Source: a virus. Taken from it: 64,000 nt of DNA. The notes beneath the pieces were generated by a model. It did no database searches. It was not told where the DNA came from and saw only the letters and a list, made by a program, of their open reading frames with translations. The DNA lies in IMG/VR virus record IMGVR_UViG_3300013004_000026, positions 32,001 to 96,000 of that record. The stretch is one strand, 5' to 3'. Shown one piece after another: positions 1-64,000 of this stretch. Position 1 is the first letter of the stretch; the number at the start of each line of letters is the position of its first letter. A program made the translations under genes and the position numbers.

Positions 1-298
1 CCAGCTGAATTTCTGTAGCGGTGGCTGCGCCTACTTCGCCCCAGTCATACACTGTTTCACTTTGATTCTTGGTTTGAATATTTTTTACCTGACTGCCCAA
101 AAAGTTGTTATCCAACGAGCTTCCGCTGAGCGCACTCTTAAGAATAACTTTGGATTGCAGGTCTTCAACTTCTTGTTTGATAAAAATGAAGTTGTTTTTG
201 ATGTTGGTAAAGTTATCGCGGAAGCCTTGACTGTCATTGTCTTGCCCTGCGATTGGGTAATTACCATTGATATTAAACGGATTTACTAAGCTGGCCAT
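1..298 (-). CDS. Virion structural protein, N-terminal part (runs off window)
   Basis: Manual translation from the ATG at 298 (TAATG overlap with the upstream stop): MASLVNPFNINGNYPIAGQDNDSQGFRDNFTNIKNNF... The frame is open to the window edge, and the DNDSQGFRDNF leader resembles fibre/baseplate N-termini. Not in the ORF track. Confidence 0.7.
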   Translation of the reverse strand, partial: MASLVNPFNINGNYPIAGQDNDSQGFRDNFTNIKNNFIFIKQEVEDLQSKVILKSALSGSSLDNNFLGSQVKNIQTKNQSETVYDWGEVGAATATEIQL

Positions 299-3200
299 TA
301 TCTAAATACTCCGGTTTTAGGGAACTTGATATATTTATCCAGAGCTCCTGGTTCGGTATAGTTGTCTCTGTTGCTAACAAAACGGGTGCCTTCGGTGTCA
401 AAACTGGTGTTTTGAGTGCTATCTGGCAGGTTAGTACTGATCAAACTATACTCTGGTACTGTTTTACCCGTCTTGATCAACGGGTCATAAAACAGCTTGG
501 TTGTTTCTCTAATTACTGTAACCACTTGGTTAAGCAGAATTTGTCGTATAAAAGTCAGGACAACCAAATCGTTGGCAATTTCCACTTGCCAAATACCTGC
601 TCGTTGGTTGCTGATGTTGGTATTAATACTGTCTAGATATCCTGGAATAATTGTGAGTTCATCATATGCACCTGTATCAAATCCTGAACCAGAACTGGGT
701 TCTGAACCAAATGTTTCGTTAAACAAGTTCCAACCATCATTTACACCGCCAAACCCTTCTTGTTGTGCAAAAATCAAGGTGTCTCCAGTTTGTAAGCTGT
801 ATCCACGCTGTGTCACAGATTGAACTGTGTTGAGATTAATTTGATCAAATCGCACATTGCGTATGGCCCAGGTCACTGTAAAGTTTGGAGACTCGCGCAG
901 TACAACACCTGCTGTGCCAACTGCCACTGGTATTACCGTGTCTCTACTTACTGCATTCAATTGATTGTTCACAAAACGATCGGACTGGCGCCAGCTGGTG
1001 CCATCGGTGCTGTACACAATAGAACCTCTATCGCCTACTGCAACATATTGATTGTTTACAAAAGCCACAGATCTCAAGGTGTCTGTAACACCGGCTGTGT
1101 AACGTTGCCAAACTGTATCTTCCTGATTTTTCAACCATACACTGCCCTTTTGCCCTACTATCACCCACTGGCCTGCATAATAAACATCATACAAGTTTAG
1201 GCTAGTGGTAGAATTATCTAAGGTCCAAGTCAGCCCATCGTCGACACTGGTAATAATTTGCCCACCCTCCCCCACTGCAATCCATGTATCAACATTGTGA
1301 TACACAGCAGTTAGTGTTCTATTGGCCAGAGTAATAATTGGCAAGCTCCAAATTTCGCCATTGGTGCTGCGGATCACAGTACCCTCATTTCCAACTGCAA
1401 CATAGGTATACAATGTGTTTACGCCGCTGGTGTAACTACGCACTCCGACTGACTTCAAATCGCCGTACAACAAACCAAACTGCTGACTCCATGCACGATC
1501 TGCAACAGATTTTTGAATAATTAATCCTCGATCGCCTACTGCTAACCAACGATCTGCCACACTAATAACTTTATTCAATACCACCCCAGTAAGACCAAAT
1601 GTTATTACATTGTCGTATCCAACATTTATGTTTGCAGTCAATGGGTTGCTCAGTGTAATGGAAGTATCTGTTTTTGCAATGATAGAAGTATTTTCCAACA
1701 CTGATTCTGGTGTACTGAAGTTGATTGAAACATTGCTTTGCGCTGCTACTGTTGAATTAGCAAACACCACAGTCAAATTACTATAAGTGGCATTGGCAGA
1801 TATTTCTGCTATTCTAGCAGTAATTGGAATCCCAGGGCCAACCACATTCATTCCTCTAAAGATGCTACCATTAATGCCAGCTGTGCGAACTGTGATGTAC
1901 ATGCTGGTCCCAAAAGGTGTTACTGAGGCCCAGGCCGCAGTATTATCGCTGTTTGCAATTTCTGTAACATTGAAAATTTGACTACCAATTGGCAACAAGG
2001 TTGTGTCACTAACATTAATCACAGAGTTGCCTGCCATAGCCGTGGTTGTGATTCGATGCACCAGCGTTAGGTCTGACCCAGCTTGAATATTTGCACTTGG
2101 TGGCACACTGATGTTGGCATAAATGTATTTGGTTAGAACTGTAGCACCAGCATTGATAGCAGTTAATCTTGGATAGTAGTTAGCAGATACATTGCCAACA
2201 CTGGTAAAAGTTATGTTGTTGACAAAAGCCGGTGTAGTATTTGCTGTGACCAATACCTCTATATTTCCTCGTAGGTCGTCAAAGGTAATACTAGTGCCTG
2301 TGGGTATAACATTGGTAGTGACATTGCTAAGAAACAGAGTGTTGCCAACATTGGCTGTAATTACTGCTGCATTGGCCAAGTCAATGCCTTTGGTATACAC
2401 AGCATACCCTGTTTGAATATTTGTTGCTGTGTCAATATACACTTCGCTATGGCCGGCGGCGGCTGTACGAGTAACATTAGCGTAAAATTTAGTACCATCT
2501 TGCCATGACACAAATTCTAACGCAGTGCCTGACACAATGGTATTGGCTATATTACTACTCACCCGAATACTGTTTTCAATTGCTGTAACAAAACTTCTTG
2601 CGTTGGATACAAAAATACTTGACTGTGCAATTTCGTCACCGATCTTTACTACCGAGGTAGACGGAAATCTTATCACGCTTGTGCTGCCAGCAGTGAGACT
2701 GTTCAATATTCCCAAAGTATATGTAAAGTTTATTCTTGCATTGTCAGCAGCCCATTTTTCTCCACTACGACTTTGAAGTATGGCACTGTTGGCACCAATG
2801 GCAAGATAGCCTGCGCCAACTTTGTATGCTATACTGGTAAGTTGGTTGCCTGTGCCACTGGTTTCAATCAGCCATGCTCCTTTATCTACTATACCAACAC
2901 TGGGAATCCTATTAAAAGTTGTGGTCTGACTACGCACAAAAGAGTTTGAATCTGCGTTGTAGTTTTCGCTCAGAGTTCTATCCCATTGATATCTGTCGGC
3001 AGTAAATTTGAACGAGTTCATGATATCGCCGACACTGAATCCGCTTTGCTCCAAAGCCGCTTGATAACGATACAGCAATTTATCACCTTCGCCGGGATTA
3101 GCATAAGCCAGAACCAACCCTCTAGTCAGGCCCAGTGGCTGATTGGTTTCTGGCTGGACACTCAACATCCAGTCTGGCAATGCTCCTTGAAATTCGTACC

Positions 3201-6200
3201 CAATACGCTCAATGTCTTTTGCCATGTTGGCAAAGCTATTGGTATATACTGTGTTTTCGCCTGTGAGATCGTCGCTGGTAATAAGTCCAAAATCGTCAGT
3301 TCGTGTTATTCTATCGTCCACACTGTGATAATCATCAATGTCCAGACCAGGAGAAATCAAGGTTCCATAATCTATACCTGTGTTTCTGCGCACACTGATT
3401 ATTTCTCCTGGACGATTGGCTGAGTTATAATCCAGTACATCTACATACAATACTTCGTATTTGATAGATCCATCTATGTTTCTAGCCACAGCCTTGCGAA
3501 TAGTGCCAAAGTTTATTTTTTTATTGATATGATGATCACTCATTGCATCCACATAATGTGCTGCTGTTTCTGCTCGTAGCCCTGCCTGAACCAGCATAGT
3601 CAGATCAAGATGTACTCCAAAATATGGATCATTTGGACGATATATCAAATCATTGCTGCTTAGATTTGCGTCAGTTACAATAGATCTAAACACCTGTCTA
3701 AGGCCAGCTGGTAACAAAGCCTTGAGATATAAATTTTCAAAAGGTCGTTGATTTATATTTTTCACCACTAGTGAAAATTCTTTTTCACTGTAAATTTGTC
3801 CTGTAACATCTTCTGCAATGACTGTGAATGTAAATTTACTATCATAGGTATTTGTACCTGTATCAAACTGTATTTGACTAGTGTTCCTGTCTATGCTAAA
3901 AAAATCAAATGATGTTCTACCGCTGATAAGTCCATTAGGTAACAGTCGTAGACCTTGTGGAATTCGTAGGTATTGTCCGCTCTTGACTCTATAAGTCAAA
4001 CTAGTATTACTTCTGCTGGTAGCTTCAATTTGTAAAGTGCTTATAGCACCGTTGTCAATGGAATCTAAATTAGTTGGTGTGTTCCAAGTTACAAGGTCTT
4101 GGGCTGCACTCAGCACTTTTAGGGTAAATTTAACAGGCTGACTACTGCGTCGACTGGTAACAGATTCACTAATAGGAACATCAACATAAGCTGTCACTAT
4201 AAATTCATAAGTGGATTCGTATGATGTACTGGTACCTAGTGTACCTAGTAACCAGCCAGTATTAAGATCAAGAAAAATACCACCCGGCAGGCTTAGATCA
4301 GATTGATCAAAACTTTTGTTGTCAAATGGAACAATAGTATACACATTATCCTGATCGTCAGGGGATGGTGCGGCACCTTGATCAAACCTAGCAGGCCCAG
4401 ATGCATTAACTGACCACTTTACTTGGCCATTTGGATTTGCATAATAGGCCTGAAATCTATAGGCATAACTTTGCAATTGTCGTACAGGCGGCAACTCAAC
4501 CGAGGTTGTTATAATACTTGGATACAAGTACCCATCTCGATCAACAGAATATAATGTGCTATCAGCAGTAATTAATTCATTGTCAACCAAGAAAAATGAT
4601 CTAGCATAAATTCCAATGGAATATCTTTGATAAGAATAATTTATTCCATCATAGATTCGAATGGTAAATTGGTATCTACGACTGTCGGCAGCGCCTTCAA
4701 AATCCCATACATATTGATCGTAACCGCCAACATCATATGCTGAAGTGCCTGCTTCTCCGGCTGCCGACGGAGCTAGTGCAAACCCACTGATCAACCCTGA
4801 TTGACTGAGTGCAAGTCCTGGAGGTAATCTGCCTTGACTCACACTCCATTCTAATTTGCCAGTTGGGCTGGTTTCTAGAGCGTTGATTTGAAGTACCACT
4901 GGGTCACTGTCAAAGAAGTACCCTAGATCTTCGATACCAAAGCTGGTAAGATTGTCGATGGTGGCACTGGCTGTGGTTGTATTGGCACCACTAAATGTGA
5001 TTGTAGGAATAGAGGTATATCCGGTGCCGGCCTTGGTCAACCCAATGCTTTTGATTGCACCATTGGCAAATAAAAATATTTTGCCCGGCAAAGCCGATTC
5101 ACTGTCTAGGAGGTCGGGCGCACTTATACTTACAGCTACATTTGCAGCAAAATACCCACTGCCTCTGTTGGTGAAACTTAAATTAATGTTACCTCGTGTT
5201 TGACCAACTCCTTCGCCGCGCACTCCTGTTGGCAAAATCGTAGGAAGCACAATCTGATTTACAAATATGCTAAATGTTCTGTCGGCAATTTGATTTACGG
5301 TATTCTTGACTCTTATAGTAAAACGGAATTCTCTAGCCACAGGATCGCCGGAGGTTACAACCTGAGGAAAACCATAAATTCTACCGCTTGGTACTACCTG
5401 TAGTCCTGGAGGAAGTTGTCCACTGAGCAAACTATAGGTTAAATTGCTTGCTTGAGGTTCAATGTTTGCCACACCGGAAACTTCGTCACTACTGAGACTG
5501 CCGTAGAATCTGGCTCCAACTATGTACGGAAATGTTGGCTGATCATCCAAATCTTGTGACATGAAATAGGCATAGGTGCCATTGGGAAATTCTGGAGTTA
5601 CACAAAATCTTCCATTGCTTTGATCTAATGTTGTACCGCTAGGAGCGGTATATTCATAATCTTGTACAAAGATACCCAATGGCCAGATACCTTGCACCCT
5701 GGTATCAGTTCTGAACTCATAATTTATTTCTGCGTTCACTTGTATTGCATTTGAAAGCACCCGCACAATTTTATAGGTTTTTGCTGGCCAGGGGCCGCGC
5801 AGTTCCATACCAGGATACAATCCTTGTGTGGTGCTTACTGGAATTTGAGTACCGGGATACCGGCCTGGTAATACACTTACACTTGCGGGCAACGGGCGCC
5901 CTGATTTTTCAACAAGAGTATAGCCTGAACGCATTCTTACCACACCACCAATGGTGCTTGGGTTATCATATCCATACGGACCGTAAATAGGATAACCATC
6001 AATGGCCCATCCTAGTATTTTGCTATGACCGTCGGTGTGTCGATATCCTGATTTCCATGCAAGCAAGTTTTGCCAAGCATCTGCATTTATAAATTGACTG
6101 GTACGATAGTTATAGGTACCATTTGCTGCTGGCTGACCTCCACTGGCATCTTCTCCTAGTACTCCAGCTGCTACTGCATTCACAGTCCAGTTTGAATCAA

Positions 6201-6624
6201 ATGATGTGATTGTTGTTTCAGATGCAGGCGCAAACAGCACAATGCCAACTGCGCTAATACCAATCACACCAGTGCTGACCGGAGTTTGTACCAATGCCAC
6301 TCGATTTAGGCCGCCTCGGTAAGGGGTAAGTAAGTCGATTGACTGTGCAGCTATTCTGTTGAGATTTTTGTCATTTGGAAATGCCCCAACTGTGACCAGT
6401 CCAGTGAGATTATTTGTTTGAATACGCCATGTGGTTTTGTCTGTTAGGATACTGGTTTGCACAGCATTTTCAATACCATTTCCTGTGATACTGTCCCTGG
6501 GGTCAAAGCCTGCAGAAGGGGCAGGTGCAACTGGATTTTCTACATCCAGTTGCAGACTTACTTCTGTGTTTTCTGCGTAGGTACCTAAATTGCCTTCAGG
6601 TGTTATCCAGCGTAGTTTTGCCAT
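298..6624 (-). CDS. Large baseplate/virion structural protein (YHYH-like domain, putative Ig repeats, C-terminal beta-propeller repeats)
   Basis: 2108 aa. YHYH-family motifs (GHSKILGWAIDGYPIYGPYGY, CVTPEFPNGTYAYF, FPYIVG); Ig-like repeats (SGQLPPGL, QGRLPPGL); BNR/YCF48-like repeats (AVGxxGxI); TAAATA late promoter upstream. Confidence 0.7.
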   Translation of the reverse strand: MAKLRWITPEGNLGTYAENTEVSLQLDVENPVAPAPSAGFDPRDSITGNGIENAVQTSILTDKTTWRIQTNNLTGLVTVGAFPNDKNLNRIAAQSIDLLTPYRGGLNRVALVQTPVSTGVIGISAVGIVLFAPASETTITSFDSNWTVNAVAAGVLGEDASGGQPAANGTYNYRTSQFINADAWQNLLAWKSGYRHTDGHSKILGWAIDGYPIYGPYGYDNPSTIGGVVRMRSGYTLVEKSGRPLPASVSVLPGRYPGTQIPVSTTQGLYPGMELRGPWPAKTYKIVRVLSNAIQVNAEINYEFRTDTRVQGIWPLGIFVQDYEYTAPSGTTLDQSNGRFCVTPEFPNGTYAYFMSQDLDDQPTFPYIVGARFYGSLSSDEVSGVANIEPQASNLTYSLLSGQLPPGLQVVPSGRIYGFPQVVTSGDPVAREFRFTIRVKNTVNQIADRTFSIFVNQIVLPTILPTGVRGEGVGQTRGNINLSFTNRGSGYFAANVAVSISAPDLLDSESALPGKIFLFANGAIKSIGLTKAGTGYTSIPTITFSGANTTTASATIDNLTSFGIEDLGYFFDSDPVVLQINALETSPTGKLEWSVSQGRLPPGLALSQSGLISGFALAPSAAGEAGTSAYDVGGYDQYVWDFEGAADSRRYQFTIRIYDGINYSYQRYSIGIYARSFFLVDNELITADSTLYSVDRDGYLYPSIITTSVELPPVRQLQSYAYRFQAYYANPNGQVKWSVNASGPARFDQGAAPSPDDQDNVYTIVPFDNKSFDQSDLSLPGGIFLDLNTGWLLGTLGTSTSYESTYEFIVTAYVDVPISESVTSRRSSQPVKFTLKVLSAAQDLVTWNTPTNLDSIDNGAISTLQIEATSRSNTSLTYRVKSGQYLRIPQGLRLLPNGLISGRTSFDFFSIDRNTSQIQFDTGTNTYDSKFTFTVIAEDVTGQIYSEKEFSLVVKNINQRPFENLYLKALLPAGLRQVFRSIVTDANLSSNDLIYRPNDPYFGVHLDLTMLVQAGLRAETAAHYVDAMSDHHINKKINFGTIRKAVARNIDGSIKYEVLYVDVLDYNSANRPGEIISVRRNTGIDYGTLISPGLDIDDYHSVDDRITRTDDFGLITSDDLTGENTVYTNSFANMAKDIERIGYEFQGALPDWMLSVQPETNQPLGLTRGLVLAYANPGEGDKLLYRYQAALEQSGFSVGDIMNSFKFTADRYQWDRTLSENYNADSNSFVRSQTTTFNRIPSVGIVDKGAWLIETSGTGNQLTSIAYKVGAGYLAIGANSAILQSRSGEKWAADNARINFTYTLGILNSLTAGSTSVIRFPSTSVVKIGDEIAQSSIFVSNARSFVTAIENSIRVSSNIANTIVSGTALEFVSWQDGTKFYANVTRTAAAGHSEVYIDTATNIQTGYAVYTKGIDLANAAVITANVGNTLFLSNVTTNVIPTGTSITFDDLRGNIEVLVTANTTPAFVNNITFTSVGNVSANYYPRLTAINAGATVLTKYIYANISVPPSANIQAGSDLTLVHRITTTAMAGNSVINVSDTTLLPIGSQIFNVTEIANSDNTAAWASVTPFGTSMYITVRTAGINGSIFRGMNVVGPGIPITARIAEISANATYSNLTVVFANSTVAAQSNVSINFSTPESVLENTSIIAKTDTSITLSNPLTANINVGYDNVITFGLTGVVLNKVISVADRWLAVGDRGLIIQKSVADRAWSQQFGLLYGDLKSVGVRSYTSGVNTLYTYVAVGNEGTVIRSTNGEIWSLPIITLANRTLTAVYHNVDTWIAVGEGGQIITSVDDGLTWTLDNSTTSLNLYDVYYAGQWVIVGQKGSVWLKNQEDTVWQRYTAGVTDTLRSVAFVNNQYVAVGDRGSIVYSTDGTSWRQSDRFVNNQLNAVSRDTVIPVAVGTAGVVLRESPNFTVTWAIRNVRFDQINLNTVQSVTQRGYSLQTGDTLIFAQQEGFGGVNDGWNLFNETFGSEPSSGSGFDTGAYDELTIIPGYLDSINTNISNQRAGIWQVEIANDLVVLTFIRQILLNQVVTVIRETTKLFYDPLIKTGKTVPEYSLISTNLPDSTQNTSFDTEGTRFVSNRDNYTEPGALDKYIKFPKTGVFR

Positions 6625-6665
6625 GTCTGTTCCATTTTATGTATTTATGGAACTGCAAAACTGGA

Positions 6666-9600
6666 TTAGGCCTGTGCTTCGTTCCAACGAAGCGTTGCAC
6701 TTACATTGCCAATAATGCGGTCGCCTGTGCTATCAGTTGGATATAGCGCCATATTAATATACAGTGTGTCTGATCCATTTGGGAATGTACCGCGCCCACC
6801 AATGGCACTTTGAGTCAATTCTTTAATTCCGCTCAAATCCAATTGATTCGACTGCCCGGGGCTAGACACAAATTCAAATATTTTTTCACCTGCTATCGCT
6901 GCATTTCCTGTAGTAGGGGCAAAAGTTGGAATTGTTGCTATTTGTGTAAAACTCGGCTGATTACCATATGTTGTGGCATTCAAAGATGTCCAGGTTTCGT
7001 TTTCGCTGTAGTTTGCAGGGTTAAGAATACCCTGAACTAATATGCTGGTGTTAGCTCCAGTTTGGACTCTAGCCAGGCCTGGTGCATCTCCTGCTCCTAC
7101 TGCTACTTGTACATTGCCCACAGTAACATCAATGTCTTGCAGTAACAGCTGAGCTCGATTGAGCAGTTCTTTTACTCCTAGATCTCCGGTCAATCCATTA
7201 CTTGCACTTGGTGCTAGTCTAATACCAAAGTATGCCTGAAGATTACTGTATACTGGAGTCGGCGTTTGTGAATATGAGAACGCATAACCCCGGTCAAGAT
7301 CAAACCCGCCATCCATGATATATGAACTACCCCAGTGGCTCATGTTTGGACTTGCTACTAGACTAACCAGCTCAACGCCGGATCCTTCGCCGTGACTCTG
7401 CGGCACTGGACGGCCATGAATAGTTCTATATGCGCCTCCCAAGAACACATTGGCACCGGCACATCTAGTTAGGCTGTTCAATGTTGGCCACGGTATGTCG
7501 TTACGAGAAATCGAATTATACTTTATTAATTCATAGTTCATGTACACAAAACCACTGTCTGGGAAGAAGTCTGCATTTTCCACAGCCATGGTAGCTGTTA
7601 TAGAAGCTCCTAAAACACTTGTTTTTAGTGCAGTTACACCTGCGGCACCTTCATTATTAACCTCATAGCGCACTGGCAAGTTGGCACTGCGCATGGATGC
7701 GGTAACATTAATGTTGTTTTGCTTCATACGATGCATGATAATAAAGTTTGCATCGGTGCCACGAATCATGAAGTCCATAAAACCTGCGCCATACCATGTA
7801 AACTGAATACCAATCATTTGCATGTGATTTGGATCAAATTTATAACCACTTGACCCACTGCCATCCACAGTGTCGTAATTAAAATCTTCTTGCTTTATTC
7901 GAACTTCTTCCACCTTGTACATGTAGTTGCCGTCTGAAGTAACACTGCCTCTAAAATCCGGAGTCACTGAAATTTCTGTGCCGGTGGTGATAAAGTTTAC
8001 TTTGTGGACCATGCCTTTAATTACCACACGGTCGCCAATTTTAAGCTGTTGGCCCCACAGAGTATTTGCACCATAAATGGTATTTGACCCCACAGTAAAG
8101 GTAGCAGTACCTGCCAGCTGAAGTGTGCTTGTTCGCTTGACTGCGTTAAATTGACTTCCGTCATATTCCAAGAACATGCCATTGGCATCATCATGCGGGC
8201 CTGTTCTAATCACTGAGCCATGCCATCTAAACATATAGAGTTTTGGCACCTTGCTCAAATCGCCCTCAGTACTGTCCAGCAATTGCACCGCAATAACCTT
8301 AAGTTGTACATCGCTGTCCACTGCAATCACAGTGTATTGAGCATTGTAACCACCGGTAGCGATACCTTGTAGTCTAATTACTGCACCAATTTGACATCCA
8401 TGCGGTACCGCAGTCTCAATGGTAATTGTTGAGCCTATGCCAACCCCACTGGACTGAACATCTGTTACATCATAGTTGGGAGCAAACAGCACACCGGTGG
8501 TGTACAAAAATCCTTTACCAGACTGATATCGGAAATATTTTTTACTTTGGCGAGTTGCAGCCGCACCATGTACAGCACTGGCAGTTCCAAGTAATACACC
8601 GCCGTCACCTGGTCTATGTAGGAAAAATCCGTCATTGCGAGTGTACACTCTAAACTGGTTTGTATTTGTATCAGGAGCAATATTGCCCCCTGTTATAACT
8701 TGTCCACGAGCGGCAAATTCTACTTGATAAGCTGTAGGTATGCTGTTGGCATAATACCCGCCCGGTAAATTAGCAAATTGTCCAGCACTAACTGTTGAAT
8801 TTGCACCAATCATTAAAGGCATACCGGGCGTGAACCCATGCGGCGAACTGAAATGTATAGTGATACTACTAGGAGTTGCGCCGTTGCTGTTGAATTGAAT
8901 AACAGGTAGATCAGCACCAGAATAAAAACCGCCTTTGCGCACAATTGTTCTAGGACTAATAATACTGTTGTTGGTACCTGCCCAGAACGAAGTGATCTCT
9001 CCTTTGGCAAAGTATGTAAACGTGTTGGCTGTAACAGAGTATACTAGTGAAGTTCCTTGACCTCGTGTGAATCCAGGAGCATTCACATCCAGTTGCTGTA
9101 AAGTAAATGCATCGTTTACTACTAGTCCATGAAATACAGATGTCACAGTAACTAAACTTGGATTGCTACCATTTGTTTCCACAGCAGTAACTGGCAGTTC
9201 AGCACCTGGTAATTCATAAACGCTGGGATATGCGTTTACTGTTTCAAAGCCTTGCCATTTGGTACCTTGTAAACCATATTCAAAGTCAGCGTCAATCTGT
9301 GATTGAGGATTGGCCACACGCTGGCGTTCAATGGCGTCTGTGCCAAAGTCATTCCAGGTTCGTACCAATTGGTATTGTTCTTCAATGAAAATACTAATCT
9401 CATCGCTGGGGTTGTGTGTGCTGGTATCAATATCAGTTATATAGATATAGGTTTCGCCTAGTGTAATGGCATTTTGTAGTAATGCAGTACCAACCGTGCC
9501 TGTGCCTGCAGGTATGTTATCATAAGTTACCACGGTGTTGTCAGCATCGTTGGTTTTGATACCACCGGGCCTATAGGTTACAGTTGCGCCTGTGTTTTGT

Positions 9601-9776
9601 GTGTCAGCAAAGTTATAATAGATTACTCCACGAGTGACATTTGTGATCAGCAGCAGTTTGAACAGATCCTGTTTTCCTTCAACCGCGATATAACCGCTGA
9701 ACCCGTCACCACCACTGCGTCCTGCACCCACGCCGCCTGGTACAAATAAATATTTTCGAACTTGTCTTTTTGCCAT
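6666..9776 (-). CDS. Virion structural/tail-associated protein
   Basis: 1036 aa, beta-rich G/T/S composition, motifs IDADFEYGLQxTKW and RQSKKYFRYQSGKG typical of T4-like structural proteins; lies in the structural operon. Confidence 0.6.
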   Translation of the reverse strand: MAKRQVRKYLFVPGGVGAGRSGGDGFSGYIAVEGKQDLFKLLLITNVTRGVIYYNFADTQNTGATVTYRPGGIKTNDADNTVVTYDNIPAGTGTVGTALLQNAITLGETYIYITDIDTSTHNPSDEISIFIEEQYQLVRTWNDFGTDAIERQRVANPQSQIDADFEYGLQGTKWQGFETVNAYPSVYELPGAELPVTAVETNGSNPSLVTVTSVFHGLVVNDAFTLQQLDVNAPGFTRGQGTSLVYSVTANTFTYFAKGEITSFWAGTNNSIISPRTIVRKGGFYSGADLPVIQFNSNGATPSSITIHFSSPHGFTPGMPLMIGANSTVSAGQFANLPGGYYANSIPTAYQVEFAARGQVITGGNIAPDTNTNQFRVYTRNDGFFLHRPGDGGVLLGTASAVHGAAATRQSKKYFRYQSGKGFLYTTGVLFAPNYDVTDVQSSGVGIGSTITIETAVPHGCQIGAVIRLQGIATGGYNAQYTVIAVDSDVQLKVIAVQLLDSTEGDLSKVPKLYMFRWHGSVIRTGPHDDANGMFLEYDGSQFNAVKRTSTLQLAGTATFTVGSNTIYGANTLWGQQLKIGDRVVIKGMVHKVNFITTGTEISVTPDFRGSVTSDGNYMYKVEEVRIKQEDFNYDTVDGSGSSGYKFDPNHMQMIGIQFTWYGAGFMDFMIRGTDANFIIMHRMKQNNINVTASMRSANLPVRYEVNNEGAAGVTALKTSVLGASITATMAVENADFFPDSGFVYMNYELIKYNSISRNDIPWPTLNSLTRCAGANVFLGGAYRTIHGRPVPQSHGEGSGVELVSLVASPNMSHWGSSYIMDGGFDLDRGYAFSYSQTPTPVYSNLQAYFGIRLAPSASNGLTGDLGVKELLNRAQLLLQDIDVTVGNVQVAVGAGDAPGLARVQTGANTSILVQGILNPANYSENETWTSLNATTYGNQPSFTQIATIPTFAPTTGNAAIAGEKIFEFVSSPGQSNQLDLSGIKELTQSAIGGRGTFPNGSDTLYINMALYPTDSTGDRIIGNVSATLRWNEAQA

Positions 9777-9792
9777 TTAGAAATTACTCCGA

Positions 9793-10677
9793 TTATGATC
9801 CTAATCCAATGGCGAACCCCACTACGGTTGCCGTTACATATTCTTTGGTAGTTACGCTTTTTGGTGTAGGAATCGTTGTCACCGTCAAGTTACCAAATGT
9901 GCCTATACCTGAGATAACATTTCCTGCTGTGAGATTAGCCTGAATTGTTGTGTTGGCAGTTACCAAGAGATTAGCTGTGGTTAATTTGCCAGACAACGAC
10001 GCATTAGCAGCCGTTAAGTTTCCCCAGGTGAGCGTAAGGTTAGACGCTGTAATATTTCCAACCACACTGAGTGTGGTCAAACTACCAACACTGGTCACAT
10101 GAGGTTGAGCATTGGTCAACAGTGTGCCAGTAAGCTGTGTATATGATCCTTTGAAGCCTGCAACATTTGCACCTGTGATATTGCCGCTGGTGGTGTTGAA
10201 TCCTGTGGTAGTGACATTGCCGGTTTCTACACCAGCTTGCAACTGAGTTAAACCACCAATGGTAAGTGTAGCACCGGCAATGCTGGTTTCGCTGGTAAAG
10301 CTTCTTGCAAACAGCTCACTGGTATAGGCAGAACCGCCAACGCCCAGGCCGCCGGCAATTACCACTGCACCTGTAATATTACTGGAGCTGGGTGTGGTGG
10401 ATTGAAATGTGGTTGGGTTGGCAACAGCACCACCAGAGAACAATGTCCCCACTGTGGCTATCTGCACACCATTTAGGAAAAAAGTACCACTGAGATAACT
10501 GGGTTGCACTGCTGTGAGTGAAATGTTTCCTGACGCCGTGAGATTACCAGTGACTAAATTTTGTCTAGCTTCATCTAAAAATGTGAAGTTATCGTTGGCC
10601 TTGATGAAAGCATCGCGAATACTATCCCCGGTGCCATCATTGGGTATTGCGCCAACATTAATTTCAGAAATTGCCAT
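9793..10677 (-). CDS. Fibre/baseplate protein with T4 gp9/gp10-like N-terminus
   Basis: N-terminus INVGAIPNDGTGDSIRDAFIKANDNF; fibre repeat LTNAQPHVTSVGSL; late promoter upstream. Confidence 0.7.
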   Translation of the reverse strand: MAISEINVGAIPNDGTGDSIRDAFIKANDNFTFLDEARQNLVTGNLTASGNISLTAVQPSYLSGTFFLNGVQIATVGTLFSGGAVANPTTFQSTTPSSSNITGAVVIAGGLGVGGSAYTSELFARSFTSETSIAGATLTIGGLTQLQAGVETGNVTTTGFNTTSGNITGANVAGFKGSYTQLTGTLLTNAQPHVTSVGSLTTLSVVGNITASNLTLTWGNLTAANASLSGKLTTANLLVTANTTIQANLTAGNVISGIGTFGNLTVTTIPTPKSVTTKEYVTATVVGFAIGLGS

Positions 10678-10716
10678 TTGTAATCCTATTTGTCATATTT
10701 ATTCGTGCGACTCTGG

Positions 10717-11127
10717 TCAACTTGTAAATGCAGCTCTGGTAACAGTGATTTCCACATTGGTGCCAACATTGTTAGTGAATCTAAAGTTAACCTGTGTGCC
10801 CACAATAACTGCGTCAAAAGTTGCCAGCAAAAGACTGGGTTGATTACTCAGTCTAGCATATTCGGTGTAATACACAGAGTTGCTGTCATGAGTAAGCAGG
10901 ATTTCACTGGCAAATACAAATGTGCTGTAAGTTGCCTGTACAACATATTTTACAGTTCTAAATCTGTCTACGGAAAAACGATCAAGCACAGTAGTTGTTG
11001 CAGCAGCCACGGTTCGTCGGACACTACGGTTATCAACATATGGATCATGATCTTCAAATGCCAAAGAACCCAAATCTGCATTTGTTGGGATCTGGTTTGG
11101 GGCGTTACCTATGATATTGATTGCCAT
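10717..11127 (-). CDS. Small virion/fibre-associated protein
   Basis: 136 aa; APNQIPTNADLGSLAF motif; translationally coupled (TAATG) to the fibre gene. Confidence 0.5.
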   Translation of the reverse strand: MAINIIGNAPNQIPTNADLGSLAFEDHDPYVDNRSVRRTVAAATTTVLDRFSVDRFRTVKYVVQATYSTFVFASEILLTHDSNSVYYTEYARLSNQPSLLLATFDAVIVGTQVNFRFTNNVGTNVEITVTRAAFTS

Positions 11128-14100
11128 TAGAATGTTCCTTCTGACTTGTTGATGGATAGTGTGCGTAATTCGTTGCCGTCAACGATGCCAGGATAAATCT
11201 GTATCTTACGAATTGTGCCGTTCAATGAATCAGTTCCTGGGCCTGTACCAAATTCAATACGCGAAACTGATTGAGGAATATTGCCGGTGGTTACAAAAAC
11301 ATTGGCAATGTTGTTGAACGCTCGGCCTATCATGTTTTTCTTGAAATAAACCGCTATTTTGTCTGTGCCAGTATTAAGGTTAGCAGTTGCCACATTTGCG
11401 GTCAATATACTTGTGTTGGTTTGCAACACACCACCGGAGTAAATTATTAAATTGGCTGTGCGATCCACTGGTGCATTTTTGTTTTCTGCCAACACTGTTA
11501 TTCTATTGTTTACAGTACCATCGTTAAAACTTACAAATGTACTGCGACGATTGTTATTTACAGCAGTGGTTGGACGGTAGTCTAGTGCTGCATCGACAAA
11601 CACAGTGCTGGCACTATAATCATACAGTCTAGCAAAATCAAAATTGTTCACAGTCAAACTATCTGCACTTCTTGTATTGGCCACCGTGGTAGTCGGAACA
11701 TAACTGGTTGCAAAATCACCAAGTTCCATTTGCAATCCAAATCCATAAATGCCTTGTCCATTGGCCCAAAACTGTTCAGATCCACTGTCTGCCAGCGCCA
11801 GCAATATATTGCCGCTGGTATTGGTCTTGGTCACTGTGCTTTGAATTCTATACCAACCATTGGCTAGAGTTTGAATACTGCTTCTATAACTTGGGCCTTC
11901 GGTGTCTACGGTGCCATTGGTCAAATCAAATATTGTTGGAGAACCTTCGTTCTCAAAAATTAATGTAGCTTGGTCTAGTTCAGCTGCCTTGACAAATGCA
12001 CTGGCAACAACCTCTTGCCCAATGCCTAATGTGGGGTGATATGTGGCATCTTGATAGATACCGTGTATGCTGTTGCTGGTATCGCCAGTGATCTTGAATG
12101 CGTTGTATAAACTATCAGGACTGGTTGTTGCATTGCTCACAGTGTCTACATTGCCGTTAAGAGTAAAATACACAGTGCTATTGGCAAAACTGTTGCTTTC
12201 GCGCAGCAGGTTCTGTCGGCTTTCTTCAATCATGATCCCCATGGGCGTAAGGTTGCTTGGGTCATGTGTAAATCTTGGTTCTTCGGCAAATGCTAGTTTC
12301 AATATACCAGTTTTTGTAAAGTAGGTAGCTGTGCTAGTTCTGCTGAAAGTTAATATCATTGGTAATTCTGAACTATTACCAAAGTCAAAATTCATAGTTG
12401 GTCGTTTGGCAGGTCTGACATTGCCCATTCCGATGGTAGTAAACACACCAGAACTTGGTGTTGCATTACCAATCGGAGTGTTGTTAATAGATGCTGCCAA
12501 GAATGCTGTAAAGTTAACATTACCAACAATAGTAGCATCACCATTGACCCAAAGATTACCAGCAGTGCTAATGCCGCCTAACACACGCAGAGCACCAGTG
12601 TTGGAGTTAAAGGTTGGAGTTGTACTGTTGATATACACATTGGCATTGCTAGCCAACCCAGCCCATTCTGATCTAGTGCTGCGAACAGGATCGGTGTCCC
12701 ATACTGCCTTGCCAATGATAACATTACTTTGGAAACTGGCGCCGCCACGAACTTGTAAAGCACCACTGTTTATGTTTGCATTACCAATTGTGTGAGCATT
12801 GGCAAATGTGTTGCCTAACACTAACCTATCGCCAATTACCACACTGTTGGCAATGCTTGCGCTCAATGCAGTAATACTGGTTATACCAGTTAAACTTCCA
12901 TTGGCTGTGATATTACCTGTGCCTGTAATATCTCCATTGGCTGTTATGCTGCCATTGAATGTCCCGCTGCCATTGGCTGTTATGCTGCCATTGGCCAATA
13001 GACTGTTTGCAAACAAATCATTAGCAACTGTTAAATCGTGGTTGATGTAAACATTACCAATTCCAACTTCGCCCCAACCACCTGTCAGGAACAATCCGCC
13101 ATTTACAGTCAGATCATTTCGAATTGTGGTGTTACCAAATCCGCTTAATGCACCTATGTTGACCGTGGTTGCTTCACCACCAATCTCAATCACTGTTACA
13201 TTACTAGAGAAAAGACTGATATTACCAACATTGCTCTTGAAGTCTACACTGGTTTGAGAGCTGTTGAAATAGATGTCTCCACCTATATGAGCATTTCCAA
13301 ATGTAAACAAATTGCTTGCAAAGTAACCGCTTTCATTAGAAATAACATTGCCTAACACTGCAATGTTAGCGCCAATACCAACACCACCGGCCACAAGTAA
13401 TGCACCTTCTAGAGGAGAAAAACTGTCAGTAGTGCTAGTAATGCGAACAACATTAGCAGTTAGGTTAGAAGTGATATTAGCTGCACTAACAAATAAGTTT
13501 GCAGCAAGCGCAACAACATTGCCGTTTGACACCACAAGGTTGTTGTTGATTTCTAGATTACCAATTGATGTATTGCCAACAATTACACCAACACCATTCA
13601 CAGTCAAATTGGTTGTGGTCAATGTAGAATTGGCATTGATGTTGCCTGCTAGCACATTACCAGCGACAGTGATGCTGTTATTGACAATGGCGTTGCTAAC
13701 CACAATGTTGCCTGCTGCTACAGTGATACTATTTGCACTGATATTGTTGCCAACCACAACATCTTGAGCATAAACAGTTGCAGAGCTTATAACATTACCA
13801 ATGGTGGAAATATTGCTTGCTACCTCTAAACTAGTCAAATTACCAACGGTGGTAATTGCCGTTTGACTTGGTGTTACAACACTGCCTTCGATGCTGGTTG
13901 TTTTTACAATTGGGCTTATCACCCAGCCAAATGTAGTGATATTGCCTGCGCTGGTAAGACTGCTTAACTGACCCACTTGCGTGATATTTGGTTGAATTGC
14001 CTGAGTCAAGAAACCGTTTTGGAATAGAGTTGCACTTATATTACCAGTTATCAACCCACTTACAGTAAGGTTACCCAAAGTGCCAACACTGGTTATGAAT

Positions 14101-17100
14101 GGTTGTGCATTGGTAAGCAGCGTTCCTTCAACTTGTGAGAATGAACCTTTGAATGTTGAAATATTGGCACTGGTTACATTTCCGGTAACAATCAATGAAC
14201 TTAGATTACCAATTGATGTAATGTTGGTCTGAGCTGTGGTTACTAGTGTACCAACTATATTTGAAAATGTTCCTGTGCTGCCACTCACATTACCTGTGCT
14301 AACATTCGCAGTAAATGTAGCTTGGTCTGCATTGAGTTGTACTGTAGTTACATTGGCAAATGATCCTGTGTTGCCACTGATGTTTCCTGAACTGATATTT
14401 CCGGTTACCGTTAAACTCGGTAGTGTGCCTATCTCAGTTATGAACGGCTGAGAATTAGTTAACAGTGTGCCAACTACATTTGTAAATGTTCCAGTGCTGG
14501 CAGTTATATTTCCAACAGCGGCATTGCCCAATACAGCCAATGCATCACTCACCGTGACATCAGTGAAAGTACCAGTGGCACCGCTTACATTACCTGTGCT
14601 GACATTGCCAGTCACAGACAATGCATCAAGTGTACCAACAGAGGTAATATTGGGCTGACTGTTGGTCAATAAGGTACCAGTGATGTTGCCAAATGTTGCA
14701 GAGTTACCAATAAGCGTGTTAATAGTACCAAAATCTGTTACAACAAGGTTACTAATTGTAAATGAAGCATCAATGCTAGCAAAAGCAAACGCATTTGCAG
14801 TAATTGTGCCTGCAACATTAAGATTGCCTAGCGTACCAACAGATGTAATATTAGTTTGTACAGGTGTCAGCAGAGTGCCTACCAGGCCGGTAAATGCACC
14901 AGTGACAGCACTTACATTACCTGTGTTTAAGTTTCCTGTTATGGTTAGGTTGGCTAGTGTGCCAATTTGTGTAATATTTGGTTGCAGAGAGGTTCGTAAA
15001 CTACCCACTAGGCCAGTGAATTCTCCAACGGTGCCAAGCACATTGCCTTGTGCAAAAACATGTGATGCAGATCTTACCACACCAAGATTGGCATTGGTAG
15101 CGTTTAGGTCAAGAGTAGTAGTTCCAACAACATCAATATTGGCGCCAAGAATTGCACCTGAGGTTGTTACAGAATTTAATACTCCCACACTGGTTATGTT
15201 AGGTTGTGCAGCAGTTTGCAGAGTACCTGCAACTATGTTAAATGTACCTTGGGTGGCTGTGACATTGCCTGCGTTGACATTGCCTGCAATTGCAAATGCA
15301 TTTGGAGTAGTCCACACACCATCATATATGGTAAGATTACCAAATGCTCCGCCTTGCCCAATTAAAATACCTGATCCTCGGGCAGCAGTGGCACTCACTG
15401 CGCCATTGGCCAAGGTTAAATCTAGATCTGATGTGGTAACATTTCCAGCACTGACTGTGGTGGTATTACCATTAACAAACAAATTGCCTGTTACATAAAA
15501 ATCTTGTGCAACAAATTGTGATCCTGATATTTCAACTGGGCCGTTTACACGCAGTTCTGTCAGTATACCAACTGATGTAATGTAAGGCTGTGAGTTGATG
15601 TACAATAGACCATTCAGAGTACTGAAGTCACCAATGTCTGCATGTACATAGCTACCAGTTCCGGTGCTGAACAAGTTGCCGGTAATATTGAGATTGCCTG
15701 CATTTACATTGCCAGTTGTGATATTAGTATTAGCATTTATATTTCCAACCAACAAAGTGCTGCTTACAAAAGCATTGGTAGCAACTAGATTACCCAACAG
15801 TGTTACCGCAGTGACACTACTGTTGCTGACTACAGTATCTGCTCTGGCCTGACCATTTACATTCAGACCATTGAGTGTGCCCACACTGACAATGTTGGGC
15901 TGAGTGCCTGTGTTTATTGGTCCGCGTATGTCGTCGCTAACCAAGGTAAGAGCAGTTAGGTTAGAAGTAAAAACTTTACCAAATGCTACATTGGCTGCCT
16001 GAATGGTGCTGACATTACCAAACACTATCAAGTTGCCAGCAATTTCCAAATTGGTCAAATTGCCCAGTGTAGTAATATTTGGTTGTGCAGCAGTTAGAAC
16101 AGTGCCTTCAACATTGCCTGCTCGTAATGTGCCAGCGGTGGTCAAGTTACCTGCTGTGGTGTTGCCAGTGACACTGAGATTAACCAAAGTACCAACACGA
16201 GTGATTGCTGTTTGCGCAGTGGTTAAGATGTTACCAACAAATCCGTCGCTGGCGGTCATTCTAAATGCGCTTACATTACCACTAGTATTCAAATTGCCCA
16301 CTGTGGCATTACCGCTCACAGCAATTGTTCCAAGAGTACCTACACTGGTAATGTTTGTTTGAGCAGGTGTAAGCAAGGTGCCTGTCAAACTAGTAAAGGC
16401 ACCAGTTGCACCAGAAACATTGCCAGATGAAATATTACCTACCACTGTGAGGCTGGTAAGATTACCAACAGCAGTGATGTTTGGCTGCGATGCAGTTCTC
16501 AATGGGCCAAAAATTTGACTAGAGGTCAAGCGATCCGCGGTGATGTTGCCGTCAACATCTAGGTCGTCAAGAGTGCCGACTGTGGTTATGTTTGGTTGTG
16601 CTGCGGTTAAGATTGTTCCACTGACCACAGAGAAATTGCCATGGTATGCTCGAACATTGCCCATGATCACATTACCTGACAGGTCTGGCAATGTTATATT
16701 GGCTATTGCCGCATTGGCCGCAGCAACATTGGCTTGTAATGATTGTATACTATTGTGTTGTACAACATCATTGGCAATCAAATTGGTGATTGCCACGGCC
16801 TGACTAGACGCATTGCTGGTCAAGGTAGATAGGGTAGTGGCCTGAGCAGCAGCATTGGCAGTCCAGGCCACTGTTACCGCAGCAATAGCAGCATTTGCCG
16901 CCTCTACATTTGCTCGCAGTGCAGCAATCTGCACATTGGCAATAGTAAGATTGGCTGCGGCTATTTGTGCATTGGCAGCACTCAAATTGGCATTGAGAGA
17001 GGCAATTTGTTGTGCCTGAGTTACGCTGTTGGCAGTGAGGGTGTTTAACAGCGTGGCCTGCGTAATTGCATTGGCTGTGGTAACTGAGTCAAGAGTTATA

Positions 17101-18113
17101 ATAGCAACATTGGCCGCGGCAATGTTGGCTTGAAGTGCAGCAATGGCAGCATTGGCAGCCGTTAGTCCACTGCTGGCATTTAAGGATGCAATAGCAACAT
17201 TGGCAGCTGACACATTTGCATTTAGAGAATTAATTGCAACAGCCTGCGAGGCAGCATTGCTGGTATGAATAGCATAATGACTGTCAATGGTTGCATTGGC
17301 AGCAGTGATGTTGGCTCGTAATTCATTGATCTGAATAGTCTGTGCATTGTTGGTAGTCAACAAACTGTCCAACTTGGCAGATTGAATACTGTTGGCGCCT
17401 TGCAGAGAAATGATAGCTAGATTTTGTGAAGCTGCATTGGCATATAGAGTTACTATGTCAGCATTGGCCAAAGTGATTGCAGCATTGGCAGCAGCTACCC
17501 GATTGGTATTAATCAGTATCGCTGCATTGGCAGCAGTGAGGTTGGCTCGTAGTGCGTTCACAGCAGAGTTCAGTGGTGTCAAATTTACCACTGTGTTCAT
17601 GCTACTACCATCACCAAAGGTAATGGTATCTACGGTGACATTGCCGCCTAGAACAAAGTTGCCATTGACACTTAGTCCGCCGTCAATGATCAAGCTGCCT
17701 AAAATGGTTTGATTACCGCCAACTGTAAGGTTGGCCACATTGCCCCAGCTGTTGCCAGTTAATCGAACATTGCCCAGTGTGCCGCCAGTAATGGCAATGT
17801 TGGCAATGCTGGTAAGGTTTCCAATTGCACTGTCTGTGTATGCATTTGCGGCAGCAGTGTTGCTAGTTATGTATTGTTTTAATTCTGTGACATTGCCCAG
17901 CGTGGCCACGCCTGCTACATCTAGCCAGGTGAGCGTGACATTGCCTTGTCGGCCTGCCACGGAATACACCAGATTATTGGCAGCAGTGGTTACATTGCCA
18001 GCCCAGATGTTTGCAAAGTTTTTGTTTGTTTTGTCAAACGCAACACGCAGATCGTCGCCATCACCTGCACCCGCGCTTGAACCAATATCTATTATTAAGC
18101 GATCAGACATCAT
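11127..18113 (-). CDS. Long tail/head fibre protein
   Basis: 2328 aa. gp9/10-like leader (GDGDDLRVAFDKTNKNF), Ala/Asn coiled coil, many T(A/N)xQ(P/T)xIT(S/T)VG(T/N)L repeats, C-terminal spike/lectin-like domain (IMIEESRQNLL...ATSYVPTT). Confidence 0.75.
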   Translation of the reverse strand: MMSDRLIIDIGSSAGAGDGDDLRVAFDKTNKNFANIWAGNVTTAANNLVYSVAGRQGNVTLTWLDVAGVATLGNVTELKQYITSNTAAANAYTDSAIGNLTSIANIAITGGTLGNVRLTGNSWGNVANLTVGGNQTILGSLIIDGGLSVNGNFVLGGNVTVDTITFGDGSSMNTVVNLTPLNSAVNALRANLTAANAAILINTNRVAAANAAITLANADIVTLYANAASQNLAIISLQGANSIQSAKLDSLLTTNNAQTIQINELRANITAANATIDSHYAIHTSNAASQAVAINSLNANVSAANVAIASLNASSGLTAANAAIAALQANIAAANVAIITLDSVTTANAITQATLLNTLTANSVTQAQQIASLNANLSAANAQIAAANLTIANVQIAALRANVEAANAAIAAVTVAWTANAAAQATTLSTLTSNASSQAVAITNLIANDVVQHNSIQSLQANVAAANAAIANITLPDLSGNVIMGNVRAYHGNFSVVSGTILTAAQPNITTVGTLDDLDVDGNITADRLTSSQIFGPLRTASQPNITAVGNLTSLTVVGNISSGNVSGATGAFTSLTGTLLTPAQTNITSVGTLGTIAVSGNATVGNLNTSGNVSAFRMTASDGFVGNILTTAQTAITRVGTLVNLSVTGNTTAGNLTTAGTLRAGNVEGTVLTAAQPNITTLGNLTNLEIAGNLIVFGNVSTIQAANVAFGKVFTSNLTALTLVSDDIRGPINTGTQPNIVSVGTLNGLNVNGQARADTVVSNSSVTAVTLLGNLVATNAFVSSTLLVGNINANTNITTGNVNAGNLNITGNLFSTGTGSYVHADIGDFSTLNGLLYINSQPYITSVGILTELRVNGPVEISGSQFVAQDFYVTGNLFVNGNTTTVSAGNVTTSDLDLTLANGAVSATAARGSGILIGQGGAFGNLTIYDGVWTTPNAFAIAGNVNAGNVTATQGTFNIVAGTLQTAAQPNITSVGVLNSVTTSGAILGANIDVVGTTTLDLNATNANLGVVRSASHVFAQGNVLGTVGEFTGLVGSLRTSLQPNITQIGTLANLTITGNLNTGNVSAVTGAFTGLVGTLLTPVQTNITSVGTLGNLNVAGTITANAFAFASIDASFTISNLVVTDFGTINTLIGNSATFGNITGTLLTNSQPNITSVGTLDALSVTGNVSTGNVSGATGTFTDVTVSDALAVLGNAAVGNITASTGTFTNVVGTLLTNSQPFITEIGTLPSLTVTGNISSGNISGNTGSFANVTTVQLNADQATFTANVSTGNVSGSTGTFSNIVGTLVTTAQTNITSIGNLSSLIVTGNVTSANISTFKGSFSQVEGTLLTNAQPFITSVGTLGNLTVSGLITGNISATLFQNGFLTQAIQPNITQVGQLSSLTSAGNITTFGWVISPIVKTTSIEGSVVTPSQTAITTVGNLTSLEVASNISTIGNVISSATVYAQDVVVGNNISANSITVAAGNIVVSNAIVNNSITVAGNVLAGNINANSTLTTTNLTVNGVGVIVGNTSIGNLEINNNLVVSNGNVVALAANLFVSAANITSNLTANVVRITSTTDSFSPLEGALLVAGGVGIGANIAVLGNVISNESGYFASNLFTFGNAHIGGDIYFNSSQTSVDFKSNVGNISLFSSNVTVIEIGGEATTVNIGALSGFGNTTIRNDLTVNGGLFLTGGWGEVGIGNVYINHDLTVANDLFANSLLANGSITANGSGTFNGSITANGDITGTGNITANGSLTGITSITALSASIANSVVIGDRLVLGNTFANAHTIGNANINSGALQVRGGASFQSNVIIGKAVWDTDPVRSTRSEWAGLASNANVYINSTTPTFNSNTGALRVLGGISTAGNLWVNGDATIVGNVNFTAFLAASINNTPIGNATPSSGVFTTIGMGNVRPAKRPTMNFDFGNSSELPMILTFSRTSTATYFTKTGILKLAFAEEPRFTHDPSNLTPMGIMIEESRQNLLRESNSFANSTVYFTLNGNVDTVSNATTSPDSLYNAFKITGDTSNSIHGIYQDATYHPTLGIGQEVVASAFVKAAELDQATLIFENEGSPTIFDLTNGTVDTEGPSYRSSIQTLANGWYRIQSTVTKTNTSGNILLALADSGSEQFWANGQGIYGFGLQMELGDFATSYVPTTTVANTRSADSLTVNNFDFARLYDYSASTVFVDAALDYRPTTAVNNNRRSTFVSFNDGTVNNRITVLAENKNAPVDRTANLIIYSGGVLQTNTSILTANVATANLNTGTDKIAVYFKKNMIGRAFNNIANVFVTTGNIPQSVSRIEFGTGPGTDSLNGTIRKIQIYPGIVDGNELRTLSINKSEGTF

Positions 18114-18164
18114 CCACCCTCATATTTGATATTTATGAAGGTGTAGGTATAAAGGAATTTGGCG

Positions 18165-18488
18165 TTAGATACTAAAACTGCTGCCGCAACCGCAGGTTGT
18201 TTGTGCGTTTGGGTTCTTGATTTTGAACTCACTGCCCATGAGATTTTCGGTATAATCCACTTCTGCACCTTGTAAATACTGGCTGCTCATGCTGTCTACC
18301 AGCAGATGCATGCCGTCAAATTCAAGGTCAAAGTCATCTTCGTTTACAATTTCATCAAATGTAAACCCATAGCTGAAGCCGGAGCAACCACCACCTTGTA
18401 CAAATATGCGTAGTTTAAGATCTGGATTGTTTTCTTCTGCTATTAGATCTTTAATTTTGGCAATTGCGCTAGGTTTAATTTCAATCAT
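18165..18488 (-). CDS. erpA: Iron-sulfur cluster insertion protein ErpA (A-type carrier, IscA/HesB family)
   Basis: Motifs [17 protein letters not shown] and [14 protein letters not shown]. Confidence 0.95.
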
Positions 18489-18817
18489 AGTAGGTCCTTT
18501 TTGTCACCAACACTGGTATTTAATCTAGGGTTCCATGAGTCTGCATATTCAGGAACTGAGCCCTTTACACTTATGGGTTTATAAACTGTGACTAGTTCTT
18601 GATTTTTTGCAGCCCAATATTCCAGTTCTGGAGTCATGTGGGTATCGGGGTGTATGGCACCAGCCGGGCATTCAGGCTCACATACTCCGCAGTCTATGCA
18701 CTGGTCAGGATCAATTACTAGAAATTCCGGTCCTTCAAAAAAACAATCCACCGGACATACAGAAACGCAGTCTTGATACTTGCAGCGTATGCAAGCACCA
18801 TCTACAATATAAGTCAT
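18485..18817 (-). CDS. fdxA: Ferredoxin, FdxA type (7Fe/8Fe)
   Basis: [18 protein letters not shown] and [12 protein letters not shown] motifs. Confidence 0.9.
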
Positions 18818-18818
18818 G

Positions 18819-19382
18819 TTATCTTAATCCGCCGTAGATTCTGCGGTTGATCATTTCCCAGTTGATCATCCGCCAGGTATTTTTTAGATACTTGGCTTTG
18901 TCAGCTCGATAATCTAGAACCCAGGCATGTTCCCACCAGTCAATGAGCAGAGCTATGTCTTTTTTAATTTGATGATTCTTGATAGTCTTGATTTCACCCG
19001 ACCGACTCATGTACACCCAACCAGACCCTTGTATGCTCATGGCTTCTTTTTCTATGGCTTTTTGGAACTTGTTGTAGTTATTAAACTTACGATTGATCAG
19101 TTCCAGGCTTGCACCATGTGGTTTGTTACCGGGCGAGGGTGGTTGCAGTTGTGTGAAATAGATGTTGTGCAAGAAGGCGCCTGCTTCATTGAAGTCAGCA
19201 TCACCCTCGCCGGCATTGTAACGATCCACATAACCTCGATACAGAGTACCGTAGTGATAGTCCAGTGTTTCTTTGGATTTTACGGGATCAAGATCTGTGC
19301 GTTTGTAAGGCAAGTCTGCCTGCACTAGATCCTTTTTCTCCTTGCTTTCTACCAAGGCTATCAACTGTCGTATATTGCTCAT
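18819..19382 (-). CDS. sod: Fe/Mn superoxide dismutase (start re-assigned to 19382, MSNIRQL)
   Basis: LPY...LDYH, LHNIYF, QGSGW and DWWEHAW motifs; all four metal-ligand positions are identifiable. The longer ORF-track start overlaps infA. Confidence 0.88.
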
Positions 19383-19386
19383 ACAA

Positions 19387-19611
19387 CTATTTATTACGAT
19401 AGGTAATGCGTCCTTTGGTAAGATCATATGGGCTCATTTCAATTTCTACTTCGTCGCCCATCAATACCTTGATATTGTTTTGGCGCAGTCTGCCGCCTAA
19501 ATATGCTGTTATTTTGTGTTGACTGTCTTTCAGAATAACTCTGAATGTTGCGTTGGGTAATACTTCGTCCACGGTGCCTTGTGCCGTTACGAATTCGTCT
19601 TTCTTGGCCAC
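19387..19611 (-). CDS. infA: Translation initiation factor IF-1
   Basis: GTVDEVLPNATFRV...IKVLMGDEVEIEMSPYDLTKGRITYR (S1/IF-1 signature). Confidence 0.95.
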   Translation of the reverse strand: MAKKDEFVTAQGTVDEVLPNATFRVILKDSQHKITAYLGGRLRQNNIKVLMGDEVEIEMSPYDLTKGRITYRNK

Positions 19612-19636
19612 TGAAAAATTTTCTCCTTATCTGCCG

Positions 19637-20029
19637 TTAACCACGGCGCATCTTACTTATCTCAACAGCTTCTTCATCGCTAAACACCGGCACAGCATTT
19701 GACTTGTGCATGGTAGCAATACCTTTGACCTTGGTACCTGTATAGACCTTTGCAGGTGCTAGCACAGCGTTACCTAAGCCTGTGTCGCGGCTGGGCAGGC
19801 GAGGTTGCTCGGCACCGCGATGCATTGTACGAGGCGGTACATAGGCGGGTGCTGCCATGGCACGATTTTTGCGTTTGGTTTCAAGTTCTAGCCCCCACTT
19901 GGCTTGCAGTTCTTTCCAGCTGGCGTCAAGTTCGCGAGACTTTTTGGCTTCATCGGCATTACGAAATTTTATCTTGCCTTTTTTCTTACCGGTTAGGCTC
20001 AGCGCAGGGTGTGCAAGATGCATGGTCAT
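19637..20029 (-). CDS. Conserved T4-like phage hypothetical protein (basic)
   Basis: C-terminal VYTGTKVKGIATMHKSNAVPVF motif, recalled as recurrent in T4-like phages. Confidence 0.6.
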   Translation of the reverse strand: MTMHLAHPALSLTGKKKGKIKFRNADEAKKSRELDASWKELQAKWGLELETKRKNRAMAAPAYVPPRTMHRGAEQPRLPSRDTGLGNAVLAPAKVYTGTKVKGIATMHKSNAVPVFSDEEAVEISKMRRG

Positions 20030-20164
20030 AGATCAGGTCCTCGGTGCCATTGTTGTCTTGCTAGTTTATACTCTTCTACACATTTTGTCAAGAAGCGCCA
20101 AACAGGTGTGGCTAAAAAACCACAAACAAATCCGTACACAAACCATTCTAACCCAAAGATAAAG

Positions 20165-20455
20165 TTAGTCATGCTTGGCCCATGTGTTGGTTTTGTAATC
20201 CCAATGTCGGCGGTCTGGCAGAGATAGTTGCACACCTAGCCCTAGTATACCAAAGCTGATTTCAAAACCTGCATGATCCCGCCCCTGCAAACGAGTGTCC
20301 AAGTTGGCATGTGCCAGTGCAATTGGATAGTAGTCTACACATATTTCCAGTGTTTTATTTTTACTAACACGCCAGCCACCCTGATACAGTGTGCGCCAGG
20401 GCCAGCGATGTTCGTTGTGCCAGGGATTTACAATGTCAAAATGCAAATAAATCAT
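20165..20455 (-). CDS. Hypothetical protein
   Basis: 96 aa ORF, ATGA-coupled in the operon. Confidence 0.5.
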   Translation of the reverse strand: MIYLHFDIVNPWHNEHRWPWRTLYQGGWRVSKNKTLEICVDYYPIALAHANLDTRLQGRDHAGFEISFGILGLGVQLSLPDRRHWDYKTNTWAKHD

Positions 20456-20844
20456 TTCTTTGCTTGTCGTTGCTTGCGAAACGCTGCCACATCTTTACTG
20501 GCACTTTGTAGCACAGCAGAGTAGTTGAGCGCAGCTTGAGGAGTCATTATGATCGAGGCTTCATATTTGACATAGCCTCGTGTAAGTAGTCCCCAAATGA
20601 CTTGCCACCTGTTTTGGCTCCACCAATTGGTTTTCTGGGTGGTGTATGTGGTGACTGTGACTCCTGTTTCGTCTGCTTCGATGCAGACATCGTGGGTGCA
20701 TTCGGAGTTACAGCAGTCACACGGAACCGTATAGAATTTGGCATCTCCAAAATCCTTGTGTAGTAGAATCCCTTCAGCGGGTGCTTGATGTTTCAAATTT
20801 AATCTCCGCATTAGCTCTGTGTAGAGCACTAAAAACTTTGTCAT
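20452..20844 (-). CDS. Hypothetical protein (Cys cluster CDCC; true start uncertain)
   Basis: ORF within a coupled operon. Confidence 0.5.
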   Translation of the reverse strand: MTKFLVLYTELMRRLNLKHQAPAEGILLHKDFGDAKFYTVPCDCCNSECTHDVCIEADETGVTVTTYTTQKTNWWSQNRWQVIWGLLTRGYVKYEASIIMTPQAALNYSAVLQSASKDVAAFRKQRQAKK

Positions 20845-21118
20845 GTAAAATAAAAATCTTGTCAGGAAATCTTGTTATGATACTGAGTTTTACATCTTCC
20901 TCTGTGATACCCTGACCAAGAAACTGACTGTTTTCTTTGTCATAGGCCAATAACGCATTCTGCTCAGGAAGAGGCTGCAGGTCTACGATTCTAATGCGCC
21001 TGTCTGCTTCGGCTTTGAGTTTGTCAAAATTTTCCTGAGCTTCCATACGCAATATCATTATGCGAACAACCAATACCAACAAGTAAATGGCCACAAACCA
21101 ACCAATTAATTCTGTCAT
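20774..21118 (-). CDS. Hypothetical membrane-anchored protein
   Basis: N-terminal hydrophobic helix; GGAG Shine-Dalgarno (SD) upstream. Confidence 0.55.
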   Translation of the reverse strand: MTELIGWFVAIYLLVLVVRIMILRMEAQENFDKLKAEADRRIRIVDLQPLPEQNALLAYDKENSQFLGQGITEEDVKLSIITRFPDKIFILHDKVFSALHRANAEIKFETSSTR

Positions 21119-21167
21119 GATTTCTCCAAACTATATTTGTTAGTTATTCAAATTTGATACAGATTCA

Positions 21168-22010
21168 TCAAGTCCACAAACTGTTGCGAATTTTGATCAA
21201 ACGAATCATCATGGCTTCGTCTTCTTTTTCATACTGCATTTCAATTTTATGAGTCAGATCCAGTGCCCGCTTGCCCAATTTTTTGGTTTCAGGATTCTGA
21301 CTTTCAACACCAATCCAGCGCACACCTTCGCCTTTTTCTTGGCGCATGCGATCGCAGTATTCGGTCCAACCACTGGCGTCGTGTGGATCTGGGCGATTAA
21401 GGTACACTTCGGTCCACCATTTATACAAGGCCATAATTTCTGCAGCATTTTTGGCCTGAAGCGTTGGTTTGCCGTAGCCTTTGTCGTCAGGGTTAAGGCC
21501 ATAGTCTTCCTTGGCAGTAATGCTCATTTGCCAGACAAGATTGTCTAGGCCTGCTTGACGACAGCGCCAGGTGCGCCAACGGAACCAGCCAGTTGCATAC
21601 CAAGGAGATTCGTACTTCTTGCGAGCCTCTCCGTCCCATACTATCTGCCACCAAGCTAATTCAACTTCAACAAAGTCAACTAGTTCGTTAAAAAGACATG
21701 GAAGAAAACGGTTGCCAACATCGCGCCACTCGCCAGGCTTAATATCCCTAGGGTGAGCAGTGAGCGCATGGGTGCGAGTGACCCAGCGATTATTAACATA
21801 GTACTTGATGTCATAGAGTCTATCCACCGGCCACATGATAAAAGTTTGTAATTTGTCCAGGCCTTCTTCGGCTAGCCACCAGCGTATGGGATAAGCAGCT
21901 TTGGCGCGATCTTCCCACTCGCCCCATTCTTCGCTGGTACCGCATTTGAGCTTGGTTGTGCCACGCAGCCAATCTGCAAATTTTGAACATGTCCAATAAT
22001 TACTTCTCAT
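21168..22010 (-). CDS. Conserved phage hypothetical protein (Trp-rich)
   Basis: 280 aa ORF with AGGA SD. Confidence 0.6.
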   Translation of the reverse strand: MRSNYWTCSKFADWLRGTTKLKCGTSEEWGEWEDRAKAAYPIRWWLAEEGLDKLQTFIMWPVDRLYDIKYYVNNRWVTRTHALTAHPRDIKPGEWRDVGNRFLPCLFNELVDFVEVELAWWQIVWDGEARKKYESPWYATGWFRWRTWRCRQAGLDNLVWQMSITAKEDYGLNPDDKGYGKPTLQAKNAAEIMALYKWWTEVYLNRPDPHDASGWTEYCDRMRQEKGEGVRWIGVESQNPETKKLGKRALDLTHKIEMQYEKEDEAMMIRLIKIRNSLWT

Positions 22011-22019
22011 TTGTTTTCC

Positions 22020-22457
22020 TTACTTAATTGTTACAGATTGTAAGCCTTCTATTGTGATATTACCAACCCAGGTCAAATCGCTGGCTGTCAGCGGAGTGAT
22101 GTTTATGGTGTCTGTGCCTGTACTGTACACATATGGCATGTTACTGCTGTTCATGTTTTGTCCAAGATCAAACACAGAATTTTCCCCAGCAAAAGAATAG
22201 TCGCCTCTGCTTTGCATGATTTGTACATCTCGTCGAAGGTCTTTGAGTTCCGATTCGGCCCAATCCAGTCTTTTTAACAACATGGCAAATGGCCCGGGTT
22301 CTTCTTTTTCTTGCCTGGCCAGGCTGCTGAGCAGTGCCAGTCTTTGAAAGGCACTTTGCACAGCAACGCTGTCACTGGTTATCACATCATCAAAGATGGC
22401 TGCCAGTTCGGCAATTTGTTGTTCGCTAAGTTTCATGTGTATTTTAGTATATACCAA
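22020..22457 (-). CDS. Hypothetical protein (likely start 22436, MKLSEQQ)
   Basis: ORF; the internal Met gives an ATGA overlap with the upstream stop. Confidence 0.5.
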   Translation of the reverse strand: MVYTKIHMKLSEQQIAELAAIFDDVITSDSVAVQSAFQRLALLSSLARQEKEEPGPFAMLLKRLDWAESELKDLRRDVQIMQSRGDYSFAGENSVFDLGQNMNSSNMPYVYSTGTDTINITPLTASDLTWVGNITIEGLQSVTIK

Positions 22458-25232
22458 GTTTTCATGCGTTCATCGTAGAAATCCAAACAAACTATCACTT
22501 TATGATGTCGTCCGTCTTGGCTCCATTGAGTATGAGTACGCACAGTGAATCCGCACTCGCGTTTCATAACCCAGCTGATCAAGATCTTTTGGCCAAAGTC
22601 TTCAAGCAGGCGTTGCTTGACCTTTTCCCACTCTTCACATGACAGTTCCAGATGTTTGATTGGTTTGTCCATATTACAACCATTTAAGTGTCATTAGTAT
22701 AGCATCTTTTTCATTTTTGAACAAGAACAACATGTGGTCTGTGCTGGGGTGAGTGACATATTTTTCGCCCGGAAGTCCAAAATTTTCCACAGCCCAGGCA
22801 CAGGCTTGATTCCAAAAATAAGTTGTGTCTTTGCCCTTTTCCCATTTTAGTTCAACAGGATGCCAATCTTTGCATTCTTTCAATGTAGCCTCCCAGAGTG
22901 CGTTGTTCAGAACCTCACGATCAATTTCGTCTTTTAGGATTTTGGCAAATTGATTTTCTAACCCGTCCTGCAGATTTTCTCGACCTGTGATTTGTACTAG
23001 ACCTCGCCCACGATATTTCATGACCATTTTAGTGTAAACAGAGTGGCTTCACTTTCTTCCCCAAACATCAATCCGCAGCCTTTTTCTTCACCAACTGCGC
23101 TAGGATTGCTCACAATGTACACTTGATATGCTCCATATTCGCGTTTGAGCCAATCCCAAAAATCTTCGTCACACTGCTGCTGCCGGTGATGCTCCTGTAA
23201 TTTTTCCCAATAGGGTTCAATGGGCACAGTAATCATTGCTTTAGCCATCTCAAACTGAACAGAGTAGCGTCTCCTTCATTTTTGAATGCAAACTTGCTAT
23301 CGGCAGACTCACCTGTAAGTCTGCCAATCCAGGTGTTGTCTTGAAATACTTTAGCGCACCAGGCTCTTGCGCTATGATAATTTTTTACATCAAACAACGA
23401 CGCCTCCAACACAACCACAGTCCAACCTTGCTTGACATAATAGCGCATGCGTTTTTTCACAGCTATCTATTCCATCGCAGTAAAAACAATGTTAAATCTG
23501 TTTGGTTGCGGAACCAAAACTTAGCATTGTTAGCATACCAACGCATATTAGGAGTCCACACCCCGTTATCAGCACTAGGTCCAAAAGTCTCAATCATCCA
23601 AGCCATCATGTGCGGCCACTCTTTACCAGCTTCCAATGGCGCGGCTGTGTAATACCTCTGGTCGTACACTGTGCCTTCGTTTACCTCAATACTGAAATTT
23701 GATTGTACATGCATTACAGTTCTTTCATGGTGATCATACTGGCCCAACTCTGTGCATCATTGGCAAACATGAACACAATTTCTTTCTGTGTAGTGTCCAG
23801 ACGCCAGGTATAATCGCGGCCAATCACAAGCTCATGCTCTTTGAGGAATCTACTGATTCTAATTCCTCGTTCGCTTTCATTGTGTTGTTCGCCTTTCCAG
23901 GCCAATCTAACCTGTTCCATACTAGCACCATTTGAGAATAAAGGCCATTAGGTCTTTTTCGTTTTTGAAATTCCACATGTCAAAACTCATGCGCACTCCG
24001 CATTGATGTTCCATGCTCCATAACATTATAGCATCGGCTTCCTTTTCTGTCAAGGTACTGTCGGGAAAAGGAGGGCTATCAGGCTCGATGCCCAAAAGAC
24101 GAATGTAGTATCGTCCTTTGTCGGTCTGGTGTTGATATCTTTGTGGTATTCTTACATCCATTTTAATATAAAAACCTCTGCGTCTCTTGCATCTTCAAAG
24201 TAAAACAAAAAACCTGCGGTAGGATTCCACTCTGGTCCACGCAACTGATATCTACCAAATCCTGCATACTCATTCACCCAATTGGTCAAGTCATGACAGT
24301 TAGGGTGTTGTTCCAACATGCGTTCCCAGGGCATGAACACCTGTGTCCAGTGTGCAGGAAACGGCAAGCTGTCATCCTTGATCATGACGATCATGCATGG
24401 TTACCCCATTCAAGTGATCCAGCTCATGCTGATAGCACACAGCGGCAAGTTCTTCTAGTTCTTCTTCATGCCAGTCACCGTGTATGTCTTGGTATCTAGC
24501 CCAGATCTTTCTTGGACGATGTGTAAGTACATATTCATCAGGAAAGCTCAAACAACCTTCCTGGCATTCAAACAGTTGATCTGTTGTGGCATCAAAAAAT
24601 TCAGGATTGAAACAGGTCCTGGTCAATCCGTTAACACTCATCACAAACACTCTGCGGCTGATGCCCACCTGTGGTGCAGCCAAGCCAATTGCATCACTGT
24701 TAGTCATGAACTGGTGCATCATGGTGGCCAGGCGCATGAGTGGCCGTGCATCCTCAAAGGTGACAGGCTTGGCAACATTTTTTAGCACACGATGTGTGAG
24801 ACGAAGCTTGTTTGGAATCAAGATGCCCATTTTAGTGAAAATAGAACAGCGTCTTTTTTGTGTTTGAATTTGAAATGATACAATGGTTTTTTAGAAAAAA
24901 TATTGTCTGCATTCAGCGTCCAATACTTGTAACCAATGTTATTCACAGCCCATTCGCCTGCTAGGCTGGCAATTTCGGGATCAATAAGTGTAATTGTAGT
25001 CATGCTATAATTATACGCATTCTCATGGATTATGTCAACTCCAACGCAGCATGAACCAATCAGCTTGGCCGGCCTGCTTGAAAATAAAAATAGTATTGCC
25101 CAAACTGGTGTCACATTCGCCCCAGCCGCCGTCCCAGCAGTCATGGCACCATTTTATCATTATATCTCGTTGTTCGCGTGTGATACGCCCTGCGTTGATA
25201 TACCATTGGTCATTTAGGTGTGTTAGTTTCAT
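22433..25232 (-). repeat. Tandem array of about 10 small paralogous ORFs sharing a C-terminal FxF(K/E)xxxDAxxFxL(K/R)W motif, interrupted by def
   Basis: ORFs 22433-22672, 22674-23027, 23018-23248, 23233-23460, 23463-23714, 23714-23920, 23922-24161, 24152-24394, 24818-25003 and 25035-25232. Example endings: FKNEKDAILMTLKW, FKNEGDATLFSLRW, FKNEKDLMAFILKW, FEDARDAEVFILKW, FKHKKDAVLFSLKW. Confidence 0.8.
24372..24830 (-). CDS. def: Peptide deformylase
   Basis: Motifs GLAAPQVG, EGCLS and HELDHLNG. Confidence 0.95.
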   Translation of the reverse strand: MGILIPNKLRLTHRVLKNVAKPVTFEDARPLMRLATMMHQFMTNSDAIGLAAPQVGISRRVFVMSVNGLTRTCFNPEFFDATTDQLFECQEGCLSFPDEYVLTHRPRKIWARYQDIHGDWHEEELEELAAVCYQHELDHLNGVTMHDRHDQG

Positions 25233-25539
25233 CTAGGCACAGTGCCTCTAGTGTTTTGTAATGTTCATAGGCTTGACGCAGTGCATCATATTTTTCTAAC
25301 AGTTTTGGGTCAGGAACCAATATACTCAGCCGCTGTTGTATTTTTTCTAAACTTTGTGCTAGATCTTGTCCGTTAATCGTTACCTTGCCGCCAAATTCAG
25401 CATCACCACGCACTTGCAAGGATCCCTGGTTGGTTATATTTACATGATTGGAACTTGATCCACTCCATGTATACGCACTACCAGATAATAGTCCTGATCC
25501 TATAATTACATTGCTACTGGGTTTGATTGAAGTTGTCAT
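25210..25539 (-). CDS. Hypothetical protein
   Basis: 109 aa; C-terminal coiled segment (LEKYDALRQAYEHYKTLEAL). Confidence 0.55.
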   Translation of the reverse strand: MTTSIKPSSNVIIGSGLLSGSAYTWSGSSSNHVNITNQGSLQVRGDAEFGGKVTINGQDLAQSLEKIQQRLSILVPDPKLLEKYDALRQAYEHYKTLEALCLDETNTPK

Positions 25540-25581
25540 ACCCGTGACTTTAGCATAAATACAACAAAGGAGTCAACAGCT

Positions 25582-25881
25582 ATGGCTATACAAGTAATCA
25601 TTAAGGTTACCAAAACTGACAATAAGGATTGGGTATTTGCTCGCAGCGAGCCTGCTGCAATACTACATAGCATGGAGCAAGCCAAGGCTTGGTTATGCAG
25701 TGACTGGAACATGCCCAGCAATCAAGAAGCTATCTTGGTCAAGACCTTTGCCGACATGATCGAAGCTAACAAGTTTATTATAAAACAGGTTGACACTGAT
25801 TTTCCAGACTACGAAGCTGTACGCGATTTATTTGTGGAATATGAAAACAAAGACGAGCAGATTACTACCAAAGAAATTTAG
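25582..25881 (+). CDS. Hypothetical protein on the opposite strand
   Basis: Preceded by a TAAATA late promoter and AAGGAG SD. Confidence 0.6.
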   Translation: MAIQVIIKVTKTDNKDWVFARSEPAAILHSMEQAKAWLCSDWNMPSNQEAILVKTFADMIEANKFIIKQVDTDFPDYEAVRDLFVEYENKDEQITTKEI

Positions 25882-25882
25882 C

Positions 25883-26129
25883 AAAGCAAGCGGTTAAGTA
25901 GTAGCTGAACAAATGACACCAAGTTGGGCTAATAACCAATGGGACAAAAGTCAACCAACAACCAACAGAGGACCTAATATTTGCCGGATTCAAAGGACAA
26001 GCTCTCTATGACTTGGCCGGCTGACACTAGGACACGGAGGCTTATCAGGCCATTAAGCGTTATAGTATGCATAATCTTCTTTTGGAAGAGATGCAATCTA
26101 CGGTGCTACTCTCATCTCCCTCTTGCTTT
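25883..26129. ncRNA. Candidate structured non-coding RNA
   Basis: Lies in a ~355 nt gap with no convincing CDS. Terminal inverted repeats AAAGCAAG (25883-25890)/CTTGCTTT (26122-26129) and AGTAGC (25900-25905)/GCTACT (26105-26110); internal short repeats. Confidence 0.45.
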
Positions 26130-26236
26130 CCAAGGACACCAACCAATGCTGATGCCCTATTGCTTTCCCTGTCTTGATTTCATTGACCACGGTTTTAGGC
26201 CGGGTATTTTACTTTCTCAACAGGTTCCACAACTCT

Positions 26237-26812
26237 TTACAAAATACCCTCTTTCTTGAGAATATTTTCTACCTCGTCTGTGAGTTCAATCTCAGTGGTT
26301 ACATTGAGATGCAGAACCTCATCATTGAGGCTTTGTTTTTGCTTTTTCAATTCGCGCATGATGCCACGAATGCTTTCAACTTGTGATGTTTGCAAAACGC
26401 CACTGCTCACAGTGTTGTCGTAACCATACATGCGATGTTCTTCGCGACGATTGCGAATCTTTTCCAGCTGACCAGCCACCACCTGCAGATCCTTAAGAGC
26501 CGCAGATTCCTGCACCAATGGATCCAACTGTGCCAGGCGTTTGTCAATGTAGGCCAAGTGACTCAGCTTGTTGCCAATACCGCACTGGAAATTGGCAATA
26601 CCCATGGTTGCACGAATGCTGTACAAGGCCATGAGTAGGTCACTACGGCGCACATCAGCTGCCATTAGTGAATCATTGGCTGCCTGCAACACTGCTGTGG
26701 GTTCTTGAAACTCACTGATGTCCACAGTGGTTTTCACAGCGATGTTTTTCAACAGATCGTTGATGTTGGTTTGAATTGCATTTGCTTTGCGTAGACTGAC
26801 TTTGATTGCCAT
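26237..26812 (-). CDS. Coiled-coil protein, possibly DIP1984-like
   Basis: 191 aa, helical. The C-terminal LKKQKQSLNDEVLHLNVTTEIEL resembles DIP1984-family C-termini (from memory). AGGAG SD. Confidence 0.45.
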   Translation of the reverse strand: MAIKVSLRKANAIQTNINDLLKNIAVKTTVDISEFQEPTAVLQAANDSLMAADVRRSDLLMALYSIRATMGIANFQCGIGNKLSHLAYIDKRLAQLDPLVQESAALKDLQVVAGQLEKIRNRREEHRMYGYDNTVSSGVLQTSQVESIRGIMRELKKQKQSLNDEVLHLNVTTEIELTDEVENILKKEGIL

Positions 26813-26826
26813 GTGTTTCTCCTTGT

Positions 26827-27648
26827 TTAGATATCAAAACCCACTGTGGGGTCAAATAATTTTGCCTGTTGTTCGTAGCCCATGTAACCGCGTGGGTTGC
26901 ATATCACACGACATTGTCCGATCATGTAGTCTGATGGATCGTGCATGTGACCGTGTGTCCAGAACTGAATGTTCTCATGATCCAGTATGAAATCGCTTAG
27001 GTCACTGGCATATCCACCGTTCATGTCTACATCATGCTTGTAGTGCTCATGCACACTCTTGTAACTAGGAGCATGATGTGTACACACCACAATCTTCTTG
27101 TCGCGGTTTTGTTCCAGCATGAGCCGGAAGTATTCTTTGGTACGCATGTGAGTTTCCATGGTATCCTGCGGAATCAGCTTGCGATAGATAGCGCCAGCCT
27201 TGTTGGTGATAGCACGATAGTCATTCATGCCATGCTTCAACACCTGAATGCACATGGGGTTACCCTTGTTGCAGTCAGTCCACAGTGTGGCACCCAAGAA
27301 CAACACACCGTCAATTTCAATATGTTCATTCTCTAGCACGTTTACATTGTCAGGAACCATGGACTTGAGCTCATGCACAGTCTTGTCATAGCGTCCGTGA
27401 TAGTGCTCGTGGTTGCCCATCACATAGATAACTTCGCGATACTTGGCACATTCTTCAATAAAGAAACGCTGGGCACGATCTGTCCGTTTGGGATTGTCGT
27501 GCCCATCCATGATGTTCAGTGGATCATACTTGTACTTGAGCAATGTACGGCTTTCAACCACATCACCCGACAAGATTAGCACATCGCCGCCCGGCAATAC
27601 AAGGTCGCTAAACTCAAGGTGAAGGTCAGAAATTACATTAACTCGCAT
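26827..27648 (-). CDS. Calcineurin-like metallophosphoesterase
   Basis: Motifs SDLHLE, LSGD, GNHEHY, THHAP and HGHMH. Confidence 0.9.
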   Translation of the reverse strand: MRVNVISDLHLEFSDLVLPGGDVLILSGDVVESRTLLKYKYDPLNIMDGHDNPKRTDRAQRFFIEECAKYREVIYVMGNHEHYHGRYDKTVHELKSMVPDNVNVLENEHIEIDGVLFLGATLWTDCNKGNPMCIQVLKHGMNDYRAITNKAGAIYRKLIPQDTMETHMRTKEYFRLMLEQNRDKKIVVCTHHAPSYKSVHEHYKHDVDMNGGYASDLSDFILDHENIQFWTHGHMHDPSDYMIGQCRVICNPRGYMGYEQQAKLFDPTVGFDI

Positions 27649-27675
27649 GTTGATTCCAATTTAGTTTAACTTGTA

Positions 27676-28047
27676 TTATAGCAGATTTTTGGTGTTACGA
27701 TCAACCACTAGCCAACCTAATTTCTCCAAATCGCGTTCTATTGTGGGAACAATAACACTTTCGGGAACATAGTTCGGATTGATCAATTGCACACCCGAGC
27801 AGTACCAGGTGTCCATGACATCATGGCGTATTTCAGCAACCATGTTGGCAGCATAGCGCCAGGAACAGTTCCACTTGATGTTCTTGAGTATGGCCCATAC
27901 ATCATATGGCCCAAATTCGTTGTTGCACATGGCAGCATAGAGATTTTGAGCATACACCTGATCATGGCGGATACGATCTATCATCCACCATGTTCCTTTA
28001 ACATCGCGTTCTAGATTGAACACAGGGTTAAAAACTTCATATGACAT
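27676..28047 (-). CDS. Conserved phage hypothetical protein
   Basis: YAQNLYAAMCNNEF...SWRYA...WYCSG; TAAATA-N5-ATG start. Confidence 0.6.
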   Translation of the reverse strand: MSYEVFNPVFNLERDVKGTWWMIDRIRHDQVYAQNLYAAMCNNEFGPYDVWAILKNIKWNCSWRYAANMVAEIRHDVMDTWYCSGVQLINPNYVPESVIVPTIERDLEKLGWLVVDRNTKNLL

Positions 28048-28113
28048 AACAGTATTTACTATGCCAAAATAAAAGGCGCTGAATCAGCGCCTTGTGTCTG
28101 GTCTCTCTCGAGA

Positions 28114-28407
28114 TTAGACTGTGATACCCAGGCTCTGTGCGCGGTAGGCCAGTGCAACCAGCTTGCGGCTAGCGTTACCATGCTTGTACTCAGTTACCAT
28201 AACACCATTGCCAGCTTTGCGGGTGTTTGCATAGATAGCATAACCACGCTGGCGGATGTTGCTGATAGTAGCAGTTGGGTTTTTAACTCCAAAACGCTTG
28301 CTGATGTCGGCGGCGCTGAGCACCTCGCCCTTGCGGACCAGTGCGTTAAACACCTTGCCAGTTTTGGTATCTAGATCAAAGTTACGAATAGTTTCGGTTT
28401 TGTGCAT
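28114..28407 (-). CDS. Winged-helix/HTH DNA-binding protein (start re-assigned to 28407)
   Basis: LSAADISKRFGVKNPTATISNIRQRGYAIY pattern; GAGG SD; downstream terminator at about 28071-28094. Confidence 0.6.
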   Translation of the reverse strand: MHKTETIRNFDLDTKTGKVFNALVRKGEVLSAADISKRFGVKNPTATISNIRQRGYAIYANTRKAGNGVMVTEYKHGNASRKLVALAYRAQSLGITV

Positions 28408-28515
28408 TTTAATTTCCTCTATATAAAGTAGCTGTTTAACAGCATGACTAGAGTATAGCAAAATCCTGCAGAACAAGCAAGACCTTTGGTGATCTTGCTT
28501 GCAGTTTGTTAACCG

Positions 28516-28743
28516 TTATGCTTGGTCAACAAACTTCTTCAGTTCCTCGGCCTTAGCAATGATATCCGTAGTTGACGGAAAATCAGGCATGGTTGGGTAC
28601 GGAAGGATTCCTCGGTTGGCATCATTCAGCTTGGAATGATATTCATCATTGAGACATACTCGTTTTTGGTGAATAGGTGTTTCAAGGATTTCCTTGGCCA
28701 AGGTCAAGAGTTCGAGACGGATCTCGTAGGGTGTTTTGCTCAT
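28516..28743 (-). CDS. Conserved small T4-like phage protein (start 28743)
   Basis: MSKTPYEIRLELL...IIAKAEELKKFV; AGGAG SD. Confidence 0.6.
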   Translation of the reverse strand: MSKTPYEIRLELLTLAKEILETPIHQKRVCLNDEYHSKLNDANRGILPYPTMPDFPSTTDIIAKAEELKKFVDQA

Positions 28744-28836
28744 ATTTTTCTCCTTTGTGTGTGATGTGTGTCTAACACGAGCTGTGACTGTTGTCACAAT
28801 AATACTTATAAGAAAGCCCCTTGCGGGGCTAAATTT

Positions 28837-29115
28837 TTATTTCTTTTTCTGTTCTTCTTTTTTCACCGGATCAGCTGGCTTTTTCTTGTCTTCTTTTTTT
28901 ACTGGATCATTTGGGTTACCGGTAGTAACAGTTTCTGCTTTTTTGTGAACCTTGATCTTCTTGCACTGTTGCTTGGGTTTGCCGTCTTTACCGACCACCG
29001 GCTTACCATCTTTGCCTACTACATCTTTGCACACTTCTTTGATTTGTGCTTCTGCAAAAGCTGGTGGATAAGCAAGTGAAAGTGCGATTCCTACTGCTAG
29101 AATGATATGCTTCAT
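28837..29115 (-). CDS. Secreted Lys-rich small protein
   Basis: Signal peptide ending AFA; two Cys; repeats VVGKDGKP x2 and DPVKKE x2. Confidence 0.6.
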   Translation of the reverse strand: MKHIILAVGIALSLAYPPAFAEAQIKEVCKDVVGKDGKPVVGKDGKPKQQCKKIKVHKKAETVTTGNPNDPVKKEDKKKPADPVKKEEQKKK

Positions 29116-29134
29116 GATTGAGCTCCTGGTTAGT

Positions 29135-29323
29135 TCAAGTATTTAGCTTTTTGGTCAACGAAACTTCGCCTGTTTCGTCTATGTTCCAGGTCAGTGTGTC
29201 GCCTGGTATCCAGCCAAGATCTGCCAGCAGTTCAGGTGGCAACGGCATCATGAGATCGCCTGTTTCTGGGTCTTCCTCAAGCTCAACTATCCAATGTGTA
29301 AGTTTAGTCATCTGTGTCTCCAA
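29135..29323 (-). CDS. AbrB/SpoVT-like small DNA-binding protein
   Basis: GDLMMPLPPELLADLGWIPGDTLTW swapped-hairpin pattern. Confidence 0.6.
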   Translation of the reverse strand: METQMTKLTHWIVELEEDPETGDLMMPLPPELLADLGWIPGDTLTWNIDETGEVSLTKKLNT

Positions 29324-29647
29324 ATATCAGCGCCTTCATGCGTTTTTCTACCATGTTTGGGTCGCACTTTTCCATAGCACAAATAAAACATATTTGTTCA
29401 TGGTTTGGTCCGTACGGTCTGCACTCGTCGATGTTACCGCACATTTCACACATGCGCGGAATTTCTTCGCAGATTACACCTCTAGTTGTCACCGGGATTC
29501 TTTCTTAACTTGCTGCTCTTGTTTTACTTCAACTGTTTGTTCTGGCGGCCAAATTTGTTCCTTGATATAGTTAGCACCAAACCAGCCCCAGGCTGAAAAA
29601 AATCCCCACATCATTATTTCTAGTATCATAACAGTTCCAGTCCATAA

Positions 29648-29911
29648 TCAGTACTGCCTTCGTAAAGCTGTCCAGGTCATCCATTCTCTAAAAGCATTGT
29701 AAACCAGGGCAGCTTCCTTTTCATCCTGTTCGACCAGTTTCCCACGAACATAAAAGCCCGTCTTGGTAATCTTGAGCATTTCACTGCTTTCGATATCAGT
29801 ACCAGCATGAAACACAATGTTGCCAGCTTCGGGTTCATTGCCACGCAAGGCCAACACCGTGCCAGGAAAACTGGGATCGCGGCTGGCTGTTAGAGCTCGC
29901 TTCTTTTTCAT
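29648..29911 (-). CDS. Hypothetical protein
   Basis: 87 aa ORF, ATGA-coupled. Confidence 0.45.
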   Translation of the reverse strand: MKKKRALTASRDPSFPGTVLALRGNEPEAGNIVFHAGTDIESSEMLKITKTGFYVRGKLVEQDEKEAALVYNAFREWMTWTALRRQY

Positions 29912-30622
29912 TGTGGCACCCGAAAGTATTCGGTCAACAGCATGTCAATGGCATCGATGTAACGATGATATCTACCGCGGTCCTCGTCGTGCAGTTTGCC
30001 TTCTTCGATAAACTGCCGGAACATGGATCGGTGTTCGTCTAGTGTCAACGCAGTTATACGATCTGCTGTTTCGCCGTCAAGTTTGATTTCCATTGTTCAG
30101 TCCGTATGTGGCGGTAGATCGTAGTCTGCTGGGTCTGCAGGGAATCTAGGTATGTTGGGTGTCATGATTATCCTTGAATGTTAGGAATATTGATTTCTCT
30201 GTTGTACTGGGATTCTATACTATTTGCAGGATCAGGGCAAGTGTATTTGATATTGCTCTCTACCGGAAGTCCAAACGCTGCGCGAATATTTTTTTTGTCT
30301 ACTTGACTGCCGCAGATTTGCGCACACTCTTCTGCTACTAGTGCTACCACAAATTCTATACGCTGTTGGCACTCTTTACTAATGTATTTGTGAACACCAG
30401 ATTCCTGCATGAGATTTTTCAGTCGTTGATTCATGTGTTTACTCGTACATGTTAAAATGTTTAAGAATGGTCTTGTCTATTCTGCGCTGATACTGTTCGT
30501 CTGTGTGTACCAGTCTAAAAAGTTCAGCACATTCTCGAACCACTAGCTCTCCATAAATTTTGTTGTACTGCTCTACCCAGGCATCTACATCAAGTATGCT
30601 TTTGGGCACTGCTTGTTTGGCT

Positions 30623-31378
30623 TCACTGGCCAGTTGTTGCAGGCGTTGATTCATTATTGTCCTTTGTGGTGTCTGCCAACAATGCATGAAGTTTTGTAGC
30701 ATAGTTCATGTGATAGTCGGCGTCTTTTATATGAAAGATAGGTTCCGAGTACTCCCTATTAGGATACTTCCATGCATTTGGTAATACTAACACAGATTGA
30801 TATTTTGTAAAATCAATTTGAACATTTTGTATGGTTTGACCCACAAAAGATTCAAACCCACCCAATGATGCATAATGTCTACATCCAGTATCAGCTAAGA
30901 ATTGTAAAGTTTGTGTTATGTACAAATAATTTTTTAGTGTGTCAAATGACTCAATATAAAATTTGTCAAACCATTGTTCAAATATATGATAATTGCCATT
31001 GGGCATACAGTGTTCAACTGGGCTCACATCCTTTTGTATCTGTTGTTCTAGGTCTCCAAAACAAGCAATGTCTTTGTGTTCGTGCTTGATCATGCCTTTT
31101 ATATACCCAGACATTTTTCGCCAGGGCTCTACCAAAGACGAATAAAAAGTTGGTTCACTGGCCAGAAATTCTATCCTAGGACAGTTAGTAAAACTGATCA
31201 ACACAACATCTGGATCAAATCGACTGCTTTGCATGACCTGGTGGTAGATACTGAAATTACTGCAACCTCCCCGGGCTAGTCGGTAGACTTCATGAGGAGC
31301 CAGTCGATCGGCCCAGTGTAGACCTGGGTACCGGTCATCAACAGTATTAAAACTATCCCCACAAATTACAATTCTCAT
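30623..31378 (-). CDS. SGNH/GDSL-like hydrolase-fold protein
   Basis: N-terminal IVICGDSF, ARGGCSN block and a late His. Confidence 0.55.
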   Translation of the reverse strand: MRIVICGDSFNTVDDRYPGLHWADRLAPHEVYRLARGGCSNFSIYHQVMQSSRFDPDVVLISFTNCPRIEFLASEPTFYSSLVEPWRKMSGYIKGMIKHEHKDIACFGDLEQQIQKDVSPVEHCMPNGNYHIFEQWFDKFYIESFDTLKNYLYITQTLQFLADTGCRHYASLGGFESFVGQTIQNVQIDFTKYQSVLVLPNAWKYPNREYSEPIFHIKDADYHMNYATKLHALLADTTKDNNESTPATTGQ

Positions 31379-31388
31379 AGATGATCGA

Positions 31389-31895
31389 TCACTTCCACTC
31401 TTCCATGAGCAGTTGCCTACTTACTTCAGGACCAAGTGCTTGCAGTTCTTGCACTAGTTTTTTGCCTTGGTATTGTATCCATTCGTCCACAAAGGCCTGG
31501 AACTTTTCTCGACCTCGCACAGCATCTGCCACAAAACCGTCAATGGTGCCATAGCACACTCGATCACGAATCCAGGCCTGATCCACCACCATGCTCTGGC
31601 TTACATCAAAGGTCCAATGACCTGCATCCGCGGTCTTTACAGCATTGGGGCCGTAACTGGACAAACAGTTCAACACTGTGATATGATCATGACTCTTGAC
31701 CTGTACCACCAGGAAGTAAGGATGGAACATTTCTTGCCAGTAATCACCTGGCTGAGGATTGTCCAGTGCCGCTTGATTAGTGCGTTGTTGCTCTTGATAA
31801 TCATATGTCATTGGCATTCCTAAAGTATTGTTTGATAAGATCCGCAGATTGGTAAGGTTCGGCTGTTTCTGCAATTTCTGCACACTTGAGCACAA
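31389..31895 (-). CDS. Hypothetical protein (likely start near 31811, MTYDY)
   Basis: ORF in a coupled operon. Confidence 0.45.
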   Translation of the reverse strand: MCSSVQKLQKQPNLTNLRILSNNTLGMPMTYDYQEQQRTNQAALDNPQPGDYWQEMFHPYFLVVQVKSHDHITVLNCLSSYGPNAVKTADAGHWTFDVSQSMVVDQAWIRDRVCYGTIDGFVADAVRGREKFQAFVDEWIQYQGKKLVQELQALGPEVSRQLLMEEWK

Positions 31896-32516
31896 TCAAC
31901 TCGGCAAACTTTTCCACATCAAAATGCAAATGACCATCAATCAATACTCCGTTGACATAATGGCTCCAACATTGCTTTTCAAATTCTTTGATTGTTTTGT
32001 TCATTATTCAACTCCGTCATCAACACTCAATACAACTAAACAGATCAGTATAATAAACAATACTAGGCCACCTAACAGAAATAGTTTCATTGTTCAACTC
32101 CAAAATGTTCTGCCAGCCATTGCCTTGCTTGAAACCGTGCTATTACTTGATTCTCACCTGGATCTAAAACATCCATACATTCACTCACAATCAACCCGGC
32201 GAACTTTTCTAATTCTGGATACGGAGTATTCTCAAATGTACCGGCTCCATATTCACTGGCGTGTTCTTCAAGTATTTTGACCATACCAGCCTGTTCGGCA
32301 AGTTCTTTAATTCGTTCGTTCATTTAGTAAACCTTGGTATGCCAGCAGGTGAACCAGCGTACTGAAAACTTGATAGCATGGGCAACAATTTCTCCAGATC
32401 CTCTGCAGGGTGGCGTAAAATCTCAGGCATAGCCGCACCATCAATCAGCATAAAGTACAGTTTCTCTGTGCCTTCTTCTATCTGGCGATCAAAGATATGT
32501 TGCAAATCTTCTAGAG

Positions 32517-32885
32517 TCATTCTTCAATTTCCTCTACTGGTTGGTTGGGGATGTTGTTAGAGTCTCCGTCCTGTGCAACAACAAATCCCAAGTCCAACAT
32601 GATTTTTTGTTCGTCCCAGGTACACCGAGGACGGAACACAAACAGCCGTAAAGTAAGGTTATCTTGGCTGTAGTAGATTCTATACCGCACTTGCTCTATA
32701 CCCAAAGACTCAGCCAGTTCCTGCAATGTGAATGTTTCAGGCCAATCCTCAGTTACACTAGCACGAGTCTTTTCAAAGTAGAAATCCAGCACTTGTGGCA
32801 CAGCAGAAGGGTTACCCCAAAATGCGTTTTGCTCACACCATGCAATCTTGCGGTCCAGCATTTTCACAGTGATTTCGTTGCTCAT
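32517..32885 (-). CDS. Hypothetical protein
   Basis: 122 aa, ATGA-coupled at both ends. Confidence 0.5.
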   Translation of the reverse strand: MSNEITVKMLDRKIAWCEQNAFWGNPSAVPQVLDFYFEKTRASVTEDWPETFTLQELAESLGIEQVRYRIYYSQDNLTLRLFVFRPRCTWDEQKIMLDLGFVVAQDGDSNNIPNQPVEEIEE

Positions 32886-33181
32886 TGTGTACGCAAGATC
32901 CGTGTTACATTAGCCACACGGAAACTACGCCATTCCATCTTGTCCAAGCACCACACACTCAAGGTTTCTGGCTTGTAGGGTTTGGTACTGTGATGTTCCT
33001 TCAAGGGCGCTGGTGGCAGCAGGCTACTGTCAAGAGTGCAGGGCATGGTACGAACTTCTCCATTTACTTTGGTAAAGGTAACTTCACACACACCGTGGCC
33101 TAGCATGCGTCGCAATTCTCGATTGCGACTATCCACATCAAGTTCTTCTGGTTGGTCGTTGTAAACAATTTCCATGCTCAT
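32882..33181 (-). CDS. WYL_2/Sm-like SH3 beta-barrel protein
   Basis: VCEVTFTKVNGEVRTMPCTL...VWCLDKMEWRSFRV motif. Confidence 0.75.
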   Translation of the reverse strand: MSMEIVYNDQPEELDVDSRNRELRRMLGHGVCEVTFTKVNGEVRTMPCTLDSSLLPPAPLKEHHSTKPYKPETLSVWCLDKMEWRSFRVANVTRILRTQ

Positions 33182-33411
33182 GATTTCAATTCCTTTAGTA
33201 TCATTTCTTTCGCACGATTATCTAGATCCTGTTCTTCAGCGGCTCGCATGAGCGGTGTCATTTCTTTTATGAAATCCAACACAGCCTCTTTGCCCTCGTC
33301 AGTCCAACGGCAGTAGCCTGCGCCTGAACTAGTGTAATAATAGAATCTCGTGTTACGGCTGAGTTCCTGGAGTCCACCGAACACTATGTCTTTGACTGCG
33401 TTCTTGTGCAT
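33178..33411 (-). CDS. Hypothetical protein (start re-assigned to 33411, MHKNAV)
   Basis: ATG 1 nt after the ligase stop; the longer ORF overlaps the ligase. Confidence 0.5.
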   Translation of the reverse strand: MHKNAVKDIVFGGLQELSRNTRFYYYTSSGAGYCRWTDEGKEAVLDFIKEMTPLMRAAEEQDLDNRAKEMILKELKS

Positions 33412-33412
33412 G

Positions 33413-34729
33413 TTAGATTTTTTCACCTTTTGCAAAACCGCGGAATCGAAGGAAGCGGGGAAACCGTAACGAGTATACTTCCTCACTATCTTGATTCCTA
33501 GTCGTTGCATCCGCGCGGATTTCGACCACCTGTCCGAGTACAGCCGTTTGATCTGACCAAATGTCCAGGCGTAGATCGTCAGTGAGACCAGATCCAACAT
33601 TAGTGCGGATTTTCTTGCCGTCGTCTGTGCCTTCGCAGATAAGAGCACCCAGGCGTCCTGCATTCTTGCCTGTACCTTCTTCCAGTCCAACCACAGTGAG
33701 ACTGACTTCCAGAAATGGCTTGCGCTTGAGCCAAGCAGTGGTGCGTTTGGTTTCATATGATGCATCCAGGTCCTTGATCATTATACCTTCGTAACCACCG
33801 CGAATGGCTTCAGCATTGATGTCTTTGAATCTTTGTTCACCTGCGGCAGTATCCAGATCCACAGTTTCGGAACCCAGCACTTGTATATTGGGTGTTGCGT
33901 CAGCCCGGGTGTCTTTCCAGTCTTGCAGTTTTTGCAATCGAGCTGTTTGTGCCACCTTGTACTTGCCCTGTTGAAATGCTGCCAGCGGCACAAGATCAAA
34001 CAAGTGCAGTACCGCATCATTGGCATTTACATTGCTCTTGCGATGCACCTGCTTCATAAGGTCCTGGAAACTGGAGCTCATTACTTCGCCATCAAATACC
34101 ATGGGCTCGGCAATGCCTGAGGCAGTTTGCTCAAACTGCGATTCAATATGCGGAAAGTTTACAAGTTCTTTACCATTGCGGCTGAAAAGATTGCAAGCAC
34201 CATTAGGATACACGATAGCCACAACCCGGACTCCGTCCAGTTTGACCTGAATGATTTTCTTACCGGTGATCTTGGATTCGTGGTTAGCGCCATCATGAGC
34301 CAGCTGGCAGCTAAAAACAGGAATGGTATACTTTTCATTTTGTTTGCCTACTACACTGTTTATGGTCTTTTCACTGACACCACAGCGCAGATCCTTGATC
34401 AGAATGCGTCGGTACCACGAGTTCCACTCTGCTTGCGTGGCACGATTGGCCAGTGCAGAGATGGTGTTCTGTGCGGCATTGCCGGTTAGTTTACGCTCGG
34501 CCAATTCCTGTGCCACTGCCCAGAAAGCATCTGCATGAAGACCTTCGCCGTCTGCGTTTGCAGTAGGCACCTTCTTTACACCAAAGGTGATCATGGCATC
34601 CAGTGCCGCACGAGCACCACGAAAAAATTCGTCGTTGCCTTCAGTCACAGTGCCTTGCACAATGGCCTCTTTGGCCAAGCGGCTGTTGTCTGCTTCTAGT
34701 TCTTGAATGATTTCCCAGGGCTTACGCAT
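33413..34729 (-). CDS. lig: ATP-dependent DNA ligase
   Basis: Motif I VKLDGVR, DGE, EGIMIK, WLKRK, GSG and SLRFPRF. Confidence 0.95.
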   Translation of the reverse strand: MRKPWEIIQELEADNSRLAKEAIVQGTVTEGNDEFFRGARAALDAMITFGVKKVPTANADGEGLHADAFWAVAQELAERKLTGNAAQNTISALANRATQAEWNSWYRRILIKDLRCGVSEKTINSVVGKQNEKYTIPVFSCQLAHDGANHESKITGKKIIQVKLDGVRVVAIVYPNGACNLFSRNGKELVNFPHIESQFEQTASGIAEPMVFDGEVMSSSFQDLMKQVHRKSNVNANDAVLHLFDLVPLAAFQQGKYKVAQTARLQKLQDWKDTRADATPNIQVLGSETVDLDTAAGEQRFKDINAEAIRGGYEGIMIKDLDASYETKRTTAWLKRKPFLEVSLTVVGLEEGTGKNAGRLGALICEGTDDGKKIRTNVGSGLTDDLRLDIWSDQTAVLGQVVEIRADATTRNQDSEEVYSLRFPRFLRFRGFAKGEKI

Positions 34730-35099
34730 TAGACTCTACCTCTTGAACATGGCGGCATGCACCGCGGAATTTGAAACCGGGACAAGTGCAAGTATACACT
34801 GAACCATCTTTTTCTACAACATATTCGGCGCCTTTGCTACCTGCCACACGCCAGGTTGGATTGACTGTGACAGGAATCACATCCTCCAGATCCGTCCATT
34901 TGTAGATGTCGTTGCGCACTTCTACAAATTTGCGACCCCTGGTGTCAATTTGAATTGGCTTGCAGAATGTCTGTGTGTCGCTGGGATTACCAAATCGAGC
35001 ATACGCATACATCTTGTTCTTGCTGTCATCCATCCAATACACATGGTTGCAGTTGAACTCTGTGTCTGCCCAGTTGGTAATTTCCAAAAATGCTTTCAT
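34722..35099 (-). CDS. SWIM zinc-finger protein (start re-assigned to 35099)
   Basis: GSKGAEYVV...CTCPGFKFRGACRH (CxCx7CxH). Confidence 0.8.
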   Translation of the reverse strand: MKAFLEITNWADTEFNCNHVYWMDDSKNKMYAYARFGNPSDTQTFCKPIQIDTRGRKFVEVRNDIYKWTDLEDVIPVTVNPTWRVAGSKGAEYVVEKDGSVYTCTCPGFKFRGACRHVQEVESNA

Positions 35100-35482
35100 T
35101 ACTTGACCAAGGCGTAGTTTTTGTTCCACTGACCAATACTCAGGTGAGTGTAGAACGCGGTGTGAAAGTAGTCGGTCATTGCATCCGACTCATCAAAGTA
35201 AACACGACCACCTGCACGACCCGGTGCATTGTGCATGATCTCGTTGATTTTGTTTAGTGCAACACGAGCCTCAAGACTGGTCCAGTGGTCGTTGATCCAG
35301 TACTGGTTAACCTGGGTGTAACCGTTGTGCAGGTTCTCGCTGAAGTCCACAGTGCCCTGCAGGATGCTCACATCCACGCTGAGGCTACCGGAGCCTTTGC
35401 GGACGCCGAACTTCCAGTTGGGAAAAGCCTGCTTGAGTTCGGTACGAATTGCTTTGACATCGTCTGCGGAAATGTAAGCCAT
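35099..35482 (-). CDS. Early protein, LPD29-like (large polyvalent protein domain)
   Basis: AIRTELKQAFPNWKFGVR...DESDAMTDYF; directly downstream of an early promoter. Confidence 0.55.
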   Translation of the reverse strand: MAYISADDVKAIRTELKQAFPNWKFGVRKGSGSLSVDVSILQGTVDFSENLHNGYTQVNQYWINDHWTSLEARVALNKINEIMHNAPGRAGGRVYFDESDAMTDYFHTAFYTHLSIGQWNKNYALVK

Positions 35483-35490
35483 TTGGAACG

Positions 35491-35547
35491 CTCCTTTTGT
35501 TTAACTTAGCCTATAGTATAGCAAAATGGACCATTTGGGTCAACCGT
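35491..35547 (-). promoter_or_regulatory. Sigma70-type early promoter cassette (copy 1)
   Basis: TTGACC (35543-35538), 17 bp spacer, TATACT (35520-35515), then the conserved leader ATAGGCTAAGTTAAACAAAAGGAG. Confidence 0.85.
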
Positions 35548-35565
35548 TTTAATAGTCTGCTAGTA

Positions 35566-35937
35566 TCATGCAGCCTTTCTAAAATAACCGTAGGGCAAGC
35601 CCACGCAAAAACAAAAATAGTCGTCGTCGCCTGTAGCGCCTTCGGCATCCATCAACCAAGCAATCACACGCTCGCGGGTGGTACCAGGGTGCATGAGATT
35701 GGCAACGCGATTTTCGAACTCAACAATGGCGCGAGCCTCGGCTTCACGGCGAGCAATGTTTTCTTGCTCAATCACACGACCCAGGCTTGCAAACTCCTGG
35801 TCGAAGTCCTCGAGGGTCCAAGTGGAAGTGTCCACACCGCGGGGGCGAACGCCATAGGCATCCTTGTACATGTCCCAATACATGCATTGGGCTTGCTCAA
35901 GAGCAGACAACTCTTCCCAACTTTTGAACTGTTCCAT
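35566..35937 (-). CDS. Early hypothetical protein
   Basis: WDMYKDAYGVRPRG motif; has its own promoter and AAGGAG SD. Confidence 0.6.
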   Translation of the reverse strand: MEQFKSWEELSALEQAQCMYWDMYKDAYGVRPRGVDTSTWTLEDFDQEFASLGRVIEQENIARREAEARAIVEFENRVANLMHPGTTRERVIAWLMDAEGATGDDDYFCFCVGLPYGYFRKAA

Positions 35938-35967
35938 CTTGGCTCCTTATCACTTAATATACTTCGT

Positions 35968-35996
35968 ATTATAGACAAAATGGGCTTTTAGGTCAA
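35968..35996 (-). promoter_or_regulatory. Sigma70-type early promoter
   Basis: TTGACC-17bp-TATAAT. Confidence 0.8.
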
Positions 35997-36050
35997 CCGT
36001 TTTTAAGGGGGCTAAAACCCGCATAAATGCTAGAGTTTTTTGTTGCTTTT

Positions 36051-36500
36051 TTACAACAAAAAGTATGCTCCTGCGCCAGCCCAACAAACCAGCCCAACAG
36101 GATGGCGCAGTGCCACAGCCCAATCTGCTTGGCTGGGCAAGCTCTGCGCCAGCACAGCAGCCAAGCACCAAATAGCAAAAAGTTTGCCCCAAAAATCTTC
36201 TATGCCTTGTACAAAAGGCCAGGCCAGCAGAGCCAGTGGAATAGCCAGCAAAGGTGCCAGAGCAGTGGGTGCGGCATTGAAGGTATTGAAGTTTTCAAAG
36301 CTCACACTGCCGTAGGTCACATGATCTGATCCATATGAAGGCACCACATTAAAATTGTATGGGCGGGCACCCAACAGCTTGCCAATGATCCAGTGCAAGG
36401 ATTCATGCACAATCGTGCCCGGCAGTGCCACGAACCAAAAGGTAGAACTATGCCGTGTTGCAAAAATTGCAAGTGCTACCAAAATGATGAATAGAGTCAT
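36051..36500 (-). CDS. Membrane-embedded HExxH metalloprotease-like protein (M50B-like)
   Basis: PGTIVHESLH, ALAP and PSQAD motifs; several TM helices; promoter TTGACA-17-TACAAT at 36558-36530. Confidence 0.6.
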   Translation of the reverse strand: MTLFIILVALAIFATRHSSTFWFVALPGTIVHESLHWIIGKLLGARPYNFNVVPSYGSDHVTYGSVSFENFNTFNAAPTALAPLLAIPLALLAWPFVQGIEDFWGKLFAIWCLAAVLAQSLPSQADWAVALRHPVGLVCWAGAGAYFLL

Positions 36501-36560
36501 GTTTGGACATTTGAATTGAACATGCTTGTATTGTAGATAAAGATGGAATTTGTGTCAACC

Positions 36561-36590
36561 AAAAAAAATCCCCCTTGCGGAGGATTTTTG
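36561..36590 (-). terminator. Rho-independent terminator after pqqA
   Basis: AAAAATCC(C)CC-TTGC-GGAGGATTTTT hairpin with A/T tracts. Confidence 0.7.
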
Positions 36591-36605
36591 GGTGTTAATT
36601 AAAAA

Positions 36606-36680
36606 TTAACGATTTGCGATATACATAGTGATCTCAAAACCGAAACTCATATCTTGAGCAGCTGGTGTAGTCCATGCCAT
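36606..36680 (-). CDS. pqqA: Pyrroloquinoline quinone precursor peptide PqqA (24 aa, below the ORF-track cutoff)
   Basis: Manual translation MAWTTPAAQDMSFGFEITMYIANR with the E-x-x-x-Y core; AAGGAG SD; TATAAT upstream; terminator downstream. Confidence 0.92.
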   Translation of the reverse strand: MAWTTPAAQDMSFGFEITMYIANR

Positions 36681-36800
36681 GGTGATTCTCCTTGTTAAGT
36701 TGACACATACATGTCTAATGTATGTATGAAAATTATACAACATGTTGCAGTGCAATCATATCCATAAAGTCATGATTTTCGCCTACAGAATTTCTGTAGG

Positions 36801-37217
36801 CTACTGAGCAATGTATTTGGTCAGATCACCCAACTCTTTGTAGCCTTTGTAGGTTGGGTGAACACCATCTGCACTGATGTTCTTTTCTGGACGAGGAATA
36901 ACTGTGTCTCCAAAATCCTGTGCAACCCATTTTACAGCTCGTACCTGTTCGGGCTTGAGTCGTTGACTGGGCAGCAGCCATAACACTCGATCGGCCTGAA
37001 CCCGAGATCTTAGGGTGCGAAGGTTTTGTTCTGTGTTTACTCCAAGATCGTTAGCACCCAGACTAATAATGAGTGTTTTGGTTGGCTTCAACTTATCAAG
37101 ATGTTGCTTGTTCCAGTTGCTGGAATTGATACCGCTTTTGGCAATGGCCTGACATTCTGGTCGTACCTGGCTTACTCCTACTGCAATACTGTCTCCAACA
37201 ATCAAACATTCTAACAT
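36801..37217 (-). CDS. SGNH/GDSL hydrolase
   Basis: GDSI, SLGAND and DGVHP blocks. Confidence 0.85.
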   Translation of the reverse strand: MLECLIVGDSIAVGVSQVRPECQAIAKSGINSSNWNKQHLDKLKPTKTLIISLGANDLGVNTEQNLRTLRSRVQADRVLWLLPSQRLKPEQVRAVKWVAQDFGDTVIPRPEKNISADGVHPTYKGYKELGDLTKYIAQ

Positions 37218-37228
37218 AACTCCTCCTG

Positions 37229-37747
37229 TTAATTGGCTACCACTCGTGAGACACTGGTCATTACCGCAGCAATGCGGCCAATGTCTCTCAATTGCTCCAC
37301 ACTGTAACCCATCTTCTTAAGCCCACTGTAATGAGATTTCACACAGAAGTGACACTTGCCCACAATGCTGGCAGCTAGACTATAAGCTTCAAAACGCTCT
37401 TTGGTAGTGCCTCCGTGAGTGGAAATGGCATTCATGCGCAGTTGGGCAGGCAAGCCTTCTAGTTGGGGGTCGTCGGTCATTTCCACATAGGGATACCACA
37501 CATTGTTTTGTGCCATCAGCGCACCTGCTGTGAGTGCTGCCTGTGCTTCTGTGCGGTTGGCAATCTGACTGTCAATCCAGGTCCATAGCTTGCTGTTGCC
37601 GGTTGCAAAAGCCGCAGCCAAGGCCACAGCTTCTGCTTCTTCCACGGGCAAAGTGCTGCGTTTGATCACAGCATCTAAGTTGAGCTTGGTGTCCTTGGCA
37701 TACTCAGGTATGCTGGCTTCTTTTAATGCATCAACCCAGGCAGTCAT
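37229..37747 (-). CDS. ahpD: Alkylhydroperoxidase AhpD (start re-assigned to 37747)
   Basis: IPEYAKDTKLNL, MAQNNVWY and LAASIVGKCHFCVKSH (CxxC); coupled to ahpC. Confidence 0.92.
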   Translation of the reverse strand: MTAWVDALKEASIPEYAKDTKLNLDAVIKRSTLPVEEAEAVALAAAFATGNSKLWTWIDSQIANRTEAQAALTAGALMAQNNVWYPYVEMTDDPQLEGLPAQLRMNAISTHGGTTKERFEAYSLAASIVGKCHFCVKSHYSGLKKMGYSVEQLRDIGRIAAVMTSVSRVVAN

Positions 37748-38292
37748 TATAGTGTTTCTCCACCAATGGGACGGCTGCATGGGCACAGTTCGCCAGTCTG
37801 CAGAGCATCCAAGATGCGCAGAGTTTCGTCTGGGTTACGGCCCACATCCAGATTGTTCACAGTCACATGCTGAATAACATTGTCTGGGTCAACAACAAAA
37901 GTAGCACGAAGTGCCGCGCCTGCTGGCTCATAAAAAATGCCTAGCTGGTCGGCCAAACTCAGCTCACCGCGAGCCACATCTGCAAAACTCCAGCTGCTGG
38001 TCTTCTTCAAATCGTCATGCGCATTGCGCCAGGCCAGCTTGCAGAATTCATTGTCAGTTGAGCCAATCAAGAGCACAGCATCGCGGTCTTCAAAATCCTG
38101 GCGCAGTTTGTCGTAAGCCACGATTTCAGTTGGGCACACAAAAGTAAAATCTTTTGGGTAGTACACAATAATTTTCCATTTGCCTTCAAAACTTTTTTCA
38201 GTAATGGTCTCGAAAGCATTGTCTGGCGTGAGAGCACCAGGTTTTACGCCGGTAACGGCAAAAGGTTGGATTTTATCTCCAATGGTTTTCAT
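37747..38292 (-). CDS. ahpC: Peroxiredoxin AhpC
   Basis: YPKDFTFVCPTE, GRNPDE and ELCPC motifs. Confidence 0.95.
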   Translation of the reverse strand: MKTIGDKIQPFAVTGVKPGALTPDNAFETITEKSFEGKWKIIVYYPKDFTFVCPTEIVAYDKLRQDFEDRDAVLLIGSTDNEFCKLAWRNAHDDLKKTSSWSFADVARGELSLADQLGIFYEPAGAALRATFVVDPDNVIQHVTVNNLDVGRNPDETLRILDALQTGELCPCSRPIGGETL

Positions 38293-38318
38293 TTGATTTC
38301 TCCTAAGGTTAAAATGAA

Positions 38319-38678
38319 TTATTTCTGTGATTTACAATTTGGGCAGATCAGTTGAAGATTGTCTTCACGGCTGTTGTAACTGTCACCGTCTAGGTAGTCA
38401 ACTACCAATGGTGCCGGATGGCCGAGCCACTCTGGCCATTCAGTGATACCACATACTTCACATTTGTGACCGCGTTCTTGAATCAGGTACTTCTTGACCC
38501 AGTCCGGAACTTGGCGCCAAGCCATGGGCTCTTTGCCTTCTTTCCATTCACGCACTAGACTACGGCTACGATACTGAGCTTGGCAACTGTTGTTGCAAAA
38601 CTTGTTGGTATAGCTGTGTCCTTTGATGGCATTGTTCTTGCCGCAGTTCAAACATGTAAAACAACCAAAACTTGACAT
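38319..38678 (-). CDS. HNH-like zinc-binding protein, probably catalytically degenerate
   Basis: CLNC...FCNNSC, CEVC, DYLDG...NLQLICPNCK; the usual His positions are Y and K. Confidence 0.65.
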   Translation of the reverse strand: MSSFGCFTCLNCGKNNAIKGHSYTNKFCNNSCQAQYRSRSLVREWKEGKEPMAWRQVPDWVKKYLIQERGHKCEVCGITEWPEWLGHPAPLVVDYLDGDSYNSREDNLQLICPNCKSQK

Positions 38679-38951
38679 TCACCCCTCACTTGGTAGAGCT
38701 ATTGTAAAAGCACTATGTAAATATTTACTGCTCTATTGTGTGCAATTATATACGCTTAGAACAGGAAAGTAAATGCTTTTGGTAAAATAAAAAAGCCCTT
38801 AGGCGCCTTTGTTATGAGTCACAGTTGACTGGATAAATATGTTTGAGACTAGTTAAAGCAACTTGTTCGCCGTTAGGCCATCACGCTATGTAATGTAGGA
38901 GCCAATTGATCTAAATAGTTTCCGAATAAAATCATTTATAAGGAAACTATC

Positions 38952-39425
38952 ATGAGAAAAACTATTCTCGCAAGTGCCATTGGCATGTTAGTACTAACTG
39001 GGTGTGCCAGTGGTCCTAGCAACTATCAAAAATACGCAGACACACAACGACAAATCGCCGAAGCTCGCGCCAAAGCTGAAATTGCAAGATATGAGGCTTT
39101 AGGAAAAATTGCCAACCAAGGCGATTCTACCACTCGAGTGGCCGCAGTGATTGCTTTACAACAAGGTGCACCACAAAGCAATCACAGTCCTGGTCTACAG
39201 CAACCGACTAGTACAGGTGACATAGCTCTTCGTTGGGCTAGCTTGCTGGTGCCTAGTCTTACTCAATTTTACAGTATTAGTAAAAATACTGATCTTGCCA
39301 TAGTCAACAGCAACAACAGCAAAGACATTGCCATTAACTCCAACGAAACTATGTTGGGGTTTGGTAAACTTATTGTTGATCCTGTGATTGGAACATCAAG
39401 CGATGTTCTATTGCATCCTCAATAA
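38952..39425 (+). CDS. Lipoprotein
   Basis: Signal peptide with lipobox LTGC; AGGA SD; TAAATA upstream. Confidence 0.75.
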   Translation: MRKTILASAIGMLVLTGCASGPSNYQKYADTQRQIAEARAKAEIARYEALGKIANQGDSTTRVAAVIALQQGAPQSNHSPGLQQPTSTGDIALRWASLLVPSLTQFYSISKNTDLAIVNSNNSKDIAINSNETMLGFGKLIVDPVIGTSSDVLLHPQ

Positions 39426-39427
39426 AG

Positions 39428-39452
39428 AAAAGGCCCTATTGGGCCTTTATTT
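39428..39452. terminator. Bidirectional terminator between convergent genes
   Basis: AAAAGGCCC-TATT-GGGCCTTT. Confidence 0.7.
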
Positions 39453-39466
39453 CATGCTCTGTTAGA

Positions 39467-40024
39467 TTAGAACTTGAAACCAACGCTGACATTGGTTGCA
39501 TTGTATTCGCTGTCGCCGCGCACACGATCGTAGCCTAGACCAACAAAGTAGTTCTTGGTAATGGCATACTCAGCACCCAACCGATATGTACGGGTGGTGT
39601 CAGCATTTGCGCTGTCCATGGCAGCTCTATAACGATAGCCGGCCTTGACACTGATTACAGGAGTAACTGCATACTTGACGCCTGGTTCAACTGAGTAGTA
39701 GCTGTAGTTGGTGCTAGTCTTGAACTTCTCACCAACTGCACCACGGCCATACAAGCTGAGACCTGTACCGCCAACTGCCTGGGTGGCTGTTAAGCCGGCT
39801 TCCAGTCGTGTGTCGCTGAGATCGTTATCAGTGTTGGTCTTTTGACGAAGGCTGACATCAGCCTTCAACAGTTGATTGATATCTGTGCCCATGGTAACTT
39901 TGGTAGCACGAGCATCCGCTGCACCATTTACGCCATCACGGCCGCTGTACTCAACAGAACCAAATCCGCCAGCAAAAGCGGTACCTGCGGCCAATAGAGC
40001 GGCCAATGCTAAAAGTTTCTTCAT
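39467..40024 (-). CDS. Outer-membrane beta-barrel/porin-like protein (copy 1)
   Basis: Signal peptide (AFA), amphipathic beta strands, C-terminal VGFKF BAM signal, YYSVEPGV motif. Confidence 0.8.
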   Translation of the reverse strand: MKKLLALAALLAAGTAFAGGFGSVEYSGRDGVNGAADARATKVTMGTDINQLLKADVSLRQKTNTDNDLSDTRLEAGLTATQAVGGTGLSLYGRGAVGEKFKTSTNYSYYSVEPGVKYAVTPVISVKAGYRYRAAMDSANADTTRTYRLGAEYAITKNYFVGLGYDRVRGDSEYNATNVSVGFKF

Positions 40025-40093
40025 TCTATGTTTCCTCTTGAAAGTTGAAATGACAAATTGTTGTCATGCAGCATTATATATGAATGACATACA

Positions 40094-41098
40094 CTAGGTC
40101 AATGTTTTAGTTACCAAATTGTTTTGGAAGATTTCCCATGCTCGTTCCCAACTCCAACGCCCACTGCCTTCCCAAACTTGTTTGCGATCTAGCATGAGTG
40201 CATCTTTTACAGCCTGTTTCAAATCATTGTTTAGACAACCGGTTATACCTTCGTCCACAACATCCTCTGGCCCTTGACAAGGATAGGCTGCTACAGGTGT
40301 GCCGCAGGCCATGGCCTCGATCATGACAATACCAAATGTTTCCCACTGGCTAGGAAACACAAACACTTCTGCATTGGCATAGTATCGAGCCAGGTCCACA
40401 CCAGTCTTGTAGCCAGTGAAATGCACATCTGGATATTGCTTCTTGTATGTTTCCAGCATAGGGCCATCGCCTACCATGACTTTCAAATAGCCTGGATAGT
40501 CCATTTCAAAAAATGCTTCAAGATTCTTTTCTTTGCTAACACGACTCACGCACAAGAGATAGCGACTCACAGTTTCCACACGATGCACAGGATGAAATAT
40601 CTCACGATCAACACCTCGAGTCCAAGACACAATCTCGCCGTCAAAACCATGATCTCGCAGTTCCTGCACCATTGTGTCTGTTGTGGTCAATACCTTGCCC
40701 GAGTGTTTGTGAAACCAACGCACTAGAGGCCAAGTAAGGGCCTCAGGGATACCAAATAGTTTTCTAAGTCCTTCTGGAAACTTAGTATGATAAGCAGTAT
40801 TGTAGCGATAACCGTGTTTGTCAAGATATTGTCTAACACGCAAACCCACAGGACCTTCGGTGGCGATATGGATATAATCCGGATTGATCTCCTCAAGTAT
40901 CTGGCCCACCTTCCTGGGAAAGGCAATCTTGACTTCGTTGTAGCCAGGGCAATCAACATAGCGGAACCGCCCGGGATCAAGATATACAACACGATAGTTG
41001 TCCCGAATCGCACACGCCTCAATATTTTTGTAGGTTGTAACCACACCATTGATCTGGTCCTGTAAATTGTCGGTTACTATGAGTATTGTCTTTTGCAT
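40094..41098 (-). CDS. GT4 glycosyltransferase, Agt-like (diacylglycerol glycosyltransferase candidate)
   Basis: ILIVTD...QINGVV, HIATEGPVG, YHTKFPE, RVSKEKN and ETFGIVMIEAMACGTPV motifs. Confidence 0.85.
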   Translation of the reverse strand: MQKTILIVTDNLQDQINGVVTTYKNIEACAIRDNYRVVYLDPGRFRYVDCPGYNEVKIAFPRKVGQILEEINPDYIHIATEGPVGLRVRQYLDKHGYRYNTAYHTKFPEGLRKLFGIPEALTWPLVRWFHKHSGKVLTTTDTMVQELRDHGFDGEIVSWTRGVDREIFHPVHRVETVSRYLLCVSRVSKEKNLEAFFEMDYPGYLKVMVGDGPMLETYKKQYPDVHFTGYKTGVDLARYYANAEVFVFPSQWETFGIVMIEAMACGTPVAAYPCQGPEDVVDEGITGCLNNDLKQAVKDALMLDRKQVWEGSGRWSWERAWEIFQNNLVTKTLT

Positions 41099-41182
41099 TC
41101 TGCCACTACCTTGAATGATTCAAATTTTAACCAATAGGTCAAACTGTTTCGAGCACGCTCGCATGCCTGTTGAGTTTCAAAT

Positions 41183-42004
41183 TCAATTTGTACTCTGCCT
41201 GGGATGTCGTTTGGGTCTTTGCTGTGTATCGCTAGTATTATCAACAACCACATTGTCGTTCTCCCGAGTCCATGTGACAATCTCCCAATTGCCATTGTGA
41301 TGCTCCACAAGAGCTGTCATTGATTCCACCCAGTCACCGTCGTTCATGTAAACAATTCCATCTATCTGTTTGATCTCAGCATGATGTATGTGTCCACAGA
41401 TCACACCATCAAAACCGCGCTTTTTGCAATAGGCAGCAAGATTGACCTCAAATTGAAAAATAAAGTCAACGGCTTTTTTTACGCGGTGCTTAAGAAAACC
41501 GCTAAGACTAAAATACCCATAACCAATTCTATGTAAGAACCAATTGAACTTATTATTAACTGATAAGATGAAATCATACGCTTTGTCTCCTAAAAATGAC
41601 AGCCAGGGTGCCAGCCTTGTGATACCATCAAACAAATCACCATGAACCACTAGATAGTGTTTGGTATCTGCTCCGATGTGTTCGCATTGATTGACCACTT
41701 CTACCATGCCAAAACCAATACCATAAGGTATGAGTGGTCTGAGAAATTCATCGTGATTGCCGGCCACATATACCACTCGCGTACCACGCTTGGCATGACC
41801 CAATATGCGGCGAATCACATTGGTATGACTCTGTTTCCACCGCCATTTGTTTTGTTGTATCTTCCAGGCGTCAATGATGTCGCCCACGAGATACAGTGTT
41901 TCACAGGTATTGTGTTTGAGAAAATTGTTTAGTGCCTCGGCCTTGCAGTCCTTGGTGCCAAGATGAACATCTGAAATAAAAATACTGCGATAGGTTTTCT
42001 GCAT
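41183..42004 (-). CDS. PlcP-like phospholipase C / LpxH-like metallophosphoesterase (start re-assigned to 42004)
   Basis: YRSIFISDVHLG, LVGDIID, GNHD, HGDLFD, ICGHIH and NDGDWVES motifs; lies next to the GT4 gene, as in plcP-agt. Confidence 0.8.
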   Translation of the reverse strand: MQKTYRSIFISDVHLGTKDCKAEALNNFLKHNTCETLYLVGDIIDAWKIQQNKWRWKQSHTNVIRRILGHAKRGTRVVYVAGNHDEFLRPLIPYGIGFGMVEVVNQCEHIGADTKHYLVVHGDLFDGITRLAPWLSFLGDKAYDFILSVNNKFNWFLHRIGYGYFSLSGFLKHRVKKAVDFIFQFEVNLAAYCKKRGFDGVICGHIHHAEIKQIDGIVYMNDGDWVESMTALVEHHNGNWEIVTWTRENDNVVVDNTSDTQQRPKRHPRQSTN

Positions 42005-42032
42005 AGTTTTATTTTTATTTAACACTATGCAG

Positions 42033-42050
42033 ATTACAATTCTGTTACAA
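42033..42050 (-). promoter_or_regulatory. Pho-box-like direct repeat upstream of the plcP-like gene
   Basis: Minus strand TTGTAAC-AGAA-TTGTAAT (two heptamers at 11-bp period; compare CTGTCAT-N4-CTGTCAT), with a TTAAAT -10-like hexamer 10 nt downstream. Confidence 0.5.
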
Positions 42051-42052
42051 AA

Positions 42053-42601
42053 TCAAAACTTAAAAGTCAGCCCTGACATGACACCATTGTAGCTCATGTT
42101 GCCTCTGGACTGCTCGTAGGCTACATTAAGATCTGTGGACTTGGTCAACGGCAACACATAACCCACTCGCCAGGTTCTGCTGAGATCTGTGTAGCCAGAC
42201 TCCACTGCGTCACGATAACGCCAGCCCAGTCTTGCTGTGCCTGGGCCTACACGTACACGCACCCCTGGCTCCACACTGTAGTAGTTGAATTGGTTGCCTG
42301 ACGCTGTTTTGCTGCCCAAGGCTGTGCGCAAATAAGGAACAAATGCTGGATCAATGGGTAATGCAAAAGTTGCCCCTGCTTCCAGCCGACTGATGGTGGC
42401 CTTGCTGGAATTGGCCACCAAGGTCTCTGCGTTGGCATCAATGGTTAAGTTTTGTACTCTGTGGCCAATGGTAAAAAGATAGCCATGCATGTTAGGTGCA
42501 CCGTTGACTCCTGTGGCAAATTCTGCGTTGGCACTGGCAAAAGTCTGTGCCTGACACACTGGTGCCAAGGCGGCTAGTAATACCAAAATGTATTTTTTCA
42601 T
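42053..42601 (-). CDS. Outer-membrane beta-barrel/porin-like protein (copy 2, paralogue)
   Basis: Signal peptide; shares RLEAG, YYSVEPGV, RYR.A, RT.R.G and the terminal FKF with copy 1. Confidence 0.8.
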   Translation of the reverse strand: MKKYILVLLAALAPVCQAQTFASANAEFATGVNGAPNMHGYLFTIGHRVQNLTIDANAETLVANSSKATISRLEAGATFALPIDPAFVPYLRTALGSKTASGNQFNYYSVEPGVRVRVGPGTARLGWRYRDAVESGYTDLSRTWRVGYVLPLTKSTDLNVAYEQSRGNMSYNGVMSGLTFKF

Positions 42602-42816
42602 GTTTTCTCCTTGATAAAAATGATTGAACTACAACGACAATTCGTCTACTTCTTTACAGCAATGACAAAATCTCAAAAGAAAATCTGTCAGCATGTGATT
42701 TTCTGGAACCCAAAATCTCGTGCGGTTGAGATGTACTTCATAATTCAAACTGTTAGCACCTAACCAATCCAGCACTGCTCCAAAGTCTGTGTCGCGAGTG
42801 TACACACAGTATTGCT

Positions 42817-43461
42817 TCATCGCTTGAGCAAGTCGTTGGTAAAGTCAAGTAACAGCTTGTGGTGCTCGCCATCGTGATACTGTGACCGCATCCAGCTGTG
42901 ATGTTGGTACCAGCTGTCCTCGCTTTCGGGGTGGCATCCAATCAACCCTATACGATTCTGATATATGGCCATGGCATCACCATTGGCATAGGTTGCCACG
43001 GTTTGAAATCTTCTACGGTCGCCTACCAGGGCACATCCGTCATAGAAAAACATCTTGGTAGGTTGACCTTGCCACTTAACAGGGCAGGCCTTGGTGTGTG
43101 GTCGGCGAGTGTCTGTGCGTGGCCGCTTGATATATTGCACAGCATCTACACCTTGCAATATGTTGAAGTAATCTTTGCCAGCCCAGTATGCGCCCATGCA
43201 GATACCCAAGTACCTGCCTCCATTGTCCACAAAACGGCGTATCCTACGACCATGAAATCTCAGTAGATGACGATAATCTTCGGCATCACCTATACCGCCT
43301 GGAAAAGCCACAATGTCCACATCGTCAAAGAAATTGCGTTCAATTTCGTGCTTGGTAAAAATTTTGAACCTGTAGTAATCGGCAAAGATGTTCAGCATGG
43401 AATTTCCGCACTGTACGGAAGCTCTAGGCTGATGTAGGAACAAGGCGATTGTGGGCTTCAT
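42817..43461 (-). CDS. Class I glutamine-amidotransferase-like protein (BPL_N-like)
   Basis: FPGG, YLGICMGAY and HPE (Cys-His-Glu triad). Confidence 0.75.
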   Translation of the reverse strand: MKPTIALFLHQPRASVQCGNSMLNIFADYYRFKIFTKHEIERNFFDDVDIVAFPGGIGDAEDYRHLLRFHGRRIRRFVDNGGRYLGICMGAYWAGKDYFNILQGVDAVQYIKRPRTDTRRPHTKACPVKWQGQPTKMFFYDGCALVGDRRRFQTVATYANGDAMAIYQNRIGLIGCHPESEDSWYQHHSWMRSQYHDGEHHKLLLDFTNDLLKR

Positions 43462-43469
43462 GCTGGTAT

Positions 43470-43718
43470 TTATAAAGCCGTGCGTTTCCTGGCCTTAACT
43501 ATCATTCCAACCCAGGTTCCGCAGAATGCGCCCACCAGTGCAGGAGCCAAAAGCCAGTGATTTGAAGTGTAATTGATCACAGCAACACTGGCACCAAAAT
43601 AACAGGCCACGCTCCAAACGCTGGCCATGAACACGCGATTGTCAGCCACACATCTTAGATAGTATGTGTAGACCAGGTCTAGCATGAACACAGCAAAAAA
43701 TGTAAAAATGTAATCCAC
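43470..43718 (-). CDS. Small membrane protein
   Basis: Three hydrophobic segments. Confidence 0.5.
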   Translation of the reverse strand: MDYIFTFFAVFMLDLVYTYYLRCVADNRVFMASVWSVACYFGASVAVINYTSNHWLLAPALVGAFCGTWVGMIVKARKRTAL

Positions 43719-43732
43719 AGAAGTCTTAGAAA

Positions 43733-43755
43733 AGAATGGGGCCGAAGCCCCATTG
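43733..43755 (-). terminator. Terminator at the 3' end of the tmRNA coding piece
   Basis: AATGGGGC-TTCG-GCCCCATT followed by CTTTT on the minus strand. Confidence 0.8.
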
Positions 43756-44170
43756 GTTGTTTGCTTAACAAGGTAAGTCCTACCCCGCTGGTTTCGCTGT
43801 TTAGGCGAAAGCTGCCTCAGTGCGAGCAGACTTGGAACCGCCGAAACGGAAACCTTTGCCTACTGTTACTTTAACACCAGATTGTGTATTTGCTTTTGCA
43901 TTTACTTTTTTGCGTCTTCGGCCGAGTTTCCCCAACCCTACGGTTTCTGCCTTACCGTGCTGTCCACTTATCTACTCTTTGCCCTGTCGAAACCAATGTC
44001 AGGCCCATCAAAAACACACTACTTGTCGCCTACTTGTTCCGCTTCGTCTAGAACTTATCGGACCCTTCGCTGACTGCCCTACAATAGGTGAGCAATGTGT
44101 TTATGGTGGACCTGGCGGGAGTCGAACCCGCGTCCAGAACACTTTTCCTTCTGCTTCATACAGCAATAAC
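43735..44170 (-). ncRNA. ssrA: Circularly permuted (two-piece) tmRNA
   Basis: Minus-strand order: acceptor piece with T-arm GCGGG-TTCGACT-CCCGC and CAGGTCC-ACCA (3' end at 44104); 97-nt intervening segment; coding piece starting GGGCCTG-ACATTGGTTTCGAC (44006), which gives G3.U70; tag ORF 43899-43801. Confidence 0.9.
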
Positions 44171-44329
44171 TTAAATTCTAACTAACACCCACTTGGCTGT
44201 AAATGACTTACCTTCGGCCTTGTGTTTCGCAATCTTGCGGAACTCTTTTTTTTGAAGTTCTGCAATCTTTTTGGCATCGTGGTCGAAGCAAGCCTTGTAC
44301 AGTTCCATTACTAATTTGTTCTGTTTCAT
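44171..44329 (-). CDS. Small basic hypothetical protein (52 aa, not in track)
   Basis: Manual translation MKQNKLVMELYKACFDHDAKKIAELQKKEFRK...; AAGGAGG SD. Confidence 0.6.
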   Translation of the reverse strand: MKQNKLVMELYKACFDHDAKKIAELQKKEFRKIAKHKAEGKSFTAKWVLVRI

Positions 44330-44349
44330 GGTGTGCCCCTCCTTGACAA

Positions 44350-44550
44350 TTATTTATTGCAGTTTACAGCATACCCTTGTGCAAATGCAACCACTGGATC
44401 TACCTTTTTTAACATCACCGCACCTGATGCAGTTTTGCACACTTGTAACATATCACCTTCTTTGAATCGAATCTTTTCCAGCGGAAGTTCATCATCTAAG
44501 ATGATGTATTGCCCATACTCAATGTCTATTGTGTAGTCAATATGTTTCAT
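44350..44550 (-). CDS. AbrB-like small protein (start re-assigned to 44550, MKHIDY)
   Basis: IILDDELPLEKIRFKEGDMLQV pattern; TAAATA-N5-ATG start. Confidence 0.5.
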   Translation of the reverse strand: MKHIDYTIDIEYGQYIILDDELPLEKIRFKEGDMLQVCKTASGAVMLKKVDPVVAFAQGYAVNCNK

Positions 44551-44629
44551 GCAAGTATTTACACACTTGTTGATTTTGGTCAAAAGAAAGCCCGCATGTA
44601 AGCGGGCTTTCAGTTGCGTATGTAAACGC

Positions 44630-44959
44630 TTAGGCAGTAGCTTTGGCCTTGGCAGTAGCAGGGGCCTTGGCAGGAGCCTTGACCTTGACACCAGCAACTT
44701 TGACAGTTGTGGCACCGTTGTACTTCTCGTCGGCTGCATCAATAGCAGCCTTGAAGTCTGGACGCTGGTACAGCGCAGTAGACTTGAGGAAGGTGACCAG
44801 CTCAGGCTTGTCCATGGCTTTAGGAAGCTCCAGAAGCTCAATGTCAGTGTGACCAGTTTTGGCCAGCACTTTGACACGAGTCATGTCGTTGGCAAAGCGA
44901 ACCTTGTAAGAACCTTTGAGCTTGGAAACACCTGCGATAGTAAAAGTTTTGTCAGACAT
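44630..44959 (-). CDS. Conserved basic protein with Lys/Ala-rich tail (nucleoid/DNA-binding candidate)
   Basis: YKVRFANDMTRVKVLAKTGHTDIELLELP; KAPAKAPATAKAK tail; has its own promoter (TTGACA-17-TACAAT, 45041-45013), SD and terminator (44585-44610). Confidence 0.6.
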   Translation of the reverse strand: MSDKTFTIAGVSKLKGSYKVRFANDMTRVKVLAKTGHTDIELLELPKAMDKPELVTFLKSTALYQRPDFKAAIDAADEKYNGATTVKVAGVKVKAPAKAPATAKAKATA

Positions 44960-44986
44960 TAGGATAACTCCTGTTTAGTTTAGTTA

Positions 44987-45007
44987 TATGGTACACCGTG
45001 TACCATA
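44987..45007. promoter_or_regulatory. Perfect 21-bp palindrome, operator-like
   Basis: TATGGTACAC-C-GTGTACCATA overlapping the predicted transcription start. Confidence 0.6.
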
Positions 45008-45192
45008 CCGTTATTGTAGTTGAAAACGAAATCGCTGTCAACCACATTTTGGACTTTTTTGTCCAAAATCATTTGAGTTGCGCGGCTTCCTGCTTGACCA
45101 CGCCCACACCCTTATCGATCCATTTGGCCACACCGCTGGCACCCACTGTGGCCAGTACAATACCAAAGATCACACCAATTAGGAAATTCATA

Positions 45193-45564
45193 TTACACCT
45201 CCTGCTTGTATTCGTTACGGAGCACTTCCAAGCACTGTTCTCGGGTACGCTTGGTGACCACAACCTTGCCATCCATAAAGCCCACAAACAGATTGCGATG
45301 CTCTACGAATTTTACCTCGCCGTCGGCACCTGTGTGACGCTGACGAACTGGTGCTTTGGTAGGCACTGCCTTTTTGGCAGGCACTGTCTTGGTTACAGTT
45401 TTAGCAACCGGCGCAGGCACCCGAAGTGGAGTGTGTGCAATGCCATGCTTCTTGTCGTACTTGGCAATGGTAGCCTCGTCCTTGCCCCAAGTGTCAATCA
45501 GGCGTTTGAGTTGAGAAGAACCCAGCTGGTTCCAGTGTATGATAGGATCGGTCCAATTAACCAT
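45193..45564 (-). CDS. Early hypothetical protein
   Basis: 123 aa, directly behind promoter cassette copy 2. Confidence 0.6.
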   Translation of the reverse strand: MVNWTDPIIHWNQLGSSQLKRLIDTWGKDEATIAKYDKKHGIAHTPLRVPAPVAKTVTKTVPAKKAVPTKAPVRQRHTGADGEVKFVEHRNLFVGFMDGKVVVTKRTREQCLEVLRNEYKQEV

Positions 45565-45570
45565 TGCAAG

Positions 45571-45627
45571 CTCCTTTTGTTTAACTTAGCCTATAGTATA
45601 GCAAAATGGGAAATTATGGTCAACCGT
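45571..45627 (-). promoter_or_regulatory. Early promoter cassette (copy 2)
   Basis: TTGACC (45623-45618)-17-TATACT (45600-45595); leader identical to copy 1. Confidence 0.85.
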
Positions 45628-45629
45628 TT

Positions 45630-45893
45630 TTAGAAATCTGCTGTCATGTCTTTGGCATGGTTGTAGGTCACAAAAACCTTGCCCGGTGGAACACCAGTGT
45701 CGTTGGTGCCATCGTCATAGTAGCTCACACGGTAGCAGAACTGTCCACCGTTGGTGATGCCCAAAAAACGAGCAGACTCAAAGTTGCGATTTAAGTAACC
45801 ACTGTCTTTGAGAATAGTGGACAAGTGGTCAGGCCCCAACGTAGTGAGTGTAGCGAGCTCTTCTGCTGTGATCATGTTAGTCTCCTGAATCAA
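45630..45893 (-). CDS. Early hypothetical protein
   Basis: FLGITNGGQFCY motif; likely start MITAEEL after an AGGAG SD. Confidence 0.5.
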   Translation of the reverse strand: MIQETNMITAEELATLTTLGPDHLSTILKDSGYLNRNFESARFLGITNGGQFCYRVSYYDDGTNDTGVPPGKVFVTYNHAKDMTADF

Positions 45894-46161
45894 TTTGATA
45901 GCGGTCGCCGCAGTGTTTGCAAGTGTATTCGGTCAGGCAACGGCCCGCAGTCTCACCAGAGTAAGAATGAGTGCAAGGTTCGCCTGCGTTGTTCAGACGC
46001 ACCTGTCCTGTGGCACGACCAAACATGTACTGGCCGCCGCAGTTGTTGCAACCAAAAGTGTCTGTGGTCTTGTCGTAGCCAGCAATCACGCTTTTGTATT
46101 TGTTGTCGCCAGCTGGCACACGGGTGGATCCGTTGCAAACTGGACAAGTGTTGTTGCTCAT
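45877..46161 (-). CDS. Zinc-finger-like early protein
   Basis: CPVC, CNNC, CxH and CKHC; promoter TTGACC-17-TATAAT at 46218-46190. Confidence 0.6.
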   Translation of the reverse strand: MSNNTCPVCNGSTRVPAGDNKYKSVIAGYDKTTDTFGCNNCGGQYMFGRATGQVRLNNAGEPCTHSYSGETAGRCLTEYTCKHCGDRYQIDSGD

Positions 46162-46433
46162 TGTTGCCTTTCTTTTACTCTATGCCATTATTATAGCAAA
46201 ATGGAAAATTACGGTCAACCGTTTTTAGGCCACAAAAAACCCCAGCAAATGCTAGGGTTTTTATGTTGTTTTTTTGCAACATTGCAATTTTTGCAACTTT
46301 AAGCGGATTTATAACAGCATGAGCCAGCCTATTAGCAGTCCAAGGTCAAACGCGGCCACACAAATTCCTGCAAGGCTCAGCACATAGTATAGATCATTTT
46401 CTACAATCTTGTACAGCATGTTCATGCATGTAT

Positions 46434-47690
46434 TTAAGATTTTTCAAACAACCACAGGTCCTCAAAGTTACCATCGCGCATTTTGTTGGCCTGACGACCA
46501 GTACTGATTGCACTCCACTGCACCTTGTAGTGTTTTACAAACCCAAGATGTTTCTCAGCAACGGCTCGCATGTCTCCGCTGATGTTTACTTCTTGTTTGG
46601 CCTTGTTGCGATAGTTACTGATCACAAACGCAAATCTGCCGCCTGGGCGCAGCACCTGTTTGCAGATCTTCACTGTGGCTTCCCAATAGTTTGTTAACCA
46701 AGTGTCATAGTCTGGATAGTTGGCAAAACTTTGATCTGTACTGGGATAGATTTCAAGATCAAAGTAAGGCGGACTGAACAACACAGCATCCACTTTGTTT
46801 TGATACAATGCCACCATGTCTGTGGCACGACCAAGGTCTTCGCTGGGGCAGCAGTAGAGCTTGACCTTGCGCTCTGGCGTTTCAAACACACTGTTGTTTC
46901 TATACCGTGTCCATTCCTCATGCAGTTTTTTGCCATTGGATACCACTTCTGGAATAACATCTGTGGCCACCAGGTGCGTGAACTTGCTGCCATAAAAGCC
47001 CAACTGATACGCATTCCACCCCATGCAAGGTGCAAACAAGGTGTCGCCTTCAAAAAGGTCATCAATGATGCTACGATAGGTCACAGGATTGAATATACTG
47101 GCACGGTTACAACCTACCATGAAGTCAACCCAGAACTGTGAATAGTTGCTGTTTTCTATGCGACAAATATGATCAAAAAACGCAGGCGCGGCGAGACTGT
47201 TGCGAATCTTGAAGTCTTCAAACATGGACTTCATCAGTCCCAAAGTATACTCAAAGTCATTGGCATATAACTTTCGAGTATTGTAAAACTTGTCAAAGTT
47301 TATGTTCTTGCACACACGGCCATATTTGGCATTGGTCCGGCCTGCAAAGGTGTCGCCTACCAGCACAGATTCCGTGGGTATGTTGAAATAGAAGTCAAGA
47401 TCTTCAGTGAGCGAGGCTGTTTTGTCAAACCATTGACCCAATGCCACTTCTGGCTCCAGTACCAACATTTGATATAATTTGCGCTTGTAGGTATCCAGTC
47501 TTTGCAGCCGATTATCTTTCTTGGCCCACTTGGCCAAAAAACCATCTAGATAATCACGAATGACAAAGTTGCCGGATGTGTCGCTACCATTTAGCACAGC
47601 CAGCTGTTTTGAAAAATCCTCAAAACTGATTGTTTTGTTGAGATTGAATTGTTGTAGAAATTGTTCTTTGGTATACACTAGATTTGTCAT
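46434..47690 (-). CDS. Amino-group DNA methyltransferase (SPPY; N4-C or N6-A), start re-assigned to 47690
   Basis: Motif I-like LFAPCMGW, motif IV FSPPYFDLEIY and LRPGGRFAF; TATAAATA at 47705-47698. Confidence 0.85.
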   Translation of the reverse strand: MTNLVYTKEQFLQQFNLNKTISFEDFSKQLAVLNGSDTSGNFVIRDYLDGFLAKWAKKDNRLQRLDTYKRKLYQMLVLEPEVALGQWFDKTASLTEDLDFYFNIPTESVLVGDTFAGRTNAKYGRVCKNINFDKFYNTRKLYANDFEYTLGLMKSMFEDFKIRNSLAAPAFFDHICRIENSNYSQFWVDFMVGCNRASIFNPVTYRSIIDDLFEGDTLFAPCMGWNAYQLGFYGSKFTHLVATDVIPEVVSNGKKLHEEWTRYRNNSVFETPERKVKLYCCPSEDLGRATDMVALYQNKVDAVLFSPPYFDLEIYPSTDQSFANYPDYDTWLTNYWEATVKICKQVLRPGGRFAFVISNYRNKAKQEVNISGDMRAVAEKHLGFVKHYKVQWSAISTGRQANKMRDGNFEDLWLFEKS

Positions 47691-47713
47691 GGTCACGTAT
47701 TTATACAGGACCA

Positions 47714-48286
47714 TTAGTCCTTGATCACTTCGCACCCATTTATGATAGTTGTTGTGATGCCAACAAGATTACCATGCATAACCTTTTCAGGCATGGTGAT
47801 TACATCGCGTTTCATTTTGCTCTGATCTTTTTTACCGCGCTCTAACCATTTATTCTTTTCATTGTTTAGATGATCTTGAATCAGTTTGGTATTAGCAGGA
47901 TTACTAACATCATAGATGCGAACCAGGTCAAGATTGGCTTTGTCTCTGCTGGCAAGAATGTACCTGCTATATTCAAGATCGCCCATGGCATGAAATTGAA
48001 AATCTGCCATAGGATACTCTTTACTGCGCTTCTTTTTTTGAATGCGGCTGCATTTCTGCTCAATCAATACACCTTGCGATTTAGCATCTTCGCCATTGCG
48101 TGAAAAATTGATATTGTAGTCTGCATCGTATTGTTGAACAACCTCGTACACACTGAGTGCGCTCAGTGTGTCATTGTCTAAAATATCAATATTGTGCTTC
48201 TTGTAAGCTTCTTCACGCAAGGCAAAGATCTGGCGCCGATATTCGTCTAAATCTACCAAAGCTTCTTTATCTAAATACAGCGCCAT
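47714..48286 (-). CDS. PvuII-like type II restriction endonuclease candidate
   Basis: AYKKHNIDILDND, RNGEDAK..GVLIEQKC, FQFH, LVRIYDV and KW...GKKD align by eye with R.PvuII as recalled (ALKHGINDIFQDN, REGNDAV..GQEYELKS, FSTH, IEAIYRL, KWYSDGHKD). Adjacent to the MTase. Confidence 0.6.
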   Translation of the reverse strand: MALYLDKEALVDLDEYRRQIFALREEAYKKHNIDILDNDTLSALSVYEVVQQYDADYNINFSRNGEDAKSQGVLIEQKCSRIQKKKRSKEYPMADFQFHAMGDLEYSRYILASRDKANLDLVRIYDVSNPANTKLIQDHLNNEKNKWLERGKKDQSKMKRDVITMPEKVMHGNLVGITTTIINGCEVIKD

Positions 48287-48298
48287 GTTTTCTCCTAA

Positions 48299-49375
48299 TT
48301 AGAAAGCATAGTAATTGTACTTGGTTTCTCGCTCGCGTGTCAACACCAGTTGATCCCCGGCGCCATTGACGAATACAAATTTGCCTTCGTTAGGTTCGAC
48401 CTTTTTCAGATCCTGTTGCAAGAATCGCATGGCGTACCACTCGCCGTCGTCATTGTCTGGTTCAGGATCAAATCCATAGTTCCAATGACGCTCAGTAAGT
48501 GGATTGCCTTTCCAGCGATCACTACCATCCAACTGACGCTCAGTCAATGGTTGAGCATGGCCTACAGGCATCACAGTGACTTTGTACAGGCTACCATCGT
48601 CGAACTCAGGTTTGGCGTTCAGCATCTGCATGGCTTCCTGCGCAGTCTCGCCATAACGATTCATTTCTTCAACCAAGGCTTTGAGCATGTCAAAGTTGAA
48701 CTCACTGAACAGGCTACCCACGGTTACCACGCTGTCAATGTTCTTCAGGCTGGCATCTTTGAGATTGTCATAGCAGTACTCGCGAATGAACTCACCAGAT
48801 AGACCTTTGAAGTCTAGCATGTAAAAGATACGACCCGGACGATTACGCATGTGCTGGTTGATACGCCATTTGTCGTTGCAAGTGATCAAGAACAACTTCT
48901 TGCTGGGGAACACACCGTCCAGCAAGGTAAGCATTTCTTCCTGTTCGTCGGAATCATACACCTTTTCAAACTCATCAAACAACACCATGCAAGGCTGGCT
49001 GATATCTTGCAACAGGCTGTTGAAAGCTTCGCCACGCCAGGGTTGATTGATAAGAATGGTAGGAATGCCCTCATCTGCACACTTGAGCGCAAGACTCTTG
49101 GCCAACAGAGTTTTGCCACTGCCCTTTTCGCCTGTGAGCATTACTCCAGTGGAGGCGGTGCGATCAATAAAAGTATTAAAAATACGATCACGATTACGAT
49201 CATTGTCGCCATACTTTTTACCTTTGATTTCAAACGAATCCACAGTTTCAAGAAAGAAGTTGCCAAATTGGTCCTGTTTCACAATGTAGTTGCCAACAGG
49301 CAGGCGTTCTTGAATGTCCAAAGAATCTTTATCGGCTACCTTGAAGGTGTTGCCGCTTTTAATAAAATAGCTCAT
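48299..49375 (-). CDS. AAA+ ATPase
   Basis: Walker A GEKGSGKT, Walker B VLFDEFEK and NRPGRI. Confidence 0.9.
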   Translation of the reverse strand: MSYFIKSGNTFKVADKDSLDIQERLPVGNYIVKQDQFGNFFLETVDSFEIKGKKYGDNDRNRDRIFNTFIDRTASTGVMLTGEKGSGKTLLAKSLALKCADEGIPTILINQPWRGEAFNSLLQDISQPCMVLFDEFEKVYDSDEQEEMLTLLDGVFPSKKLFLITCNDKWRINQHMRNRPGRIFYMLDFKGLSGEFIREYCYDNLKDASLKNIDSVVTVGSLFSEFNFDMLKALVEEMNRYGETAQEAMQMLNAKPEFDDGSLYKVTVMPVGHAQPLTERQLDGSDRWKGNPLTERHWNYGFDPEPDNDDGEWYAMRFLQQDLKKVEPNEGKFVFVNGAGDQLVLTRERETKYNYYAF

Positions 49376-49414
49376 TTTGTACTTCCAAAAAGTGGGGCTC
49401 AGCCCCAGGTTTGA

Positions 49415-50242
49415 TTACTTGTTGTCAGTCTGTGCGGCCAATGCGGCCTTGACTGCGGCTTCTACTGCAACACGGATCAAGTCAGCTGTTGCAGTGTCAG
49501 TAGCGGCTTCCACTTGCACAGGTGCAATGAACGCTTCGTCTGGGTGTACACCCAATTCACCAATTACTTCATAACGGCATGCACGGCCCTTGGTTGCATT
49601 GTAGTCAGCTGGGATGCTAACAACATCGCGTGGGTTGATCTTCAAGATCACAGTGCGGCTGTCATGCCTACCAAAGTGGTCCAAGTACTCCTTGGAGCAA
49701 AAGTGCAGGCCTGCGGAACAGGTGCGATTCTGATCGTCATCTACCTCATTGCGTTCCATTTCTACCACAGTGCCAGGAGCATTGCTCATGGTGCCTGAGT
49801 AGATGTCCAAAAAGTCGGCTCGCACTTTCTTGTAAGCCAAGAAGTGACCGTCTGGAGTGAGTGGCAGATTGCCTTTTTCCAAGAAGCCATACAGTTCTTC
49901 AACTGCTCGCTTGCTGGGGTTCTGCATCAGGTTCTCCATGAACATGATTAGCGGTTCAACTGGGAAACCATCTTGATACATTTCGATCAAGCGGTTGGTA
50001 AGTACACCTGACATTTCGCGTTCCTTGTAGAACACCTTGCTGCCTTGCACAGCCACATGGCCTGCACCATAGCTGAGAATCTCTCGGGCAGGATCCACAA
50101 CCTGCTTCACAGCATCCCAGTCATTGTCCTTGATAGCTTGTTTCAGCTTTTCGTAGCCAATGTGAGTGGATGTAACGGTATGGGGCTGGTTGTCAATGAT
50201 AACAACAATGTTCTTGCCCTGGATCAGATATGGAAATGCCAT
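49415..50242 (-). CDS. rIIB: rIIB-like protein (start re-assigned to 50242)
   Basis: FMENLMQNPS, TPDGHFLAYK, CSAGLH and INPRDVVSIP..Y...KGRACRYEV; downstream of rIIA. Confidence 0.9.
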   Translation of the reverse strand: MAFPYLIQGKNIVVIIDNQPHTVTSTHIGYEKLKQAIKDNDWDAVKQVVDPAREILSYGAGHVAVQGSKVFYKEREMSGVLTNRLIEMYQDGFPVEPLIMFMENLMQNPSKRAVEELYGFLEKGNLPLTPDGHFLAYKKVRADFLDIYSGTMSNAPGTVVEMERNEVDDDQNRTCSAGLHFCSKEYLDHFGRHDSRTVILKINPRDVVSIPADYNATKGRACRYEVIGELGVHPDEAFIAPVQVEAATDTATADLIRVAVEAAVKAALAAQTDNK

Positions 50243-50243
50243 T

Positions 50244-52430
50244 TTATGCCTCTTTGTCAATCAAGTTAATGTACTGTGCCACCGCCACCGCATTGATGTC
50301 GTAGTCACGCAAACTGCTCAAGAGTGGATAGCGATTACGGATAGCAGTCAATTCACCTGTAATGCTTTGGACAACCGAATCTACATCAACTGGTGTTGCG
50401 TAGTCACGGCACAAACGTTCCAAACTGTGACGCTCAACTTTCACATCATCAATGCCTTTGAACTGAGCCAAAAACTTTGAGTATGGGCTGTTGCTGTCTA
50501 CCAGTTTTGCAATGTCGTTATTGTAACGGAAAACCTTGTTGAGGTCAATCTGTTTCATTGCACATTTCTGCACAATGGTTGCATCCAATTTTGCCAAAAC
50601 TGCACGGATATGATCCTGTACATTGATCCAATTAGATTGGGTCTTGATGTGCTCAATGTCTGTTTTACGAACGCCGTAAATGGTGATGCCATGCAGGCCC
50701 GAGATGCCTGATTCAGTAACCATGTCGCTGAAGTTGCGCAGATTATGGATAGCAGGACCTTCAGTTTCCACTGTGAAACCTTTGAGTGGCAGATAGTAGT
50801 AGGTTTCTGTATCTTCAAAGTCAGCGGTTGTGCCTGCATTCTTCCATACCAGCTCACGCTCTTTGTGATAACCACCGTAGCCTCGTCGTTGCAGGCTCAT
50901 GATCGAAACATTGGCACCCATGCCAGCACCGGTGGTCTTGCGATCTTTTTCAATCAAGTCACTGGCCAACATGCGCTGTTCCACAGGAGGTTCACGCAGT
51001 TCTGCGAAGAAACCCAGCGTGTCCATCACATGGCCTTTGGTAGCAGGGCTCATCACATACACTGTGGTACTGTAGCCAGTGCCAGGCAGCTTGACACCTT
51101 TGCTCTCTGCGGCACGCCAGTGATACTTGGCACGGCTCATGGCACCTACCCGTGTGTTGTTGGTAATAAACACTGACTGAGGATTGATGTTGAATTCCCA
51201 CACTTGCTCATAGTTGGTGTGAAGCTGGTCGTACACACGACCAGGCTTGACTTCTGAACAGGTGGCAGCACTGCGACCCTTGTTAAAAGCCAAGATTTCA
51301 ATATTGTAACGAGCAGCCAGGTCCTTGACATTGATCTTGAAAGGCACTGAGTGCATGTAGTTGTAACCACTTTGCGGGTCAATCAAATCAAAACCAGTGT
51401 CTTGCACATACTTGACCGCGGCTTGATTCCACAGGGTCTCACCTGCACCTGATCGCTTTTGCAGGAACTGCACTTTTTCCCAATCGTTGGTGATAGCATC
51501 TGCTTCCAGTGCCAGGTGAACAGCCAATTGGGCATTGAGTGCTTCTAGCTTGGTGCGGATAGCGTTGATGGTTTGTGGAATATAGCTCAGGCCTTCACGA
51601 CTGGCCTGGAAATCCAGTTCGCCAATGTCAAAGTGCATTTCCAACCCACAGCCCAAGAGCTTGTGCAATTCGCCTAGTGCAGTTTCTGGATTGGGCAAGT
51701 CAATTGGGTAGGCAATATTGCCCATCACAGCACGGCTGCCACGACCTGAAGTGTAGTGTACACCTGGAATGATGTTCCGGTCTTTGTACTCAACATCACG
51801 GAAGCGGAACTCACCGTCGCCACCAGATACCACAGGACGAAGTTGGAAATGGGTGTACACATAACGAGCTTCTTCTTCAAACTTGTAAAAGTCGCTACGG
51901 CTGTCAACTGCAAACTTGACCTCAACCCCATTGGGGTCTGTGCTGTCTTCACTGTGCATGAGCACAATGCTGGGCACGCCTTCGCCGTTGATAAAAGCAG
52001 AGTACACATTGCGAGTGCCGTCTTTGATAGCAGTCACAGTGAAATTGTCTGTGTAGGAGAAGGGCGACTTGGAGCCCAAGCCCAGGGCACCAATGAACGC
52101 ATTGGACTCTGTCTTGGTAGACTCAAAGTAGGTGGTGTAGATGCTTTGCACTTGCTCGTGGGTGAGACCAGTACCATAGTCACGGATTGAGAAAGTTGGA
52201 TCAATGGTGTTGGGCAGATGCACATCAAACGGTGTATCTTGTTGGCCTGCGGCTGTGTGGCTGTCCACAGCATTACAACTCAGCTCACGGACGATGGCGC
52301 GAATCTTGTTGGCATACAAACCTGAGGAAAGGATGTTGAAGGCCTTGGCACTGTTGCGAATACGGAACTCGCCAATTTCGCCTACATTAGACAGAACAGC
52401 TTCGTGGGCTGGTGCAGTATTGATAATCAA
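50244..52430 (-). CDS. rIIA: rIIA-like protein (GHKL-type N-terminal domain)
   Basis: LYANKIRAIVRELSCNAVD, IRDYGTG, GALGLGSKSPFSY and SREGLSY. Confidence 0.9.
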   Translation of the reverse strand: MIINTAPAHEAVLSNVGEIGEFRIRNSAKAFNILSSGLYANKIRAIVRELSCNAVDSHTAAGQQDTPFDVHLPNTIDPTFSIRDYGTGLTHEQVQSIYTTYFESTKTESNAFIGALGLGSKSPFSYTDNFTVTAIKDGTRNVYSAFINGEGVPSIVLMHSEDSTDPNGVEVKFAVDSRSDFYKFEEEARYVYTHFQLRPVVSGGDGEFRFRDVEYKDRNIIPGVHYTSGRGSRAVMGNIAYPIDLPNPETALGELHKLLGCGLEMHFDIGELDFQASREGLSYIPQTINAIRTKLEALNAQLAVHLALEADAITNDWEKVQFLQKRSGAGETLWNQAAVKYVQDTGFDLIDPQSGYNYMHSVPFKINVKDLAARYNIEILAFNKGRSAATCSEVKPGRVYDQLHTNYEQVWEFNINPQSVFITNNTRVGAMSRAKYHWRAAESKGVKLPGTGYSTTVYVMSPATKGHVMDTLGFFAELREPPVEQRMLASDLIEKDRKTTGAGMGANVSIMSLQRRGYGGYHKERELVWKNAGTTADFEDTETYYYLPLKGFTVETEGPAIHNLRNFSDMVTESGISGLHGITIYGVRKTDIEHIKTQSNWINVQDHIRAVLAKLDATIVQKCAMKQIDLNKVFRYNNDIAKLVDSNSPYSKFLAQFKGIDDVKVERHSLERLCRDYATPVDVDSVVQSITGELTAIRNRYPLLSSLRDYDINAVAVAQYINLIDKEA

Positions 52431-52460
52431 CTCAAACTCCTTTTTACTTAATATGCTATT

Positions 52461-52493
52461 ATTGTAGCAAAATGGGCCAAAACGGTCAACCGT
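52461..52493 (-). promoter_or_regulatory. Early promoter for rIIA
   Basis: TTGACC (52489-52484)-17-TACAAT (52466-52461); spacer identical to cassette copy 4. Confidence 0.8.
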
Positions 52494-52513
52494 TTTTTTG
52501 TGTGGTAAAAATG

Positions 52514-52759
52514 CTACAGATATCCGCGATCAAAATTTCCGTGTACAGCATACCACCGGAAAAAGATGGGCTCGTACTCTGTCCAACTGCATACCGCCCA
52601 CTCTTCTTCGCGTTCGACTTGCCAGGGCTTGAGGGTGTTACTCAGCAGGGCCCAGAACAATTTTTTGTTGTGCTTGGTAACCTGTGCCTTGGCCGAACTT
52701 TCCTTAGCATACATGCCAATCAACTGACCTGACTCTTTTTTATAAACTACAAATCGCAT
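52514..52759 (-). CDS. Hypothetical protein
   Basis: 81 aa, coupled in the operon. Confidence 0.5.
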   Translation of the reverse strand: MRFVVYKKESGQLIGMYAKESSAKAQVTKHNKKLFWALLSNTLKPWQVEREEEWAVCSWTEYEPIFFRWYAVHGNFDRGYL

Positions 52760-53185
52760 TTACCAACTCGAATTATAGAATACTTTGAGCCCGCAGAACA
52801 ATTCTGCTCTTGCATTACGGATAAATTCCAGGTCTTGATTCTTATAGTAATCATCAGATTGATCGCCAAAAAAGAACCCTGTGGTAGACGGAAGTTGGCT
52901 ATTCTTCACAACATATTCGAGCTCATCTAGATCTTCCCAGGTCAGCTCTAGCTCTACGCCGTTGAATGTAGGATCATCAGATGGGCCTACTTTGCCTTTG
53001 CGTACCCAAAGCTGGCGCATCCAGCCTTGGAGGTTGGGATGCTTGCGCCAGTAGGCAAGCTCTCGTGGTTTCTCCACGCTACGACTGTTGTAGTCCTTGG
53101 TCACAGGATCTATTTCCGCTGATTCCCAAAATTCAGCTTGTTGATTGGCCCGGGCGGCCACATACGCATATTGATCTAATCCCAT
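52760..53185 (-). CDS. Conserved phage hypothetical protein
   Basis: MGLDQY...ELAYWRKHPNLQGW...LPSTTGFFFG...YNSSW; AAGGAG SD. Confidence 0.65.
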   Translation of the reverse strand: MGLDQYAYVAARANQQAEFWESAEIDPVTKDYNSRSVEKPRELAYWRKHPNLQGWMRQLWVRKGKVGPSDDPTFNGVELELTWEDLDELEYVVKNSQLPSTTGFFFGDQSDDYYKNQDLEFIRNARAELFCGLKVFYNSSW

Positions 53186-53194
53186 ATCAACTCC

Positions 53195-53434
53195 TTAAAC
53201 AAATGCTCTAAACAAACCAGTAGCACCAATTGACAGTGCTACCACATTTACCAACAGTTGCGGGCGGTTACTCACTCGCAGACTCCAAATCAAAAACAAT
53301 ATGGTACCAATAAAGAAAGCCACAATATTGTAGGGATACACCGTAGGGCCCACAGCATTGAGACTGTGGCCAGCAATGATAAACACTGCACCTATCCACT
53401 GTAGTATTTCGTTGGTCTTAATCAAAAGGCACAT
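53195..53434 (-). CDS. Small membrane protein
   Basis: Three hydrophobic helices. Confidence 0.5.
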   Translation of the reverse strand: MCLLIKTNEILQWIGAVFIIAGHSLNAVGPTVYPYNIVAFFIGTILFLIWSLRVSNRPQLLVNVVALSIGATGLFRAFV

Positions 53435-53782
53435 CCTTCATTTTCTTTTTACCTGTCCAATGATCCATTGTAACACAAACGCCTCTAAACTGCACACCCA
53501 ATGGATCATCAGATCTTTTAGGCAATTCTTTGAGAGCTTGTTTACAGGCCGCCTTGGTGGGCATGGTTACCGAAATCTTGTCCATGAAATCACCACCAGG
53601 GCTTAATAGTTCAATTATCAGTACCCATTCTTTCATAGTGCTTCCTCAAACATGCAGTGGGTTACGACGGCGCAGGTGTGCATTAGCGGCTTCTCGGCTG
53701 TCAAAGCGACCGCTGATAGGTGTCTGGTGTGCGCCACGCACAATGTACCAACCACCTAGTACTGCATTATACACGACTTTCA

Positions 53783-54073
53783 TTATGCGGCTTCCAACAT
53801 GTTAGCAGGCACTTTCCACAAGCCACTGGTGATGCGACCAGTGTTGGATTCGCGAACGGTGACATACTTGATAGCAACCTTTTCCACAGTGCCCACAATG
53901 GTCACACCGCGTTTGGTGCTGGTAAACTTAACAGTGTCACCTTTACGGAACTCGCGAATCTTTACAGAACGAAGTTGTGCGCGAGCATACTGCACGGCGC
54001 TCTGGATTGAATCCAGTTGTTCATTGGTAAAGTTACCAAACATAATAGCAGAGTTGATTTGCTTGATGTCCAT
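53783..54073 (-). CDS. Early SH3-like small protein
   Basis: FRKGDTVKF...GTVEKVAIKYVTV...WKVPANML; behind cassette copy 3. Confidence 0.6.
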   Translation of the reverse strand: MDIKQINSAIMFGNFTNEQLDSIQSAVQYARAQLRSVKIREFRKGDTVKFTSTKRGVTIVGTVEKVAIKYVTVRESNTGRITSGLWKVPANMLEAA

Positions 54074-54078
54074 GTGTG

Positions 54079-54133
54079 CTCCTTTTGTTTAACTTAGCCT
54101 ATAGTATAGCAAAATGGGAAATTATGGTCAACT
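54079..54133 (-). promoter_or_regulatory. Early promoter cassette (copy 3)
   Basis: TTGACC (54131-54126)-17-TATACT (54108-54103) plus the conserved leader and SD. Confidence 0.85.
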
Positions 54134-54137
54134 GTTT

Positions 54138-54410
54138 TTATTCAGAAAACTCGTACATGAACTGGGCCATGCTGGGGTCCATTTTAACCAGATCTTGTGC
54201 GGCGCCAGTGAGAGCGCGATAGCGAGCCTGTACTTGACTGCGGGGTAGTTCACCATCACAGCTCAAATTTTCAGGGCTGAGCTTGCAGTCAATCATTTCT
54301 GCCACACGCTTGCGGCCCGCGGCTGTGGCAACTTCGTATGCTACAAACTTACCGTTGAACATGCTGGCCCATTGATTTTCCTGGGCGATCAGTGCGTTGA
54401 GTGCTTTCAT
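54138..54410 (-). CDS. Early hypothetical protein
   Basis: LSPENLSCDGELP motif; behind cassette copy 4. Confidence 0.6.
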   Translation of the reverse strand: MKALNALIAQENQWASMFNGKFVAYEVATAAGRKRVAEMIDCKLSPENLSCDGELPRSQVQARYRALTGAAQDLVKMDPSMAQFMYEFSE

Positions 54411-54416
54411 TACTGG

Positions 54417-54475
54417 CTCCTTTTGTTTAACTTAGCCTCTAGTATAGCAAAATGGGCCAAAACGGTCAACCGTTT
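54417..54475 (-). promoter_or_regulatory. Early promoter cassette (copy 4)
   Basis: TTGACC (54469-54464)-17-TATACT (54446-54441) plus the conserved leader and SD. Confidence 0.85.
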
Positions 54476-54540
54476 GGATAGTTGCAAAAAAGCAACAAAA
54501 AACCCTAGTAAATGCTAGGGTTTTTGTTAGTATTTTAGTA

Positions 54541-55914
54541 TTACATTTTGGCCCTGAGCTTGTAGCGTTGTATTTTGCCTGTTTGGGTGCGCGGCAGCTG
54601 ATCTATAATTGCCATTTCTTTCACGTGCTGGTGCACCAGTTCATGACTCACTGTTTGGTCTGGCGTTGGCACAATATATGCCTTGAGTCTAGCATGTCCA
54701 TTGTCCTGCACTTGCCCTACCACCACGGTTTCCTGCACACCTGGTATATTCAACAAGGCCTGCTCGATCGCTGACAGGTCAACATAGTTACCATTAACTT
54801 TGATTACATCGCTAGCACGACCCAGGAAATATAAATTGCCAGCTTGATCTTGTTCCACAATGTCGCCTGTGGGCATCCACTCGCCAAATTGTTTTGCACT
54901 CCAATGCTTGTCATGCCAATAATACAGTCCGGCAGTGGGCGCTTGAATGTACAGGTGTCCGTCTCGTATGTCAATTTCATACCCGGGGATCACCCGACCA
55001 ATTGAATGTACTGGTGCATCGCCACTGTTGTAGGCCAAAGCTCCGGCAATTTCTGTGCTGCCATAAAGATTATGAATGTCAATGCCAGTGATTGTTTTCC
55101 AGCGATCATAAATGGTTGCTGACAATTTATCTGCTCCAGAAATGCATTTGCGCAAACAGTGTCCTTGCAGATTTTGTTCGCTCAGCTTGCCATACAACAC
55201 CGGAATCATGATTAAAAATGTCACTTGCTTTGATACCACAAGATTGGCTATGGTAGTTGGCACAAAAATACCAGGGTGCAAAATCACAGTGGCGCCAGCA
55301 AACAGCGTGGCCCAGAGATTGAACATGCCAAAACTGTAAAACAGCTTGGCAGCATTGAAAGTTCTGTCTTTACTAGTGTACCCCAGATGCGGACCTGTCA
55401 CTGTGCCAATGATATAAGGTGTGGCCTGTCTATGAACCACGGCTTTGGGATGCCCGGTAGTGCCTGAAGTGTACATGAATATACAGGCTGCATCTCTATG
55501 TGACTTGTAACCTGCCACAGGTGCATGTTCGTATGATATCAATGACTTGTTCATTGAATAATCTAGGCCTAGTTCTAGGTCATTTTCTTTTACTACCATA
55601 ACAGCACCTGAGTGCTGTATACAGTAACACAAGGAGTCCTTGTTGGCTCGTGGATCCAACGGCACCGCTACCATGCCGCCGTAGATCACAGCTAGCATCA
55701 GCGCAACAGTTTCGGCTGAATCTTTCATTACAATGGCTACTCGTTGTTCAGGCTGAATGCCCAGGGCCTGTAGCCATGCAGCCAGTTGACCCACACGCTG
55801 TTCTAGTTCAGCATAGGTCCAGATTTGTTCTGCATCTTCAATGGCTATGGCTGCAGGATTAGATGTTTTGAAAAGTTCAACAACAAAATTAAATTGATCA
55901 GGTATGGTTTGCAT
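54541..55914 (-). CDS. Adenylate-forming acyl/aryl-CoA ligase (benzoate-CoA-ligase-like)
   Basis: YTSGTTGHPKAV, AAKLFYSFG, YGSTE, TGD, GRASD and LPRTQTGKIQR. Confidence 0.88.
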   Translation of the reverse strand: MQTIPDQFNFVVELFKTSNPAAIAIEDAEQIWTYAELEQRVGQLAAWLQALGIQPEQRVAIVMKDSAETVALMLAVIYGGMVAVPLDPRANKDSLCYCIQHSGAVMVVKENDLELGLDYSMNKSLISYEHAPVAGYKSHRDAACIFMYTSGTTGHPKAVVHRQATPYIIGTVTGPHLGYTSKDRTFNAAKLFYSFGMFNLWATLFAGATVILHPGIFVPTTIANLVVSKQVTFLIMIPVLYGKLSEQNLQGHCLRKCISGADKLSATIYDRWKTITGIDIHNLYGSTEIAGALAYNSGDAPVHSIGRVIPGYEIDIRDGHLYIQAPTAGLYYWHDKHWSAKQFGEWMPTGDIVEQDQAGNLYFLGRASDVIKVNGNYVDLSAIEQALLNIPGVQETVVVGQVQDNGHARLKAYIVPTPDQTVSHELVHQHVKEMAIIDQLPRTQTGKIQRYKLRAKM

Positions 55915-55926
55915 ACCTGTATTTAA

Positions 55927-57081
55927 TTAGTGGAACATCAGGAAACTATTAATCACATCCAAACGATTGGCAGCTCGATCACCGTGCCCTGCTGGGAATA
56001 TGACCACATTCCATTTGGGTTTGGGCCCTTCTGGAACAGTCAACATCTGATCATAGGTAATGATAGTGTCTGCATCCAGTTTGTGCATGGAAGCAAGTTT
56101 TTGTTTGAATTCTTCCCAGGCTTCGGGGCTGGCAACCTGTGTACGACCTTTTTCGTCTTTCACATACTTGCCCTTGGCATCGGTTACAAACAAAGTACGG
56201 AACATGTCCTTGGGCACAGTGATTGCATCCTTGACCACGTTGCCAGCCTGCTTGTGTACTGCCACCTTCTTGACTTCACGACTTTGAGAGCCCGAACTGA
56301 AATTCACAATAAAGTTGGCAGGCTTGTTGCCCACTGCCACATCGCCCATTTTGGTATAGGCATAGAACTTTACATCAGGATTGTTGTTGGCCACACTGTA
56401 GGCCAAGTCTAGGTATTCTTTTGAAAAGAAATCACCAGCATCATGCCAACGCACTACCAGTCTAATACTGTGCTTGTCTGTTTTGCCTTTGAGTGTTTTG
56501 ACTTCACGATCCACCATGGCCATATAACCTTCTGGGTCGTTTACCAAAAAGTTTAGAGCTTGTGCAGCACTCATTGAGCTGGCTGGAAACATCACATAAC
56601 CGCCTTTTCTAGCATAACAAAACAGTTGGCATTCACCTGCACCCGGGCAGGTTGTTATCTCAACAAAGTCGCCATTGCTTTCATCTACTACAATACCTGA
56701 CAGTGCTGGCAAAGTGAGGTCGTATACAATTTCGCCTTCTGTACGACTCTTTTCCATCTTGGCATTGGTGCCCAGGATCTTGGAAGGGCGTTTCATGATC
56801 TGTTGAGCCAGGTCGTCTAGATCCCATTTGTCGTCTGGATTATCGCTTTGTGTGATAGCTTTGATATTGCTACCATGAACAATTGGAGCAAACCTGTCGC
56901 GTTTGGTTTTGGTGCCAGTTTTGATACGATCAGCATAGCCTTGTAATTCGTCACGACTCATACGACGCTGCGGAGCATCTAGTTTAAGAGTTTCTTCAAC
57001 ATCTTGATCTTCGATGTTCAAAGCCTGCACCTGGAAACCGCCCAGCGTTCTTGTTTCGTTTACTAATTCATTGTATCTCAT
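55927..57081 (-). CDS. GP88-like (radical-SAM-related) protein with a capsid-targeting-like leader (start re-assigned to 57081)
   Basis: MRYNELVNE leader; TCPGAGECQLFCYA, VRWHDAGDF and FYAYTK motifs; ATGA coupling. Confidence 0.7.
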   Translation of the reverse strand: MRYNELVNETRTLGGFQVQALNIEDQDVEETLKLDAPQRRMSRDELQGYADRIKTGTKTKRDRFAPIVHGSNIKAITQSDNPDDKWDLDDLAQQIMKRPSKILGTNAKMEKSRTEGEIVYDLTLPALSGIVVDESNGDFVEITTCPGAGECQLFCYARKGGYVMFPASSMSAAQALNFLVNDPEGYMAMVDREVKTLKGKTDKHSIRLVVRWHDAGDFFSKEYLDLAYSVANNNPDVKFYAYTKMGDVAVGNKPANFIVNFSSGSQSREVKKVAVHKQAGNVVKDAITVPKDMFRTLFVTDAKGKYVKDEKGRTQVASPEAWEEFKQKLASMHKLDADTIITYDQMLTVPEGPKPKWNVVIFPAGHGDRAANRLDVINSFLMFH

Positions 57082-57278
57082 TTTTGTCTTCCTGACTTCA
57101 TGTTTGCACACCAATGGTACATCTTGCCTTTTTCACCACCGTGCTTTTTAGCCTTGGCTCTGAGACTGGTCACACTGCCATCACAGCTGGCACCTGAGCG
57201 TTTTACACGACCAGGACGACTCTTGCCTTTGACCTTGCCGTCGGCAAAGTTTTCAGTGATAATTTCATTTATTTTCAT
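57078..57278 (-). CDS. Small basic putative head-internal protein
   Basis: MKINEIITE leader followed by a K/R/G-rich body. Confidence 0.6.
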   Translation of the reverse strand: MKINEIITENFADGKVKGKSRPGRVKRSGASCDGSVTSLRAKAKKHGGEKGKMYHWCANMKSGRQK

Positions 57279-58105
57279 TATTGTACATAGTCCATGAGAT
57301 TCACATTCTGACTGTTTTCAAGGTATTCGCGAATGTCATATTTAATATCAGTATTTCCGTATAGCGGATACTCTTTCCAGATCTGAACACCTTCTAAAAA
57401 ACTGCGATTGAATGCAGCAATTACTTCTTGTACATATTTTTCTGAGGTTGGCATTAATGTACGACGACTGCCTGATTGTCTGCGACGCAGCCACAGTTCT
57501 AGATCCTGTGCAATCACCTTGCCATTGGGACGATCACTAAACAGGTCGTCATCGTCTGTGTCTTCGCCCAGTGCTCGTACCTCAGCATAGGCCTGCTGTA
57601 TGAGCTTGGTTAACAAACTGCCCAGGTTGTATTCCATGGATTGAGCACAGTCGTACTGTATTTCTTCAATTTTACTGATATCATCCTCATCATACACTTC
57701 CATGAGCATTTCTTCTACATAAGCCCATAGTTCGCTTTCTGCACGAACTTCTGGAATAAAGTCCATGAGTATGTCGCCCAACCGATCTTCGTCCTGGATT
57801 ATCTCAGGCTCAGCAGCTAGAGTGTTCATGATACCAGGTAGTACCTGCACAGCTTCACGAGTGATCATCTGGTCAGCTAGTTCGTACACCTCTTCATTGC
57901 CACGAAATACTCTGTTAGCAGCAGCAAGGTCGCTGGAGATAGCACGAATAGTTATACCAGCATTGCTGCCCAGACCCTGAATGATGTCTTGAATCATTTC
58001 TGGTATGTTGGCATTAAAGGTAGCGCGGCGAATGTCACGGCCCACACGCTCGCTGTTGCCAAACATGTCGTTATCGTCATTTTCTAATAGTTCGTTGTAT
58101 CTCAT
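57278..58105 (-). CDS. Acidic modular protein, 2 DDxLF modules (start re-assigned to 58105)
   Basis: MRYNELLENDDNDMFG and LGEDTDDDDLFS; ATGA coupling. Confidence 0.7.
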   Translation of the reverse strand: MRYNELLENDDNDMFGNSERVGRDIRRATFNANIPEMIQDIIQGLGSNAGITIRAISSDLAAANRVFRGNEEVYELADQMITREAVQVLPGIMNTLAAEPEIIQDEDRLGDILMDFIPEVRAESELWAYVEEMLMEVYDEDDISKIEEIQYDCAQSMEYNLGSLLTKLIQQAYAEVRALGEDTDDDDLFSDRPNGKVIAQDLELWLRRRQSGSRRTLMPTSEKYVQEVIAAFNRSFLEGVQIWKEYPLYGNTDIKYDIREYLENSQNVNLMDYVQ

Positions 58106-60219
58106 TTCAGCTTCTTCACATACTGGTCCTGGCCAATAGCGTCTTGTGCATCGTGGCTGTCTTCTTCTGGCCAACAGTAGATATACTGTCCTGCAAAGTC
58201 TTTTACCAGCATCCAGCGAATGCCTGCGGCAGTGAACATGTGTGTTTGTGCTTTATATCCTGGCATGACATTTTCAAAGTCAATGTCGCCTGGGCCTAGA
58301 TCTCGTCCGTAGTCTTTAAGGAAGCCAGCCACTGCATTTACTTCTGCTGAACTGTTGGGTCCTTGCCCGCCTAGATTGGCCACCACATGTATGCGCTTGG
58401 TAGGTGTCATGGTTAGACTGCCAAACAGGCTCTTGCCCAGCTGGCGAATTTGATCTGCCATATTGCCCGGCAGGTTGGCCACTTGATGGAAGTCAGGATT
58501 CTGTACACCTGCTGCTTGCAGTGCTTGTCCTGCCACAGCTGGCAAGTTGGCTGTGTTCACTTCCACGCTAGGCAACTGCTCAGGTGGTTCCTCATCTGGA
58601 TATGCTTCTAAATCACGATCAACTTCAATGTTGCGCAGTTTACCCAGCATGTCTGCCATGTCGTCACTGCCAATGCCTGCGGTCCGGCTCAAGGTATCTT
58701 TTTGCTTGGCCTTTTTAATATTAACCTTGGGTTCATCCCCCAAGCCTGCTTTCTTTTTAAGATCGTCCAATGGATCTGTTCGTGCCAGTGGATGATCTTG
58801 ATCCTGTTGAAAAGGAATATCAAACTTGATATCAGGCTTGGTCTTGGTTGTGGTCTTGCGTGGACGCTCTGGAGGCTCTTCAAGTTCTGCTTCTCCTAAT
58901 TTTTCCCACGAGTCATTTGTGCTGGTATCGCCCGATGGATCTGTGTTCCATGCATCACATACTTCTTCATATGCGCCAAATAGATCACCCATTTCATCAT
59001 CATCAACACCATATTCGGCTTGCATTTGGTCATCATACTCGTCAAACCTTGAAGTAACTTGCAGTGCCTGTTTCAAAGTTAGCTTATGGCTCAAAGCAAA
59101 TTCAGCTATGGCACGAAAATTATATCTATTAGGATCCACACGGCTCCACAGGTATAGTGCCTGTGCTGTTTTTGGTGGTGTTTGAGCAGTGCCAAACAGC
59201 TCATCATCTGACTCTGCATCTGCTTCTGTTACACTTTCAGAAGGATTGGCTCCAGTAATACTCACAGACGCCTTTTTACCCTTGTTACGCAACGATCTTG
59301 CAATATTCTCTGCTTGTTGTTTGTCAGCAAATACTTTCCAGGTACGGCCATCTATAACCACTGCATAGTTATTTTGTTCTTCTTGGCCATAACCTTCATC
59401 GTCTTCGCGTTCACGACGTCCGCCTAGACTAGGTGCAGTTGGACTTGCAAAACCATGACTGTACCCGCGGTTGCCTTCTAAATGTAATTTCTTCATGTTT
59501 CTTGCAACTTCGCCCGGGCGCACATCCTTGGTCAAGCTCATGCTGTAGCGAGGATCATTCTTTTGTTTTTTGCTGGCAACTACACCAACCCCTGCGGCAT
59601 CTTCGGACATGCTTCTGGAAGGCCCGTATACAAATGCTTTTGGATTAAGTCCGTACTTGTCTGCAACAGCGGCAATAAATGATTCCACTTTGCTATTTGG
59701 AATCTGTGCGCCAACTTTCTTTTGAATTGGCATGTTGTTTTTGCCTTTGCCTTTGATATAGATATCAACTAACTGGTCTTTGGTAATGATAGCACCTTCG
59801 CCCATGCCTTGTTCACCAATGTATGCATACACATCACTGGCAATTTTTTCCAGCTCAGACAGTGCTCTACTGACCTTTTGCACAGGCTCCTTGTAGGCAA
59901 AATCTTTGATAGGATCATCGCTCATCTGATCATCATACTTGTCAAACAGTTTTGCAAACATCTTGGCATTGGAAAAAATAGCATCAATACCAAGGTCGTC
60001 TGCTTCTTCGGTTATGCTGTTATATGCTGCTTGTAGACGCTGATGCAGTTTGTCACGCATGCTTTTGTCACCAAACAGGTCAGCATCTGTATCAGTGCTT
60101 TCATTCTTGTTACGGCCTGCGCAATGCGCTCGTTGGCTGAAGCCCTTGGGGCTGGCACAGTTGATACTTTTCTTGTATTTCTGGCTCCACTCGTCGTTTA
60201 GGAAATCTTTGCTTTTCAT
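58102..60219 (-). CDS. Modular polyprotein-like putative head-internal protein
   Basis: 705 aa; KNESTDTDADLFG and VTEADAESDDELFG, plus further [ILVM]xE boundaries (MGE, MSE, LGE). Confidence 0.7.
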   Translation of the reverse strand: MKSKDFLNDEWSQKYKKSINCASPKGFSQRAHCAGRNKNESTDTDADLFGDKSMRDKLHQRLQAAYNSITEEADDLGIDAIFSNAKMFAKLFDKYDDQMSDDPIKDFAYKEPVQKVSRALSELEKIASDVYAYIGEQGMGEGAIITKDQLVDIYIKGKGKNNMPIQKKVGAQIPNSKVESFIAAVADKYGLNPKAFVYGPSRSMSEDAAGVGVVASKKQKNDPRYSMSLTKDVRPGEVARNMKKLHLEGNRGYSHGFASPTAPSLGGRREREDDEGYGQEEQNNYAVVIDGRTWKVFADKQQAENIARSLRNKGKKASVSITGANPSESVTEADAESDDELFGTAQTPPKTAQALYLWSRVDPNRYNFRAIAEFALSHKLTLKQALQVTSRFDEYDDQMQAEYGVDDDEMGDLFGAYEEVCDAWNTDPSGDTSTNDSWEKLGEAELEEPPERPRKTTTKTKPDIKFDIPFQQDQDHPLARTDPLDDLKKKAGLGDEPKVNIKKAKQKDTLSRTAGIGSDDMADMLGKLRNIEVDRDLEAYPDEEPPEQLPSVEVNTANLPAVAGQALQAAGVQNPDFHQVANLPGNMADQIRQLGKSLFGSLTMTPTKRIHVVANLGGQGPNSSAEVNAVAGFLKDYGRDLGPGDIDFENVMPGYKAQTHMFTAAGIRWMLVKDFAGQYIYCWPEEDSHDAQDAIGQDQYVKKLK

Positions 60220-61241
60220 TTCAGTCCACCTGTAAAATCTCGTACTGCGTTTTGGAACCAGTCTTCGCTTTCTATATCATCGTCGTTCTTGAATCGTTCC
60301 CATGCATCTGTGAGTTCATGGAACTGCCCATTATCCAACATCCAGCCAAAATCGTTCAAGCCTTCCATGCCAGCAAATTCACGAATAATGATGTCAACCA
60401 CAAACGCCTGTCTAAATGGCTTTTTGGTGATGCGTACCACTTGATCAAACTGAGCATCTGTGTCACCTGCTTCTTGGTATTGTTTGTATTCTGTTCGTAT
60501 GTCAGGCACGCTCCAGCTCTGTTCCAGTTGGTTCAATATCTGTTTACCAACCTGATAGATCATGCCTTTCGCGCCTGCAGGCTGTGCACCAAACAGTTCG
60601 TCGTCATGGTCTTCAACAGCTTCATTGATAATATGTTCTGGTTTGACCTGATGTGGACTGATGTTCTTTTCCAAAGGCCAATCCACATTCTTGAACTTTA
60701 CTTGTACTACCAAGCGACCACTGGGTGTGAGTCTAACCACCTTCCCCTTGTAGTATTTGCCGTTGTCCCACTTGACCATGAGTCGGGTACCAGGCTGTAT
60801 GTTCAATGCATCACGCTGTGCTGTGCGACGAATGGTTTTACCTCGGAGTTCATGCCGGCGGTCTAGCTTAGGACTGGTGGAGAACAGGTCGTCATCATCT
60901 GCGCTTTCTGGAATTTGTTTCACATAGTCGCGAAAGTCCATGTCAAATTCTATGTCTATGACATCATCCACTGCACCTTTCCAGCTTCTATCTAGGCTGC
61001 GATAAACTTTCACTCCCATGGCCATGCTTTGATTAAAAGCGTCTGCTATGTACCGGTAGTTACTGGCTTGTTTGGCAAACTCAGCAGCATTTTCTAAATC
61101 GCCAAGGCCACGCTCTTCATCTGATACACGCTGGTCTTCTTCACTCTGTGCCAACAGAGCATTGGCAATGCGATGATGCAGACCGCGACCAAACAGGTCA
61201 TCGTCATCATCCTGGCTCTCAATGATCTCGTTATAGCGCAT
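60216..61241 (-). CDS. Modular protein, 3 DDxLF modules including a Tudor/SH3-like one (start re-assigned to 61241)
   Basis: MRYNEIIESQDDDDDLFG, IPESADDDDLFS and INEAVEDHDDELFG. Confidence 0.7.
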   Translation of the reverse strand: MRYNEIIESQDDDDDLFGRGLHHRIANALLAQSEEDQRVSDEERGLGDLENAAEFAKQASNYRYIADAFNQSMAMGVKVYRSLDRSWKGAVDDVIDIEFDMDFRDYVKQIPESADDDDLFSTSPKLDRRHELRGKTIRRTAQRDALNIQPGTRLMVKWDNGKYYKGKVVRLTPSGRLVVQVKFKNVDWPLEKNISPHQVKPEHIINEAVEDHDDELFGAQPAGAKGMIYQVGKQILNQLEQSWSVPDIRTEYKQYQEAGDTDAQFDQVVRITKKPFRQAFVVDIIIREFAGMEGLNDFGWMLDNGQFHELTDAWERFKNDDDIESEDWFQNAVRDFTGGLK

Positions 61242-62706
61242 GGCGGTCCTCGTTGGATTCGTCGCTTTCATACAGTTGATCATGAACCAATTCATTTAGT
61301 TCGCCGCTGTCATGATACATGTCATTGAGTTGGTCTAACTGTTCGTCAGTTAGTGGTTTGCCGTCCTGAGTTTCTGCATACACAATATGTGCATCCACAA
61401 AGTCAGGATAGTCTCTGCTATCAATGCCGTCTATTTCAATGCTGCGGCGGTTAATGTTTTCATGCCAGCGACGCCCAAACAGTTCGTCGTCATCTGTTTC
61501 TCTTAATCGGCTGCTACGATCCAAGTGTAGTATCAGATCATGTTCGCCACCACTGATACCAACCACACGAAAATTTTTGTGGTCTTCAATATAGTGATTT
61601 ATTATATCAACATCTTGCTCGGGATCATCACCATAAGAAAATCCAAGTGCTTGTAACTGATCTTCGTCATACTCATTGAATACATCACCAAATCTTATCC
61701 TAGGTGCTGCAAACAAGTCATCGTCATCATTGCTTTCGTCAATCGGGTTATCAGTTATTGGAAAATGCGCTACAGGCACTCCACTGTCGTTGTTCCCACG
61801 CTGTTTGTACACCGTGATGAAATCGTCATCACCCCAGCCATCTTCTAGATATATCGGAACTTGTTTTTTGGCATGTGCTATTGCTTCGCGTATGTCACTG
61901 AACATGCCAAGTATTTCGTCGTCGGGTGCCGAGACTACAAATACCTTTTGTTCACCATCACCAAACAGTTCATCGTCTGACTCAGCGCTTTCATTCATGC
62001 CATGTTCGTCAAACAGTTGCTCTAGACTGATGTCTGTTTCTTCTTCTAGCTCTGCGGCAATACGCTCCCACCACCAGTCTTCACTGTTGTCCTGCCACAT
62101 GATCAGTCCGGCCTGCATGCCCTGTCTAATAAAAGCATCTGCTACCTGTTTCAGTGTCTTGGCTTCTTCGCGAATGTCTTCTAGGTCGCTGTCGTATTCT
62201 TCGCCGTCACTTGGATCCAGGCCCGATATCTCTGCAGGATTGTTGCGCATGGTGTTGGCAAAACCCATGAGCCACTGTCCTATGCGACGGTGTACAGGAT
62301 CACCAAACAGTTCGTCATCGTCACTTTCGTCTAGTATGTTTGAAAATGGTGGCGGCACACGCACACTGAGCCACTCGGAACTGGTAAACTTGCATTCAAA
62401 GCCTTGACTTTCTAGCTCTGCTTTGATCTCATGTGCCACAGGTGGAGCCTGTGGCAGCTCATCATCTGGTCCTCTGTCATAGTTGCCAAACCAGAATGTG
62501 GCTGTGCCTCGTGCTGCTTTGGTAGGCTGTGCGCTCACCCGAACCTTAACTCCAAACTGATTCTTGGCTATGTCCCGTACACGATGCACTGTGCGCTGGT
62601 ACGGATTTTGTATCTGTTTGATTGATTGTTTTATGTTAGTAGACAGCTCACCTGGCTTACTAAACAAGTCATCGTCTGTGTTTTCAATCAGTTCACTGTA
62701 GCGCAT
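61231..62706 (-). CDS. Modular acidic protein, 5 DDxLF modules
   Basis: MRYSELIENTDDDLFS, LDESDDDELFG, MNESAESDDELFG, IDESNDDDDLFA and LRETDDDELFG. Confidence 0.75.
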   Translation of the reverse strand: MRYSELIENTDDDLFSKPGELSTNIKQSIKQIQNPYQRTVHRVRDIAKNQFGVKVRVSAQPTKAARGTATFWFGNYDRGPDDELPQAPPVAHEIKAELESQGFECKFTSSEWLSVRVPPPFSNILDESDDDELFGDPVHRRIGQWLMGFANTMRNNPAEISGLDPSDGEEYDSDLEDIREEAKTLKQVADAFIRQGMQAGLIMWQDNSEDWWWERIAAELEEETDISLEQLFDEHGMNESAESDDELFGDGEQKVFVVSAPDDEILGMFSDIREAIAHAKKQVPIYLEDGWGDDDFITVYKQRGNNDSGVPVAHFPITDNPIDESNDDDDLFAAPRIRFGDVFNEYDEDQLQALGFSYGDDPEQDVDIINHYIEDHKNFRVVGISGGEHDLILHLDRSSRLRETDDDELFGRRWHENINRRSIEIDGIDSRDYPDFVDAHIVYAETQDGKPLTDEQLDQLNDMYHDSGELNELVHDQLYESDESNEDRHAL

Positions 62707-63979
62707 GACCCTGCTCCTGTAGTTTGGCTGTGTACTGTTTGGCCACCTGTTTCATCATGAAACGAAACAGTGGATCACGCACAGTGAGTTCAATGATGTG
62801 TGCCATTGCATCCTTGTGAATCTTCTGTCCTGATTGTACCAGAGCGTCTTTTAGTTTGGTAACCACAGTGCTTTGCTCTGCCACAGCTCGCAGAGCATCG
62901 TTGGTGCTCAACATACTTTCAATACGATCTTCATCACGAGCCAGTTCTGGTGTACCACTCAGCTGTTTCCAGAAATTGCCCATGGCCTTCACACACTGTG
63001 CCAGATAGTCACGCATGTCACCGGACAGTTCTTGTTTAACGGAATCAGGCAGTCGCACGCCGTAGCTGTCAAGACCTTTGAAACCAAATGCAATAATACG
63101 ATCAGCATACTGATCAATCAACTGGGTGGTGGCCTTCTGCACTTCAGGTGTGGCTTCAATCACAATGTTTTTGTATTCGTCGGACAACAGTGCAGGAATC
63201 ATGAACTGCTCTGCAGGCTTCTGCAGGATCTTGGTCAACACAGGAAAACGTGCCACCAATTTCTTCATACCGTTGTCACCAATCTGACGATCCTGTTCAT
63301 TCATGAACTGCTTGGTTTCAAAGTGAAACTGATACTTTTCGCCCGGATAAGCCTGCTGGCGTGGAATGATCACATACAGTGGACGATCGCCACGAGTGTA
63401 GTAATCATACATGTTGTTGTTCTTGCCTGCGGTACACCAGCGTGTGCCTTGACCGTAGTAGCAGGCAGCTTCCACATCATTGGGTACAGTAACAATCAGC
63501 TGATTGTCACGATACAGCTCTGTGGCATTTTTCTTTTCTTCTGGTTTGGATTCTGCTTCTTCGTCTGGATACTCGTCTACCACATCATAAAAAGACTCTA
63601 GATCTTTATATCGATTGAAGTCATTGCGTGGAGGTTGAATCTTTTTGCGACGTTTGAGTTTGTCAAACTTGGCAAGATAGTCTGCCAAGGTACTGGCAAC
63701 ATCTTCTAACTTGCTTTGCCCCATGGCATACAGTTTGGCAATGCTCTGACTGTATTCTTTATTGCGGGTGGGATCACCGCGTTCAATCCAGGTCAACAGA
63801 TAGTCCAGTACCTGTTCAGGATTTTTTTTCACAGTGTCTTTGATATTACCACCTGGTAACGCATTGTTATACTGTTGCACAAACCATGCATCTCTTACGG
63901 CCACTGCCAAGAGTTTTTCGCCATAGGCTGCTGCGGTCTTGCCGCGATCATATTCTAATAAAAATTCTAAACTTTTCAT
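62693..63979 (-). CDS. PcfJ-like domain protein with a capsid-targeting-like leader
   Basis: MKSLEFLLE leader; ACYYGQGTRWCTAG...KYQFHF motif. Confidence 0.55.
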   Translation of the reverse strand: MKSLEFLLEYDRGKTAAAYGEKLLAVAVRDAWFVQQYNNALPGGNIKDTVKKNPEQVLDYLLTWIERGDPTRNKEYSQSIAKLYAMGQSKLEDVASTLADYLAKFDKLKRRKKIQPPRNDFNRYKDLESFYDVVDEYPDEEAESKPEEKKNATELYRDNQLIVTVPNDVEAACYYGQGTRWCTAGKNNNMYDYYTRGDRPLYVIIPRQQAYPGEKYQFHFETKQFMNEQDRQIGDNGMKKLVARFPVLTKILQKPAEQFMIPALLSDEYKNIVIEATPEVQKATTQLIDQYADRIIAFGFKGLDSYGVRLPDSVKQELSGDMRDYLAQCVKAMGNFWKQLSGTPELARDEDRIESMLSTNDALRAVAEQSTVVTKLKDALVQSGQKIHKDAMAHIIELTVRDPLFRFMMKQVAKQYTAKLQEQGHALQ

Positions 63980-64000
63980 TGTATAATCTCAGTGTGTTGT

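Follow-up and report, generated by a model that had tools for sequence, protein, structure and literature searches.

The locus analyzed here probably encodes cargo polyproteins that are packaged into a phage head, where a T4-type prohead protease cleaves them after Glu. The window, that is the whole stretch of DNA analyzed, covers 64,000 nt (positions 32,001-96,000 of IMGVR_UViG_3300013004_000026), and all its tagged genes lie on the (-) strand. The source contig (168,427 bp, 47% complete) belongs to an uncultured, T4-related jumbo phage whose closest complete relative, G001, has a genome of 355 kb. A conserved GP88 gene anchors the locus, and 490 related loci were found in IMG/VR. All members of the tagged family are metagenomic. 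Neither blastn nor tblastn against 50,697 phage records returned a match for the locus, for polyprotein A or for the 373-aa module described below.

Gene organization and the acidic-LF tags

The genes of the locus are as follows.

62693..63979 (-): 428-aa gene with the leader variant MKSLEFLLE, first in-window gene of the coupled block
61231..62706 (-): polyprotein A, 491 aa, leader MRYSELIE and five tagged modules (119, 112, 85, 79 and 88 aa)
60216..61241 (-): polyprotein B, 341 aa, leader MRYNEIIE and three tagged modules
58102..60219 (-): polyprotein C, 705 aa
57278..58105 (-): polyprotein D, 275 aa, with leader MRYNELLE; a degenerate tag precedes a 173-aa module and a further tag a 94-aa module
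57078..57278 (-): 66-aa basic protein, leader MKINEIITE, without tag
55927..57081 (-): GP88-domain protein, 384 aa from the ATG at 57081, leader MRYNELVNE, without tag

The sequence-only reading had described four consecutive coupled genes, and the four polyprotein genes are indeed coupled in translation, neighbors overlapping by 4-14 nt; genes B and D in fact begin at internal ATGs (61241 and 58105, respectively). The 428-aa gene matches only PHROGs without known function, and its homologue precedes the polyproteins in G001 and likewise in a distant relative, L223. Polyprotein B consists of a helical bundle, a basic helix followed by a Tudor/SH3-like barrel, and a 134-aa C-terminal module. 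Polyprotein C begins with a 40-aa basic Cys/His piece, followed by a degenerate tag, a 292-aa module, a second tag and the 373-aa module, which is 87% identical in G001. The G001 counterpart of polyprotein D continues through a tag-less L-N-E joint into an extra domain of 270 aa.

The twelve tags, with the tripeptide that precedes each of them, are located as follows.

62659-62691 (-): tag 1, L-I-E then acidic-LF-S, directly behind the leader of A
62302-62334 (-): tag 2, L-D-E
61960-61998 (-): tag 3, M-N-E
61708-61743 (-): tag 4, I-D-E
61474-61506 (-): tag 5, L-R-E
61188-61226 (-): tag 6, I-I-E, directly behind the leader of B
60879-60914 (-): tag 7, I-P-E
60588-60629 (-): tag 8, I-N-E
60070-60108 (-): tag 9, degenerate, K-N-E with an interrupted acidic run
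59191-59232 (-): tag 10, V-T-E
58058-58090 (-): tag 11, degenerate, L-L-E and the end M-F-G, directly behind the leader of D
57536-57571 (-): tag 12, L-G-E

All twelve copies announced by the earlier reading were found at the positions claimed, and eleven of them start with [ILVM]-x-E, the exception being the K-N-E of tag 9. The claim that the tags introduce unrelated domains has to be corrected for the second module of A and the first of B, which are paralogues (31% identity).

The tags are far more frequent than chance would produce. A strict form, [DE]3[LM]F, has ten matches in the locus and no others when the entire 168,427-bp contig is translated in all six frames; shuffling the residues of the four proteins gives 0.05. 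The broader pattern proposed in the earlier reading was also scanned; it matches 11 times in 116,409 ORF residues, ten of these matches falling within the 1,812 residues of the four proteins (mean 0.06 and maximum 2 over 2,000 residue shuffles). The residue after the tag Phe is G, A or S in 346/346 tags, and Asp is found four positions before the Phe in 343 and three positions before it in 317 of these 346. The Asp codons differ among the twelve tags, and the tag is thus not a DNA repeat. Varying codons together with the invariant small residue after Phe suggest that selection acts on the tag at the protein level. Moreover, none of the four proteins ends in a tag, which at the N-termini follows the leader, so that the tag appears to belong with the module downstream of it.

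Leader, cut motif and candidate protease

In T4, the capsid-targeting sequence (CTS) is MKTYQEFIAE (PMC8442874), and the prohead protease gp21 cuts after L/I-X-E; a change of the cut-site Glu to Asp blocks the processing of the T4 leader (PMC9026906). A similar N-terminal leader of about 8-10 residues, with L/I-x-Glu at its end, heads seven consecutive coupled genes of the locus, including those at 57078-57278 and 55927-57081. Its consensus in five consecutive genes is MRYNE[LI][ILV]E or MKINEIITE, and the leaders MRAQEFITE and MRAREFIAE are found in relatives. As in T4-type systems, the leader is constant and the cargo hypervariable across related phages.

The same type of site precedes the tags. 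Among 280 non-redundant tags from relatives, [ILVMFY]-x-E lies 6-12 residues before the tag Phe in 271 (97%), against 22% of random positions, and the hydrophobic residue of these 271 sites is L in 137, I in 72, V in 35 and M in 17. The tag is always found 1-6 residues past the Glu.

A gp21-like protease had been expected in the genome. It is indeed encoded in the closest complete relatives, whereas the window's own contig, 47% complete, has neither an S77 match nor head genes, and the protease of the window's phage is therefore inferred from these relatives. Three of them that are at least 95% complete (CheckV), including G001, encode a Peptidase_S77 (E 4e-28 to 6e-25) that also matches phrog_207 (E 5e-60); in G001 its gene spans 236195-236833. 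Its neighborhood follows the T4 order, namely portal, core protein, protease, scaffold-like protein and capsid protein, and the scaffold-like protein contains 22 L/I-x-E sites. In 38 homologues of the protease, residues L5 and E7 do not vary. A predicted complex between the G001 protease and a 52-residue joint scored 0.00, which counts neither for nor against binding.

The major capsid protein (MCP) of this lineage is 66-70% identical to those of PA5oct-type phages. In the head module of PA5oct, a 73-aa protein with the leader MKINDIITE is marked as structural by ESI-MS/MS, which counts in favor of the proposed cargo reading. Another PA5oct gene with this type of leader carries no such virion mark, and a search with the T4 late promoter consensus found no site near the locus; both observations count against that reading. 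Tag-less relatives carry a 75%-identical protease. Since such relatives exist, as do tag-less joints in tagged genomes, the tag would not be needed for the presumed cutting.

Structure and exchange of the modules

An AlphaFold2 model of residues 228-491 of polyprotein A displays three small alpha/beta domains. In this model and in that of polyprotein B, pLDDT values below 50 coincide exactly with the tags, and the stretches from one tag to the next are compact domains, as anticipated in the earlier reading, which expected independent domains joined by disordered linkers. Sub-regions rather than whole proteins were folded because the repeated tag mis-registered full-length alignments built from fragments.

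The modules are nearly devoid of recognizable relatives. Pfam and PHROGs gave just a weak Tudor hint for the four polyproteins, and Pfam found domains in only one of 81 homologues (Zeta_toxin and GNAT). In eight long tagged chains, Pfam detected cytidylyltransferase-like N-termini in three and nothing else. Foldseek against the PDB returned no match below E 0.38 for the third to fifth modules of A, and only a Tudor/SH3-like barrel (E 0.015) for the second module of B. The ESM Atlas provided no usable match for the 373-aa module.

The tag-bounded modules fall into about 21 families, whose order and host gene differ among three genomes, and upstream and downstream module types recombine within the tag. 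Each chain contains 2-5 modules in the window and up to about 13 in relatives. The median length of the released modules would be 104 aa and most of them are acidic (pI ~4-4.6); T4 internal proteins being basic, this acidity counts against a cargo of the T4 kind. A leader-bearing stand-alone gene from the relative L071 aligns, from its own L-N-E onwards, to an internal L-N-E joint of a G001 polyprotein (64% identity, E 5e-128), and for a stand-alone gene from L047 such an alignment leads to an internal M-K-E joint (82% identity). Neither internal joint has a tag, and each is matched by the site at which the leader of the stand-alone homologue would be cut.

Function of the chains and of the tag

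Altogether, the sequence-only proposal of packaged, Glu-cut cargo polyproteins is favored by the leader, the S77 protease of the relatives, the hydrophobic-x-Glu motif before almost all tags, the predicted disorder of the joints, the shuffling and the stand-alone homologues; the lack of head genes in the contig itself speaks against it. The leader, of T4 CTS type and 8-10 residues long, would place the whole chain in the prohead scaffolding core, where the gp21-type protease, once active, would cut behind the Glu in every hydrophobic-x-Glu site. Cutting would remove the leader and free 2-5 small folded proteins (up to about 13 in relatives), which could stay in the head until they are delivered together with the DNA, to act early in the cell as effectors. 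Lying just past each cut, the tag would become the disordered N-terminus newly created on every freed module and would therefore be a module-borne handle rather than a part of the leader. Most likely, it would act in a step common to all modules once they are cut out, by keeping them in the head, letting them out through the tail or binding them to one partner; the ejection or sorting signal suggested in the earlier reading would be a possible role. The tag-coding sequence also serves as the joint for module exchange between genes and between genomes. A tentative hypothesis, to which we give less than even chances, is that the tag constitutes a second-layer address, distinct from the leader, exposed only after cutting and read by one virion or host partner, as well as a recombination joint for combinatorial effector strings. 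Such a partner would hold the cargo in the head, set the order in which it leaves by the tail or dock the effectors on a host hub. A comparison of gene content between tagged and tag-less genomes yielded 93 candidates for this partner and was uninformative.

Other explanations deserve to be considered. The chains could be packaged and cut while the tag is a mere flexible, DNA-repelling linker on the P' side, giving the protease access or an exosite, without any later role. The constant position of the tag past the Glu, its predicted disorder and its confinement to polyproteins, single-domain leader genes having none, fit this idea, which we consider rather unlikely. A spacer would not need so strict a [LM]F followed by a small residue in every tag; the same genomes hold tag-less joints, and leader-only substrates as well as tag-less relatives go along with a 75%-identical protease. 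One could also imagine that the chains are never cut and behave as beads on a string, the repeated motif binding one partner multivalently (a hub, a scaffold or a condensate) in the infected cell. With 2-13 identical short motifs per chain within disordered linkers, the architecture would suit such a function. We nevertheless consider it improbable: it leaves unexplained the Leu/Ile-x-Glu before 97% of the tags, the T4-like leader with a tag right behind it, and the separate leader-bearing homologues whose homology starts at the cut motif.

Two further possibilities seem very unlikely. The earlier reading had suggested that the tag could mimic hub-binding tails such as those of SSB or clamp-binding motifs. 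In this view the tag would imitate a replisome docking peptide of the host or of the phage (SSB tip, beta-clamp or gp45 clamp motif) and tether each module to that hub. The likeness, an acidic run and then a hydrophobic-Phe pair, is superficial, and the suggestion finds no support. The SSB tip combines an acidic run with a Pro-Phe end whose free carboxylate lies at the extreme C-terminus, whereas the tags precede modules and are never C-terminal (0/4 proteins). The bacterial beta-clamp motif, QL[SD]LF, has Gln in position 1 and a hydrophobic residue in position 2, where the tag has Asp almost without exception, rather than Gln or Leu, and mostly Asp again. The T4 polymerase tail does end in L-D-F-L-F-G (PMC6212786); with the gp45 motif LDFLF, which makes four hydrophobic contacts (L, F, L, F), the tag shares only the final Leu-Phe, its residues at hydrophobic positions one and three being Asp/Glu. 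In addition, the polymerase tail of a relative has a different form. Equally remote is processing by another nearby protease, either the phage ClpP homologue or the product of the SprT-like gene beside it in relatives. Both genes are found upstream, at a distance of a few kb, and this synteny is conserved: L223 has SprT-like and CLP_protease genes ahead of its polyprotein-GP88 block, and a ClpP-like start is found in the window's contig about 3 kb past the window end. The ClpP of PA5oct is moreover marked as virion-associated. The synteny may nonetheless be incidental, and we know of no specificity for such Glu sites in ClpP or SprT. For T4-type proteases, by contrast, site-specific cleavage behind the Glu of L/I-x-E is documented (PMC9026906).

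[quoted passage not shown] Common to both are a short N-terminal leader ending in L/I-x-Glu, which in relatives of the present phage is even Q-E-F-I-x-E, an S77 protease (here in relatives), a constant leader before highly variable cargo, and the small size of the presumed released proteins, comparable to IPI*. On the other hand, T4 uses one gene, one leader and one cut, whereas 2-13 modules per chain each follow an internal site and an acidic-LF tag here; the T4 proteins have no such tag and are basic, whereas the present cargo is mostly acidic and predicted from genes. The giant phages phiKZ, 201phi2-1 and SPN3US also pack many proteins, inner-body or ejection proteins that gp175/gp245 process after Glu, often at multiple sites (PMC9026906, PMC10052503); such processing is only predicted here. 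Their motif is S/A-x-E, whereas 261/271 sites here have L, I, V or M at that position, and the locus was not assigned to this type, which has no repeated tag and belongs to another capsid lineage. Polyvalent proteins, described by Iyer, Aravind and colleagues, are reportedly multi-domain effector chains of phages and conjugative elements, thought to travel with DNA and to be processed, and are said to contain recognizable enzyme domains and often their own protease domain. In contrast, the present modules nearly all lack a known family, and it is the head-maturation enzyme that is presumed to cut them.

CTS targeting and prohead-protease cutting are textbook T4 biology, and the advance therefore lies in the tag and module system and not in the concept. 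A full-text literature search with the tag string returned only noise; the tag appears to be previously undescribed, and what is new is the tag, the shuffling at the tag and about 400 small modules without known family. The locus is a clear natural case in which modules are exchanged, much as in exon shuffling, at a joint that is short and conserved. If our proposal is true, protein delivery from phage heads would gain a new portable element in the tag, as a complement to the T4 CTS used in engineering. The injected proteins of a large uncultured clade of jumbo phages would become readable from leader, cut site and tag, and about 400 small non-redundant proteins, most of them acidic, could be catalogued in this way. 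These modules would be the first to meet the host and would therefore be candidate anti-defence or takeover factors.

The polyprotein locus and its joints

Four minus-strand genes, A to D, fill the region 57278-62706, with stop/start overlaps of 4-14 nt. For B and D the starts are internal ATGs (61241 and 58105), which gives both the same N-terminus as A. Their contig, an IMG/VR viral contig of which the window is bases 32001-96000, is estimated to be 47% complete. The genome also encodes rIIA/rIIB and an ATP-dependent DNA ligase, and its long ORFs are all on one strand.

57278-62706, minus strand: polyprotein genes A to D
60100-60219: start of polyprotein C, a basic piece of ~30 residues, among them two Cys and one His (W-S-Q-K-Y-K-x-S-I-N-C ... 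A-H-C-A-G)
57078-57278: 66-aa basic protein with a loosely similar Cys...H-W-C pattern
55927-57081: GP88-domain protein (Pfam PF17338) with a CTS-type leader and a C-x5-C-x3-C cluster, better conserved than any other gene at this locus
54541-55914: AMP-binding (acyl/aryl-CoA ligase-type) enzyme without leader, directly downstream of the cargo block
298-18113, minus strand: three giant ORFs (2108, 1036 and 2328 aa), with a YHYH domain in the first and no Pfam match in the other two; they probably serve as fibres or in host recognition
99119-99696 of the contig, ~3-3.7 kb past the window's right end: ClpP homologue, in a conserved gene order upstream of the cargo locus (2304-3491 in the related contig L223); the 171-aa gene that precedes it matches the SprT-like gene of L223 in size and position

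All 12 motif copies described by the sequence-only reading were found at its positions. Ten carry the strict form [DE]3[LM]F and are its sole matches in six frames of the contig (168,427 bp). The looser regular expression proposed in that reading gave 11 matches in 116,409 ORF residues, 10 of them inside the 1,812 residues of the four proteins; residue shuffles of these proteins averaged 0.06 matches and never exceeded 2. The motif is thus real, local and far above chance. Since its Asp codons vary from copy to copy, the tag is a protein feature and not a DNA repeat.

The 84 homologues of A recovered by a word-based search contain 346 strict tags, and in all 346 the residue after the tag Phe is G, A or S. 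The motif [ILVMFY]-x-E lies 6-12 residues before the Phe in 271 of 280 non-redundant tags, against 22% at random positions of the same proteins; its hydrophobic residue is mainly L (137), I (72), V (35) or M (17), and its Glu is mostly followed by N or S. Judged by these residue preferences, the L/I/V/M-dominated joints match T4-type specificity, in contrast to the S/A-x-E motif of phiKZ-type phages.

Modules as separate units

AlphaFold2 models of A (residues 228-491) and B (residues 1-216) agreed with the earlier expectation of independent domains joined by disordered acidic linkers: stretches with pLDDT under 50 coincide exactly with the tags (model residues 92-107 and 170-185 in A; 1-18, 114-122 and 208-216 in B), with compact domains between them. 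B1 is predicted to be a helical bundle (pLDDT 84-92) and B2 a basic helix plus a Tudor/SH3-like barrel; A3-A5 had no match among solved structures.

The GP88-domain gene has 490 relatives in IMG/VR, including one in G001, a complete genome of 354,959 bp with terminal repeats, whose polyproteins are 49-88% identical to those of the window. No cultured phage matched the locus. Proteins of three genomes, cut at the tags, fall into ~21 module families, which vary in order and in the gene that carries them.

Order of modules in the polyproteins
Window, A: 2-0-1-3-8
G001, A: 13-14-1-3-11-8
G001, B: 0-9-2-15-16-17-4
Third lineage: 2-11-1-7-1-3-4

Aligned joints combine two upstream with six downstream module types, the switch point lying inside the tag. 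Some of these domains are encoded singly in tag-less relatives, behind a leader of their own. A protein of the related contig L071, taken from the L-N-E of its leader onwards, aligns over all its remaining length with the C-terminal part of G001 polyprotein D, beginning at an internal L-N-E at residue 488 (64% identity, E 5e-128). For a protein from L047, the alignment likewise places the cut site of the leader on an internal M-K-E joint (82% identity). Window gene D ends exactly where G001 reads through an L-N-E joint. Downstream-domain homology begins at the cut motif in stand-alone and fused forms alike; of the comparative evidence, this speaks most strongly for cutting at that point.

When 1.84 billion representative proteins were searched with a profile built from 107 internal tags, 88 matched at E <=0.001, nearly all of them chains with several tags (13 at most); leader variants among the matches include MRLFDLFE, MNLFDIFE and MFIHDLFE. 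The 6-8 weak matches, with zero or one hydrophobic-x-Glu site, are probably unrelated. One chain of 1,750 aa lies in a 243-kb contig that keeps the synteny (CLP_protease, 445-aa gene, polyproteins, GP88). Altogether, 141 chains yielded 409 non-redundant modules (median 104 aa, median pI 4.5, pI <5 in 72%), where recognisable domains are rare: Zeta_toxin and GNAT in one chain, cytidylyltransferase-like N-termini in three. In G001, 17 of 19 strict tag matches fall in the one homologous locus. Not one strict tag occurs anywhere in the genome of the complete relative G003, despite 75% identity in the protease and 80% in the capsid protein.

Leaders and head protease

Genes A, B and D, the 66-aa gene and the GP88 gene open with MRYNE[LI][ILV]E or MKINEIITE, gene C and an upstream 428-aa gene with variants, and ~10 genes per genome in relatives with leaders such as MRAQEFITE and MRAREFIAE. 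The capsid-targeting sequence of T4 is MKTYQEFIAE (PMC8442874); gp21 removes it, cutting after L/I-X-E (PMC9026906). The likeness to the leaders here reaches Q-E-F-I-x-E. In phage PA5oct, a 73-aa protein with leader MKINDIITE, encoded between portal and core protein, is marked as virion-detected by mass spectrometry; a second gene with a similar leader has no virion mark. The ClpP of PA5oct is also marked virion-associated (mass spectrometry). The basic piece opening polyprotein C recurs in at least 20 relatives, sometimes directly behind the leader; this piece and the 66-aa protein may be small co-packaged basic proteins.

A gp21-like protease had been expected elsewhere in the genome. Three relatives at least 95% complete, including G001, each encode one (Peptidase_S77, E 4e-28 to 6e-25; phrog_207 5e-60); neither an S77 match nor a head gene was found in the window's own contig, 47% complete, so that for the window phage we infer the protease. 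In the relatives, the protease gene lies in a head module that follows the T4 gene order: portal, acidic core protein, protease, scaffold-like protein (366 aa, 22 L/I-x-E sites) and gp23-type capsid protein. The last of these shares 66-70% identity with its counterparts in PA5oct, Vibrio phage 2.275.O and Sinorhizobium phage Phosso. The core protein, encoded between portal and protease (G001 235269-236180, contig L099:15269-16180; G003 223721), begins M-N-K-[YF]-E-x-L-I-E-Y and continues with an acidic stretch up to L-F. This N-terminus resembles leader and tag in stretched form, a possible clue to the tag's origin or partner.

Role of the tag

As the tag sits behind the leader at N-termini and never ends a chain, it belongs to the downstream module. 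Leader-only genes show that the presumed targeting can do without it, and tag-less joints and tag-less relatives show the same for the presumed cutting. Mimicry of SSB tails or clamp-binding motifs, suggested by the sequence-only reading, did not survive comparison: the SSB tip must be C-terminal, which the tag is not; Asp stands in the tag at the position of the Gln in the beta-clamp motif; and the T4 gp45 motif LDFLF shares only its final two residues with the tag. The G001 DNA polymerase (123823-126510) has a tail, F-D-S-L-F-S-F-E, resembling the clamp-binding tail of RB69-type polymerases.

Our literature search found no published description of the acidic-LF tag. One live alternative is that it serves only as the downstream half of an extended linker. 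The reading to which alone we commit is that the tag could be a module-borne N-terminal handle, exposed by the presumed cutting and used in a shared later step, which doubles as a recombination joint.

Sequence and comparison suggest that the chains would be packaged, cut and delivered. The system would work like the T4 internal proteins, whose sequence-level hallmarks it shares, and differs from them in its polyprotein organisation, its tag and its acidic cargo.
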